DNA from: Eledone cirrhosa | Lineage: Eukaryota | Direction of reading: 5' to 3' | Assembly: GCA_964016885.1 (NCBI GenBank) | Contig: OZ024743.1 | Span: 259,160,001 to 259,224,000 of the forward strand | DNA: 64,000 nucleotides | Part shown: positions 1-64,000 of the stretch, in pieces | How positions within the stretch are numbered: position 1 is the stretch's first letter | Layout: each line of letters begins with the position of its first letter | Position numbers and translations under genes: made by a program | The notes under the pieces: generated by a model | What the model was told of the DNA's origin: nothing | Database searches by the model: none | The model's input: only the letters and a program-made list of their open reading frames with translations

Positions 1-65
1 TCGTGTTGCCTTGGGCATTTAAACCTCTCAGGGTTTGGATACAACCCCGACTTCTTCCAGATAAT

Positions 66-154
<89 letters not shown>

Positions 155-744
155 TGAGTATGATAGATTTATCCGCTCGGGTGAAGAGAAACCAGATTGT
201 GATAGAAAGTAAGGAAGAGATATAGAGGAAAAATCGACCCCAGTACTAAAGAGGTACGTTATTGATCATGAAACGAAGAACGGTAAAGCTGACCTCGATG
301 GGATTTGAACACAAAGCGCAAAGAGATAGTACGAATACCACAAAGCATTCCCTCGGCCATCATTCTAACACCTTTATCAATTTCCCGTCTTTAGCATGAT
401 GTCGTTTTAAAATAACGCTATTATTGGTAACTAACAACAAATGAAATGACCAATTATTAATTGATGAGTTTCTAAAGAAAATCTAACATTAATGGGAATT
501 AGTTTTAAAACCAGCTGAAAGAATTCTTAAAATATATCTTTTCAATTGTACACAAATATACCTCATCAAAACATTTCCCTTTTGAAATATGTAATATCTT
601 TTTACGTGAAACAGGTAAAGTATTCATTTGAATTCTTTCTAATTTTAAAACAGGTTATAAATAAATTGTAAAATAATTTAAACTGAGCTGTAATTAAGCA
701 ACAAAGAAAAGAATAAGGATTTTGTTATTATTATTATTAGGATA

Positions 745-1405
745 AGGATGCTGTATTGGTAGAGCACCGGGCACCGTGCTTCATGGCATATAGTTACAGC
801 CTTTTACGTTCTGAGTTCAAATCCCACCGAGGTTAGCTTTGCCTTTCATCCTAACGGGGTTGATAAAATAAAGTATCAGTCACGCACTGGGTCGATTTAA
901 TTGACTTTCCCCTCCCACCAAATTGCTGGCCTTGTGCCTATAGCTGAAACCATAATTACTATTAGGATAAGGATGCTGGATTGGTTGTATCGGTAGAGCA
1001 CCGAGCAGCATGCTTCGTGGCATTTTACGTTCCGAGTTCAAATCCCACCGAGGTTAGCTTTGCCTTTCATCCTTATGGGGTCGATAAAATAAAGCACCAG
1101 TAATTCACTGGGGTTGATTTAATCGACTTTCCCCTCCTCCAAATTTGTTGGCGATGTACCTAAATCAGAATCCATTATTAGGATAACCAAGGGTGTTGGG
1201 TTTACAGAATTGGTAGATCGTCAGACAAAATGTTTTGTAGTTTTTAGGTATGACATTCTATGTTCTGAGTTCAAATTCTGGCGAGGTCAACTTTGTCGTT
1301 TATCTTTCTGGGGTCAATAATATAAAGTAGCAGTTAATTACTAGAGTCGATATAATCGATTTCCCCCACCTTTCCCAAATTTCTGGCCTTGGGCCAATGT
1401 TAGAA
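745..1405 (+). mobile_element. Three adjacent copies of tRNA-derived SINE family 1
   Basis: Each has an A-box-like head, B-box gagttcaaatccc and the conserved core aactttgcctttcatcc..ggggtcgataaaataaagtaccagt..ttgctggccttgtgcc. Confidence 0.85.
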
Positions 1406-1419
1406 TTATTATAATAATT

Positions 1420-1535
1420 GTTTCTACGTTTGGCACAGGCCAGCAAACACCCAGTACTTTATTTTATCGACCCCGTAAGGATGAAAGGCAAAGTTAACCT
1501 CGGGGGATTTGAACTCAGAATGGCAAGGGCCGTAG
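1420..1535 (-). mobile_element. SINE family 1, reverse copy (others at about 235-380, 3458-3582, 9410-9540, 57905-58100, 58120-58305)
   Basis: Reverse complement of the same core: ttttatcgaccccgtaaggatgaaaggcaaagttaacctcgg..gatttgaactcag. Confidence 0.85.
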
Positions 1536-1709
1536 CATTATTGTAATAAAGTGTGTTTAACTGTCAAAACCATTAGAGTGTAAGAAAATGTTACGGCTCT
1601 AAACGTTCTTTTATCTGGGGTCGATAAAATACAGTACTCACCAACTGCTGGGGATAAATAGAATCAACTTTCTTCTTCCGCCTAAACTATTGACTCCGTA
1701 AATAAATTG

Positions 1710-1886
1710 CCTTATTCTTCCATGTATCCCGCGCAGTTTTTCACTTTTTTCCTTGTTTACTATGGGCGAGCGTAGTATACACAATAACTAAATGTTATAC
1801 ACTAAAACTAGGCTTTTCCAAACATATTTCTCGTAAAAAAGAGTGCGTCTTATACACGAATGTGTGCAATACACGCCAGAATAAGG
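1710..1886. mobile_element. Degenerate pogo/Tigger-like MITE
   Basis: Imperfect TIRs ccttattcttccatgtat / atacacgccagaataagg followed by TA; internal gcgtcttatacacg-type motifs. Confidence 0.5.
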
Positions 1887-2504
1887 TAGAAATCATAATT
1901 AGGATGATCAGAATCCTGGTTGGGCAGACTCGTTAGAGGGTCGAACGAAACACTAAGTGGTATTTGTTCTGTTTTTTTACGTTCTAAGTTCAAATAATGC
2001 TGAGATTAATTTTACTTTTCATTATTCCAGGGTTGACACCATTAGGTATCAGTCAAGTACTGGGTCTATATAATGAACTTTTCCCTCCACCAAAATGCTG
2101 GCCTCGTGCATAGATTAAAAACCATTATCAATATGTTCTTAAAATAAGCATCAGTAATATAACGGTTCAGTGAACTGGATTATGATTTTTTTTCTCTTAA
2201 AAAATTGGCCTGAATTGGAAGTGAGAAACAACTGAAATCTAAGAGATTTTAGTCAGTCAAGCAAAGCGAATGAAATGTCTGCAGAGAGAACTAATTCTAA
2301 GAATCAATTCCGCCATGAGTTGCCACTTTCCAGCAACACTCACCATATTTTAAAACTGAATATAAATTTCTTTAGACAGGAGACTGGATATATTTCGTTA
2401 GGGAGTAGAGTAGTGAATTCAATCGATTACACCACCTACCTAGTGTCTTTTTTAGTAGGCATTCTTATTCTATTCTTATTTTATTCTTATTTTATTCAAG
2501 GACG

Positions 2505-2710
2505 GTCGGTTGGCAGTATCGGTAGAGGGTCGGATGCCATGTTATACACCATAGAGTTATGGCCCTTTATGATCTGAGTTCAAATCCCGCCGAGGTTAAC
2601 TTTTCCTTTCATCCTTACGGGGTCGATAAAATAAAGTACCAGTCACGCACTAGGATCGATTTAATCAACCTCCCCATTGTTGGCCTTGTGCCTATATAAG
2701 AAACCATTCT
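2505..2710 (+). mobile_element. SINE family 1 near-full-length copy (other + copies at about 1915-2125, 3655-3830, 4130-4330, 5370-5525, 20460-20640, 22255-22400, 45845-45935, 46285-46402, 46835-46990)
   Basis: ttggcagtatcggtagag A-box, ctgagttcaaatcccgccgagg B-box and conserved core; several copies are near-identical. Confidence 0.85.
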
Positions 2711-2922
2711 TCTTTTATTCTTCATTGGTTTTAGTGTTCAGGCTACGACCATGCTTGGGAAACACCTTGATTTAGTTGATTATATCGGTCTCAATACTTA
2801 TTTTTCAATTCTGGGACTTATTTTGCCGATCTTCTTTTGATGAACCACTAAGTTATGGAAAGTATACACAACCACAAAATGTAAACATAGACACAGACAG
2901 ATAAACTGACACACACACACAC

Positions 2923-2963
<41 letters not shown>

Positions 2964-5527
2964 TACACACTTACACACAAACACTCTCACACATACACAC
3001 ACACGCACACACATACATACATATATAATGAGCTTTTGCAGTGTCTATTAAATTATATTTTGTTAACAGTTGCTGCACTGCATACATTTTGGTTATTGTT
3101 GTTGTTATCAGCGATGCTGTCTGTAGTGTTGGTAGCAGCGTTCATAATGGTGGTGGTCGGAGTGGTGTCAAGGATAGAGCCGGTATCACGTGACAGCTGG
3201 CTTAACTTGGGTGGGGGGCGTATTCGTCCATATCTATTGACAAAAAAAAAATGCTTTTGAAAGAATAAAGTTGAAATATTTGGGCTTTAGGCCCAAATAT
3301 TATGGAGTGTCCTTTTAGAGAGCAATATATATATGAACTTATCAACAGATAACAAAATGTTTCCACAACTAGCAATTCAAAACAACTCAAAACAAGAAAC
3401 CATTCGGAGCTCACAATAACACATCTTCACAAGTCAGTCACCAATAATATTAATAATTGTTTCTACTTTAGGCGCAAGGCCAGCAATTTGAAGGGGAGGG
3501 GAAAGTCGATTAAATCGATCCAGTGCATTACTGGTGTTTTATTTTATCGACTCCGTAAGGAAGAAAGGCAAAGTTAACCTTCAATAATAATAATATACAC
3601 AAATCCAATATAACAACGATGCTCAACTGTTTCCAATGTTAACAACGTGACATTGGATTGGTAGCCTTGGTAGAGTGGGAAATAAAATACGTTGAAATAT
3701 TTTGTTACAGCTCCTTACATACCGAGTTCAAATCTCACCAGTATCAAGGGGTGATAAAATAAAATACCCATGAAGTAATGTGGGTGATGTACATCGACAA
3801 CATCTCCCCCGTGTCTGTAATAGAAATCAATAGTAACAACAACAAATGTGGAATGGTTACAAGCAACATGGAAATTAGATCGAAGGTTTTGCAGCCCGGA
3901 AGCTTGCTTTGAAATAGGGAACTTACGAAAAAATCAAATGGTTAGAAGCAACAACGAAATTAGATCGTAGCCTTTATAACCCGGAAGCATTCTTTGCAAC
4001 AGAAGGATCTTAGGAAAAAAACAACGAATCATTGATTTATCACATTAGAAGGTCACGCAATTTCTAGGAGGTGTATAATGAATTGGAACAATACAAAACT
4101 GACTTCTTATAATTTCATCAATCTTGTATTTGGTGGATTGCAAGAATCGTTAGCGTAACAGACACTTTTTTTTACGGTATTAGTTCATGCTGATTGCGTG
4201 TTCAAATATCGCCGAGGTCAACTTCGCCTTTTGTCCTTCCGAGGCCGATAAAATAAGTTACCTGTCAATTACTAGGTTTGATTTAATCGACATCACCCCC
4301 CCCCCCCCTAAATTGCTGGCAATGCGGATAAATTAAACACCCTTATTTGATGAAACTCGGACGAATGAAATACGAAAACAACCCGGTTACGACATGAACA
4401 GAGAATATTACAGGATAGAAATAAATATTATTGGCAGAATATAACCTTGAACCGAAATATTTATGCTATTGATTTATGTTCTATGAGAAAAAAAAAGTAG
4501 CTCATGAATTCCTCTTCATTTATCAGGGAAGAGAAAATCGTATTCTTTGTTGTCAATTCCATTCTCATTTGTTTTATCTACGTACGCTATGTAATGGAAA
4601 TTGTTATGCAGGAAATACCTTTATTCTTCAGTACCTAACAATAAGACTAGCGTTTCGTTTCTTCTTGATTAATCACAATGTCTTAGATATATTGTGTGAC
4701 GGGGAAAATAAGAGTCCTTGACATTAATGCTTTACTGAAGGGAAGAGAAATTACGACTAGTAGCATAGGAAACTTCACCCCGAATAACTTTTCTTTGAAA
4801 TAAAAGGTTAGTCTCAAGTCTAGGGGCGCACCAGGCTGATGCATACCCCAGTTTCATTGAGGTTAAATTTCTGAGAGTACATAACTTTTCCTGGACATGA
4901 CACCAGTCAATCGCAGGCAACCCATACTCAGTTTCAGTTGATTTGACTAAAGAAAGGAACATAACTTGGTATCCCGTTTAAGGAAGCGAACTCTCAACAT
5001 TGCGATCGTAAGTTCAATATACTAACCACTAGGCTGCGCGTGTTTACTTTCTTTGAACCGTCATTTCATTATTGTATTATTTGATATCTCCAATTCCGGT
5101 ATATAGCTTTGAGATAGAAAATGATTGTGTTTGACTATGAATGTTTTTTTTTGTGGTGAAGAGGGGAAACGAAACGAATTGAAGTGAAACAACTGCAACC
5201 AGCAATGATTTCAATGCAAAGGATCACTTATATAGGAACTCACCAGGCTTTTTGAATGATCTATCCCATCTATGGTCTGTGCTTTTCGTCTCAGGTGCCC
5301 ATGCACAACTTTCTCTGTAAATTGGTCCATTTTTTTATCATGTTCGAACATAGAATAGGATATTCCAAGGGCGGTGGATTGGCAGTATCGGTAGAGAGTC
5401 GGACGCCATGCTTTGAAGCATAGAGTTACGTCCCTTTATGATCTGAGTTCAAATTTCGCCGAGGTTAACTTTGCCTTTCATCCTTACGGGGTCGATAAAA
5501 TAAAGTACCAATAAAAGTAGAAACAAT

Positions 5528-6870
5528 TATTTTCTTCATGCTCATAAATCTGGGCAAGATGGTTGATTACCTTTTTCATCTGTTGAAGATGTTGCTTCAG
5601 TGTTAGTATCCGGGTCTCGCGTGATGTTAATATGGATTTTAGACCCCGGGCGCCCTCCTTGCGTGCGAAGTATAGCCTATCCATATCATCATTGATGTTA
5701 AAGTTTCCAGTAACACTGAGAAGTTGCAAGTTCTTACATCCATCTCACTGAGTTCTTGCAATGACCAGTTCAGCAGACCAAATGTTGGCGTTAGGATTGG
5801 CACAGCATAAGTATTATGGCCAATGTATTTGTTATACGCTGATAGTTCTGATGACCGTATTTTCTTTACTCTCCTGAGTTATTCAGTTCGGGTTTTCTCC
5901 TTATCTATGGGTCCATCATATCTGACATTCTCATCTTGTCCAGGATATCTGTAGTTGTTACCTGACTGTAGAGGTTGTATTGTCAAGCCATTCATCTTTA
6001 GATTCCCACGTTTTACTGTTAAATATGCACATTTGGACTCACCAAATTTCATTCAGATGTATGCAGAAAATTGTGTAATGTGGTCCAATTGCTTTTTGAT
6101 ATAGTTGGTATTTGGCTCATACAACTTCAGGTCATCAACAAAGAAAAGATGGGAGATACTTCTGGACCCACTTCTATCGCAACTTTGCTTTGTGAGCAGA
6201 TATGATAGTGGATTTAGTGTGAGGACGAAAAGCAGCAATGAAAGATGCCTTTCTGTTAGTGTATTATATTAGCCTTAATTTGTGTATTATATTAGCCTTA
6301 ATTAGTGTATTATATTAGCCTTAATTAGCCTTCTCATCCCTAACGATCAAATTGGTGTACCAGTTCTTAGTGAGGCGTTTAACAGCAGCTAATAGTGGTT
6401 GCGGGACTTTGGCTAACTGTAAAGCCTTAATAATCCACCCATGAGGTACACTATCAAATGTCTTCTGATAGTCCAGCCACACCACAGGCATGTTCCTGCA
6501 ATTCTTTTTCCTGTATCATTTTATTTGTTAGTAGGTGATCTATGCTGCCCCCCACCTCTTTTCTACCAGCTTGCTCAGGCGTTATAATGTTGTTGGAGGC
6601 ACAATGATCCTGTAAGAACAGGTTAAGGCACCCAGTGTATCATTTATACATGATGTTCTGGCAGGCTATTGGGCGGTAATTTTAGCAAGGGTAGTTTGGC
6701 TATTTTGGGGGATGAGGAGAGTAGTGGAAGTTGATAACCATTGGGACAGTTCTTGTGTGCCTTTGATGGCTTCTCTAAACAGCCGTATGGGATCATGCTG
6801 ATAGAAGGTGAAATTCTTCAGTCAGTATCCTGTTATGAGGTCTATTTTCTGTAGAGCTGTTTCCAATATT
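5528..6870 (-). mobile_element. Decayed non-LTR retrotransposon RT fragment, R4/Dong-like
   Basis: Broken frames give LNPLSYLL..ISHLFFVDDLKLY and DRLYFARKEGARGL, motifs typical of R4/Dong-type RTs; many stops and frameshifts. Confidence 0.75.
6256..6330. repeat. 23-bp tandem repeat, about 3 copies, inside the RT fragment
   Basis: gtgtattatattagccttaatt at 6259, 6282 and 6305. Confidence 0.9.
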
Positions 6871-8044
6871 GACCCATCTATGTCATATTGTTTTGTCTGT
6901 ACATCTATCATTCGTTTCCCATACAGATGTACGTGTGTATGTATGTATGTATGTATGTATGTATGTATGTATGTATGTATGTATGTATGTATGTATGTGC
7001 ATGTATATTTATATGTATGTTTATATGTATGTGCGTCTATGTGTGTGTGTGTATGTGCGGGAGTGTGTGCGTAATTTGAACAACTGAGTAAATAGATAAA
7101 TATCGTTCTACGAGTATGTGGCTGTACGTTGTTATACGTGTTACATATAAGGCGATTAAGATTAATATAAAGTTTTCAACCTCAGTCTATATTAGAACCA
7201 TATAATTCAAGGAAATAATTTTACTAGATCCTTCAAAATCTTCATGAATTAATTGAAACAGTGTTTCATTAGAAATACGCCCACAGAGGGGTTATTAACT
7301 GTGGTTTCACGATACACATTTCGGTGAGCTATTTATGATTAAATATTGATAATTGGTTCATGCACCAGAATTACTTTCACACTACAGGTTTCACTTTAAT
7401 TCACTTTTAACAAGACATAAAAAAGTGTGTGGTCGCTACTAGTGCGTAACAGCATATGGCTACGTTTTGAAGAGACGTGTGTATATGAACTTCTCAGAGG
7501 TACCAAGTAAAATAGTTGTAGAGAGTAGGCAGATGAAAGTTTCAGGGAATATGACATTATCAATATCAGGTAGGTTGTCACTATGGTAACCAATCTTTTG
7601 TAATCAATTCAGTCAACGAAAATAGCTGCGGTGATATTAGGTTGTCTAATTATTACTATCAGGTGCGAATTGCTGATACACAATACACTAATGAGTTTCG
7701 CTGAGTGTCACGTCTGAATGTTCGTTAGTGTGTGTATATGTGAATGTATGTTTGTGTGATTGTGTGTTAGCGTGTGTGTGTGAGTGTGTGGGTGTACGTG
7801 TGTATATGTGTAGATATGTACGTGTGTATATGTGTACATGTGTATGTGTGTACACAGCTGTGTTAATGTTATTACATTATCTACATAGATATATGCAAAG
7901 GCATTTACATCATATATCTGTTTGAGTTTATTTACACGTGAGTAGTAAATACGCACACGCACACGCACACACACGCACACACGCACACACACGCACACAC
8001 ATGCACACACATGCACATACACGTGTCTTTTACACCAGTAAAGA

Positions 8045-8460
8045 GTTTTCGGAGACATATCTGGAAGATTTTGTCCAGGGAACCTTTGAATGTCATAGGA
8101 TCTATTCCTGCCTTGATGTATTTCGGTATGATATTAAAGACAGCGGGTTTAGTTGTACTGAAGTAGTTGTGCCGTATCGTTGCTATGAGATGCGAGTTTC
8201 ATTTTTGTAGTGGGCGGTTAGCACGGGGACCAAGACTTGGGTGGTATTTAAAGTTGATGTCAACATCATTTGGGCAATGCTGAGGCAATATTTTCTACAT
8301 CATACGGTGGCGTTGGAAAGAATACAGTTTGAGATTTTCTGGTTACACCCAATAATCAAGGCCTGACGTACCGTCTCTCGTTTTTATAATTGGCCTCTAG
8401 GGTGCTTCAAGTTTCATAATACTTTGTTTCTTGTGAGGAGACCACAGTGAACATCAGTAT
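8045..8460 (-). mobile_element. CR1-group LINE ORF2 C-terminal remnant
   Basis: Manual translation gives LYSFQR..., TIRHNYFSTTKPAVFNIIPKYIK..DPMTFKGSLDKI, matching the CR1 C-terminal pattern. Confidence 0.65.
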
Positions 8461-8862
8461 TCAAAGTAGGGCCGTCGAAATGTTGGGTAAATATTCTATA
8501 GCCGTTGCACGCGAAGACGCCACGATGGAGTATTTATTTACTGTTTCTTCATAGATGCCTTTTATTCTTATAGCCTGGTCTAATTGATTTTTTGTGTGTT
8601 TAATTATGCTGATTGGGAGTAGAGATGATGTATATATATTATCAAATAATTCTCTGGACATGCTTTACTCTATAGTATTTCGCTCTGATTAATTTATTAA
8701 TTCTCCATTGAGCCACATCGTGAAAATTTGCAAAAACACATATATACCTGTGACTTTGTTTAATTGGTGTATGTGTAAATATTTATATTTAATAATCTCC
8801 CATGAGGTTCAGATAAAAATTTGGGCGATATTGGGCTGCGCTTTCTATATATATTCTATATA

Positions 8863-8892
<30 letters not shown>

Positions 8893-8895
<3 letters not shown>

Positions 8896-9024
8896 CGAAG
8901 GAAGTGTGGTAAGGAATCAGGTGGACCATAACGCACCAGAGTACTCGATACTTTGCGTAGTAGAGTGGGTAATAGGAAAAGAGTCAGAACCCCCACGGCA
9001 GAGCTCGGGGTTCTGACTCTTTTC

Positions 9025-9027
<3 letters not shown>
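8893..9027 (-). mobile_element. Short fold-back repeat family I (other copies at 19300-19475 +, 21660-21832 -, 42220-42290 -), probable PLE 3' ends
   Basis: Shared gtggtaagg..ggaccataacgcaccagagtactc..gtagtagagt block in three copies, each with its own terminal hairpin; the 42220 copy has only the ggaccccgacggctgagctcc part. All are flanked by microsatellites. Confidence 0.7.
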
Positions 9028-9069
<42 letters not shown>

Positions 9070-11075
9070 CATACTTACACACATACACATTCATACACAC
9101 ACACATATATATATATATACATATGCGTGTATGTGTATATATATAAACACATACACACTCAACATATCTAGTCTTCTTGAAAGTTAGGTCTCCAGTTTGG
9201 GAGGTACATTATGCCTCACTATATTCTGATGTATTAATTCGGGAGCCGGAATTAGGGATTCCAGTTGCACCTTACATTTTGGTACCTTGAGGAAATTTCA
9301 CAAAACGACTTCCGTTTTGCGAAATCAGCTCTAATTAATAGTCAACTATGTTGATAGTTTATTATCAATATTAGAGATATCTGTGTATTACATGTTGTAA
9401 GTCGTGTCTAATTGATGCACAAGGTCAGCAATTTTATTGGAGGGGAAATTCAATTATATCGATTCCAGTACTTGACTTGTATTTTATTTTATCGACCAAG
9501 AAAGGAGCAAAGGAGAAGTTGAGCACAGCGATTTAAACTGATCACATGCTATTAATACACCTATTTATTACTAAATCCTTTTATTTCAGTCTAAAGGCTA
9601 AGAGTGTACAGCACTAGTATCTAGGAAATATAAACATAAAACATAAAATGATCCGTTATTCAGCATTCAAGAAGTTTCATTCATAGAATTTTCTAGAGTG
9701 ATATATATCAGGGTGATCGATTAAATCTGATTGTACCTTTATTTGATTAATCTCGCTGCAAGTTCCAGAGGAATCTGTCGTCATGTTTATATTCAATATT
9801 CCATAGTAACTCTCTTCATTTATTTTAATATCCTGATAAAATCTTTTTCCATGTTTTTCACATAGATCACATACATTTTCATGGGGGTGATCAAAGTGAG
9901 TGCAGAATTAATGGACAGTGGTAGTCATTTTAGAACCAAACTTATTAACATTAAAGAACAGGTCCTTTACTGATTCAGCATAGTTATCTGTCTTATGGTT
10001 ACCCAAAATGTTTTGACAGCTAGAACAAAGTACATTACCATGTTACTTGATACATTGTCGCCAGTCCTATTCAACGTTCCGGACCTTAAACATAAATATT
10101 TTCTTCTCTGCTTTATTTGTTTTTGTGGCTGAAATAAATACATTGGATGGAAAGGGAATCAGTATAGAACTATGTCGAAAATATACATATAAACTGACGA
10201 TGAGATACTGGACAAATAATATTACAAACATCTTAGTACAAAATTTCTGATATTGCATTTGTTGTTAAAGAAACAAATGAATGTGCTATAATCGATTTCC
10301 TAAACATGGAGGGCACAATATTGAAAATTAAAACAAAAGCAAGAAACAACAAAAGCAAAACAACTACAAAAAACAGTGAATATAAAGTAACAAAATTCAA
10401 AAGAGAAACAACTTGAGATACGTAATCAGAACTTTGGGTTAAATAAAACTCTCAAGGATTTGAAGAAGGTCAAGTGTTATTCTCATTAGAGTCGGAACAG
10501 ATGGCTTTAAGCATAAAAAGGCTTCCATTCTACTTCAAACAACTTTAAATAAAACCAAACGTCACCATCATTAAAAAAATAATCTACACTGATTGGAACA
10601 GTTAATATGTTTAGAATGAACGTGGATTGGCAAGATCGATAGAGTGTCAGACAAAATACATGTGTAATATTAATATTTCATTAGGGCATTTCACGTTCTG
10701 ATTTCGAAATACTTCAAGTTTAACTGTGCTGTAAGCACTTTAACATCCTGTAATGATTTAGCAATATATATATATATATATATATAAAAACAAATAACGA
10801 AACGAAATCAAACTTCGTTTCGCTTCTAACTCACTTTTGTATGACTGACGCTTAAACAATTAAGTTAAAGTGTACATCTACATATGTATACGGAAGTATT
10901 AGTATGCATATAAATACACACATGTATACATATGTACATGTACTCAGCTTTTCACTAGACACTTTACAGTGAGTGTCAGCTAGTCTGTATGTAACCACAC
11001 AGGCGGACCGGGTTTTAGAGTCATACGAGTTTTCAAGGAAACACATTTCCTCTATTCTCCAGAGGGCCAGACAGG

Positions 11076-11120
11076 AATATTGGACTAGTTTCGATGTTAT
11101 TACATCTCATCAGCAATATT
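11076..11120 (-). ncRNA. Type I hammerhead ribozyme (family A, inverted arm)
   Basis: Exact reverse complement of 11274-11318. Confidence 0.9.
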
Positions 11121-11273
11121 TACCCATCTTCCGGCTTCTCTGGAGAATTGTAAAAGCACATATCGTTATATGCTTTTTCTATGCAAATTGGTCTACCCAC
11201 TACTAATTTTCATAGAAAAAGCATATAACGATATGTGCTTTTACAATTCTCCAGAGAAGCCGGAAGATGGGTA

Positions 11274-11318
11274 AATATTGCTGATGAGATGTAATAACAT
11301 CGAAACTAGTCCAATATT
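11274..11318 (+). ncRNA. Type I hammerhead ribozyme (family A)
   Basis: aatattg-CTGATGA-gatgt(aata)acatc-GAAA-ctagt-C-caatatt: 7-bp stem I, 5-bp stem II, palindromic ACTAGT stem III, GUC cleavage triplet. Confidence 0.92.
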
Positions 11319-11742
11319 CCTGTCTGGCCCTCTGGAGAATAGAGGAAATGTGTTTCCTTGAAAACTCGTATGACTCTAAAACCCGGTCCGCCTGTGTGGT
11401 TACATACAGACTAGCTGACACTCACTGTAAAGTGTCTAGTGAAAAGCTGAGTACATGTACATATGTATACATGTGTGTATTTATATGCATACTAATACTT
11501 CCGTATACATATGTAGATGTACACTTTAACTTAATTGTTTAAGCGTCAGTCATACAAAAGTGAGTTAGAAGGGAAACGAAGTTTGATTTCGTTTCGTTAT
11601 TTGTTTTTATCGTTTCCGCTGAACCGGTGCGTACAATGACTCACGTTCTATGCAAATTGGTCTACCCACTACTAATTTTCATAGAAAAAGCATATAACGA
11701 TATGTGCTTTTACAATTCTCCAGAGAAGCCGGAAGATGGGTA

Positions 11743-11787
11743 AATATTGCTGATGAGATGTAATAACATCGAAACTAGTCCAATATT
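11743..11787 (+). ncRNA. Type I hammerhead ribozyme (family A, second tandem copy)
   Basis: Identical to 11274-11318, exactly 469 nt downstream. Confidence 0.92.
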
Positions 11788-12005
11788 CCTGTCTGGCCCT
11801 CTGGAGAATAGAGGAAATGTGTTTCCTTGAAAACTCGTATGACTCTAAAACCCGGTCCGCCTGTGTGGTTACATACAGACTAGCTGACACTCACTGTAAA
11901 GTGTCTAGTGAAAAGCTGAGTACATGTACATATGTATACATGTGTGTATTTATATGCATACTAATACTTCCGTATACATATGTAGATGTACACTTTAACT
12001 TAATT

Positions 12006-12036
<31 letters not shown>

Positions 12037-12578
12037 CTATCTGAGTAACCCGTCGTTGCCAGGCAATAATCACATTTATTTCATTTTTTTAATTCCATGT
12101 CAGATATTATCTTCCCCTGGGTCGATTTATAATGTTTATATAAACAATGTTTCTGGTATTTTCCCATCTGGTGCATAGATGTAAAGATTTTTCTGACTTC
12201 CTACTCTTGAACAACCAGCGTAAAGCTGGCCATAAGTGAAGTAGGGCTTTTCAAAGTGTAAACCGGCAACCGAAAATGTTTGTCCTTGTGATTTATTGAT
12301 GGTCATGACAAAACTAAAACTGACTGGAAATTGAAGTCGTTTGAATTGAAATGAGACATCAATAGGGATAGGATGAATTCTTGGCATGAACATATCCTCT
12401 CCCCTACCATATCATCTTGAAATGGTGGCTTGAATCACGTGTGGATTCATATTTTTCACAAACAATCGAGTACCATTGCATAGCCTTGCTGGGGCGAAAT
12501 TCCTCAATAACATGATGGGTGCTCTTTTTTTAAGGTGAAAGACATGTGGAGGCATTATCGATGGTTCTAAAGAGTCTA
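12037..12578 (-). mobile_element. Helitron 3' fragment: PIF1-like helicase C-terminus and 3' terminus
   Basis: PIMLLRN..RLCNGTRL..FMPRI..FKRLQFPV..MTINKSQGQT..GQLYAGCSRV; ends in a GC hairpin (cctggcaacgacggg) followed by atagt, similar to CTAGt. Confidence 0.85.
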
Positions 12579-13409
12579 TAGCTTGATTGGGTACTCGCTG
12601 CCTTAACGCTACATCTGTTACTACATAATGGCATTGACAAAATTACTCAGAATAAGAGCAGAGAAGAAGAGTCTTTTCCGCAATACATATTAACAATATT
12701 AGTAATACGATAGGATAATTAATTACTGTTGTCCAAAACCACATATTTAAAGAAAGAGATGAGATTGTTTGAAACTCATTGCCCTTCAAGTATATATTGA
12801 AATGAGAAATAAAATTGCGTGCGTTGATGGTATAAAATGGCTGAGACTAACGGTTAATATGGAGCTCATTTCTTACTTTGTAGCGATTGCTAAGCCAGAA
12901 CATAATGCTTTGACTGTAATGAGGTCTGAGTAATACGGAGTAAAGTTGAAGCTAGCCACTGACTCAATCAGCTATCTGCGTTTGATACGTTTGGGAAGCC
13001 ATTTTGCTTTCACAGCTAATATTCTTGTAAAAACCGGGAACATCCAAATTTACGAAGAGATCAACCAAAATTAAACAACTGTTGCCGAAATATCAGGTAC
13101 TAGTCAAAATACGTTATTGACCGATTTGACCCGAAACGATTTCCTATTGATTAAGTTGCAGTTACTTCTAATGTGATAACATAATGATTAGTATATATAG
13201 AACATTTTATAGTGAAGTAGATAAAATATGAATATTTGATACTTCTAACCAAAACCTCTTTGTTGAAACCGTTCATTAAAACAGTCTATTCGGGCTGCAT
13301 TGAAATTTCTAAAAATAGTTATACTCTCAATAACTGTGAAATCACTGCAATCGAAAAGTTTCAGATTATGTTAGGCTACTGTAATTCTCAACAGTCCCAT
13401 ATCTAGAAT

Positions 13410-15020
13410 AAAGCTGATGTTTATTGATGTCAATATAAGGATATATCTACAGCTGACGTTTATTGATCAATCTAGTGACATATCTTCATCTGGTGTTTAT
13501 TGATGTCAATATAAGGATATATCTGCAGCTGACGTTTATTGATCAATCTAGTGACATTTCTTCATCTGTTGTTTATTGATGTCAACATAGCGACTTATAG
13601 ATGTCAACATAGCGACATATCTACAGCTGTTATAGATGTCAACATAGTGCCATATCAACAGCTGTTTATAGATGTAAACATAGCGACATATCTACAGTTG
13701 TTTATAGATGTCAACATAGCGACATATATCTACAGCTGTTATAGATGTCAACATAGCGACATATCTACAGTTGTTTATAGATGTCAACATAGCGACATAT
13801 CTACAGCTGTTATAGATGTCAACATAGCGACATATCTACAGTTGTTTATAGATGTCAACATAGCGACATATCTACAGTTGTTATAGATGTCAACATAGCG
13901 ACATATCTACAGCTGTTATAGATGTCAACATAGCGACATATCTACAGTTGTTTATAGATGTCAACATAGCGACATATCTACAGCTGTTGTAGATGTCAAC
14001 ATAGCGACATATCTACAGCTGTTATAGATGTCAACATAGCGACATATCTACAGTTGTTTATAGATGTCAACATAGCGACATATCTACAGCTGTTATAGAT
14101 GTCAACATACCGACATATCTACAGTTGTTTATAGATGTCAACATAGCGACATATCTACAGTTGTTTATAGATGTCAACATAGCGACATATCTACAGCTGT
14201 TATAGATGTCAACATAGCGACATATCTACAGCTGTTATAGATGTCAACATAGCGACATATCTACAGATGTTATAGATGTCAACATAGCGACATATCTACA
14301 GTTGTTTATAGATGTCAACATAGCGACATATCTACAGTTGTTTATAGATGTCAACGTAGCGACATATCTACAGTTGTTTATAGATGTCAACATAGCGACA
14401 TATCTACAGTTGTTTATAGATGTCAACATAGTGACATATCTACAGTTGTTTATAGATGTCAACGTAGCGACATATCTACAGTTGTTTATAGATGTCAACA
14501 TAGCGACATATCTACAGTTGTTTATAAATGTCAACATAGTGACATATCTACAGTTGTTTATAGATGTCAACGTAGCGACATATCTACAGCTGTTATAGAT
14601 GTCAACATAGCGACATATCTAAAGATGTTATAGATGTCAACATAGCGACATATCTACAGATGTTATAGATGTCAACATAGCGACATATCTACAGATGTTA
14701 TAGATGTCAACATAGCGACATATCTACAGATAATACCCATTCATGTCAATATAGCAACCTATCTGCAATGCAGATGATTAATGTGTATTGATGTCAATTA
14801 TAGTGACATATCTACAGCTGGTGTTTATTGATGTCCATATAGCGACATATTTACAGCTAATGTCCATTCATGTCTATATAAGGACATATCTACAGCTGAT
14901 GTTTATTGATGTCAATATAACGTCATATCTACGGTTGATGTCCAGGATGTCAATAAATCGATATATCTACAGCTGATGTTTATTGATGCCAATATAACGT
15001 CATATCTATAGTTGATAATC
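13410..15020. repeat. 35/36-bp minisatellite; homogeneous core about 13595-14730 with degenerate flanks
   Basis: Unit tagatgtcaacatagcgacatatctacag(ttgttta/ctgtta), about 30 copies with no spacers. Confidence 0.95.
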
Positions 15021-15099
15021 ATTAACGATTATTTCTTCAATGAATTGATTGATGTTTATTTGTTCGGGAAATTACCACTTTTTAATCATTAATTCCAAA

Positions 15100-15510
15100 A
15101 CATCGTAAAAGTACTGCTTTAATTAAGTCTGGTTTGAATCCCGGAATGTCCGGATTTAATTAAATATTTTAAATCACGGAATGTACTACTTTTAATAATG
15201 TGTAGTTTAAACTCTGAAATGTTCTGATTTAATTAAGTGTAGTTTAAAACATTGAAATTCAGATTTAATTAAGTGCAATTTAAAACATTGAATTTCTTAT
15301 TTAATTAATTGTAGTTTAAACAACGGAATACTTTGACTTAATTAGTTTTAGTTTAAACCACGGAATGTCCTGTTTTAATTAAGAGTATTTTAAACTGGAA
15401 AATGTCCTGCTTTAATTAAGTGTAGATTAAACCACGGAACGTCACTTTTTTTAATTTAATGCAGTTTAAACCACGGAATGTTCCGATTTAATTACGTGTA
15501 GTTTAAATGT
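15100..15510. repeat. Degenerate tandem repeat of about 37 bp
   Basis: Recurring ttaattaagtgtagtttaaaccacggaatgt variants. Confidence 0.8.
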
Positions 15511-15819
15511 TCTACAGAACTATTTAGAAAAATCCCTCAGAACGTGATAATGGCAATCAAAATTTACTAGTGTGTTAAATATTTCTTGCAAACAAAATAA
15601 GCAAAATATTTATGTGATAAGCAAACGAAAATATCTCCAATCAGAGTTGTTGAAGATGTGATTAAAAATTAATGTTGTAGAACACGTAATATATTGTGAA
15701 GGGAAAACAGCTGGCAGATTCCCTTCCGTTTTCGAGGTATGATCATAGGCCTCCATCTGTTTCGATAATGAATGTTCCATTTTTTTTTCATCAACAGAAT
15801 AGCCTCTTCGAGGAATATC

Positions 15820-16160
15820 TCACAGACACATACACTCTTAGCAGAATTCTCAGGGAGATTCGGCGTGACACATTGTGTGTGTGACAATGTTCACTCTTTT
15901 GAATTATAGATACAATTTATTTTTTTTCAGCTGAGTGCAAGTTATGAAGCCTTCTACAGGCACGTGTACCTTTAACGTAGTTGTCAGGAGATTCAGCATG
16001 ATACAGTGTGAGAGGAAGCTGGCTCTTTTGAATTAGAGGTACAACTGATTTTGTTTCAGCTGAGCGGACTGGAGGAACATGAATTAAAATGTCTTGTGAA
16101 GGTCACAACACGCCCATAGTAAATCGAACTCACAACTTTGCGATCGTTATCATTACGTCA
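15820..16160 (-). mobile_element. SINE family 2 (CORE-like) copies, reverse (similar at about 47405-47545, 57050-57310, 62740-63050)
   Basis: gttctcagggagattcagcgtgacaca..gaattacaggtacaactc..gaaataaagtgtcttg..cgaactcac block recurs. Confidence 0.7.
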
Positions 16161-16789
16161 CCTGCATTTATGACTGGAAATGATAAGTTTAACGAGGAGC
16201 AGAGTCTATGTCAGTCAGAATCTTATCTACCTAGAAATTGATCCATTATACTTGGATGAGTATCTAGCATGTTAGGCTAGCTTTGATTCATGCGCAACCT
16301 TCTCCTAATTATGCTCCCCATTTCCCCAAATAAAATAATTTCAGTTTACAGTTTGCCAAGCTGAAAAACCTAGCTTGTGATACTTCCGACCACACTAAAA
16401 AATTTACAAATCTTGCAGTTTCACTTTTAAGTCCACACTCATACCAAATCCTATGACATATCATAAGACTCTCTCCTCCGTTGATAGAGGTTCACGCTTT
16501 GATTACCTATTATCAATTATCATATATACCGAATCGGGTTTAGAAGATCAGCAAATTATTCTCTCCACCTTGCGAGGATGCACCTTTCTGAAGAGAGGAG
16601 AACCCCAGATGCACTCCTGATAGCACGTGTGGAGGAGGACTTATTATTACGAAGTCGGCGGATGATCTGCCTGAACACTTTATTTGCTGATCAGAAGTCG
16701 GATTCCAGCTTAAACCCAAAGTCCTCACATGTGTTACGTTTGCCCGCCTTTACTGTCTCTGCTGCGATTCTCATGCCTGGATCTCTGGA

Positions 16790-17760
16790 AAGGCAATGGC
16801 AATCGGGAGTGACAATTCCAAAGTTTAAAAAGGGAGACAAGAGATATTGCTTCAATTATAGAGGGATCGCCTTGTTAAGCCTCCCCGGTAAAGTCTACGC
16901 TAAGTGTCTGGCAAAACAATGTAGGGAGATTCTCGAGTCCAAGCTAGCTGATGAACAGAGTGGTATTCGCTCCGGACGCGGCACAGCCGACCAACTATTC
17001 ACAATGTGGTAGGTTTTTTGATAAATCGTGGAAGTATTGCGAAGATGTATATCCTTGCTTTGTAGACATTGAAAATGCTTATGACCTGCCGTGGAATGTT
17101 CTACAGGAGTATGGAATTGTACGTCAGTGTCATGTTGTCCTGATGTCTCTATATACGAATGTCCGAATATTTGTGTTCGGATAAATGGTGCTAAATCGAA
17201 ACCATTCAACGTGGGAGTCGGACTCCGTCTAAGTTGCGTACTATCACCTCTCCTCTTCATTATCTTTATGAACAGGATTGACATGCACAGCCGGATTGGA
17301 AGTGATATCACGACTAGCAAGTGTGGAATCAGTCGGCTAAAAATTGCAGATGACGTGGTATTACTAAACTCGACAGGTGATCTCCGACTTGCACTTGATG
17401 GATTTGATGCTGTGTACCGCATAGCTGGAAAGAAAATTAGTGCTGCGTAAACTGAGACACTCGTCCTCCCAAGGAAGCCTACGCAGTGCACTTTACATGT
17501 GAATGGAGTTCCACTGAAGCAGGCAGAGAAGTTTAAGTATCTTGGAGCCGTGTTCACGAGTGATGGAAGACAGAAGGCTGAATTAAGTTCAAGAATTGCA
17601 GGAGTTGGAGCAGTAATGCGCCAGCTTCAGCATTCAGTAATCAGAAGGGAGGTAGGTGTAAAAGACAAACTCGCTATCTTCAATTCGGTATTCGTGTCAG
17701 CTCTTCCCTATGGTCATAAAAATTGGGTAATAGCCGAACGAATACGATCGCGAATACAGT
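16790..17760 (+). mobile_element. Decayed RTE-clade LINE RT region
   Basis: FKKGDKRYCFNYRGIALLSLPGKVY..EQSGIRSGRGTADQLF..FVDIENAYD..GLRLSCVLSPLLF..ADDVVLL..FKYLG across three frames. Confidence 0.9.
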
Positions 17761-17763
17761 ACC

Positions 17764-19115
17764 CATCATCATCATCAGGTCGAGCTTACTCGGCTTTCTA
17801 CGACACGTTTCCTCCATCCATCTCTGTCTTTCATAGCGTTTGCCAGTTCTTCCGCAGTGCATCCAGTATCGTCTTCAAGTTGCATGACGTATGTCTTCTT
17901 GGGACGACCAGCGTTTCTTGCTCCATAACAACACATCACCTGCTATTTCTTCCTTGCTGCGCCAACAGTGGCCAGCAAATCTGAGTCTCTGTCCACGTAT
18001 TGACCTGCTGATAGGTGGTATATTGCCATAGAGATCCTTATTTGTTGGGTGTTCCCTCCAAGACACGTTTAAAGCAGCGCGGAGCATACGTGTGTATGCC
18101 CCGTCTAGCTTTTTCTCCAGTTCCGACGTTAGCGTCCAAGTGATAGAGCCATAAAGAAGCACAGATTCCACAGCAGCTCTGAAGAAATTCCTTTTCACTT
18201 TGGCCGGCAGGTTTGATTTCCATATCTTTTCCATTGCATTCGATGCTCCCCAGGCTTTTCCCAGTCTGATGTTAACATTATGTTCTGTGGAGGCGATACA
18301 GCTACCCAGGTATTTGAAGTCGTCAACTTGCTTGATTATATCGCCGTTTAGACTTCGCATACCAACTGAGGAGTCTTGGTTCAGGCAAATATATTCTGTT
18401 TTGCCTGCGTTGACATAGAGTCCGATTTCCTTTGCAACTGATTCGATGCTGTGAAGTAGTGATGTTGCATCCTTAAGGTAGTCAGCGAGGACCGCTAAAT
18501 CATCCGCATAGTCAGCATCGGTGATTTTCTGAGCTGCATAGCGTCTACATTTTCGCTTTGTGAGAGTGAACCCAAGCTCTACGTTTTCGTCCAGGGCTTT
18601 TCTCAATCCATAGTCGAGGCAGATGATAAAAATATATGGTACAAGAGTATCCCCTTGGAGTACTCCTGCAATGATGTCAAAGAAGTTGGTATCTCCATCA
18701 GGTGAGCGCACCATTGCGTGGGTATTTTTATATAACATCATGATGGCATTTACTGTTTCCTTTGGCAAGCCGTAGGCTAGAAGTATCTCTCTCATCCTCC
18801 AACGATGGATGGAATCGAATGCTTTTGAAAAGTCAATAAACAGGAGAGTTGCTGGGAGGTTTTTGACTATTACGCCTTCCAAGATACGCCGAATAGTAAG
18901 TATTTGCCCTGATGTTGATCTGTTGGTGCGGAAGCCATTTTTGTTTTTTCTCAGCAAGGGGTCAATGACAGGTCTAATTCTGTCAAAAAGCATGAGATTG
19001 TATATCTTTGCGGCAATTGCCATTAGAGTTATGCCACGGTAGTTTTTAGCCATTCCAAGATCGCCCTTTTTTTGAAAAGGGAGTATACATCCCTCAGTCC
19101 ATTTGTCTTTCAGGA
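17764..19115 (-). mobile_element. 5'-truncated RTE/RTEX-like LINE with largely open RT frame and (GAT)n tail
   Basis: KKGDLG..NYRGITL..GFRTNRST..FIDFSKAFDSI..GVLQGDTL..YADDL..FKYLGS; minus strand ends ...ctcgacctgatgatgatgatg, abutting the + strand LINE tail to tail. Confidence 0.92.
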
Positions 19116-19214
19116 CACACTGAAATGAATGTTTGAGGACTCTGCCCCCACGACCATCAAGGGAATAAGTAGGTGAAGAAGAATATAAGAAGATAGATAC
19201 CGAAATATGTATGA

Positions 19215-19259
<45 letters not shown>

Positions 19260-19266
19260 CGCCCCC

Positions 19267-19302
<36 letters not shown>

Positions 19303-19629
19303 GAAAAATTCGGGACCCCGACGGCTGAGCTCCGTTCGGATCTAGCTGTCGAAACGGCCGGAGCTCAGCCGTTGGGGTCCTGAATCTTTTCATATAACCC
19401 ACTCTACTACCCCAAGTATCGAGTACTCTGGTGCGTTATGGTCCACCTGGTACCTTACCACACCCTCTTTGTTATATATATAAAGTATATTTGTGTGAAT
19501 GTGCGTGTATGCAGACACATGTATAGACACATAACTTCACAGAGTTATACACACAAAATATCGAGAAAACCAAAGAATAAAGAGATCATTGAAATAGATA
19601 GCAGTATGTTATATATTTATCTTACATAT

Positions 19630-20282
19630 GCAACAACAGCGACAACAACAACAGTAACTGCAGATAAAACAACAACCACAACTACAGCAGCAACAAAAAC
19701 AACAACAACAGCAACAGCAGCAGAAGCAACAGCAACAGCAACATTTACAATAGCAACAAAAACAACAAGAAAAAGCAACAGCTACAACAGCAACAGCAGC
19801 AGCAGTAACTGCAGAAAAAACAACAACAATCAAAACAAAACAATAAAACAAACAACAACAAAAACAACGATAGGAACAATCACAACTACAGCAGCAACAA
19901 AAACAACGACAAAAGATACAGCATTAGCAACATCAACAGCAACAACAGAAACAACTACATCAACAACAAAAACAACAACAAAAAGCAACAGCAGCAGCAG
20001 CAGCAGCAACAACAACAATTACAACAACAGCAGCAACAGCCACAGCAAAAATAACAACAGCAACAACCGCAGCAGAAATAATAACAGAATCAGCAACAGC
20101 AAAAACCACAGCAAAAAATAATACCACCACCACCACCACCAGCAACAACAATAACAAAACAACAACAACAACAACAGCGACAAAATGACAACAATAACAG
20201 CAACAACAACAGTAAAAATCAAAAACAAGAACAACAACACAATGACAACAACAACGACAAAATGACAACAATAACAGCAATA
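19630..20282. repeat. Cryptic (ACA/GCA)n trinucleotide repeat
   Basis: About 650 bp of degenerate aac/agc triplets. Confidence 0.9.
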
Positions 20283-20660
20283 ATGAATGTGACTATGAAA
20301 GGCTTGTCAGATGAAAAATAACTTTTTATATATTGAAAATAATATCTATATCAGTATTTATTTGCGTGTTATCGGTTAAACACACATGCATGATAACTAT
20401 CCACGTATAGACGTATATCACAAGCACACACACATTCACACATACACACATATTATATGTTGATTGGCAGTATCAGTAGAGGGTCGTACGCCATGCTTTC
20501 CAGCATAGTTACGTCCCTTTACGATCTGAGTTCAAATCCTGCCGAGGTTGACTTTGCCTTTCATCCTTACGGGGTCGATAAAATAAAGTACCAGTAATGC
20601 ACTGGTAAATTGCTGGCCTTGTGCCTAAAAGTAGAAACAATTATATATATATAGATATAT

Positions 20661-21599
20661 AAGAGATATTTATTTAATAATGTCTCATAAAATAATACAA
20701 CCAGCTATCCACGCAATACTGATTAGTTGGCACCCTAAACACTAAATTGGGATAATACTTAGGTATATCCTAATGTTTGTTGAGTGAGATGGAGTTGGTC
20801 AGAGTATCGCTTAAGGCTTTCTCTGTTTATGTATTGAATATATACTCTTGGTGGCCTGATATGATTTCCAGATATAAGGTATGATTCTCTTTATTATTAT
20901 TATATTTTATATGAAATACTGATTGATCTTCCTTGTATCCCATGTCTGATTTAGCCTTATAGAATGGCTATGTGTGTATATGGGTGATCCATACATGTAT
21001 TTATTATGTTTTAATATCTCTGTGTGTGCATTGGTTGTGTATACATATGGTTATTCTTTTAATATGCAATTGAGTTCTTATACACGTGGTTAATACCTAA
21101 CAGGTTTAAATGACCAGCGTGTATATTGTTTTATTTTAAGATGACCTCCCTTTACCCTTTTGGGGACAGCGTGTATTTTATCTTTGAGAGGACTGCTGGA
21201 TTTTCTAATCTACCAGTCTTTTCTTAGCGCTGAGGGAGACCATCACCATTCTATTAATGTCGATATAATTCTTATATCGATATTATTTGAGCATCCACTG
21301 ATGAGTTTATAAGAGGCGGCTTGTGTATAAAACTATGAATTATATACAAGTTTCTACATAACCTGGAAATTATTTATCCCAAATTGTAGAAATCTTATAA
21401 CGAAACGGCCGTCTGGAAGGAAAGAGATATTTATTTAATAATGTCTCATATAAAATAATACAACCAACTATCCACGAAATACTGATTAGTTAGCACCCCA
21501 AACACTAAATTGGGAGAATACTTAGGTATATCCTAATGTTTGTTGAGTGAGATGGAGCTGGTCGGAGTATCGCTTAAGGCTTTCTCTGTTTATGTATTG
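20661..21599 (+). mobile_element. Non-coding hammerhead-bearing element, family B: 761-nt unit with about 177-nt terminal redundancy
   Basis: 20661-20836 repeated at 21422-21599; TA-rich flanks; no ORF. Confidence 0.85.
21294..21417 (+). ncRNA. Type I hammerhead ribozyme with long branched stem II (family B)
   Basis: tcca-CTGATGA-gtttataaga[...]tcttataac-GAAA-cggccgt-C-tgga; palindromic stem III ACGGCCGT; GUC triplet. Confidence 0.8.
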
Positions 21600-21829
21600 T
21601 ATATATATATGAAAGAAGGCGTGCTGTGTGGTTGCAAATGGGTTACATATATATATATGTATAACAAAGGAATTGTGGTAAGGAACCAGATGGACCATAA
21701 CGCACCAGAGTACTCAATACTTAGGGTAGTAGAGTTGGAAATAGGGAAAAGTATGACCCCGACGGCAGAGCTCAAGCCGTTTCGACGGCTATTTCTGGCT
21801 TGAGCTCTGCCGTCGGGGTCATACTTTTT

Positions 21830-21876
<47 letters not shown>

Positions 21877-21964
21877 GCATATATATATATATATATATAT
21901 ATATGAATATATTTACCATGCCTTAAATATCAGTTGATCGAATCGAGCGATATAAATACACACT

Positions 21965-21996
<32 letters not shown>

Positions 21997-22046
21997 TATA
22001 TGTATATATAAATATATATATGGACAGACACACACTCACACACACA

Positions 22047-22103
<57 letters not shown>

Positions 22104-22599
22104 GCATGCATACAAGTATATGTATACGCTTGCATATTTGTTTGTTTTAAAAGGGAGGGGAAATAATATGTAGAAATATGTATACAGGAAGTACATTTCT
22201 ACGCTTTCATTTCTAAATGTGTGTATATACATTCCCATAAGCAGAAACCACCATGCATCAAAGAGTTACGGCCCTTTATGGTCTGAGTTCAAATCCCGCC
22301 GAGGTTAACTTTGCCTTTCATCCTTACAGGGTCGATAAAATAAAGTACCAGTAATACACTGGGATAATTGCTGGCCTTGTGCCAAAAAGTAGAAACAATA
22401 TTCTTCATATATGAACGTACATGCATGTAGCTATGCAAGCATAGCTAGATGCATAAATATGTATTTGTATATGTATTTGTGTATGTGCATATATATGTAT
22501 TTGTATATGTGCATATATGTATATGCATTTGTATATGTGCATATGTATTTGTATATATGCATGAGTATTTATATATATGCAGATGTATATGTAACGACA

Positions 22600-22815
22600 A
22601 TCGATCGACTTACGTCAAATCGGACCGAGGAAACAATGTTTCCGTTGGTCTTTCTAATTGGTGATATGCTCTATCGGTCGCAACTCCAGGTAGAAGGAGC
22701 AACGTGAAATAAAGTGTCTTGCCCAAGGACACAACGCATCACTCGGCCCGGGAATCGAACTCACAACCTCACGATTGCGAATCTAATTCTCTAACCACTC
22801 AGCCACGTGCCTTCA
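22600..22815 (-). mobile_element. SINE family 2, tRNA head plus CORE-like domain (+ copies at about 23900-24038, 24310-24860, 25220-25570, 35615-35828)
   Basis: gcgtggctgagtggttag A-box, gagttcgattcc B-box, gtgtccttgggcaagacactttatttcac CORE-like segment. Confidence 0.85.
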
Positions 22816-22841
22816 CATATGTATGTATTTATGTATGTATG

Positions 22842-22926
<85 letters not shown>

Positions 22927-22928
<2 letters not shown>

Positions 22929-23624
22929 GCTAGCAAATATATAGGTTTTATCTTAATAACAGTGTGGTTCAATGCATATATTATTGTTCTGCAACCCCAT
23001 GCATTGAACCACACTGTTATTAAGACAAAACCTATATATTTGCTAGCATTGATATGCATATGTATGTATATATGTTACTAGATATGAATTCTTTATTATT
23101 ATCTCCAAATTATTTGTCGAGCAATATTGGCCATGACTGCTGCTACGGTTGTAGGCAGGCCGCCAGGCCGCTGTCTTATTAGCAAACCACTTTCCACTGA
23201 TTGACCTCGATGTCACGTGTTCGATTCTTTTTGAATTTGCCACAGACGTAGAGGCAGTGATTTTCTCAATGGCTTGGAATTCAGTCCACGCTTCGCTATT
23301 TCCTATCCACTGAATTATTTTTTAATAAGTTTCCAGTGTCCTCGCTTTGCCTGGAAACTTACATGAGAATAGACTTTCCTGACGACGGAATGCTTCTCGA
23401 TATTATTCTTCGGAAAATATATTTACTCCATTCCAGAAACTAATTAGTTGGAAGTGATATTTTAGTAAGTAAGTTAATTTTATAATTTTCTTATTTTACG
23501 TCTCTTATATTATTGTTCTGCAACCCCATGCATTGAACCACACTGTTATTAAGACAAAACCTATATATTTGCTAGCATTGATATGCATCTGTATGTATAT
23601 ATATGTTACTAGATATGAATTCTT

Positions 23625-23630
<6 letters not shown>
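22927..23630 (+). mobile_element. Non-coding hammerhead-bearing element, family C: 5' fold-back plus about 1.2 monomers of 529 nt
   Basis: 22981-23099 repeated at 23510-23630; 22927-22977 is an inverted copy of the start; TA-rich flanks. Confidence 0.85.
23373..23455 (+). ncRNA. Type I hammerhead ribozyme with extended stem II (family C)
   Basis: actttc-CTGACGA-cggaatg[...]cattcca-GAAA-ctaattagt-T-ggaagt. Confidence 0.75.
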
Positions 23631-23678
<48 letters not shown>

Positions 23679-23680
<2 letters not shown>

Positions 23681-23837
23681 AAGGCGGGTAAAATTCCCGA
23701 GATCCATGGACGAGTTCTCTCCAGCGGTCTCTGTCCCTCATTATCGCTGCCATGTCCTGCATCTCCAACAGACCAGTGTCTGTCCTTAGGCCATCAACAT
23801 ACGTTAACCTTGGTCTTCCTCTTCTAGTGTGTCCATG

Positions 23838-23838
<1 letters not shown>
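23679..23838 (-). mobile_element. RTE-like LINE extreme 3' fragment
   Basis: HGHTRRGRPRLTYVD..MRDRDRWRELV, a typical RTE C-terminus. Confidence 0.8.
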
Positions 23839-23887
<49 letters not shown>

Positions 23888-24046
23888 ACACACATATGTG
23901 AAGCGTGGCTAAGTGGTTAGAGAATTAGATTCGCAATCGTGGGATTGTGAGTTCGATTCCCGGGCCGAGTGATGCGTTGTGTCCTTGGGCAAGACACTTT
24001 ATTTCACGTTGCTCCTTCTACCTGGAGTTGCGACCGATATGACAAG

Positions 24047-24086
<40 letters not shown>

Positions 24087-24579
24087 GGCTTGTCATGTCT
24101 GAGAGACATGCGCCATATCCACTGTAGAATAAGCTCAACTTATTCCCTGTGATTGTTCCATATGTTAATTTTATATATATATGTCTTTGTCAATCTATTT
24201 CTAGTTGATATATATATATATATAGGTATATACATATGCATCTGTATACGAGCATCAAATGTATGTATGTATATGGTTTCTGCATTTCAACTATGTAAAA
24301 CTATTGAGGACGTCGTATGGTAAAATGGTTAAACGGTCGCCTCGCAATCATTAGGTCCCAAGTTTGATGGTACAGCGTGGTATCATAAGCATGTGTCATT
24401 TACCATAGCTTCGGATCAAAACATCTTTTGTGAATGAAATTAGATAGACGCTAACCATTGGAAGCTTGTAGGATAGTCTCTACCTATAATTTAAAGAGCC
24501 AGCCTTATACTGTTTCATTCTGAATCTCTCTGAGAATTAAGTTAAAGATACACGTGTCAGTAGAATGTTCAGCTGCTTA

Positions 24580-24790
24580 CAGGGTGGGCCAGAATTCATG
24601 ACTCATGGTTAATCAAATTTAGAAAAAAAACAAAAACTTGTGAGGCGTATTAAGAAATAAAAATATAAATTAAGAAACCTGCTAAGCATATTAAGAAATA
24701 AAATAATAAATTAAAACAATACAATAATAATAAAATAAGCCTGTTACGATATACAACTAACAAGCGAGTCATGAATTCTGGCCCACCCTG
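24580..24790. mobile_element. Tc1/mariner-type MITE, 211 bp, inserted in a SINE
   Basis: Perfect 25-bp TIRs cagggtgggccagaattcatgactc / gagtcatgaattctggcccaccctg with TA on both sides. Confidence 0.92.
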
Positions 24791-25583
24791 TACACGTTTA
24801 TTTAACTAGCAGATTGTTTCATCGAAAAACTATGTTAGTCATCGTCGAATCTAACGGAAGTCCATTCCATTGTAACTTTTACCAAATATAAATATAAGTA
24901 AAGTATATATAACGCCATCAATCGCCGTTTCGCAATAATATTTATTCCAACGTTCACACCGTTTTTATATTGTATTTCATTCGTCTTCTCCTATAGGCGT
25001 AAATAGAGTTTCATATCGGTTTTGTCTCTATGTAGGATTGTGTATGTATACGTATGTATGTGTATGTATATTTGTATATCTATGTGAACGCATATATGAG
25101 TTTGTGTGTGTTTTTGTATGTGTACGTGTATGCATGTGTGTGTGTATGTGTGTGTATGTTTATGTATGTGTCTATGTGTACATAAATGTGAGTGTATGTG
25201 TTTGTGTGCATATGAAGACAGGTGACTTAGTACTTTGGGTGTTCAACTCTCGCTCGTAAGATGGTGAGTTCGATTCCCAGTGGCTCGTTGTGTCCTTTTA
25301 GCAAGATACTTTATTTCTTGTTGCTCCAACCCGTTCAACTGGAAAACAAATTGAAAAATGAATGGCATATAGGATTTAAAGAGACAGACTTGTCACGCCG
25401 CATACAATGGCATATTGAATCTCCCTGAGAATTACCTTATGGGTAAACGGGCCTGTAGAATTATCAGTCACATGCACGTTAATTTCACGAGCAAGCTGTT
25501 CCAATGATCAAATTAATGAAAAACTCTTCGTCGGTACCGACGGTGGTCCAAAAATCACGCACCAATAAAGAGATAGAAATCTA

Positions 25584-25706
<123 letters not shown>

Positions 25707-26031
25707 TAATAAATTTGAAGACTAAAATTCAAAGAGGGTTCAATAAGGATAAATATATATCAAATATATGATTAGCGGCCTTTAGTCTCACCTGATCAAT
25801 GAAACAATTGTTAATACTGTAAATAAAACCCTTTTTGTACAGCCGACCATGTTATTCTTCACTCTTTCTCTACTATTACTTCAAGAATGACCTGCATGGG
25901 AATTCTCGCAAACTCGCTACCTAACTAAGGAAACCTCTTGTTGAGTCAAACAACGCCGTACGTTAAAACTATCCATAGTACAGAGTACTCACAACCTCTA
26001 ACTGGATTACCTAAAACGATAACTTGTTATC

Positions 26032-26119
<88 letters not shown>

Positions 26120-26122
<3 letters not shown>

Positions 26123-26635
26123 TAACTTTGTGGTTCAATGCAAGGGGATGCAGAACAATTATATGGAAGACGTAAAATAAGAAAATTCTTTATAATTATA
26201 AAAATTATAAAATTATAAAAATTCTTTATAATTATCTCCAAATTATTTTGTTGAGCAAAAATTTGCCAAAACTGCTACTATAGTTCATAGTAATAGTTCG
26301 GCTACTGTCTTCGTAACACCCCACTCCTCACTGATTAACCTCGATGTCACGTGATTGATTCCTTTGAATTTGCCACCGACCAAGTAGGCAGTGATTTTTT
26401 CAATGTCTTAAAATTTAGTCCTCGCTTGGTTTTTACCATCCACTAAATTATTTTTGTATAAGTTCCCTGTGTCCACGCATCGCCTGGGAACTTAGCTGAG
26501 AATTGACTTCCTGATGACGAAAGGTATTCTCCATGTTGCTCCATTCGGAAACCATGTTTATTCCCTTTCAGAAACTAATTAGTTGGAGTGAAATTTTAGT
26601 AAGTAAGTTAATTTTTATAATTTTCTTATTTTACG

Positions 26636-26640
<5 letters not shown>
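26120..26640 (+). mobile_element. Family C second, diverged copy with 5' inverted segment
   Basis: 26220-26638 aligns with 23088-23503; 26120-26188 is the reverse complement of the family's downstream sequence; (TA)n on both sides. Confidence 0.85.
26506..26589 (+). ncRNA. Type I hammerhead ribozyme (family C, copy 2)
   Basis: acttc-CTGATGA-cgaaagg[...]cctttca-GAAA-ctaattagt-T-ggagt; stem II covaries with copy 1. Confidence 0.78.
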
Positions 26641-26732
<92 letters not shown>

Positions 26733-27899
26733 TGTGTTTTGGAGCTCATTGTTATATTTTGATATAAAAGTCCAATGCCGTGCTCAAATATAAAACTTAT
26801 TGTTACCACAACCGCAACCAAAACCACAACCATAGCCCATTCGATCATCGTTATTAACCACCAATAAATCCCGAGGAGGGCAAATTTGCTTTTCATCTCT
26901 TCGAAGTGATAAAATAAGGTAGCAGTTAATTACTGAAGTCGATATATAAGTATACTACACAGCTATGCACACATCATATACATATGCACGTGCACATACA
27001 CAGACGTGCGTGCGCACACATTATAGATAGATGATAATACAAATGAATGACAAAAAAAAAAATGAATCTAGACTCCTGATTGTTCGAACAATTGGTTTTG
27101 AGTGAGAAAACTTTTGCTGCGTCTGAAGAAGTCTTGCTGCCATTGGATGTTGATTGAGGCTCATCTCCGTTGGCTGGTTCAGCTGACTTAGATTGCCACT
27201 AACTGCTGATTGTTCATAGATAAATTGCTGGTTCTTCACTGCTACGAAATAGGAGCATCTATTTGATGATCAGAAGTGGTCTCATAGTTAAGAATTCTGG
27301 TATCATAAAGATTATCAGTGACATAAATATCATTAAAGTCTATGGAAGTACCAATTAAATATATCTATTAGTATTATAGTAAATGACTTAAAATTACAGC
27401 TGTTGGTGAGTGACAGCGTGGTGAAAATTCCCTTTTCATATTAAAGGTTGCAGTGGCTTGTCTAAGGTTAAAGTTTATGTAATACCGCTGATTATTAATA
27501 ACTTCAAATTAGCCTCTATTGTGACAGTCTCGCAAATTACATAAAAATATATACGGAAGAAAATAATCTTGCAACTTTTGAAATCTAGAAAATCGAAAGG
27601 GCGATGGTCAATTATGACTCCTAAGGAAATACCTTTCCAAACCCACACGCACGGACATATTAGGAATATATTTAGGAAGAAATTGACATGGGCTTCAAGG
27701 AGATTTATTTAAATATAACTATCACAGCCAAACTAACCAGAGTCAAATTTACGACCTTCAATTCAGCATAACGGGGAGATCATATACATTCCTAGAATCC
27801 TAGAATACCACTTATTAGACGATATCAAAAGAGCGATCTCTAATATATTACCAGGCGGTATATTCGACAATGAGGTGCTATCGAGGAAGCGTTCTAATG

Positions 27900-28330
27900 A
27901 AAAGTTAAGAGAAGCTGCAAGAAGAAAATAAGAGCTCAACCTAAATGTCTCCCTTGATATAGCTAGGAACTACCTATTGCTAATCAGGCAAAATTTCATA
28001 TAAGAACATATAAATAGTTTAAGCTTTGTAATGCGCATCATGTTAAGGTAAGTTTTTCTTGTCTAGAAAATATCACTTCCAGGATCACATACTGCAATAG
28101 AAAAATAGTATGCCTACACAAATCTCTATCACAAACAACCAAACCCAACAACTAGTCCACAGAAAGGATTCTGTCTCTCCGGGGCAGTAGTCTATCGAGC
28201 GACCACCATTTTCTTTGATGACATTTCAAGGTGTGCTACACAGGACACTGGGCATACAACCAAAGATTTCAAAGTAAAGTTTAAGCAATAAATAAATTAC
28301 TTTGTGCATAACTTATGCCCTTCTCGCTAA
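27900..28330 (+). mobile_element. Highly decayed Penelope-like element, RT-EN linker and GIY-YIG N-terminus
   Basis: Manual translation: LNVSLDIARNYLLLIRQNF..CNAHHVKVSFSCLENI..FCLSGAVVYRAT..GHTTKDFKVKF, resembling the PLE motifs NRxTVKxSYSCxxN / CLxxxVVYxA / YIGxTxxxFKxR. Confidence 0.6.
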
Positions 28331-28797
28331 TGCTTCTCTGTATTTCCTGGAGTCCATAACTGCTGTTTTTGGCACTAAAAGAAACTTCACATACAAAAGC
28401 TGTCAGCTATAGTTCGTAAAGAGAAAACTGAACTGACTTCCTACTGCTAGGGCAGTCGTATCGAGATATCAGGACAACAAGAGGCTGTCGATTGATTCCA
28501 AAACAATCCAAGACTTTACTGATAATCTCATAAATTTTACTGACACTCTTATTACCAGAATTCTCAACTAAATCAAGGGATAATGTTCCTACTTAGCAGC
28601 AGTCGGTAGCCTCAAGTGCAAAGTTATCTAGTAACGGTCAACCAGAAACTGTCGGCAGTCCCCCAAACCACTACCTGACATAACCTAGCTAATGAATATG
28701 AGCCTCACTCAAACCAACTCACTCAAAACCAGGTAGCTGAAGGAATAAATTTTAAATAATGTGATTCTTAGTCGAACTGATTATACCAATATATATA

Positions 28798-28956
28798 CAG
28801 GTAAAATTCAGTTATAACGAATTTTTCAGTATAACGAAATCTTTTTCAATCCCTGGCCTTACGCTCGATGTGTTAGATCGATCCCATTGTAAAGAATTTT
28901 TTGATACAACGAATTTTTTTTATACCCGAGAATTTCGTTATAACGGAATTCCACTG
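28798..28956. mobile_element. Tigger/pogo-like MITE
   Basis: Imperfect TIRs caggtaaaattcagttataacgaa / ttcgttataacggaattccactg with TA flanks. Confidence 0.75.
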
Positions 28957-29524
28957 TATAGATATATACATATATATATATATAAAGCTAGCGCGCGAGA
29001 GAGAGAGAGAGAGAGAAAAAGAAAGGGGGAGAGAGAGAGGTATATATATAATAGGAATATACATATGAATATATACATGGATATATATATATGAATATAT
29101 ATAAACATATAACACACACACACACACACACACTTATGTATATATGTATATATATATACATATATATGCTAAAGTGAACGATAATAAAAACACTTCCTGC
29201 TGTTTAAAGAAAACAATGTGTAACATTTGGTTTTTTCAGTTCTCCAACGTAAACATTATATTTTATTATTGAATATATATGAATATCGATCAATATTTTG
29301 TTTCAATCGAAGAACGTAGTGCCTACGTAAATGTCTTTTAATTTATGGTTACAACTTTCTACATTTCGATTTAAAATCCAGCCTGTTTTGAAATACATCA
29401 AAATTGATCGCTCATTGGTAAAAGAAAGAAAAAATATATATAATTATCTGGCATGTAAGGGGGTTAAACTCATTCGATTATACTTACCCCTAAAAATGTG
29501 TATCCTTGTGCCAATGTGAGAAAT

Positions 29525-29597
<73 letters not shown>

Positions 29598-29599
29598 TA

Positions 29600-29724
<125 letters not shown>

Positions 29725-30459
29725 TATATATATATGTTTTATTTGAGTATTTTCTTTTGGCTGGGCATTTCGGTTATGCATTACACATTTTCAACATTTT
29801 CATATTTCATAACAAATATGAATAAAAAATATTTGAAAATGAGTTAAGCATACTGGAATTAAGAACTGAACATTTTGAACCGTTTTACAGATATTGAGTA
29901 ATATACAATAAGAAATTTATAATATCAAAAATTTAGAAAAGCATGAAAAACAACTAACACTGTAGTCTGATTATGAATATTACACATGCATACATGCACA
30001 CACACAAATCGTTAAACACACACGCAAACTGTTAAACACACACACTCACATACATACACACAAAAACACATACAGAGACACACATATAAACCGATAAAGA
30101 AAATCAACAAAATGTTAGATGTATTTAAAAAACAAAAACGAACAGGAAAAAGAAAACCTATAATAAAGTGTTGATGAAAACAGTTTGAACATAAATGGCT
30201 GTTGTTCCGTGAAAATTATTTAGTGAATAAGAATATTGCGAATTTCTGTGGAAACAACTCAAACATGAAGTGAAAGTTATTTGATTTGCTCAACTTTATT
30301 ATTTATTAGGAAGTAAACATGATTTTCAAATCATTAATATGACTTTCTTAATATAAATATTTGTATATACTATTATAGACACCGCACACAGAAGACAATC
30401 AAATACTAAAACATACACACACGCATACTCTCTCTCCCACAAGCACAAGTACATGTATG

Positions 30460-30584
<125 letters not shown>

Positions 30585-30613
30585 TGGCAACATGACCCTC
30601 CCAAAGTATAACA

Positions 30614-30705
<92 letters not shown>

Positions 30706-30709
30706 TATA

Positions 30710-33217
<2,508 letters not shown>

Positions 33218-33400
33218 GTACGTACATAAATACATTTACACACACATGTACTAATATATATATAAAATATGCCTATCCTCACCTCTCTTTCACATTGTCT
33301 GTTTGACTTTTTCTCCCTCTTTTTCCCTTTCTGCACATATTCATATACACACACAGACATACCTGCATACATACATACTTCTATAAATATATACATAAAT

Positions 33401-33459
<59 letters not shown>

Positions 33460-33794
33460 AACACACATATTCACATGTATATATGCATGTATATATACAT
33501 ACATAGATACATATGTATATATGTATATATGTGCATATATATATATATATATATATATACAAACATATACACACACACACACACACAAATACACACACAC
33601 ACACACACACACAAATATATATATATATATATATATATATGAAAATCATTAAATTGTGAAACCGGTAAAGTTATTCTACATAAATTTCCTTAAAGACTCA
33701 AATTGCATTTTCAACTTCCCTTTCGTATGGTATATTTTCTGCAAGGAATATAAAAAACTTACATTCTTTTATATATATATATATATATATATCT

Positions 33795-33831
<37 letters not shown>

Positions 33832-33865
33832 CGCACACACACATATATATATATACATATATATG

Positions 33866-33937
<72 letters not shown>

Positions 33938-33965
33938 AACATACATATATATATATATATATATG

Positions 33966-34080
<115 letters not shown>

Positions 34081-34168
34081 GTAAAATGCAAACTAAAAAT
34101 AACAACACAATCGTTACAGTATTTGGAAGGTATATATTAGGTTAACGCTTGATATAGCAGGAAGAGGG

Positions 34169-34204
34169 TCTTAACGTTTCGGACGCTAGTCCTTCATCAG
34201 AAGA
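34169..34204 (-). ncRNA. Minimal hammerhead ribozyme (family E) within element at about 34082-34305
   Basis: tctt-CTGATGA-a-ggac(tagc)gtcc-GAAA-cgt-T-aaga; identical motif at 59095-59130 (+). Confidence 0.78.
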
Positions 34205-35301
34205 AAGAATGAGAAATAAAATAGATTGAGGGGACGGGCGGGATAGAATTGGAAAAAAATGTCTTTAGATAAAAATCAGAGATCCATTCATGTTGACATC
34301 TGTTGCAAATCTCATATACAAACACACCTATACACATATATATGAACTAAAGCAATATTTATACTTTTTACTAGTAATGTTTTATAATTATATTTTGTTT
34401 GCTTGTATAACAGAATCTATTAGCACTACATATATACAACCAGGCGAGAAAGGTGCGCACGAACAGCGTCTTTTCTGAATACCCAAGTTCCTTGTAATAC
34501 TAGAACGGAGTTTTTTCTAAAACAATTTAATTTAATAAATCATCCTATTTCATTTTGAATTTCATCAGAGTTCAGAAAGAAACGAAATAAAAAATAAGAA
34601 AAATGAGGAAAAGAAAAACATAACTAAATAAATATGACTGGTATGAAAAAAATTCATGAAAAAGGTTTTAAAATGAAAATGTATTAAATGAAGCAAAAAA
34701 GAAACGAAAATATAATGAAATAAATCTGTAAAGAAAGAGAACCGAAGAAAAATGAAGGATTTAAGGAAAACTAAGAATAGCAAGGCACTATAATACAATA
34801 AAAAGGCCATGATTTAATAAACAAACATACCCAATACACATTCTTTTCTTCTCCATTGCCTCGTTCTCGCTCATAACATATGCACACAATCCTATGGTCA
34901 ATATTTTAACAGACAAATCTCAATATGAAAGGAGACAATATCTGAAATCTCACTTATTGGTTGATAATAATCAACTCTGCACTTCATTTTGGTTAAGCAC
35001 TGGTCTTTGTTGTATAATATATATTATTATTATTATTACTATTTTGTAATATCTGCTTTCTTTCATCTAAACATAGCTTTGTTGGTATTTAATTTATAAC
35101 TATTGCTTGCCAAGAAAAAAAACCCCCGGTCCACAAACTGTCAGTGTCTTTTATTGATGTTGGTGTTGGTTTCGCATATTATACAGCTGAAACTTGCATA
35201 GAAAAGAAAAATTTCTGAAGATCTCTTTGAAAATAGTATTGTCACCATCTTCATTGTCATCGCCATTATTAATAATTTTAGCTATATAGATGATAACCAG
35301 T

Positions 35302-35587
<286 letters not shown>

Positions 35588-35846
35588 GTATGTATATATA
35601 TATATATATATATATGCGTGTGGCTGAGTGGTTAGTGAATTGGATTCACAATCTTGAGGTTGTGAGTTCGATTCCTGGACCGGGCGATGCGTTATTTCCT
35701 TGAGCAAGACACTTTATTTCACGTTGCTCCTTCTACCTGGAGTTGCGACCGATAGATAGTATTAGCAATAGGAAAGACCGACGGAAATATTGTTTCCTCG
35801 GTCCGATTTGACGAAAGTCGATCGATCCTTTTATATATATATATAT

Positions 35847-35914
<68 letters not shown>

Positions 35915-35918
35915 CTGC

Positions 35919-35979
<61 letters not shown>

Positions 35980-36162
35980 TGTATCTATGTGTGTAAGTAA
36001 GTATGCATCTATTATATCTATGCTCAGACACAAACACACACACACACATATATATATACATGTAGTTTTTAAAAATGTTCATACACATAACAAGTATGGT
36101 TTAGGGGTTCAGTTAGAGCACTGTATAGTGGTTCTAAAGCTGGCCTCCCTTGTCAGGTGCAA

Positions 36163-36201
<39 letters not shown>

Positions 36202-36285
36202 ACACCCATACCTATACATATACATATAATTAGCGATTGTGTGTATGTACGTTTGTGTAGGGTGAGCTAGCAATAATGTAATCGC

Positions 36286-36287
<2 letters not shown>

Positions 36288-36323
<36 letters not shown>

Positions 36324-36388
36324 TGTATAAAATATAGTACCAGTAATACACTGGGTAATTTGCTGGCCTTGTGCCAAAAGTAGAAACA

Positions 36389-36445
<57 letters not shown>

Positions 36446-36464
36446 GTTGTTGTTGTTGTTGTTG

Positions 36465-36495
<31 letters not shown>

Positions 36496-36545
36496 GCTGT
36501 TGTTGTTGTTGTCATTATTGTTGTTGTTATTGTTATTGTTGTTAT
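36288..36545. repeat. (TAT)n/(GTT)n microsatellites around a SINE 3' end
   Basis: Directly visible. Confidence 0.9.
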
Positions 36546-36737
36546 TGAATGTTCTGATTTCATTCTAGTCTTTATTGTAGATTAATTTTGAAACCCTCAA
36601 TGTCTACTTGTTTTATTTCTATTTTAACTTATTTTTGAATAGAAGTAGAGTTCAGAATGCACTCATATATATTAAACCATACGCACGAGCATATACACAC
36701 ATACATACGCATACATATATAGAATCAAATAATCAAA

Positions 36738-36832
<95 letters not shown>

Positions 36833-37224
36833 AATCAGGTCTTCTTCTAAAATTGTCATTTAATCTTTGAAAATGTTTTCGAAAATTTCCGTCAGCGAGG
36901 AAGACAATGCCAGCTTTTCAGCTAAATATCTTTTCAATCGTTTATTTAACAAATCCCTTCATTGATTTATTGTATACATTCTCATGGATTTTGTTTCTCG
37001 GCTTCCGAGGTTTTCTTCTCACTTTTAGTTTATCGTATATCTTTTGTTTTGTTCCGACTTTTCTTTTTTTTTCTGTATATTTACGTGTTTGTGAGCAATA
37101 CACAAATAACATCACCCACCTAAATGCTGATGCACCTATATATATACAGACATATATATTTGTGGGTGTGTGTCTGTATGCATATGTATGTATAAATTCG
37201 ATTCCTCAGTAATGTTGAGTTTAG

Positions 37225-38565
37225 TCATGTGTGAGAGACTTCTTTCATTTCAATATTTTGCAAGTCGGGTTTTTCAAGCTTTTCTTCGCTGGAGTCATCT
37301 AAGTTCGATGACGTCAACATTGATCTAAGGCTTGGGCTATCTATAGACACATGAGATATACAATGTGAATGTTCACTCGGTTTAGAAACGTCACTGGCGA
37401 TATCAGAGTTATTTTCACTAATATTTGAATTATCATGAATACCACTCTGGCTGCTGTGAGGTTGAGGAGAATTCGAACAACCAGAGCATACTGTGTTCAC
37501 CGAAGGACGACGACTATCTGGTGCATCGACTTGATGTACTGAAGCCATGTGAACGATAACAACAGGTAGGCTATCATTGGAATCTCCTTCACTCATCGGT
37601 CTGTTCGGATGAACGCAAAGATATTGCGTATTAGGTGTAACGTTCTCAGCAGTTTCATCGACCCGCAATTCATCATCTTGTTCATAAGCGGGATTTATAA
37701 TGCCAGTTGACACACTACATACACTACTCGATACTACCGAGGCCCTCCGCATAGCATCACTACTTCGTGTCAATCTGAAGTCATCAAAGGCAACATTATT
37801 TGATTTTCGTCTCGTATAAGAAACATGTGATAGAAAAGCTGACGATAGCGCATTATGAAACGGTTTGATGTTTGGCATTGAATATGCTTTATTGGCTATT
37901 TCTGAACTTTTAATAGGATGCGTTACCATCGAACTACGACGAGATGAGGCTGGGAAAGTTATTTTATAGGCTGTTTCTTTCACTCCACTACTTTCTCTTA
38001 AATTTGTGCACACATTTGAATCGGAACTGCTTGTCAGTTCATTTGAGTTAATGCTTTTTACTGCCATTTGTTGGAAAGGCAGTTGTATTCCACGAAAATA
38101 ATTTTTTCTAAAGCTCTCTACCACCAACTCATAAATGGCTTCTTTTTTTAAACTACGAATCCGGATTTCGTCTTCAACCCTTAAATATTTGTCCCTAAAT
38201 TCACAATACATTACACAGGAAACTATTACCATAAAAGCTCCCATAGCCATAATTGGAGGTCCGACATACGCTAACACTTTTAAGTGGATATTTCGAGGTG
38301 GTTCCGGTGGTTTCACTGGTAATCGAATACTTTGAGATAAAATAGATGATTCCGGGTAATATCCTAAGATGCTCATTGCTATTCCACCGACTGATATCAA
38401 CGAGCCAATAAGTGTACCGATCAATGTTGGCAAAAGGCAAGGGATGTTTATAAAATCTGCAATTTTAAAAGGCCGGCGTACTTTTCGTTTCGGTCTTCGG
38501 CGTCTAGAACTGAATACAGGATGGTCAGTATCATTATAATGAAGCCGTACGCGAGGGACGAACAT
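37225..38565 (-). CDS. TMEM200: TMEM200-family (DUF2371-like) two-pass membrane protein, 446 aa, single coding exon
   Basis: Long non-repetitive ORF. Basic N-terminal stretch (RRRRPKRKVRR), TM1 ending GIAMSILGYYP and TM2 LAYVGPPIMAMGAFMVIVSCVMYCEFRDK resemble the TMEM200 motifs GIAMAVLGYWP and GPLIMGIGIF..C...HENRDK. A long Ser-rich tail follows. Confidence 0.85.
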   Translation of the reverse strand: MFVPRVRLHYNDTDHPVFSSRRRRPKRKVRRPFKIADFINIPCLLPTLIGTLIGSLISVGGIAMSILGYYPESSILSQSIRLPVKPPEPPRNIHLKVLAYVGPPIMAMGAFMVIVSCVMYCEFRDKYLRVEDEIRIRSLKKEAIYELVVESFRKNYFRGIQLPFQQMAVKSINSNELTSSSDSNVCTNLRESSGVKETAYKITFPASSRRSSMVTHPIKSSEIANKAYSMPNIKPFHNALSSAFLSHVSYTRRKSNNVAFDDFRLTRSSDAMRRASVVSSSVCSVSTGIINPAYEQDDELRVDETAENVTPNTQYLCVHPNRPMSEGDSNDSLPVVIVHMASVHQVDAPDSRRPSVNTVCSGCSNSPQPHSSQSGIHDNSNISENNSDIASDVSKPSEHSHCISHVSIDSPSLRSMLTSSNLDDSSEEKLEKPDLQNIEMKEVSHT

Positions 38566-39438
38566 TTTATTTCAGATTAGAGCCAGACTGTATTAGTTAT
38601 TTATGATTTTGTTCGTTACAGATACTCCCAAGCAGAATAATTCTCACTTATTGGGCTGCTTGTTTTCATTTTGATATACATTAAATGATTTTCACTTGAA
38701 AATGTTGCAGTTTTGTGAATTTACACAATTAACCTGATAATCTGATAATTTTATGAACAGCTTGAATTTAGCACCAACATTTAAGTGGATGAAAATGTGG
38801 CATGCGATGCCAATTGCTTTTTTCCTTCTTTTTTCATTTAACGAGGATTACTTTAAGAATTCATAGAAATCAGGAAGAATAGTTGCAAGTAGACAAGATA
38901 TAGTAATCGTAATAGCAGAAATAATATACATTTCTGATAATTATAATTCTGCAAAGAATCTGTCTTCATTATTTCATTTTTAAGAAGCATCGTTTTAATA
39001 ATATTTTTTGGTTGAAAAATTAAGTAATTTACAAATGCAAAATAATATATATAGCAACTTAAGATCCCTTTCTAAATGAAAGAATGAAAGCGGACATAAT
39101 TTAAGCAAGTGTGCATTTATGCAATTATTTCTGTGCAAATGTTCGTGGACAATTTGTAGATGCTTGATAGAATTGCGAACACATTGGTAATTAAATCAGT
39201 CGAATGTTGTAGATAGATGTAGGAGTTAGTTAATTACCCAATAGCATCTAGTAGTTCACCGACCGAGTCAATTACTGACAAATTATACGTTGATTGAGAG
39301 CATTTAACTTAGCTACAATGACTTCACAAGATATAAGTGACTATCACATTATACAGATCCATGGATAACAATTATTGATGGTGGCAGTTTAACGTTCGTA
39401 ATGACGAATATGTGATTTATAATTTTCCCGTCGACATT

Positions 39439-39466
39439 CTGAAAGTAAATGAAAACATAAAATGAG
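39439..39466 (-). promoter_or_regulatory. Putative splice acceptor for the exon carrying the TMEM200-like 5'UTR and CDS
   Basis: Minus strand reads ctcattttatgttttcatttactttcAG|aatgtcg (polypyrimidine tract + CAG), at the edge of about 870 nt of repeat-free sequence upstream of the ATG. Confidence 0.55.
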
Positions 39467-41974
39467 ATAGTATTAGTCATTTATGCTGCAGAACATTTAA
39501 TACATACAAAACAAGGTTTAAGACAGAATAGAATGTTTTAAATGTGCATTGTGCTCTTGGGCAAGACGTTGACTTTCATGATAGGACTGGGGCTCCTACT
39601 AATAAAACACCTGAGACACCTCCTATAGGGTGCAATAACGTAGGAGATCAGCCAAGCATTCAAGTAGATGTACGTGTGTGATATTGCCTTCATACTAATT
39701 CCCTCTTATAAAACAATATCTGGCTGATTTTAATGTTAGAGTAAAATTTCATGTAATCCAGTCCCCGAAACCGGTTCAAAATTTGTTTCCTTCAGGACAA
39801 CAGAAGTACCGACATTCAGACCTGCGATGGTATCTAATCTGAGAACAATTGAAATTCTGCTCTTAATCTAGAATTGCTCAATGTACAAAGTTGAGATATC
39901 AATTTAAAAAGTAACAATTATAAGTGATCTTAAAAGAATATAGAAAGTTTTACTACGGAATATTTCAGTTTATATATAAATTTGATGTAGAGGAATAATG
40001 TCAGTGACCAGCTCGTAGATGAACAGCAACATTCTTTGACACTTTAATATACAGTATAATTACAAAGCGATACTTTAATATATAGTATATTTACAAAATG
40101 ATACTGAAAGTATTATGAATGACATATAAACATTGGGGTTATTAATTCAGATAAATTGATATGGATACGAATGTTATATGGTTTGAATATAGAATAAAAC
40201 TATTCTCTGCCCAGCTGTCATGTGGGCAATTCTATATTGTCTCAGCCTTCTTTTCTATTTCGTTCCATGCTCCCGTTGTTAAGCGTGTATATATTTTAAA
40301 TTGTTGCACAAATAAAAGCATTGGGTTATCTGTTTAGACATGTTCACGACCCGAAAGAAAATCTGAAATCCTATAATTCACTTGAACTACGAAATAAAAC
40401 GTGTTTTCGTTAAAATATTAAATTTGTTGATGAATAACTTATTTGATTTGTCGATAATTTATTTATTCTAAATTCGCACCGTACATCATTCTCATCTTTA
40501 AATAAAATAAAATATATTTCAAATACAATATATTTTAATGTTTCAGTTACTTAAATCTATTTTTACATTAAAATAAAGGTATATAAATCAAATTATACAA
40601 CTTTAAAGATTTACAATAACAATTTCTTTTTAAAATGGCGTATGAAAACTTTTTGAAATATTAAAATGTAAAGAAAAATGTAAAGAAAACTGTTAAACGA
40701 ATTTATGAATTTCTTTTGCATCATATTCTTTATAATTCAGTATGCTGTCAGCATTAATAAATACTCATTCATAAACAACATTGCACCTCCTTGAACTAAG
40801 GCACACCGACGTCATTCCGATGCAAACAAGACATCCTGAGCCAAATCCGCATCAACAGTGCCGTCAAAAACAACTCATCTAATGAGGGAGCCTCTACGTA
40901 ATAGTTCAATTTGCTAGTTAAATCACCTTTACATTAATCCTTGCTGTCTTTAAAACTGAAAGATACGTTTTACAATTCAATTTTAGATATACAGTAGGCG
41001 GCAAGGTAGTAATGAATGAGGAATCTTCAAAGATAGGTTTGTTTGACAATGGTACTCAATAAAAGCAATAAGAACAGCATTTAATAGTGACATGAAATTA
41101 TAGTCAACGGAAAGGTACGTTCGTTGGTGGTGTCCAGGTCAAAAATATTTTACCTCAATTTTTGCAGTTATACTAAACCTTCAAAGTTTCGATAAATGAT
41201 CGGCAGCACAAGATCTGCTGATCTTTCCCAGTGTCTCATCATGTATTTGAAAGCTAAACTTGCATTCGATGCTGGCCTTTTAAAAATTGAAATAAGGTCC
41301 ACATTGGCAATGACTCTTCTCCAAAAAACGCCAAAGTTTTTTTCCTCCCCAAGCATACGGTATCTGACTGTTTAATAAACATAAACTCGTCAAAACACGA
41401 CACTCTCTGAACCCCAGACATGCTGTTCCTCCCATCTCCCTATTCTATTGCTCCTACAACGCCATATGCTTATCTAATTTAAATAATTGGACTTCACCTT
41501 TTCCAAACACTCTACTCCTCGTATCACCTCAAATGTGTATCACCCCTAACAGCTATTTACTTCAGATCCTTCATCTTCAGAATGTCAACCACTTTTGCAA
41601 GGGTCTTCTACTATAGCTTCGAGTTGACCAATGATTTGTGATTGTAATCAAGTGGGCGGAACCTGCAGAATCCCGTCGTATATATATATGAGTTATTAGC
41701 TTATTTGCTATAAACTGATGTTTTGTCTCTCGTCTCTTACTCCACTGGACAGCATTTGGCTCATGTCAGACGCTGTGACCCTAGGTGAACCAGCATTACC
41801 GCTGGTAGTGGTCACAACTGCCAAAGTCTATCTCAACGGCCGCTGACTACGGAGTTCTGTGTCCTTCATTTCTATTTTTAATTTTTCTAAATAATCTTTT
41901 AAGGTTTCCTCTTAAAAAATGCCTTTTGTTTTGATTCCGTTCGTTATCTTGTCCCCTCTTTGTTAATTTCCTAA

Positions 41975-42009
<35 letters not shown>

Positions 42010-42160
42010 GTCATCCAATTTCATTTTACATTATATACATGTCTGTATATGTTTTAATTATTTAAAAATTAAGTTAAAATGATTTTTTAAAAGTATTTTT
42101 ATATAAATACAGACACATACGTAAACACAATCACACACACACGTACACACGCATATATAC

Positions 42161-42223
<63 letters not shown>

Positions 42224-42284
42224 CAAATTCAGGACCCCGACGGCTGAGCTCCGGTCGTTTCAACAGCTAAATTCGAACTCAGTT

Positions 42285-42334
<50 letters not shown>

Positions 42335-42339
42335 ATAGG

Positions 42340-42479
42340 CGTGTGTACGTGTGTGTGTACGTGTTTACGTCTGTGTCTGTATTTATATCAAAATATTTTT
42401 TAAAATCATGTTCACTTAATTTCTAAATAATCAAAACCAAAACATACACAGATATGTATATAATGTAAAATGAAATTGG

Positions 42480-42576
<97 letters not shown>

Positions 42577-42643
42577 GTGTGTGTGTGTGTATATATATAT
42601 GTGTGTATATATATGTGTGTGTATATATATGTGTGTATATATA

Positions 42644-42695
<52 letters not shown>

Positions 42696-43247
42696 TGGGT
42701 GTCTGTGACCTATATACCCTGGTTACAGACACACACATACACACACACACATAGACACATACACTCACATATATATATATATATATATATACACACACTT
42801 AGAAACCCTTCCTATTTAGCTGGAAATATTCGCTACATCTTAACACAAGTTATATGATACATATGACTTAACATTCAGTCACCAAATTTGAGCTAGATAC
42901 AGTAGTGCTGTTTTCGATTCTTTCAAGTCACCTGTTATAATGTCATTCAACACCACCACCAGCTCTCTCTCCTTCTCTCTCTCTATGTATCTCTTCAATC
43001 TACTCTCTCACAACAACTATATTTTTCTCTGTATCTTTCCCTCTCTCTGTTTATGAATGTATCCGGAAAGACCCCCGTCTCGGTAACCCGTATTCTGGTT
43101 TACACGAAACTTGTGTTATTCCATTTGTATTACCATTTCAGGGGCAACTTCCTTTCAAAGTATTTTGCCATTATGCGCTGTTTTGGCTGTATTAAATTAT
43201 TAAATTATAGGCAAGCACACAATCACAGAGTTTTAGTAGTATATAGA
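42340..43247 (-). mobile_element. Non-autonomous Helitron-like element, 5' end at 43247
   Basis: Minus strand starts a|TCtatatactactaaaactc. Internal blocks are shared with 59320-59480 and 60890-61170. 42013-42150 is an inverted partial copy of 42340-42480. Confidence 0.6.
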
Positions 43248-46081
43248 TGTATATATTGGGCCTTTCTGTTTTCTTTTATAACATTTATTAGATGCTTGTA
43301 TTTAATATGTATTCTGAAAATCGAAAACATAATGTTTCAATTGTACCATAAATGTGACATTTATATTACTTTAAATCTAACAAAAATATTTTAGCTCTAA
43401 TTTAATTGTTAACCTTAAAGACATCCTATATACATATATACGTACACACATACATCCACATACATAAATGATGTTTATATGATGGCGATGACTTCGATAC
43501 GAATATATCTAAATGTCGGCTCTTCTCCATCCGCCCTGTATGCATGCATACTGGGTACTAAGGTGACCGATCTGAGAATTGTAGATGTACCCATAGCGAC
43601 AGCAGGGAAATGTCTCTATATTTCTTGTTTTCACCGTGGCACAGCATTTCCGCTAGGCTCTGCTCTTCCCCAGACTGACACGACGATTCGTCTCAAATGC
43701 ACTGGTAGCCTGCCGGAAGGTGCAGTGCTAAACATTGCTGACGGCCGTCTGGGTCATTTTTAGCATGTTTTTGTCCCGCTTTTTGAGTTTCCTCAAGGGG
43801 CGTTTCCCATCTTAGTCTTAGGCTTAAAATAAAATGTTGAGCTTGCAATTGACGAGGTGATACAGATCGACATTCTGTACTTGAAATCTAATCTCCCTGG
43901 TGTGACACATATCCTTTTGATGATGCCGTCGCACAATTATCTAGTTGATTATGTGCAATATTTTAGGCTATGGGTGTATCCAGATCGATTTTAGCCAGTT
44001 TTCCTGTTGAAAGACTCCTGCAAGTCGTTCCCCCTCCTTTGATTTTCCCCTCCAGTGTACGGAACTCAAGGCGGTTGCAATTTGCAGTGTCAAGATTCGT
44101 TATAGCAAAGTTAATCGTGGCCCCAACTTTCATGACGCTTGGGGTATGCTTTTTCTTCTTTAATGTAGTTCGGCCACAGCGACGATGTATTCCAATACAC
44201 CCAAATAGGTGTATTGGAAACAAACGTTTTTAGAGCCATCTTTTCTAGGCTCTTCTCTGTGTGGAACCAGCAGTGGTATCCCTAAAATGGGATGCCAGGT
44301 CCTCCAGGCAGCTATCAGATGTTGCTATTGTCTCCGAGTCAACAACAGATGACATTCTGTCTTGAACCACCTACATATATGGTTGGGACTGCAGCTTCCA
44401 GTGACTTCTTTCGGTTGCCGTTTTACCCCTCTACCATCGTTGTAGGACTTTCATAAGATTTGTCAATGTGGGACATTGTAAGGTTTGACATGATATTTAT
44501 GCCTGTGCATTGAGATTTAAAAATGGGGTGCAGTGTGCACATAAATGGCTCCAACCTTTTGACCTGGGATTCGTCTGTCATATCCAGGCAATTTGGGACG
44601 GTGACAAGGTCCCCAGATTGTAGGATTTATTTTGGCGTGTCCTTCTTCAAGACAGATGCCAAATATAGCTGAGGAATCTGCCACTCATGTGAGGCTGGTT
44701 AGATTTGTAATCCGAGTTTCTTTCTACTAGATCGGCTGCCTCCTAAGGCTGGCGAATTCTAGCTGCCCGGAGCTATTTTGTTTTGAGGCGCCCCAAAACT
44801 CACGTTTCACACCTTCGTCATGTTTTAAACAGGGGTCGGCACGGAAATACAAGAAATAGGAGTTTGGTTAGGAGAGGCTGTTGGAGACGATATTTATATG
44901 AGGCATTGAGAAGGTGGTTCAACTCTTCTCTCTTTCCTGGCCATTCTAATCCCTTTCACCCCCATATACTTACAATGTCATACATACATATACACATACA
45001 TGCGTACATACATACGTACATTACATGCACACATATTTACATACACACGTACACACATGCGTGCATACACATGTACATACATACATATACACATATACAT
45101 ATATATACCTACGTAACCACATATATACATATGTACATATATACATATGTACATACATACATACATGGATTCATTATACAAAGATACATGCATATATAAA
45201 TACATACGTAAATACATACATACATACACACACACATCCATTCACACATATACTCATACATACGTGCATACATACGTGTATACATAAGTACGAACATTCT
45301 TTCATACATACATATATGCACACCCATACATAATACACATACATACGTACACACACATACATGCGTGCATACATATTACATTCATGCATACGTATACATA
45401 CATACAAACGCACATACATGCTTACATACATACATACATGCATACATACATAAACACATACATGCATAGACCCATCCAATATATATAAGCATTAAGAAAT
45501 ATTCTATTTAGCAACAATTATCATAAACATTTTACCTTATTAACTTTAGGTTGAAATCTTTCCAAATTTTTAAGATTATATTGCACTTAGCAAATAACTG
45601 CGCATCTTTCATTTTATTTAAAATATTAAATCAAGTTATATGAACGATGAGTATTTGATGAGGTCACTAAGAAGTTCACTTTCTGTTTCTGAAAATGCGT
45701 AGCAAACGTATCCTTGTTTAAATGCAATCATGATCCTTCTCTCACAAACAAACACCTAAAAGAGCCAGTATAATTCTCTTGCAGTAACGTCATAGTTTCA
45801 GGTCTGTCTGTATTTATTTACAGTATACATTTCAGATCACTGAACTCTCAGTTCAAATACCGCCGAGGTCAAATTTGCCTTTCATCCTTTCGAGATCGAT
45901 AAATAAGACACCAATCCAGTATTGGGGTCAATACTTCTTTTTCTTGCCCCATGTATATCGTTCTCACACACACACACACACACACACACGCGTACACACG
46001 CGCACACACACACGCACGCACACGCGCACACACACAAACATATACATACACACACACACACATATACATATACATACACAG

Positions 46082-46121
<40 letters not shown>

Positions 46122-46461
46122 GTGTTTTTTTTATCATTTATTTTGTTTTGTCCTGTTTAACTTGATTTGCTTTTTGGCTTAGGTGGTTGATGCTTTCTTG
46201 ACCACTATTTCAGTTTTGTATGGCCTCTTAACATATTGTTTAGCTCTGTTTTTTTTTTAAACTAAGGAGCGCTTTCCAGCATTATTTCCTGAGTTCAAAT
46301 CCCGCCGAGGTTCACTTTGCCTTTCATCCTTACGGGGTCGATAAAATAAAGTACCAGTAATGCACTGAGTAATTGCTGGCCTTGTGCCAAAAGTAGAAAC
46401 AATTATTTCTGATTTTTGCGTTTCGTTTCGCCTTTTCTACCCGCCGAAATGCGATTCTTGC

Positions 46462-46568
<107 letters not shown>

Positions 46569-47715
46569 TTTTTCTCTCTCTGTGGAAAAAATCAACTGTT
46601 CCGAACTGGAGAGTGATAGGTTACACCAGACTCAAATGCCTAAGTCCTGCTACGTTTCATGACGGTGCTCCTATGAATTCAAGGCCCATGGATGGATAGA
46701 TAGATGGAAGCTAGTTTAGGATTAAAAGCAATTTCAATCTGGTATGATATCGAATAAGAATGGAGAAAATGATTACAGTGAAATAATTGACGCTCTCTTT
46801 ATTGCTTATCCTTATTTCACAAATCATCAAGAGAGTGTTGGATTAGCAGACTCGTTAGAGTGTCGAACAAAATACTCTATGGTATTTGTTCTGGCTCTTT
46901 AAGTTCTCTGTCGAAATCCCACAGAGGTTTACTTTGATTTCAGCCTTCCAGGGTCGATAAAAAAGTAGGACCAGCCAAGCATCGGGATCGGTTATATATA
47001 TATAATTTTAGAAATAAATAATATAGAATAAATTTAACCCCCGGACTTCAATTCAAAACACTAATAAATGGGGCTAAATAATTATTGCAATCATGGCTGA
47101 GAAAGCGCATGGGCTTGTTAGTGTTTAGGAGTTGGGATCGATTACTTGACCATGAGGTAGGCTGTGTTTTTGAACAAGATGCTTTATTTTTCTATTGCTT
47201 TTCATGATAGGAATAAGGACCCGATCATTAGAACACACACGAGAAACCTCCTATGAGATACAACATGGTAGGGAGCAAGCTAAACTTGTATGGTCGGGAA
47301 TGGTAATAACAACGTGATAGGACTGGGGTCCCTATCATAAAACTCACTAGAAACCTCATGAGATGCAACATCGTGAAATTAACGTACAATGGCACAGTAT
47401 TCCACAAACACGTGTACCCTTAACATAGTTCTCAGGGAGATTCAGCGTGAAACAGAATGTGACAAGGCTGGCCCTTAGAATTACAGGTACAACTCATCTT
47501 TGGCAGTTGAGTAGACTAGAGCATCGTGAAATAAAGTGTCTTGAGTTCAACGTAATCCTGTTACAGAATTCTGCAAATAACAACTGATGAAATCGCCTAG
47601 TTTTGCATCATAATCAGATGATAGAGCTGGGCAATCGAAATATGTATAGTGCTTTCGCGGAATTAAAATACTAAAGTAAATTTTCCAGTTCGCACTTCTC
47701 TACTTGTTTTAATGA

Positions 47716-47758
<43 letters not shown>

Positions 47759-49088
47759 TAAAACAACTATATATAAATATAGTTTGCATTTCTTCCTATT
47801 GCCAATACATTGCAAAATTGTTCCATTTAAACAGCATTCTTTATAATTTAACATTGCCTTCAGTAAAATTAAATTGTAAAAAATATGTGCAAACGAAATC
47901 AAACAACCTCTTAAACATAACTACAAACAACATATTAATTTTAAACAATAGTGAATTAAAACACAAACAGACATACAAATAGAAGAAAATTAAATAGTTG
48001 CTATAGAATTCGAATGGAAAAGAATGAAAAGAATATGAAATCACTACACGAGATTATATCTTTAAATTAATGATTTAACAATAAGTTGCTTTAGCCAACT
48101 AATAACAAAATCGCTACACGTAACTATATGTATAAATTAGTGATTTAAAAATACGTTATGCCATAGCCAACTAATATCAACTGACATTAAGAGAGAATTA
48201 CACATATCTTTAATTTAGTTATGGCCATAACCAGATACATTAATTGAACTAAAAGAGAAGTGAAATGTGGTTTTTGAGATTATCAAATATTATGACTGGT
48301 TGTTTTATTTTGGCAATATTATTATTACTTTTAGTATTTTCGATGGAATCTAACAATTTGTCGCCTTATTGAACGAATAGCTATATCTGTCATTATTTAG
48401 TTGTTTCTATAATTCATTTTAATTCATTTAAATATTTTTTTAAAAGTATTTTTTGTCGTTTAATCTTTCATTATATTTAATATTTCTGTGTATAATTTCT
48501 CCCGGGCTTTCACTTCCTCCCCTCTCTCAGCTCTTTTTTGTATTTTACTTGAATAAAATGATTTGTGTTTGGCATGATGAATAGCATTTAAATTTCTAAA
48601 AGTGAAAATTTACAGACACGCATGCATACTCATACACACACGCATGCAGGCACATATACAGATACGCAAACACATACATCCTCACATTGACATTCTCGTT
48701 AAACAGAGTACTTATGCTAAACAACAACCTACATAATAGGGACTACATTAGGAGTTGGAACACATGAAGGATCATGTGACTAGAGTAGGCATCGACAACC
48801 TTTTTCGAGCAGTGGACTACATGAGATATGGTTTATCACACAGCGAACCGCACTACTAAAATATTCTCAAAACAATTTTGATATTAGGCTTGCCATTCTG
48901 AAAGAGAAACGAATTTATTACTCGACTAGAATGTCGCCTGAATCTAGTGACAAGGCTGAGGAGAGCTAAGCATGACCACAACTATAGTGACGTAACACCT
49001 ATACTATTTATTTCTCAATATATGCACATATTACATATATATATGACGGGTGCAGAACCATCACCACAGTATTTAGTATCCTTGACTT

Positions 49089-49256
49089 GCCCTACAACGT
49101 GCACCATCTTCTCTTAGCCCTACAATGTGCACCATCTTCTCTTAGCCCTACAATGTGCACCATCTTCTCTTAGCCCTACAATGTGCACCATCTTCTCTTA
49201 GCCCTACAACGTGCACCATCTTCTCTTAGCCCTACAATGTGCACCATCTTCTCTTA
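49089..49256. repeat. 28-bp minisatellite, 6 copies
   Basis: gccctacaa(c/t)gtgcaccatcttctctta. Confidence 0.95.
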
Positions 49257-50342
49257 GCTATGCGTCTTATTCTCCCAAATAAAATGTAATTAAATCGTAG
49301 CTATTTTTTTTCTCGTAGAAGCTGTGTATCAAGGATCATATTATCTGGGTTTTTTTTCTAAGATAGTTTGATTAGAGGGAGATTTTGTTGTTATTTCTAG
49401 CTAGTCAAATAACACCAAAGAGGGGCCTGCTTCGACTGATATGTTGTCCTAAGTTATATTTGTCCCATGCTAATTATCTATTTCAATGTGGACTATAATA
49501 TTTTGTGTTGAGAATCTTTATCTAAAGCACTGTACAGTAGAAAAGCTTGAGTAGATTCGATACTGAAGGTTTTCTCTTGTGTCTGGACACAATACTGATA
49601 TCACCAATTTCATTTCATTACTCAACTTACAGTAATGTACACTTGAAACAAATATGACTTTAACACAACAATCAATTTACACACATCAATAATTCGAATA
49701 TCTCTCCCTTCTCTTCCTCTCATACCACACACACGCCAATAATTCAAATGCTTCTCGTTTCCCTTATTCTCATACCACATATAATTACAAATATATTAAG
49801 GCTGGCTGAGAGATGACTTGAGGATGATATTAAACAAAGGAATATCGGCGGGGTGAGGTGGGGGTAGTGAACGAAATATTAAGATAAAACTTCATAGGCA
49901 GATGTTTACTGTATTTGATTCTAATTTCAATAGAAACTATTCATAACTGTCATTTTCTCTTCCAGTAAACCAATCGATTTATTATAATTATTATTTATTG
50001 AATTCCTTTGTCGCTCTCTTCAATATTTAAACTAACATTGATATTATTTATTGTTAATGTCACAAGTATAGCGTTTAACGGGTTCCTGTTAAATAATATG
50101 TATTTTCATTGCTCAAACATCCATGTTATAGTAAAGGCAACACCTGCTGCGTTACAGAAATATAGTTTACGGAAACTTGCGCTTACGAAAATTGTTACAA
50201 AGGACGACTAATGTTGCCAGCATAAAAAAACTAGGGTAAGTTTTAATAATTAAGACACATTTTTCTTAACCAAAGATCGCTTCACGGCCTTTTAGCAACA
50301 ATCAAAGTTCTGCTGTCGAGGTCTTGAACATTTTCCTATATA

Positions 50343-50392
<50 letters not shown>

Positions 50393-51009
50393 AACATAAA
50401 TTATCGAGAATCGCATTTCGGCCCACGAAATAACGAAAAACAACCTCCGAGATGTGTGGCAAGTGCTCAATGATTCAGATGAACCAGAGCTATAACAAAC
50501 GTTAAAGGCCAAACACACTGAGACGATGGTTAAACAATCATTTGCATAGCCAAAAATACGATCAAGTAATTCGGGTCAAACAAATAAAAAATATCTGTGA
50601 TTATATATATATATAAAAGGAAAACAGATGAAATCGAAAATGCAACTGGAGTTTTTTTCAGAATATTTATTTGGCTCCTTTACCGGTTTCGCAGTTCTTA
50701 TGCTTTTCAAAAGTAGAATTGAGATGGAGGGTTTGTGGTTTTTCTCGTATCTGGTTGGTGTTTGAATTTTACTTCTGTTTTATGTGGAAAAAGGTGGTTC
50801 GAAATGCTAGGTTTTTTTAGAAGAGTAATTTGGTTGGTTGATGACTGTCACGTGAATAAGTATAATAACTTTCGCGCCAGTTCGCGTTACAAAGTTCTAA
50901 TATTTGCTTTAAAAAAGAGGGGGGGGGGACTCAGATTGTTTTTTTATATATGAGTGAAATTTGGTTGGTTGATGTAGTCACGTGAATAAGCACATAAACT
51001 TTCGCGCCA

Positions 51010-51266
51010 AAGGATGCAATGAAGATTATATAGGACAAACTAAACTCACACTCAGAAACAGAATGACAATTCATCGCCAACAATTACGAGACCCTACCAC
51101 AAGACAGATACCATTCAATGCACATCTAGAGATATGCGCAAGCGATAAGACACCCAAATTTCAAGTCTTTCCACTTTATTTTTGCGCTGAACAAATACGA
51201 ATAAATACGAATAAATAAGGAAAATATGTTTATTCAAAAATATAGACCAGCATTAAATATAGTTTA
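51010..51266 (+). pseudogene. PLE GIY-YIG endonuclease C-terminal fragment (frameshifted)
   Basis: GCNEDYIGQTKLTLRNRMTIHRQQ..AHLEIC..then KENMFIQKYRPALN* in another frame. Confidence 0.88.
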
Positions 51267-51473
51267 ATATACATTATGTCAACACCATAACATGCTAACC
51301 ATCCAAACATACACATACATACACACACACATAACACCTTCTATATTCGAAAATAAAAACCAGAGCTAAATAAACCTTCACATACATTAATACTCTAACA
51401 CCTTAACATGCTAACCATACCTCCCCCCACACACATAACTCCCTTCACCATTTCTACTAACGGAATCATTTTC

Positions 51474-51512
<39 letters not shown>

Positions 51513-52236
51513 TATATATTCTCTCCATCTTAACATGCTAACCATACTCCCACACACACATATAACACCCATAGACACACACACACATAACTCGCTCCCC
51601 CATTTCTACTAATAGAATCATTTTCCTACACACACACACACACACCAGCACAAAAATAAAAATACATATCTCTACTTTCTTTATTTCAATAGAAAGTCTG
51701 AATTTTGACACACCAGCACATCAGCCATACTCACTGAACCAGAACAATTCTCCTCCATCCCTTTTTTCTTGACCATTATCTTTTGTGTGGCACAACATTC
51801 TCTAAATGGGTACAAAAAAATTCCCAAATACGGGCGCAAAATTTAATGTACTTATTCACGTGACAGTCATAACCAATTATATTACATTTATAAAAAAAAG
51901 CTTTTTGAGCCACTTTTTAAGTGAAAAGAAATTCAAACACAAACTGGCACGAAAGCTGATGTGCTTATTCACGTGACTACATCAACCAACCAAATTTCAC
52001 TCATATGTGAAAAAACAATATGAGCCCCCTCCCCCCCTTTTTAAAAGGCAGATATAATAAGAATTTTGTAACACGAACTGGCGCGAAATTTATTATACTT
52101 ATTCACATGACAGTCATCAACCAACCAAATTACTTCTCTAAAAACCTAGCATTTCGAGCAACATTTTTCCACATAAAACAAGTAACATTCGAACACCAAC
52201 CAGATGAGAGAAAAACCGCAAACCCTCCATCTCAAT

Positions 52237-52272
52237 TTTTTGAAAAGCATAAGAACTGCGAAACCGGTAAAG
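52237..52272 (+). ncRNA. Minimal hammerhead variant with U3-A8 core (family F; also 50678-50713 - and 53989-54024 +)
   Basis: (c/t)tt-TTGAAAA-gca(taagaac)tgc-GAAA-ccggt-A-aag; palindromic ACCGGT stem III; lies in the pseudo-LTR. Confidence 0.7.
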
Positions 52273-52515
52273 GGACCAAATAAATATTCTTAAAACACTC
52301 CAGCTGCATTTTCGATTTCATCTTTTTTTCTTATACTTTCACTGGTCTAGGACATCTCGTCTTTTTTCATTTTGGAAAAAAAACCTCATTTTCTAATATC
52401 TTTCTGCTATATCAAGCGTTAACCCAATATATACCTTCCATATACTGTACCGATTGTGTTGTTATTTCTGTTTGCCTTTTACATACAGACACACACACAC
52501 ATATATATATATATA

Positions 52516-52948
52516 GGTATATCTTGCAAAAATATATGCCTGCTATTAGCTTTCACTCTGTTTAATGGCAAGAGACGTGTCACGGGAATATACGAACAAA
52601 AATCTTTTAAATTGAAAAGTATATATATATAAGTATTGAAGTTTCCGTTGAAAATTGAAAAAGTCATAGGAGTGAAGAGTGCTCTATGTAAGTACCAGAG
52701 CAAAATTTAATGTATAATAAACAATACAATATAATTACCTCATTACCAGAGGTTTTCCGAATAAGACGAATACGAAAAACGTCATCATTCGTTCATCGGG
52801 CAAGGCAATTTTGTATGTATATATATATATATACATACAGACATTTCAGTTTAATAGATTTATATTCGTATACTCCCGTGACACGTCCCTTGCCATTAAA
52901 CAGGGCAAAATCTAATAACAGTCACATAATATTTTTGCAAGATATACC
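52516..52948. repeat. Diverged inverted repeat with arms of about 105 bp
   Basis: ggtatatcttgcaaaaata..gacgtgtcacggga (52516-52620) versus tcccgtgacacgtc..tatttttgcaagatatacc (52842-52948). Confidence 0.8.
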
Positions 52949-53201
52949 TCAACACCGATTCCCTAAACTCATCAGATATTTACATGATCTTTGACATCTC
53001 AGATTTGGTTGTCTAAAAACATCGAAGTTGTGTTTATACAAATGTACAAACGACTGTCTCTTCCTAAGTTTTAGATAAAGTGATAAATCAATCAAGTAGG
53101 AACAAAGTAAACACAGATTAAAACAGAATAACAAGATAAATATAGAAGTAAATAAAATTAATTAAAGAGATTGCTTTTAAGACTATATGCAATTATAGTA
53201 T

Positions 53202-53312
<111 letters not shown>

Positions 53313-53432
53313 TTTTCCAACATCCTATTTCTTCGGACTATACTATTTTCTGATGAATGACAAATGTCCGATATGTTGAAACATTCACTTTCTTTTTCCA
53401 ACAAGCTTGAAACTAAGACTTTATGTAATTGC

Positions 53433-53506
<74 letters not shown>

Positions 53507-53511
<5 letters not shown>

Positions 53512-53935
53512 TAAACGGAATAGAAAATGCTGACAAATTGTTCGCAGTGAAAAATAGTTTAATTAGGAATAAGTGAGAATTAGTAATACTATTGGTTAGT
53601 ATTCAGTTTTGGTTTTAAGTTTTGCCGGTTGCGCATTTCTAATGCTTTTCAAAAATAATTTTGAGATAGAGCGTCCGTGATGTTTGCTCTGAGAAAACAT
53701 CACTGAGCAAAGATCAGAGCAAACATCACGGACGCTCTATCTCAAAATTATTTTTGAAAAGCATAAGAAATGCGCAAGCGGTAAAATAAAAACCAAAACT
53801 GAATACTAACCAATACTATTACTAATTCTCACTTATTCCTAATTAAACTATTTTTCACTGTGAACAATTTGTCAGCATTTTCTATTCCGTTTACCAATAT
53901 ATCATAACTTGTGTGTTACACCTCTATTCTTTTAA
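53507..53935 (+). mobile_element. Fold-back element with arms of about 185 bp and a degenerate U3-A8 hammerhead
   Basis: 53507-53692 is inverted at 53714-53900; ttTTGAAAAgcat(aagaa)atgcGCAAgcggta; (TA)n flanks. Confidence 0.75.
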
Positions 53936-54155
53936 ATATATATATATGTGTGCGTGAGAAAAACCACAGACCCTCCATCTCAACTCTACTTTTGAAAAGC
54001 AGAAGGACTGCGAAACCGGTAAAGGAACCAAATAAATATATATATTTTTTTAAAAATAAGACTCCAGTTGTATTTTCGATTTCAACTTTTTTTCTTTATA
54101 CTTTCACTCGTGTAGGACACCTCGGTTATTTTTCATTTTGTAAAAAAAACCTCAC

Positions 54156-54195
<40 letters not shown>

Positions 54196-54199
<4 letters not shown>

Positions 54200-54610
54200 C
54201 AGGTAAAAGGATGATTAACACGGATAAGTAATATAATAGCGAGGGCGATATAATAGGGTTTTATTCCTAGCATTAACATATGTTTCATCGCCTAATAAGC
54301 AATTAATTATGTCTTGAAATCACTATCGTCAATTTTTGATTGGCTATTTAAATACACTGCATTGTTTTGTGTATTTAAAATCGAATTTCACATTAGCCAA
54401 TCAATTATTGACGATAGCAATTTCATGACATAATTAATTGCTTATAGGGCGATGAAATATTTCAAGACATAATTAATTACTTATTAGGCGATGAAACATA
54501 TGTTAATACTTGGAATAAAACCCTATTATATCGCTTATCCGTGTTAATCCTTCTTTTACCAGTTATTAACATCAGGAATCTACCCTCCGAAAAACCTAAC
54601 TAAGTAAGCA
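54196..54610 (+). mobile_element. Fold-back element with internal duplication, probable PLE 3' end
   Basis: 54196-54346 is inverted within 54394-54566; duplicated gacataattaatt..gcgatgaaa; (TA)n flanks. Confidence 0.7.
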
Positions 54611-54799
54611 TCTATATATATATATATATATATATGGTGGATCCTGAGGTACTTGAATTAAATTTGTCATTATTGCCACGTATTGTTCGCACTGTAGTTG
54701 TTGTCAACTTTAAAGAGTAATGGGTATTTTGAAAGGTTTAAGAAACCATCTAATTTGCAAAACATTATAATGATCAGCGAAGCTACCAGTGCTAATACA

Positions 54800-55500
54800 G
54801 AGGCTGATAACTGTCCAGAAGAATTATGAAAAATATTATTGAAAGACGCTATACTTCAGATACTTGATCAAATAGTACTTTTTTATTTGGAAGCGCATAC
54901 GTGTTGGGATTTTTATTGCTCGCGAAAGAAAAAAGCAACACAATACTTTTATGCTTCCAAAATTTATCTGACGTTTCTTGCGAGAAGAAATGCTGCTGGT
55001 GTTATGAAAGTAAAGCCCCTACCATGTATCACTCCAAAAATTTAAAAGATTCCAAGGCTTACGCTAGGATTACATAAAAGGACATGGATTAGCAAGAGCT
55101 TTTCGAAGACTAGTTTCAAAACCAATTCGTCCGGCTGTAAAAATTTACAGTGCCAGAGATATTATTTCCAACAAAGCTTTGTGATTTTTAGATAGTGCAC
55201 TAACCAACATGTGAACTTAAATAAAAGAGTTTTCTGATAACGTGAGAGTAGAATACAAATTAGAATACTAAAATTACAAATTCTTTGATCTAGCCAATGG
55301 ATCAATGGGTAATAGGTAACTCTAAGGCATATTATTTGAGAAGCAAATGATGGGAAAGAAAAACATGCAGTCAGAGACTTCTGGAATAAAGTTCAACACT
55401 ACGGGTGCTGTGGATAGCATATGTAAATCATGGGATGAAGTGAAATACTCGGCTATGAATGATGTGCGGAAAAACTTCTTTGAATTGACAATGATTCCGC
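54800..55500. mobile_element. Very decayed CR1-like LINE remnants
   Basis: Weak peptide similarity only (FLARRNAAGVMKV on +; TAPVVLNFIPE on -). Confidence 0.3.
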
Positions 55501-55559
55501 TAGCATAAACCCTCGTAGACACACACGGAGACACACGCACACGCACACACACATATATG

Positions 55560-55627
<68 letters not shown>

Positions 55628-55859
55628 TATACATGCATACATGCATATATTCAGTCTACTTAACTCTGTTTATATGTTAAAACATGTTTGGATATTCATA
55701 TTTGTACATATTTATATGTTAATTACCATATTGCAAGTCAACGACCTTAGAAGAAAACTGTGCAGGAGTGGAATTTCAGGGAGAGAGTGACATTCTGAGG
55801 AGAAGTAGTGGTAGGTTTGGAGAATGGATGAGAAGTACACGGTATAGGTGACGAGATGG

Positions 55860-56750
55860 GAAACGAATGAGTCGGATCAAGTAGCTCCAAGAAACAGCGA
55901 TTAGTGTAGTATCTGTTTAGAGGCAAGTAGAGGAGGTGACACTGGATCAAGTAGCTTCAGTGAACAGGCATCAGTTTGGTATCTGTTAAGAGGCAGGGAG
56001 AGGACATGACATTGGATCGCGTAGCTCCAAGAAACAGGGATCTATGTGGTATCTGTTAAGAGGCAAGTAGAGGAGGTGACACTGGATCAAGTAGCTTCAG
56101 TGAGCAGGCATCAGTTTGGTATCTGTTAAGAGGCAGGGAGAGGACATGACATTGGATCGCGTAGCTCCAAGAAACAGGGATCTATGTGGTATCTGTTAAG
56201 AGGCAAGTAGAGGAGGTGACACTGGATCAAGTAGCTTCAGTGAGCAGGCATCAGTTTGGTATCTGTTAAGAGGCAGGGAGAGGACATGACATTGGATCGC
56301 GTAGCTCCAAGAAACAGGGATCTATGTGGTATCTGTTAAGAGGCAAGTAGAGGAGGTGACACTGGATCAAGTAGCTTCAGTGAGCAGGCATCAGTTTGGT
56401 ATCTGTTAAGAGGCAGGGAGAGGACATGACATTGGATCGCGTAGCTCCAAGAAACAGGGATCTATGTGGTATCTGTTAAGAGGCAAGTAGAGGAGGTGAC
56501 ACTGGATCAAGTAGCTTCAGTGAGCAGGCATCAGTTTGGTATCTGTTAAGAGGCAGGGAGAGGACATGACATTGGATCGCGTAGCTCCAAGAAACAGGGA
56601 TCTATGTGGTATCTGTTAAGAGGCAAGTAGAGGAGGTGACACTGGATCAAGTAGCTTCAGTGAGCAGGCATCAGTTTGGTATCTGTTAAGAGGCAAGGCG
56701 AGGAGGTGACACTGGATCACGTAGCTCCAAGAAGCAGGGATCAGTTTGAT
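55860..56750. repeat. 120-bp higher-order minisatellite made of two related 60-bp subunits, about 6.5 units
   Basis: Sequence recurs exactly every 120 nt; subunits share tggtatctgttaagaggca..gagga..tgaca.tggatc..gtagct. Confidence 0.95.
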
Positions 56751-56913
56751 ATCGGTTGGAGAGACTAGGATAGACTAGGATAGACAACCCATCCGTGGAG
56801 CAGAATGTGCAATGTATTTTTGAGTGATTTCATGTCAATCAGTTTAATTATTACCAGAAAAATGAGACAATAAATGTTTATCCTAATTGTTTCAATATTT
56901 GACATAAGATTTT

Positions 56914-56979
<66 letters not shown>

Positions 56980-58440
56980 TGTGTGCGTGCGTATGTGTGT
57001 ATATGCATCTATGTGTGCGCATGTGCGTGTGTGTGTGTGTTGGACATCCCTTCCGATGACGACTGTTCCAAATGTTTGATCAACGGGACAGCCTGTGAGT
57101 GGAATTAACGTGTACGTGGTTAAGCAATCCACAGACCCATATACCTTTAAGATTATTCTCAGGAACATTAAGTGTGACACAATGTGGCACAGTGTGACAT
57201 AGTGTGACACAGTGTGACACAGTATATGTCAAGGCTGACCGTTTGAAATACAAATACAACTCATTTTGTCCAGCAAACATGAAATAAAGTGTCTTGTTGA
57301 AGGACACATTTCAAAGAATGAACATAAAGACAATTCAAATGATTCAGCTAAAATTTCCCACTGATGACTATGATTATTCCTTAGCGACAAACATTAATTT
57401 TTAAGAGAATGAAACATAAAACTATGTTTCACCGACACTAACCATAGTTATTTAGCGTTGTTTTCTTCTTCAATTTTAATTTTATTTGTCGTCTTCACTT
57501 CTATTTCATCTTCTCTAATTACATCTTATTCTCTGTCCTTTCTTTCTATTTTCTTTTTGTTTCTCTTCTTGCAATAGCCCGCCCCGATATTTGCGCTTAC
57601 AATACGCAATTGAATTATATTCCAAATATTTGATAATAGCAAAATACAAATTACCAACAACACAATTGTAATGCAATTGTAATGCAAAAATTAAAACCTT
57701 CCAATTTAAGATAATGAGAACGGCCATGTAGCTATTGTTGATGGTGATTTTGCCGATGGCAAACATTTCAGTTTTCTCAGGTGAAGCTAATTCAGAAGAA
57801 GCTAACATTATAGTCTGTTAATTTTAATAAGAGATAATAATGAGATATTTTCATTGTTACAGAACTGACATTCATTTTAACGATACCAATGATTTTTTTC
57901 TAAGATAGGCACAAGGTTAGTAATTATGAAGGTGGGAATAAGACGTCAAATCTATTCCACACTTGACTTGTAATTTATTTTATTCATCTTAACAGGAGGA
58001 AAGGCAAAATTGATCTCGGATTGATTTGAACTCAAGACATAAATATTCCGAACAAACACCACAAGGTATTTTCTCCGACCTTCTAATAATTGTGCCAGTC
58101 AAAAATAGCTTGTAATTTAGACACAAGGTCAGAAATTTAGTGGAAGGAGAAAGTCAATTAAATCGACCCCAATACACAACTGGTGCTGTATTTTATTGAT
58201 CTCAAAAGATGAAAGGTAAAGTTAATTCCGTTGGGATTTGAACTCAGAATATAAAGATTTGGAAGAAATACCGTAGGGCATTATGTTCTCCACTCTATCG
58301 ATTCTGTTAGCCATATTCTAATAACAGCAAGAATACTAGAATCGAAATAAAAACGGAAATATTTAAATTTTCATTCATAAATCGTAAACACAGATATGTA
58401 TGCATGCATACATTCGGCTCCATATATATATAATATATAT

Positions 58441-58513
<73 letters not shown>

Positions 58514-58642
58514 GTTTCTGAATTTGTTTAGCAAGATTCTTTATCTGAAAACGTGTGTTGAAACCGCTATCTTGTTTTTGTAAAAACAAGATGGCGTAGG
58601 ACAGAACCAAGGAGAGGCACAAGACAAAGAAAAGAATCCCCA

Positions 58643-58685
58643 GTCACTGAAGAGGTCACAGCATGTGTGACGAAAGAACTTTGAC
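58643..58685 (+). ncRNA. Minimal hammerhead-like motif
   Basis: gtca-CTGAAGA-g-gtcaca(gcatg)tgtgac-GAAA-gaact-T-tgac, lying between (TA)n tracts. Confidence 0.7.
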
Positions 58686-58833
58686 AATATATGAACAATC
58701 GTAAGATTGTGGAACCAACCAACCAACCGGAAATTTATAAATTCCTAAATTTATAAATTTAATTTATAATAAATTGAAGTGAAAGCAACTGGTGCGTGTG
58801 TTTCTTATTGGCAACATGACCCTCCCAAAGCAT

Positions 58834-58898
<65 letters not shown>

Positions 58899-59094
58899 CA
58901 AAATGTTTTTTTTCCATTTCAGATAGACGCGCTCCATCATCCACTTTTCTAAAAAAATAAATCATGCACAAAACGCGAGCATCAACAGTTTACCAAGAGA
59001 TGTCAACATATTTGGACCTGTTATTTTTATCTAAAGACATTTTTTTCCAATTCCAACCCGCCCGTTCCTTCAATCTATCTTATTTCTCATTCTT

Positions 59095-59130
59095 TCTTCT
59101 GATGAAGGACTAGCGTCCGAAACGTTAAGA
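59095..59130 (+). ncRNA. Minimal hammerhead ribozyme (family E) within element at about 58995-59210
   Basis: Same motif as 34169-34204; the flanks differ at several positions but the motif is identical. Confidence 0.78.
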
Positions 59131-59547
59131 CCCTCTTCCTGCTATTTCAAGCGTTAACCTAATATATTCCTTCCATATATTGTGTTGTTATTTCTGTTTA
59201 CCTTTTACTTACGCACACACACACTCACACACGCACACACACACACACATTCACACACATATATATATACTAGACCACACGTGACCCGTTGGGTCACGTT
59301 TACTTAAAAATAATTTTAATAATTAAAATATACACAGACATGTATATAATGTGAAATGAAACTGGAAGGCCCATATATACGTGTGCGTATATATACGTGT
59401 GTGCATGTATATATATATGTATGTGTGTGTATATATATATGTGGGTGTCTGTGATCTATATGCACTGGTCATAGACACACACACACACATATACATACAC
59501 ATATATACACACACACATATACACACACATATATACACACACACTCA

Positions 59548-60133
59548 CCGTTTATTTTTGAGAATCGGAACCGAATCGGTAAAGGTAACCATAGTAAGTA
59601 CAGTTAATTTTTTAAAATTTATTTTGAAACTTTATCTTATTTGCTAAACCTTGATTATATATGTTCTGGCTCGTTAATTTATTAACCTGCCATCGAACCA
59701 CATTGGCATACGTTTGGACAATACATGTGTCCCTTAGCGCCTGTGCGTGTAGGAACACATATCCTATTATTACTACTCTCCTCTATGTTGAGAAAATTTG
59801 GTCGTTCTGACTGCTGCTAGTTATAGCAGTAGCCATTTGACCTCCCTGCCTCTGCCTTTATCTTTACACTCGGCCCTTGAAAAAATTGATTCCACTTCAT
59901 TTACTCTCATCTCGGGAACAATTTTGAATAGCCCCAGTTCGTAATTTGAATTCGAGAATTTTATATTCTCCGAATGAAAAGATCCTTCTGACGAGATTCT
60001 TTCTTTGCAACGAAGGCCGTATGGACTCCGTTTATTTTTGAGAATCGAAACCGAATCGGTAAAGGTAACCATAGTAAGTACAGTTAATTTTTAAAAATTT
60101 ATTTTGAAACTTTATCTTATTTGCTAAACCTTG

Positions 60134-60140
<7 letters not shown>
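59548..60140 (+). mobile_element. Non-coding hammerhead-bearing element, family D: 480-nt unit with about 113-nt terminal redundancy
   Basis: 59548-59660 repeated at 60028-60140, then (TA)n. Confidence 0.85.
59984..60065 (+). ncRNA. Type I hammerhead ribozyme with extended loop II (family D)
   Basis: cctt-CTGACGA-gattctt[...]gagaatc-GAAA-ccgaatcggt-A-aagg. Confidence 0.85.
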
Positions 60141-60173
<33 letters not shown>

Positions 60174-60494
60174 AATATGTTGAGAAGGTAACACACCAGA
60201 GAGAGATATATAATGCGTTATCAATAATACAGGGAAAAAACCACCAGTGTATGGAATCTATAACCTATGAAAGGCAGACTATATTTTTAATTATCGTGTC
60301 TATAGTCTGCCTTTCATAGGTTATAGATTCCATACACTGGTGGTTTTTTCCCTGTATTATTGATAACGCACTATATATCTCTCTCTGGTGTGTTACCTTC
60401 TCAACATATTACATTTTAAAGGGCTCAGGATCTCTTCCCCTTTGAGCACATTATTTACAGGGAATAACGACGGCTTATGCCTCCGTTAATTTAT

Positions 60495-60541
<47 letters not shown>

Positions 60542-60655
60542 GAAGTTATGTTTAATTTGTTGGGATTCAACAAGCTTAAAAGTTTTATCCAGCGAACCTT
60601 CAATCGTCAAGGTTGTTTTTCTACGGGTATGTCAACATTTATAAAACATATTTTG

Positions 60656-60720
60656 TATTTTATCTGATGAAAGCGCACCAAAATTGCGTTGGTTGCCCTT
60701 GAAATATATATAATAAAATA
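60656..60720 (+). ncRNA. Type I hammerhead ribozyme motif
   Basis: tattttat-CTGATGA-aagcgcaccaa(aattgcg)ttggttgccctt-GAAA-tatatat-A-ataaaata: 8-bp stem I and an imperfect long stem II. Confidence 0.75.
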
Positions 60721-60760
60721 ATTATTGTTTTATAAATATAGTTTCCATTTATTAATATAT

Positions 60761-60801
<41 letters not shown>

Positions 60802-61674
60802 ATACTTTGGAAGGGTCATGTTGCCAATAATTCAGAAATGAAATATATATATATATATATATACACACACAACAATAAGTACACGCGCTCTCTCTTTCTT
60901 CCATTCTCCTTCTCTGTCACCTCCCCCTCTCTCTATATCTCTATTTCAATCTACTATGTCACAACCACTATTTCTTCCTCTCTATCTTTCTCTCTCTCTG
61001 TTTATGAAGGTACCCGGAAAAACCCCATATCTCGAGAACACGTGCACCGATTAACGCGAGACTTATTTTATTCCATTTGTATTCCCATTTCAGGAGCAAC
61101 TTCCTTTCAAAGTATTTTCCCATTATGCGCACTTTTGGCTGTATTACATTACAGATAAGCAAGCAAGCAAATCACTGTCTTTTATATATACTACCAGAAA
61201 AACCACACTTCGAGTGGTTTTCTGCTAGCATGTGTAGTGTGCATATTGATATTATACGCAGGTATATATACATGTAGATATGATACATCAAATAAAATCG
61301 TAATTGACAATATATAATACATAGAAATTGAACGAAGACAGTGTTACACTGTCTTAATCCATGATACATTAAAAAAGACGATATTATATATAAACTGCAT
61401 TAGGAGAAAATTAGTGACAGAAAATTAGTATGTTTATTTAAGCGATCGCCAACCGGAAGTGTTGACCTTTCAGAAATTTTTAAGAAGTGAAACTTTAAAT
61501 AAACAATATATATTTAATCAACTGTCACGAAATTTAGTAGATAAACTATGTAATATTCATTCATTATTTATTCAAAGTAATCCAACTTATTTTACTAAGG
61601 GGATAAAAAGATTATATACCGTACACAGTCCTCCGCTCTTTACTTTATTATAGTTTAGATATATATATACCTTA

Positions 61675-62320
61675 GGTCTGGCCTTGTCGTGGCGAGGGCG
61701 CTTGTATGTTCCGTAAATCCGAGAGAGCGTTAGCGCCTGGAGCTTTGCTCCTGGTATGGCCACCCTAGGCTGTCCGGTCTCCCGGAGTGGTTCCAGCCAA
61801 ACGGTGACCCGTGCCAAGATGGCTCACCATCAACCTGTTACGAAACCGACCAGAAGAAGCAGGACTGCTCAACATCGGAACTGACTCTTGTATGCACACA
61901 TTAAGGAGAAATTGATTACGCTATAAAGTTCGTGTTGCCATGATGGAATGTCCCGTCGCTCCTTCGCCCCGGAGAGCCACTCTGCTGTATAGGGAGCTAT
62001 CCCACTACAACATCATGCTGGTGGGACTCTGTGAGACACGCTAGCAGGTTCCCTTCCGCCAGGTACCCTTCAACCGATCCATTGAAAATTCAGCCCATTG
62101 ACACAACCTTCGCTGATCCATCCACCAATGACAACTGTAATTGCCTGCTGCCCCTGTGCCACAACCGTAATCTCTGTATCTCCGACACCTGATTCCTCCA
62201 CAAACTAATCCATCACCGGACTTGGTACAGTCCGGACGGGTACACCCAGAAGGTAATCAACCAAATCATCATCTCCCGCCGCTGGAGGTCCTTTGTCACC
62301 AACAGAGGAACTCTGCTCAA
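61675..62320 (+). mobile_element. RTE-clade (Expander/Rex3-like) LINE 5' region with deleted AP-endonuclease remnants
   Basis: gccttgtcgtggcgagggcgcttgt..gctcctggtatggccaccc resembles RTE 5'UTRs; DGYTQKVINQIIISRRWRS resembles the APE C-terminal motif. Confidence 0.6.
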
Positions 62321-62584
62321 CAATGCTTGTTTATTTGATTGATTAAATAATTAATCTGTATATCGTCATTTATATTTTCGATTCCATTTCGTTAAAATTG
62401 AAACGGATGTAGTAATTGATAAAATGAATTGAAGTATTATCTTTGTTTTTTTTTTACCCAAATTGAATTATGGTGATTATTTTCCATATATGATTAAAAC
62501 ATTGGACTTTTACAAATTTGGTAACGAACAAGTGTTATACCCACGTCTATTCATTTTTCTCTCTGTCTGTCTCTCTCCTTCTCT

Positions 62585-62663
<79 letters not shown>

Positions 62664-64000
62664 TATATATATATCCAACATAAACACAGGATTGGATTGA
62701 ACTAGTTTTTGGAAGAGCGCTAATCATGTAATTATTTGAGGTTGTTGTTGGAACTCTATCACGCCAAGGATGAGCCATCCAGTTGATTCTGTTCATGAAA
62801 TTAACGTGCAAAGACCTGAGAATTCCATAGATATGTGCATTTTTAACGTAGTTCTGGGGGGGGGGGGGGAATTCAGTATCACACTGGCCTATGAGACTGG
62901 CCTTTCGAATTACAAGTACACGTATCCTTTTCTCCCAGTTGTGTTGACTGAAGCAACGAGAAATAAGGTGTCTTGCTCAATGAGTAAATGCGCTGCCGGG
63001 GATCGAACTCACCACATTACGATAATGAACCGAACACCCTAACCATTTATTTGTAGTGCGTATCTCCTGAAAGGTTTAAACATATCACCCAATCAGAAAT
63101 TAAAATCCATAATTTATTCCTGCTTCACCTAAATGTAAAGTACACCCCTGTTGAAGTATGGAAGTTATAACATTACAAATAATAAAGAATTATCAAAAAT
63201 ACAAAAGAAACAAAAACAAAATACAACAAAAGTCAACCAAATCACACGATGTAAGAATCCCCGAGTAAAAATATCACTGTGGTAAAAAAAAAAAATAATA
63301 ATAAAGAAACGTGTTAACAAAAACCGATTCTCGTTTTGCTAGAAAGGTTAATCTGGTTGTTAATACATGCAATGCCTAGCCAATGTAATATGTACTGATG
63401 TTGTTATTTCCACTAAAAGATTGCCTGTCTTTCTCTTTGGCTGAAGAATATTGCTGGCATTTAAATGGAAGCTGTTTACGTTGAATAAAATACCAAAGAA
63501 AATACCCAGATTGCGATGTAAACAACATTCAAAGCTTTACAACTAGTTAACGTTTGTTTACAACTGTTTTTTATAAAGATCATAACAATGGTGAGATGTT
63601 AAGGTCTATTAAACATACTCTATGGATGATTATATTCCGTCGGAAATAGCATAAACATGTTTCGAATACATTCTAAAAAGAACTAGGATCAGTTTCTAAT
63701 TGAAACTTAAGATATGTTAGATGTAAGTGAAAATAGAGGCATTTATGGAAGCATATACAATATATTTATATATAATAAACATCTATAACTGTGATATGAC
63801 CAATATGTTTCTGTATGATAAACATACACAAGTCTAGCTGTGGATATTTTAATTTGTGATCATGTCGCAACTACTACAATAACAAACCGAGACAGTTGTG
63901 ACATGATCACCGCATAAAATACCCACGGTGAGGCCTATATATGTTTGTTATACATACACATATTGTATATGCTTCTATATACGGCTCTGTTATGAATCTG

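Follow-up and report, generated by a model that had tools for sequence, protein, structure and literature searches.

Structure of the insertion in the window

The window, i.e., the whole 64-kb stretch of Eledone cirrhosa DNA analyzed in this work, carries between two (AT)n microsatellites an insertion composed of an inverted and a direct arm of one 469-nt monomer. Its features are the following (the evidence used for each is given in brackets):

10764..10783, no strand: (AT)n microsatellite, left target flank (sequence)
10784..11192, minus strand: inverted arm, monomer positions 26-434, whose outward end is the "long" end (434) (sequence comparison)
11069..11131, minus strand: hammerhead copy within the inverted arm, with cleavage predicted after 11083 (motif scan)
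11177..11217, plus strand: central inversion junction (sequence comparison, fold)
11177..11645, plus strand: direct unit 1 (positions 1-469), which serves as the 469-nt reference monomer (sequence comparison)
11269..11321, plus strand: type I hammerhead 1, predicted cleavage 11311/11312 (motif scan, covariation)
11312..11780, plus strand: RNA of unit length expected from cleavage at both sites (prediction only)
11542..11610, plus strand: "tail" of 69 nt by which the long end (434) exceeds the short one (365) (ends across loci, fold)
11646..12010, plus strand: direct unit 2, positions 1-365, whose outward end is the "short" end (sequence comparison)
11738..11790, plus strand: type I hammerhead 2, predicted cleavage 11780/11781 (motif scan)
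12011..12036, no strand: (AT)n microsatellite, right target flank (sequence)

Segments 11177-11541 and 11646-12010 are identical (0 mismatches over 365 nt, offset 469) and, since only these 365 nt are repeated at that offset, the direct arm comprises 1.78 units and not two full ones. The inverted arms (10784-11192 and 11202-11610) span 409 nt with 3 mismatches and overlap by 16 nt (11177-11192) at the centre, inside a hairpin native to the monomer, in which the ATGCAAAT octamer (11181-11188) lies too. Scanning the 64-kb window for the motif on either strand yielded five hammerhead-like matches, three of which are the motif of this repeat, with cleavage predicted after 11311 and 11780 on the plus strand and after 11083 on the minus strand. 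The motif scan and the 365-nt identity are in agreement with the first-pass annotation of this DNA, which had recognized three nearly identical hammerhead copies, two of them direct and 469 nt apart. No ORF of at least 120 aa overlaps 10784-12010. The fold-back of about 400 bp that had been annotated does exist as an inverted arm of 409 nt, but the family-wide comparison reported below identifies it as the scar of an insertion and not as a functional RNA hairpin.

The window also harbors minisatellites with 35-39-nt units (13391-15050 and 15080-15525), a 488-codon frame with an RT domain (17875-19341, minus strand, Pfam RVT_1) that is unrelated to the insertion and, beside it, broken RT-like frames (16503-17984, plus strand); we take both sets of RT frames to be LINE-type. 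A 448-codon frame matching DUF2371 (37225-38571, minus strand) is probably a host exon.

The hammerhead and the monomer RNA

Hammerhead 1 has a bulged stem I, the CUGAUGA core, a 4-bp stem II, and GAAA, and its stem III, with the palindromic ACUAGU, consists of 2 bp around a palindromic loop; an Rfam scan of the window returned nothing at the gathering threshold. Among 14 hammerhead variants drawn from the main family, an older subfamily, and a sister family, stems I and II stay paired via double changes at 6 of the 16 pairs, and the core is invariant. The covariation score was reached by none of 500 shuffles, a significance that is inflated by the relatedness of the sequences. Judging from the sequences, the ribozyme is maintained under selection. 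As for the weak palindromic stem III, dimer cleavage has been reported for stems of this type (PMC7229834), which are reported to be cleaved efficiently in the dimeric form only; of nine frog retrozyme dimers, only one was cleaved (bioRxiv 10.64898/2026.07.22.740005).

The monomer RNA (11312-11780) folds far better than its shuffles, both as a linear molecule (z -9.4) and as a circle (z -10.6 against 40 shuffles), and its predicted fold is closed and branched, with the ends paired via stem I. In the predicted fold of a transcript of the whole insertion, the pairing of the hammerhead 1 stems is 0.0, against 0.86-1.0 without the inverted arm, which is predicted to bury hammerhead 1 fully in the 409-bp stem. 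Thus, release of the 469-mer at this locus would be expected only from a transcript starting inside 11193-11262. The ATGCAAAT octamer, found at 11181-11188 and 11650-11657 and kept in both sister families, is a possible snRNA-type internal promoter element; it may instead be merely a part of the conserved hairpin.

Size and variants of the family

The exact 32-nt hammerhead core occurs 1,456 times in the genome searched (3.0 Gb, 1,796 contigs), against 0 for the reversed control, and the long end followed by TATAT occurs at 2,239 junctions genome-wide, the older subfamily included (control 0). The search with the monomer gave 384 matches within the best 37 of 724 candidates. Among the sequencing runs listed for the monomer, 7 entries from 4 studies contained part of it, and none of the runs listed was an RNA run. 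The first-pass annotation had proposed that the genomic copies be counted, and the 1,456 exact cores reveal a high-copy repeat. It had also regarded the insertion as recent; the young units sampled differ by 0.21% substitutions, four subfamily markers excluded, which supports this view. Attachment of the other copies to an RT/GIY-YIG ORF, which would have spoken against the annotation, is not the rule: of 60 unselected loci, 2 have a matching piece of ORF next to the repeat, and there it forms a separate arm.

Other variants of the repeat were also observed. A sister family of about 500 nt (L106:8560-10000, L056:3300-3900, and loci L090, L107, and L130) exhibits the same core and the ACUAGU stem III; its stems carry compensatory changes, and it has the octamer hairpin as well as a stretch of (TA)n inside the unit. 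An older subfamily, recognized by marker 55C, forms long arrays on both arms at many loci, with up to at least 27 units (e.g., G000 C2:123.83 Mb, C7:76.66 Mb, and C12:2.68 Mb). Lastly, positions 60650-60770 of the window contain a type I hammerhead-like motif that differs from that of the repeat: its stem III has a TATATA loop, and a (TA)n junction comes after it. This motif likely represents another family of the same kind, and motifs resembling it are also present in L101, L104, L106, and L114.

Anatomy of the insertions across the family

The organization of the insertions was compared in two sets of loci. The first one included 35 loci from the best-scoring matches plus the window (36 in all) and is biased toward long young arrays; for this reason a second, unselected set was taken, for which the first 60 entries in the list of long-end sites of contig C1 were used. 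In the first set, 26 of the 36 loci are two-armed, the arms being placed head-to-head with the tails directed into the (TA)n outside; the remaining 10 either have a single arm or are chimeric. In all 26 two-armed loci (24 of which are independent), one arm ends at monomer positions 432-434 and the other one at 359-366. In the second set, the far side is a short end followed by TA at 38 of the 60 sites (two of them duplicates), and at none of the 60 is the opposite end a second retrozyme long end; a 5' end or a micro-arm is joined to TA at 11 sites, other sequence is found at 7, and 4 run off the fetched stretch. At least two hammerheads on the same strand are present at 28 of these 60 sites. 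The target is (TA)n, inside whose pure repeats a target-site duplication is unreadable, and no empty site was observed. An arrangement of this kind, in which the arms are head-to-head and a long end stands opposite a short one, is the signature described as "inverted pLTR plus tail" in Penelope-like elements. The tail of the window insertion (11542..11610) contains a 10-bp hairpin (11573-11595), and we infer that it is the region of protein binding and priming.

Palindromes beside microsatellites are hard to assemble, and the inversion or the duplication might in principle represent an assembly artefact. However, dozens of loci with distinct junctions follow one end rule, the duplicates L031/L034/L035 and L151/L152 have identical junctions, and older diverged subfamilies exhibit the same layout; the artefact is thereby left with hardly any credibility, on an argument that is drawn from recurrence at other loci.

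The same data bear on the possibility of an element moving at the DNA level, that is, a TA-targeting foldback or MITE-like transposon, or a satellite, whose hammerhead would be a relic and whose units would change by unequal exchange only. The window alone, with its 340-409-bp inverted ends in TA, might suggest such an element, and the unit number does vary between duplicates, with periodic variants (L031/L034/L035, L052). Nevertheless, each end has a fixed position of its own, 69-74 nt from the other, and the two never coincide; the inner junctions differ at every locus and the arms are variably truncated from the inside; moreover, chimeras with RT-encoding elements and compensatory changes of the ribozyme do occur. 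We consider this scenario very improbable.

The inner ends of the arms were located at 56 central junctions, 24 of them from the first set and 32 from the second. These ends are scattered round the monomer, and 2 of the 112 fall at 131-141 against 2.6 expected. Four of the 56 junction rows, miscalled because of an internal palindrome, were dropped; among the remaining 52, 29 overlap by 1-8 nt, 8 are blunt, 12 carry filler, and 3, including that of the window, lie inside hairpins with a 16-23-nt overlap. Near-palindromic junctions number 13 of 52, against about 7 expected. At positions 128-143, none of the 162 passages of the arms over the cleavage site (34 loci) shows an indel; the number of passages is inflated by DNA-level expansions (L031, L052). 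Since the arms cross this site without stopping, the template was continuous, and the reverse transcription of a continuous RNA that had been proposed earlier fits the family as a whole.

The inversion might instead originate from a single cDNA that folds back at a hairpin and primes itself, the endonuclease cutting the second end at a fixed site, as has been proposed for rotifer Penelope elements (PMC3846280). Such a mechanism would account for the location of the window's junction in a native hairpin and for the 14 of 56 junctions whose two inner ends lie no more than 30 nt apart (P 0.011, against 7.3 expected), and several junctions are exactly palindromic. On the other hand, 39 of the 52 junctions join unrelated positions and short overlaps of 1-8 nt prevail (29/52), the longer arm can carry either end type, and two internal RT start sites have been mapped in vitro for a related element (PMC11167929), so that this origin appears improbable.

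Penelope-type elements and chimeric insertions

Penelope-like elements have been named as candidate movers of retrozymes (PMC7229834), and their co-occurrence and terminal homology with retrozymes have been reported (Li, Clavereau and Pollet, bioRxiv 10.64898/2026.07.22.740005). Elements of this type are present in the genome. A GIY-YIG search, in which the best 150 of 10,596 candidates were scored and 50 loci were examined, revealed several families encoding an RT plus, at the C terminus, a GIY-YIG domain, with a CX4CxxC linker. This linker is a mark of Neptune/Nematis (PMC8557442), and the clade label that we apply to the helper candidates is a provisional one, given by this motif and not by a tree. 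The autonomous elements L101 and L111 show inverted arms with one long and one short end, and they lie in (TA)n. Within the small sample of 50 GIY-YIG loci, no sequence homology to the monomer was found, the homology search matching only neighboring retrozyme insertions. The length of the tail was also considered as a means of recognizing the partner, but the values of about 65, 45, and 40 nt estimated by eye in three families single out none. Two long frames of the Neptune/Nematis type, read from stop to stop, are candidate helpers: L096:4308-7121 (minus strand, 938 codons) and L098:1274-4561 (plus strand, 1,096 codons).

Among the 95 retrozyme loci fetched, three chimeras (L138, L168, and L065) were found, in each of which a retrozyme arm is joined directly to an outward-pointing arm of such a Penelope-like element inside a single pair of TA flanks. 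In L138, the element arm (94.8% identical to L108 over 1,290 nt) contains part of the ORF and finishes with a short end and TA, the retrozyme arm finishing with a long end and TA, so that the one-long/one-short rule is obeyed. L168 and L065 contain element termini only, 96-99% identical to autonomous copies and joined without TA; both are long plus long, and thus two of the three good chimeras break the end rule. The partners in the chimeric insertions belong to different families. In our interpretation, the chimeras arose when reverse transcription switched between RNAs that depend on the same enzymes, deletion between neighboring insertions being the alternative. Two further loci, L032 and L117, were set aside as weak candidates, showing a decayed element and TA filler or no TA end, and they may be deletions. 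Other composite loci were also observed: in L056, retrozymes of three types follow one another head to tail, and a different hammerhead family forms the end of L055.

Circular or linear template

A further question concerns the form of the RNA that is copied. For a Penelope-like protein studied in vitro, the nicking and extension of both strands and two internal RT starts bounding the tail have been reported, the protein being a predicted dimer that uses uncleaved RNA and does not need the hammerhead (PMC11167929). It is thus possible, and a serious competitor of the circle although less likely in our opinion, that the same Penelope-type machinery and priming sites act on uncleaved linear multimers from long tandem loci, the hammerhead and the circle being by-products. 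Several observations are in favor of this possibility. Three of the five candidate private variants that were counted genome-wide turned out to be subfamily markers: 41G (53 copies in 11 loci, one of them a 28-mer), 55C (189 copies, the first 100 of which lie in 11 loci), and 165G (29 copies in 12 loci). Homogeneous long source arrays, such as the 28-mer, do therefore exist. Moreover, 55C loci are consistently long and 165G loci short, so that array length looks heritable and tracks the subfamily, which fits linear read-through better. To this should be added that uncleaved RNA is the dominant substrate in vitro (PMC11167929), that stem III is weak, and that in L057 two marked units are followed by an unmarked one; the marker in question, 310C, is one of the two locus-private variants, with 4 genome copies, all in L057, where it marks 4 of 5 units and is absent from the innermost one.

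The other private variant points in the opposite direction. The deletion at 165 has exactly 10 genome copies, which are all the 10 covering units on both arms of L064. A circle explains this finding in a simple way, whereas a linear template needs a homogenized source array that is missing from the assembly. Subfamily markers are likewise homogeneous within loci (405A/409A in 33 of 33 and 14A in 33 of 34), in keeping with a bottleneck of one unit. The strong conservation of the ribozyme and of the closed monomer fold is also at variance with a linear template. On this basis we lean slightly toward a template that would be circular rather than an uncleaved multimer.

The number of units is not a direct measure of the process. 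One insertion is present in three duplicates, L031, L034, and L035, with 11.6, 1.6, and 1.6 units in one arm, respectively (L151 and L152, in turn, are segmental duplicates of a single insertion), and periodic variants are found in L031 and L052; arrays therefore also change at the DNA level. Hence, of the earlier idea that head-to-tail units are the trace left by reverse transcription, the continuous template stands, but the unit number cannot be read as a pure record.

A possible model for the spread of the repeat

On the whole, we propose that the insertion is a young member of a high-copy, ORF-free hammerhead repeat, likely a non-autonomous retrozyme copied by a Neptune/Nematis-type Penelope-like protein, likely from a circular 469-nt RNA. 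To this proposal, taken with all its parts, we assign an even chance; its parts fare differently, in that the repeat very probably belongs to the retrozyme class and in all likelihood is moved by Penelope-type machinery. According to this model, the tandem locus would be transcribed, the two hammerheads would cleave as a dimer, and the monomer would be ligated to form a circle. A borrowed RT/GIY-YIG protein would then bind the tail region and nick both strands of the (TA)n run, and reverse transcription would be primed at two internal sites (432-434 and 359-366), one for each DNA end; the double nicking and the two priming sites are inferred from the family-wide ends and from the in vitro data (PMC11167929). 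Each cDNA would run backward through the cleavage junction for a variable length, from 0.1 to several units, as the pattern of the arms indicates, and the two cDNAs would be joined centrally through short stretches of microhomology, in some cases within a native hairpin (the window being an example), giving the inverted layout seen in the pattern of the junctions. Arrays would later change their length by DNA-level exchange, as the duplicated insertions have done.

A more specific form of this model is, in our view, tentative: a viroid-sized ribozyme circle might parasitize several Neptune-type proteins in trans by structure alone, a single protein dimer priming twice on one circle, on either side of the tail hairpin, and producing two opposite multimeric cDNAs. 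If twin priming on one circle is true, then the genome would be a fossil record of twin rolling-circle reverse transcription, and the chimeric insertions would name the helper enzymes.

The insertion anatomy and the chimeras are direct genomic evidence for a partnership between retrozymes and Penelope-like elements that has so far been proposed. Two questions, namely which machinery mobilizes animal retrozymes and whether it copies the circle, become directly testable, given that this family offers two priming sites predicted at base level, a defined target, candidate helper ORFs, and chimeric insertions, with about two thousand young to older copies usable for statistics. The class itself is known already, and the layout may be general but unreported.

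Comparison with known systems

Non-LTR retrozymes have been defined, and their circles shown in coral, mussel, and axolotl, by Cervera and de la Pena in 2020 (PMC7229834). The repeat of E. cirrhosa exhibits short head-to-tail repeats, no protein-coding capacity, many dispersed copies, and autonomous Penelope-like elements in the same genome, which are features of a non-LTR retrozyme, and from its sequence it appears to be a real, young member of this known class, behaving in the manner of a Penelope-like element that is non-autonomous. No octopus-type retrozyme was found in the literature searched, mostly of open-access coverage, and the same literature, in the portions available, gave no account of a two-armed tailed layout or of chimeras in retrozymes, although supplements may show such insertions. 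Likewise, word searches of the main texts of PMC7229834, PMC7761336, and bioRxiv 10.64898/2026.07.22.740005 revealed neither arms in inverted orientation nor tails, target sites, or chimeras.

In common with animal non-LTR retrozymes, the repeat has head-to-tail non-coding units with one type I hammerhead each, a low GC content, arrays from dimers to long multimers, a self-paired monomer, and co-occurring Penelope-like elements; the weak palindromic stem III is shared with the axolotl HHR_Amex1. The monomer of 469 nt is above the 170-400 nt given in PMC7229834 and within the 51-972 bp of bioRxiv 10.64898/2026.07.22.740005. The retrozymes of PMC7229834 are expressed as circles, whereas the circle of the E. 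cirrhosa repeat is a predicted one.

Penelope-like elements have been described with inverted arms, a 30-40-bp tail on one end, and microsatellite targets, and ORF-free head-to-tail derivatives of them are known (PMC8557442, PMC3846280). The repeat resembles the EN+ ones (Neptune/Nematis) in the head-to-head arms, the tail at one end, the variable 5' truncation, the microsatellite target, and the hammerhead placed upstream of the ends. It differs from them in that the retrozyme insertion has no RT/GIY-YIG ORF, in the canonical three-stem hammerhead (minimal in the elements), and in the tail of 69-74 nt, against the 30-40 nt reported and the 40-65 nt estimated by eye in the autonomous families of this genome; in addition, no sampled autonomous terminus is homologous to the repeat. 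The Chlamys non-autonomous elements, such as MRC1, are likewise ORF-free, multicopy, and head-to-tail, with a Penelope-like partner, but they have 3' sequence in common with that partner and belong to a clade without canonical hammerheads (PMC8557442).

In contrast with a MITE or a foldback transposon, the repeat lacks identical fixed terminal inverted repeats, its ends being different and its arms variable. Tandem hammerhead units are shared with newt satellite 2 and the schistosome satellite repeats. Newt satellite 2 uses an internal snRNA-type promoter (PMC2220036); the E. cirrhosa repeat has a conserved octamer, which lies also within a conserved hairpin.

Follow-up and report, generated by a model that had tools for sequence, protein, structure and literature searches.

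A short non-coding repeat family with a predicted hammerhead ribozyme as a probable non-autonomous Penelope-like element in an octopod genome

A repeat family with a 529-nt unit, here called family C, was characterised in a 64-kb window of Eledone cirrhosa, the window being the whole stretch of DNA analysed. Family C is very probably a non-autonomous Penelope-like element moved in trans, the circular permutation of its copies being a pseudo-LTR produced by internal priming on a template of more than one unit. Two copies were identified, both carrying a hammerhead motif and an inverted 5' arm, two features absent from the original prediction on this locus. A third copy was not found in the window by either blastn or nhmmer, the next nhmmer matches (E 0.097 and 0.44) being collinear on a 480-nt element described below.

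Structure of the two insertions

Copy 1 (22927-23630) comprises an inverted 5' arm and 1.23 laps of the non-coding unit, set within (TA)n (Table 1). Its direct repeats are 97.6% identical over 125 columns (blastn, E 2e-56), or separated by one substitution and a 2-nt TA indel when 124 columns are compared, and define a period of 529 nt (531 counting the extra TA) with a GC content of 0.36. At 23100 the upstream repeat passes into the unit start, whereas the downstream one gives way to (TA)25, as stated in the original prediction, which had the family reading through its own end into its start at about 23100, stopping in (TA)n at 23630 and containing no ORF. The forward run of copy 2 aligns with 23087-23505 of copy 1 at 79.7% identity over 428 columns. 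This run had been predicted to start at the same junction, at about 26220; the coordinate is right, but it corresponds to 23087 on copy 1, so that copy 2 begins 13 nt upstream of the join and crosses it. At the join 12 of 13 bases match the end block of copy 1, with a chance probability of about 1e-5 that rises to 9e-4 once 4 nt of microhomology are excluded. Because copy 2 crosses the same join as copy 1, the closed unit is a family trait; this crossing is the sole independent sign that the head-to-tail join is family-wide, and position 23100 marks only the place to which the 3' end of copy 1 maps, with no intrinsic start or end of the unit. Copy 2 stops at 26639, about 125 nt before the end point of copy 1, and lacks +104 to +166 (counted downstream of the predicted ribozyme cut), hence the 529-nt length is read from copy 1.

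An inverted 5'-truncated piece lies beside the 5' end in both copies, that of copy 1 differing by one substitution from both forward copies, and TA-rich microsatellite occupies all four flanks without clear target-site duplication. The original prediction had opposed a circular or multimeric template to an ordinary pseudo-LTR, an opposition that falls away, since a partial tandem with an inverted 5' piece is the standard layout of a Penelope pseudo-LTR (PMC8557442, PMC2377424). The standard anatomy described for Penelope-like elements combines a partial tandem, an adjacent inverted 5'-truncated copy, a 30-40-bp tail at one end and microsatellite targets (PMC8557442).

Table 1 Coordinates of family C features in the window. 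Signed positions are distances downstream of the predicted ribozyme cut
Feature	Position	Strand	Description
Copy 1 left flank	22817-22926		(TATG)n/(TA)n/(CATA)n microsatellite target; no discernible target-site duplication
Copy 1 inverted 5' arm	22927-22977	-	Antisense of 23528-23578, +79 to +129
Copy 1 upstream direct repeat (pseudo-LTR piece)	22977-23099	+	+57 to +179 on the unit
Single-copy rest of 529-nt unit	23100-23505	+	Non-coding; more stable than shuffles (z -3.1), a non-specific property
Hairpin	23130-23157	+	Kept in copy 2 despite lowest local identity (15/30 columns)
Conserved block, 25 nt	23195-23219	+	24/25 identical in copy 2; candidate promoter element
Copy 1 hammerhead motif	23366-23463	+	Core 23379, GAAA 23436, triplet GUU, predicted cut after 23449
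T-rich block	23463-23500	+	Most conserved block of the family; splice-donor-like hexamers (23465, 23469)
Copy 1 downstream direct repeat	23506-23630	+	3' end at about +180; final bases in common with the (TA)n target
Copy 1 right flank	23628-23678		(TA)25
Copy 2 left flank	26034-26119		(TA)43
Copy 2 inverted 5' arm	26119-26187	-	Matches 23484-23552, +35 to +103
Copy 2 turn	26184-26232		Five short pieces, alternating forward- and inverted-strand template, 4-nt microhomology joints
Copy 2 forward part	26220-26639	+	Begins 13 nt upstream of the join and stops at +55
Copy 2 hammerhead motif	26499-26597	+	Core 26511, GAAA 26571, predicted cut after 26584
Copy 2 right flank	26641-26712		(TA)36

The hammerhead motif

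The motif found in both copies appears to be a type I hammerhead of the Penelope type, for which cleavage is predicted. In copy 1, stem II comprises 6 bp with a 36-nt insert, its G10.1-C11.1 pair having an unpaired C on one side and an unpaired A on the other, and stem I has 6+6 bp; in both copies stem III is a 12-nt palindrome and the triplet is GUU. The traits listed for Penelope hammerheads are a long helix II, an extra base between 9 and 10.1, G10.1-C11.1 and a palindromic helix III (PMC4209133), all four of which are present in family C. Its own peculiarities are an unpaired A between C11.1 and G12, the stem II insert of 36-39 nt and the GUU site, and our literature search returned no description of this core variant. 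GUU is a weaker triplet for hammerhead cleavage.

A descriptor composed after the motif had been spotted by eye returned seven sites in the window, compared to a mean of 0.01 per window in 100 block-shuffled windows. Two of these are the family C copies, six of the seven lie within repeated elements and the site at 60664 looks like chance. Across both copies 48 of 48 scored cells are paired (37-51% in slid controls), with 4 of 25 pairs changed on both sides and none broken, a covariation that rests on two copies and is equalled by 33 of 500 shuffles, the floor being about 1 in 16 for four varying pairs in two rows. Stem I of copy 2 has in addition lost one base from each strand, a paired deletion. 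On stretches of 98-99 nt, the hammerhead fold of copy 1 comes within 0.1 kcal/mol of the unconstrained minimum and that of copy 2 within 1.4 kcal/mol; widening the stretch to 117-131 nt gives energies no lower than those of shuffles (z +1.3 to -0.9). Two motifs are predicted to pair through their stem III palindromes in a duplex of 12 bp. A longer stem III, running to a GUA farther downstream, was considered as an alternative and dropped, as it left the first stem I pair unpaired; this competing pairing is strong in copy 2 only. Rfam yielded no match in the window at gathering score, and the 71 matches between 22900 and 26750 at E up to 10 included no ribozyme, consisting mostly of miRNA models on hairpins and microsatellites that were dismissed as chance.

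The type and position of the ribozyme bear on whether the direct repeats around the 406-nt middle are instead the 123-nt LTRs of an LTR-type miniature, or whether the family is a foldback DNA transposon, a miRNA-like hairpin or a Helitron-type element, readings to which a 5' hairpin with weak similarity to miRNA models (far under gathering scores) and a Pif1 helicase fragment in the window could be attached. We regard this group as highly improbable, given that the repeats lack TG...CA ends and vary in extent between copies, that the ribozyme is of type I and lies outside the repeat, that the inverted arms are unlike between copies, and that the G-U pairs of stem I are preserved on the + strand in both copies. 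The fixed LTRs with a type III ribozyme and a target-site duplication that define an LTR retrozyme are likewise absent from family C.

Coding capacity and conserved elements

Read as a circle, the unit has a longest ATG ORF of 42 aa on the + strand and 27 aa on the - strand, and the linear copies contain none above 44 aa. No Pfam domain was detected in family C among 150 of the window's 272 stop-free frames of at least 55 aa, the other 122, mostly microsatellite-rich or overlapping, having been omitted by choice. A tblastn search with 150 Penelope-related proteins, 11 of which are at least 500 aa long, gave only noise (best E 0.012) on a circular unit 2 nt short at the join, and ARAGORN reported 0 genes. 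Hence the RT and GIY-YIG ORF of an autonomous Penelope-like element was not seen in family C, nor did ORF scan, Pfam or tblastn reveal the linear extension into a coding element that, according to the original prediction, would make the redundancy an ordinary pseudo-LTR.

These searches also inform the possibility that the copies are merely 5'-truncated 3' ends of a coding Penelope inserted in tandem by chance, with no short family involved. Truncation at the 5' end and tandem insertion are frequent in the Penelope-like class, and a truncated coding Penelope does occur in the window at 50616-52400. We nevertheless consider this improbable, as the same join is present in two copies 20% apart, no (TA)n scar marks it, and neither the 150 related proteins nor Pfam uncovered a coding remnant.

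Several parts of the unit are conserved. A hairpin resembling that at 23130-23157 is found at 59800-59845 of the 480-nt element, and the octamer ending the 25-nt conserved block recurs in the pseudo-LTR of a GIY-YIG Penelope fragment described below. We take this octamer to be E-box-like. In a stretch picked after inspection, which covers the 3' half of the ribozyme and continues up to 23500, 65 of 69 columns are identical compared with 272 of 353 upstream (Fisher p 5e-4). The T-rich block within it, which recurs directly 3' of the ribozyme in the 480-nt element, is a candidate RT recognition site or retained intron start. Splice-donor-like hexamers lie 10-20 nt past the cut in family C and the 480-nt element (23465, 23469, 26599, 26603, 59594 and 60074), representing 6 of the 15 of their kind on the + strand of the window, and possibly mark a retained intron start. 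The forward bodies of the two copies fold at z -3.1 and -3.6, a stability that is non-specific since 2 of 26 control stretches also fall below z -3. A consensus fold of the two copies shows double changes in 10 of 99 pairs, the structure having been fitted to these same two sequences.

Breakpoints and the nature of the template

Mapping of ends on a circular unit, put forward with the original prediction, was possible for the two window copies, and all eight breakpoints fall between +35 and +180 downstream of the predicted cut, with ends that differ between the copies. Copy 1 starts at +57 and ends at about +180, with its arm spanning +79 to +129, while copy 2 starts at +167 and ends at +55, its arm spanning +35 to +103. 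That both forward starts lie within +1 to +180 has a chance probability of 0.12 and is weak evidence. Neither copy ends at the cut, and each retains an intact hammerhead, about 180 nt from the 3' end in copy 1 and 55 nt from it in copy 2. An intact ribozyme inside the 3' end, together with a crossed join, implies a template longer than one unit, of which about 650 nt were used in copy 1 and about 550 nt in copy 2. A single cut-to-cut linear monomer copied once cannot yield both copies, so that either a circle or a tandem transcript is needed. The predicted circular or multimeric non-coding template therefore holds as regards its more-than-unit length; circularity itself would not be required, a tandem fitting too.

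The outer ends are offset by about 50 nt in copy 1 (right longer) and 41-48 nt in copy 2 (left longer), lengths near that of the 30-40-bp tail, but at differing unit positions. In the lizard element the Penelope protein is reported to cut both strands of AT-rich DNA and to prime internally 3' of the hammerhead, using two sites that lie a tail length from each other (PMC11167929), which by our own arithmetic from that report places priming about 85-92 nt past the cut and again one tail length away. The family C end pattern, including its 40-50-nt outer offset, appears to fit such internal priming. The arm of copy 2 extends about 45 nt past that copy's own forward 3' end, so it was not copied from the present forward part and its source would be RNA or since-lost sequence, which would fit priming from both target strands. 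The arm differs by 2 nt from the copy's own 3' end, which a two-unit template and priming at +55 explain equally.

A linear multimer, that is, an uncleaved or once-cleaved tandem transcript of a donor with at least two units, or an RT jump between two RNAs, makes a circle unnecessary, and we give it a nearly even chance of being correct. Both copies fit a template running from one cut site and primed in the second unit, their 5' limits all lying at +35 or beyond; the 761-nt element described below begins 9 nt past its own cut; and a sister family has a two-ribozyme tandem donor at 11177-12008, although a two-ribozyme family C donor is absent from the window. In vitro, unprocessed linear RNA is described as the main substrate of the lizard Penelope (PMC11167929). 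A ligated circle, in which a tandem precursor is cut, the 529-nt monomer closed into circular RNA and the RT runs for more than one lap, as suggested both for retrozymes and for the renewal of Penelope pseudo-LTRs, is possible rather than probable, the ribozyme lending it plausibility. Neither copy has a seam at the cut site, and the template used exceeded one lap; repeats within an insertion are nearly identical (1 substitution in 124 columns, and 0 in 363 for the 469-nt element) against 20% divergence between copies; and in the 480-nt and 469-nt elements the insertion extends back across a second cut site. Folded as a circle, the unit attains z -3.7, a value that 0 of 40 shuffles reach, but stable folding is non-specific (2 of 26 control stretches below z -3). 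Circular RNAs have been demonstrated for coral, mussel and axolotl retrozymes (PMC7229834), and the circle model has been put forward in the literature (PMC4209133). On the other hand, a tandem donor accounts for the same layout, hammerhead mutants of the lizard element are reported to insert normally in vitro with 0 RNA-seq reads ending at the cut (PMC11167929), and 8 of 9 Xenopus dimers are reported not to cleave in vitro (bioRxiv 10.64898/2026.07.22.740005). The two copies do not separate a tandem transcript or template jump from a ligated circle.

Related elements and genomic context

Three other hammerhead-bearing short units are present in the window, with periods of 469, 480 and 761 nt. 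The 469-nt-period element (10787-12008, in (TA)n) has forward hammerheads at 11281 and 11750 and an inverted one at 11113, together with an inverted arm about 400 nt long and a repeat of 363 nt whose two copies show 0 differences; it is young and the best candidate in the window for a test of cleavage or circle formation. The 480-nt-period element (59548-60137) has a hammerhead at 59988, shares the hairpin and the post-ribozyme block with family C, and starts at its 5' end inside the upstream ribozyme, 33 nt before the cut; two weak collinear nhmmer matches suggest that it is a distant relative of family C. The 761-nt-period element (20661-21599) has a hammerhead at 21298-21413 with a stem II region of about 95 nt, and its forward start lies 9 nt past the cut site. 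The 3' ends of all six insertions tabulated lie +54 to +228 past the cut. It was noticed post hoc that 20661-21599, 22977-23630 and 59548-60137 each cover 1.23 units, the fourth element covering 1.77, a coincidence possibly due to chance.

Penelope coding sequence is represented by a 5'-truncated element of the Neptune/Nematis type at 50616-52400, with an inverted arm, a GIY-YIG end at about 51009-51250 (Pfam E 0.0026) and U3-A8-type hammerhead-like motifs at 52240 and 50710(-). Related motifs were also seen at 53754 and 53992 within 53509-54170. A word-index homology search with the GIY-YIG fragment found no match, and a full scan returned 361 relatives at E up to 0.001. Nine long relatives were scanned by Pfam, of which six contain RT and GIY-YIG, two GIY-YIG only and one no Pfam match, and a CX2-5CxxC linker is present in all nine relatives of at least 600 aa. 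This linker is described as marking Neptune and Nematis (PMC8557442 and its preprint). Judged by its sequence, the fragment shows that Penelope machinery has been in the genome, though not as the identified partner of family C: this sole coding Penelope fragment of the window has no blastn similarity to the family (best E 0.045). A lone hammerhead-like core at 58647-58685, with a 6-bp stem II and a poor stem III, lies outside the repeats seen by self-comparison, and further elements in (TA)n that are palindromic or have an inverted arm, and in which no hammerhead was detected (30796-32532, 32712-33133, 60168-60498 and 54199-54563), are possibly related retroelement ends.

The window as a whole is animal DNA dense in microsatellites and SINEs. 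Two SINE-like copies, 22672-22807 and 23904-24039, are inverted around copy 1 and agree at 133 of 136 positions, while their agreement with a third member (35620) drops to 121-124 of 137. A possible origin is gene conversion, or else an inverted duplication at the locus. At 24580-24790 a short MITE-like element was identified by eye; it is flanked by TA, and its terminal inverted repeats measure about 25 nt. A reverse-transcriptase ORF and fragments, all of LINE type, and a Pif1 helicase 2B domain are distributed over 17878-19341 (-), 16503-17447 (+), 6324-6515 (-) and 12415-12642 (-), the helicase domain suggesting a Helitron remnant. A 446-aa ORF with a DUF2371 domain (37228-38565, -), which we take to be TMEM200-like, is most similar, among named relatives, to proteins of Argonauta (87%) and a cuttlefish (65%), pointing to an octopod host. 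Minisatellite arrays occur at 13412-15507 (36/71-nt periods) and 55874-56757 (70/140-nt periods).

Relationship to retrozymes and Penelope-like elements

Animal non-LTR retrozymes, described as tandem hammerhead units (Cervera and de la Pena 2020, PMC7229834), resemble family C in their short non-coding unit, type I hammerhead, GC content below 45% (36% in family C) and head-to-tail continuity, as well as in having Penelope-like elements of the same genome as the likely motor. A 2026 preprint (Li, Clavereau and Pollet, bioRxiv 10.64898/2026.07.22.740005) proposes that vertebrate retrozymes derive from Penelope pseudo-LTRs; its main text covers 31 vertebrates, 3 insects and 1 anthozoan, and 529 nt falls inside its 51-972 bp range. 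The differences are that retrozymes have two or more units in succession with complete ribozymes, found here in the sister 469-nt element, whereas each family C insertion in the window has one ribozyme in about 1.0-1.2 units, and that the canonical hammerhead, whose helices are short and whose loops 1 and 2 are in contact, is replaced by the Penelope minimal type with a stem II of 6 bp plus a 36-39-nt insert. Family C further has inverted 5' arms and (TA)n targets. It may function like a non-LTR retrozyme, and is classified here as a non-autonomous Penelope-like element because it lacks two retrozyme features in this window, namely tandem ribozyme units and a canonical ribozyme.

Endonuclease-positive (EN+) Penelope elements of the Neptune/Nematis type (Craig et al. 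2021, PMC8557442; Cervera and de la Pena 2014, PMC4209133) share with family C, as far as they are described there, the partial tandem pseudo-LTR, the adjacent inverted 5'-truncated copy, a possibly tail-like end offset, a hammerhead near the 3' end and microsatellite targets without clear duplication; family C differs in lacking an RT-endonuclease ORF, in its size (0.53 kb compared to about 3 kb), and in the extra A before G12 and the GUU site of its ribozyme. Short non-autonomous Penelope-like elements have been reported from Chlamydomonas (MRC1; PMC8557442) and Heliconius (PMC6685494), and are similarly non-coding, with pseudo-LTRs, head-to-tail insertions and reliance on an autonomous family. 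Their similarity to an autonomous 3' end is known, while a partner of family C was looked for within the window, where none matched, and most Chlamys elements are described as lacking canonical hammerheads (PMC8557442) whereas family C has a predicted one of the Penelope type. Poseidon PAc of Anolis (Frangieh et al. 2024, PMC11167929) is comparable in its internal priming 3' of a retained hammerhead, AT-rich targets and cutting and extension of both strands, but is coding with a ribozyme that overlaps the ORF start, and family C has no ORF remnant after the ribozyme. In cephalopods, we found no description of such elements beyond the 235 hammerhead hits counted in the giant squid genome paper (PMC6962438), among the papers listed by a literature search that lay outside Repbase, Dfam and most subscription papers.

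A model for pseudo-LTR renewal

Under the reading of family C as a trans-mobilised Penelope-like element, the unit would have the parts of a pseudo-LTR: a candidate promoter, structured RNA, a minimal type I hammerhead and a conserved T-rich block. A donor with more than one unit would be transcribed, and a Neptune/Nematis-type RT-endonuclease acting in trans would bind the RNA just 3' of the ribozyme. The enzyme would nick both (TA)n strands and prime internally at short matches rich in UA, 55-180 nt past the cut site. The long forward copy would come from one target strand and the short inverted arm from the other, the two being joined by microhomology. As template, a tandem transcript left uncleaved is slightly favoured over a circle cut by the ribozyme and ligated. 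Internal priming combined with a template running past one unit would leave each insertion circularly permuted and with a fresh terminal repeat.

The basic layout is already known and the surprise to a specialist modest, yet the renewal of Penelope pseudo-LTRs and the role of the hammerhead are named as open questions (PMC2377424, PMC8557442). Family C joins a retrozyme-like unit and Penelope insertion anatomy in the same copies, and at least four short non-coding families whose units complete more than one lap in ordinary insertions occur within one 64-kb window. So many short natural insertions make the question of circle versus tandem transcript testable for Penelope pseudo-LTRs. More tentatively, and with some doubt, we suggest that octopod genomes may harbour several ribozyme-bearing RNA families of 470-760 nt that exist as true circles, are missed by Rfam on account of long stem II inserts and are copied by Penelope enzymes with internal priming, the dispersed insertions of 1.0-1.8 laps being records of rolling reverse transcription. 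If this proposed and as yet unproven scenario is correct, the insertions would be a direct genomic record of how Penelope pseudo-LTRs renew.

Follow-up and report, generated by a model that had tools for sequence, protein, structure and literature searches.

A dispersed 480-nt hammerhead unit in an octopod genome, probably a non-LTR retrozyme of the non-autonomous Penelope-like class

The 480-nt unit described here is likely one dispersed member of a family of non-LTR retrozymes, that is, of a non-autonomous Penelope-like element (PLE), in an octopod genome. It lies in a window of 64 kb, which is the whole stretch of DNA analysed; coordinates are positions within this window, and the orientation is (+) unless stated. 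The unit is ORF-less, carries a type I hammerhead core, forms a partial tandem, belongs to a multicopy family and ends in (TA)n; its two ends derive from one template, and it is nested in another element. By analogy with known families, its RNA would be transcribed head to tail, cut by the hammerhead and circularised by an RtcB-type ligase, and a PLE would mobilise it. The locus is a well-supported addition to the non-LTR retrozyme or non-autonomous PLE class that is apparently unreported in cephalopods; no report of octopod hammerhead retrozymes was found in a search of the freely accessible literature (further papers cited: PMC3088659 and PMC8490949). It would extend hammerhead retrozymes to octopods. 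It also documents clearly that more than one unit was copied from a single template into (TA)n; such copying is an open question in Penelope-type transposition. The features are as follows.

59270..59299 (-): Helitron-like 3′ end, with a 9-bp GC-rich hairpin, 5 nt and CTAG, then T; no second end of this kind was found in the window
59295..59547 (-): the part of the host to the left of the unit, which is colinear with the paralog at 42385-42800
59475..59547 (no strand): left flank, a CA/TA microsatellite belonging to the host element
59548..59660 (+): upstream repeat, 5′-truncated; it carries the terminal hairpin and, of the hammerhead, the 3′ half, in which the core variant GGAA, the palindrome of helix III and the cleavage site (after 59581) lie
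59582..60061 (+): predicted unit-length RNA between both cleavage sites, 480 nt; fold z -3.2 to -3.7
59984..60065 (+): type I hammerhead, with helix I 59984-87/60062-65 (4 bp), CUGACGA 59988-94, GAAA 60047-50 and the cut after 60061
59995..60046 (+): extended helix II arm of 52 nt, with 7 bp, a 7x7 U-rich internal loop, a distal interrupted hairpin and a tetraloop cap (60019-60022); MFE frequency 0.50
60028..60140 (+): downstream repeat copy; family end at about 60136-60142 according to the family reads
60050..60060 (+): near-palindromic helix III, a 4-bp hairpin in the monomer or, paired with 59570-59580 of the upstream copy, a helix of 10 bp
60062..60132 (+): terminal hairpin, closed by a helix (60062-66/60128-32) that is in competition with helix I; the fixed end of the family follows shortly after
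60136..60167 (no strand): (TA)n microsatellite, the putative insertion target
60880..61200 (-): the part of the host to the right of the unit, which is colinear with the paralog at about 42950-43250 (84% over 152-164 nt)
61640..61659 (-): candidate Helitron-like 5′ end (TC after A), weak alone, with no second copy of the end in the window

The repeat and its Helitron-like host

The insert (59548-60140) consists of the ORF-less unit and a 113-nt direct repeat, which makes 1.24 units with one complete hammerhead core. The two repeat copies (59548-59660 and 60028-60140) are spaced at a period of exactly 480 nt and are identical at 111 of 113 positions. One mismatch is G/A at 59568/60048, giving GGAA upstream and GAAA downstream, and the other is T/A at 59613/60093. 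The GC content of the unit is 37.5%. Its longest ATG ORFs encode 49 aa (+) and 83 aa (-), the latter belonging to no Pfam family, and no ORF remnant was found in the unit by the ORF listing and Pfam. An ORF for a reverse transcriptase (RT) and GIY-YIG protein between the repeats, the mark of an autonomous PLE, is absent, and a pattern search for Pol III A and B boxes found none in the unit. A tail of 30-40 bp, which is optional in PLEs, is not visible at the locus. The window is AT-rich and rich in microsatellites; the unit ends are blurred by microsatellites, and no target-site duplication is readable.

A sequence-only reading of this DNA had described an ORF-less 480-nt unit with terminal redundancy, and the period, the 111 of 113 identities and the ORFs of at most 83 aa confirm this. 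Its upstream partial copy was said to start within loop II; the first base of that copy corresponds to 60028, which is within the arm of helix II. The unit was also correctly said to have no relation to the window's other hammerhead units, since no BLAST similarity to those tested was found. Finally, the nesting in a Helitron-like element is supported by A|TC at 61659, by the hairpin and CTAG|T at 59270, and by a paralog without the unit.

According to PMC3789558, Helitrons have a 5′ TC, a 3′ CTRR and a hairpin near the 3′ end, and insert between A and T. The host element shares the TC, the CTRR, the subterminal hairpin and the A|T target with the non-autonomous Helitrons of that source. In contrast to them, it is known from one full pair of ends, its 5′ end lacks a second copy, and it has no Rep/helicase. 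The paralog at 42385-43250 matches the interior of the host on both sides of the insertion, lacks the unit and shows neither host terminus. The host 5′ end (61659) is therefore tentative. Since the paralog is colinear but without the unit, the unit and at least two other elements (60168-60500 and about 60540-60767) have landed in the CA/TA tract of the host. Judging from this arrangement, the Helitron-like element appears to be the landing site and not the mover, the unit having been inserted later.

The TC at 60500 was also considered as a Helitron 5′ end and was rejected, because it is part of an inverted-repeat element that also stands alone at 32713-33135. This non-coding element has a long internal inverted repeat; its two copies (60168-60500 and 32713-33135) are 91-93% identical and both lie in (TA)n. 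More hammerhead-like motifs were found at 60540-60767 and 58647. In the motif at 60664, which lies within the same Helitron-like host, helix III is an AT palindrome and the helix II region is long.

The hammerhead core and its predicted folding

The downstream core is canonical, with CUGACGA at 59988, G10.1-C11.1, GAAA at 60047 and A15.1-U16.1. The predicted cleavage triplet is GUA, with the cut after its A (60061), and the base of helix II (59995-60001/60040-60046) is 7 bp. With a strict descriptor (at least 4 bp in helix I, 7 in helix II and 4 in helix III), the core at 59984 was the sole match in the window, and 150 block-shuffled 64-kb windows gave none. A looser hammerhead descriptor found six real sites in the window versus one site in 150 shuffles. 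On the other hand, Rfam returned no match in the window at the gathering score, and the 73 matches at E<=10 in 58900-60900 include no ribozyme. Rfam is probably blind to this hammerhead because of its long helix II arm; thus, similar families may hide among the unclassified octopus repeats. The minimal hammerhead motif folds no better than shuffles (z 0.47-0.52).

What looks like a 38-nt loop II becomes an extension of helix II when folded, with a 7x7 U-rich internal loop and an interrupted tetraloop hairpin. The computed energy of helix III is -2.0 kcal/mol as a hairpin (4 bp, 3-nt loop) versus -13.6 kcal/mol as a 10-bp duplex between the copies. By these energies, helix III is palindromic in a way that permits a dimeric ribozyme. 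The upstream repeat copy has no CUGANGA.

The stems cctt/aagg and gattctt/gagaatc named in the sequence-only reading are present as helix I (4 bp) and helix II (7 bp). Its 5-bp accga/tcggt stem is impossible as a hairpin, for it would leave a 1-nt loop; the segment forms 4 bp with a 3-nt loop and is better described as a near-palindrome. The ribozyme had been called clean and intact. Its canonical core is indeed complete, but a fifth helix I pair is lost and the active fold is disfavoured. The GGAA in place of GAAA in the upstream copy is seen at 59568, although the stress laid on it was probably misplaced: that copy lacks CUGANGA anyway, and its site can pair with the downstream core.

Fold ensembles were computed with ViennaRNA, whose energies are those of secondary structure without tertiary contacts or protein. 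The probability of helix I is 0.34 in 59981-60069 and 0.00 both in 59970-60080 and in the whole insert, where the local active fold lies 8.6 kcal/mol above the ensemble (25 C). The active fold of the present copy is a minority in every context tried, partly because the helix 60062-66/60128-32 takes the 3′ strand of helix I. The probability of this competing helix is 0.95-0.98 once 60133 is included and 0.20-0.26 in the circle. The z-scores of the monomer fold against shuffles range from -3.2 to -4.1, and 3 of 20 control windows are equally low (z<=-3.5). A pseudoknot between the tip of helix II (60020-24) and 60069-73 was considered and not adopted, as the distal hairpin accounts for the same variants. 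One contig of organism B (30 letters, among the best 23 of 203 loose ends) has a different tetraloop with the same flanking pairs, which bears against the pseudoknot.

The family in public reads

Is the unit confined to this locus? Four of the 11 public runs listed (X1, X5, X6 and X9) were compared with 59610-60089 at an identity of at least 80%. X9 is a RAD-seq run with the same species label as X1, while X5 and X6 come from two other organisms. Family matches comprise 1095 contigs in X1, 2468 reads in X9, and 9 and 6 contigs in X5 and X6, respectively. The matches in X1 and X9 mostly have 90-95% identity or lower; in X9, 50 of 2468 reads reach at least 99% and 2099 of 2468 are below 95%. Sequence unlike the unit follows in 79% of the X9 reads. 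The unit thus represents a multicopy family that has diverged and whose relatives are not confined to one species. A 19-nt motif also matched at three metagenome loci, which was put down to chance, as the motif alone matched with no further similarity; a scan of viral sequences with the motif gave no match.

The variants of the family given below are from the best 40 of 137 variant rows, the best 12 of 13 indel rows and the best 23 of 203 loose ends. At 59634/60114, both repeats here have A, while T is found in 292 of 305 X9 reads and in 98.6% of X1 depth (best 40 of 137 variants), X1 depth being summed contig depth and not copy number. Both repeats also have A at 59575/60055, where T makes up 99% of X1 depth (best 40 of 137 variants); among the best X9 variants and indels, this position has T in 320 of 595 reads and a one-base deletion in 234 of 602. 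A total of 110 X9 reads depart at 59662 (equivalent to 60142) into (AT)n (best 23 of 203 loose ends). Since 292 of 305 X9 reads have T at 59634, versus A here, most of the departing reads come from other loci, and thus the end of the family is fixed in (TA)n. In the family generally, the sequence continues head to tail across 59662; the contigs are too short to show arrays. The two ends of the present insert have rare letters in common and differ at 2 of 113 positions in a family that is 5-10% diverged, which indicates that both were copied from one template unit. This single template would be a circle or a homogeneous multimer.

Several common variants of the family favour the fold relative to the present copy. 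With 59983 T>A, found in 624 of 983 X9 reads (best 40 of 137 variants), the fifth helix I pair is gained. The change 60025 A>T, in 269 of 538 X9 reads (best 40 of 137 variants), closes a G-A mismatch in the distal hairpin. A deletion at 60054, in 234 of 602 X9 reads (best 12 of 13 indels), makes helix III a perfect palindrome. The changes at 59997 and 60044, which together give G-U, are found in 379 of 736 and 296 of 585 X9 reads (51% each), versus 8% and 43% in X1. Since their frequencies are unequal in X1, covariation is not proven.

Proposed mobility, alternatives and other window features

The unit agrees with retrozymes in its canonical type I core, its lack of coding sequence, its length of a few hundred bp, its GC content under 45-50% and its many copies. 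Metazoan non-LTR retrozymes (PMC7229834; 10.64898/2026.07.22.740005) are also short, ORF-less and AT-rich, with type I hammerheads, head-to-tail arrangement and many copies; the unit differs from them in its 480 nt and in its 52-nt helix II arm. The size of 480 nt is above the range of 150-450 bp given by Cervera and de la Pena 2020 (PMC7229834) and within that of 51-972 bp given by Li et al. 2026 (10.64898/2026.07.22.740005). Mussel retrozymes of 350-390 bp also lack the usual contacts between loop 1 and loop 2. While retrozyme arrays have two or more complete hammerheads, the present locus has 1.24 units and one core, and is a monomer by the definition of Li et al. Schistosome W-element/Sm-alpha and the newt satellite (PMC8490949, PMC7229834) are likewise repeat DNA whose type I hammerheads are active as monomer or dimer. 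However, they have long arrays and compact ribozymes, whereas a dispersed copy with an extended arm is found here.

PLEs form partial tandems, prefer (TA)n and carry a hammerhead in the repeat (10.1101/2021.04.23.441226); in these hammerheads, helix II has 7-8 bp, helix I has 4-5 bp and helix III is palindromic (PMC4209133). The present locus has the PLE-type partial tandem with a 5′-truncated upstream repeat, and a fixed 3′ end in a microsatellite or AT-rich target. It resembles the PLE pLTRs with minimal hammerheads (PMC4209133; 10.1101/2021.04.23.441226; PMC11167929) in the partial tandem, the 5′ truncation and the (TA)n, as well as in the short helix I, the 7-bp helix II base, the palindromic helix III and a fixed end about 70-90 nt past the cleavage site (72-81 here). 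It differs from them in having no RT/GIY-YIG ORF, a period of 480 nt versus about 3 kb, a longer helix III, no extra base and no visible tail. The extra base between A9 and G10.1, a trait of the minimal PLE hammerhead in the consensus of PMC4209133, is absent here. Its absence makes a minimal PLE hammerhead less likely and leaves the retrozyme assignment unaffected. In the anole PLE, RT starts 111-118 nt into the ORF and the cut is at 26, about 85-92 nt upstream of that start (PMC11167929). Thirty-one recently active Penelope-like families have been described in O. vulgaris (PMC13282606); ribozymes are not mentioned in the text and one supplement of that paper.

In the published retrozyme model, head-to-tail transcripts are cut by hammerheads into units that an RtcB-type ligase circularises (PMC7229834), and a Penelope-type RT/GIY-YIG protein mobilises them (10.64898/2026.07.22.740005). 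Applied here, family RNA would be transcribed from head-to-tail copies and cut into 480-nt units, most efficiently by pairing of the palindromic helix III between copies, and a host RtcB-type ligase could circularise them. A PLE RT/GIY-YIG protein would then nick a (TA)n tract for target-primed reverse transcription, with priming immediately downstream of the terminal hairpin, 72-81 nt beyond the cut. Copying of 1.24 units from a circle or from an uncut multimer would leave a full unit and a 5′-truncated repeat; circular templates have been proposed for more-than-unit PLE copies (PMC4209133). In the finished RNA, the helix 60062-66/60128-32 may keep the ribozyme off.

It is possible, though doubtful, that the unit is instead an internally deleted or truncated derivative of an autonomous PLE that moved via linear read-through RNA, its hammerhead being an inherited and largely idle pLTR motif and no circular RNA being involved. 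The mover would be the same as in the retrozyme reading; the role of the ribozyme and the circle would differ. Summed X1 depth is 23,000-169,000 at both edges of the unit versus 1,500-13,000 at 59738-59880, which is what one would see if only the pLTR part were common to longer elements. However, the middle of the unit is still present in X1, X9 and X5, so that divergence can explain the dip, and no ORF remnant was found. In the anole PLE, the ribozyme requires protein, ribozyme mutants show normal insertion and the substrate is mainly uncut RNA (PMC11167929), and only one of nine Xenopus dimers was cleaved in vitro, while eight were not (10.64898/2026.07.22.740005). These reports agree with an idle ribozyme, whereas the extended helix II and the majority variants that favour the structure suggest selection on the RNA fold.

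Could the unit have moved as DNA? A fragment of a hammerhead satellite array, captured and moved by the Helitron-like element or by microsatellite recombination and without any retrotransposition, would fit the position inside Helitron-like termini, the blurred ends and the missing target-site duplication. This seems quite improbable, because the host paralog lacks the unit, other members of the family share the same end base in (AT)n, and the same TA tracts have collected other, unrelated elements as well (60168-60500, with the stand-alone copy 32713-33135). A dead relic, or a chance motif with a local duplication, is hardly credible. The Rfam results and the unremarkable folding of the minimal motif would agree with it, but the motif is missing from all 150 shuffled windows and the family is multicopy with relatives in other organisms. 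The chance or relic reading is thus refuted for the family; the present single copy may still be inactive.

The retrozyme reading leads to a more speculative idea, which is rather unlikely to be true: a monomer copy with a single core, inert in the classification of Li et al., might still be a source element, cutting after 59581 and 60061 to free the 480-nt unit. In the dimeric form of type I hammerheads, the site cut by each core is that of the other copy. Here, the downstream core (59984-60060) would pair via the palindromic helix III with the upstream repeat and cut after 59581 in a type III-like fold. It would then refold locally and cut after 60061 in the type I fold, giving an exact 480-nt unit for circularisation, with the helix that closes the terminal hairpin as a possible off-switch. 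In the whole-insert ensemble, helix II has a probability of 0.86 and the inter-copy helix III 0.88-0.98, although palindromes pair by construction, and helix I is unformed (0.00). The fold cutting after 59581 costs 5.4 kcal/mol, versus 8.6 for the local fold (25 C). The upstream GGAA lies outside the 59581 site, and the change would thus be irrelevant. A thin literature search found nothing on one core serving two sites. If true, the idea would overthrow the working rule of two complete ribozymes per retrozyme and would account for the spread of 1.2-unit insertions; it would also make the family a cephalopod retrozyme whose long-arm hammerhead had not been described.

The window contains other features related to PLEs. 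A GIY-YIG fragment at 51012-51203 (Pfam E 0.0023, below the cut-off) has a Penelope-type look and eukaryotic neighbours in the protein atlas. In the region 51012-51260, a stop follows the fragment, and a short tandem duplication near 51190-51217 breaks the region. The unit has no match to the GIY-YIG region 50600-52500. An ORF-less hammerhead family with a 469-nt period is found at 10784-12010, where an inverted 5′-truncated copy precedes a partial tandem (340/340 identical). Two of its three ends have an extension of about 68 nt and both outer ends lie in (TA)n; it looks very young and has the textbook Penelope layout without an ORF. Members of a minimal PLE-type hammerhead family, with a 4-nt palindromic helix III and an extra base after A9, are at 59099 (+), 34200 (-) and 52399-52486, and end about 86-92 nt past the cut in a microsatellite.

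Elsewhere in the window, a single-exon ORF (37228-38565, -) encodes a DUF2371 (TMEM200-like) protein; among five matches at E<=1e-20, its identity is 87% to a record labelled Argonauta hians, 65% to cuttlefish and 38% to an oyster protein, which places the host of the window among the octopods. A LINE reverse transcriptase ORF (Pfam RVT_1) lies at 17875-19341 (-), and a second, frameshifted RT-like remnant at 16503-17984 (+), on the opposite strand. Minisatellite arrays with higher-order periods occupy 13412-15007 (36/71 nt) and 55874-56757 (70/140 nt), and an element at 30796-32532 lies between 351-nt inverted repeats (98%). Many copies of a short, putatively SINE-like interspersed repeat were found at 727-5514, 20459-20650, 22253-22399, 46282-46407 and 58101-58256.
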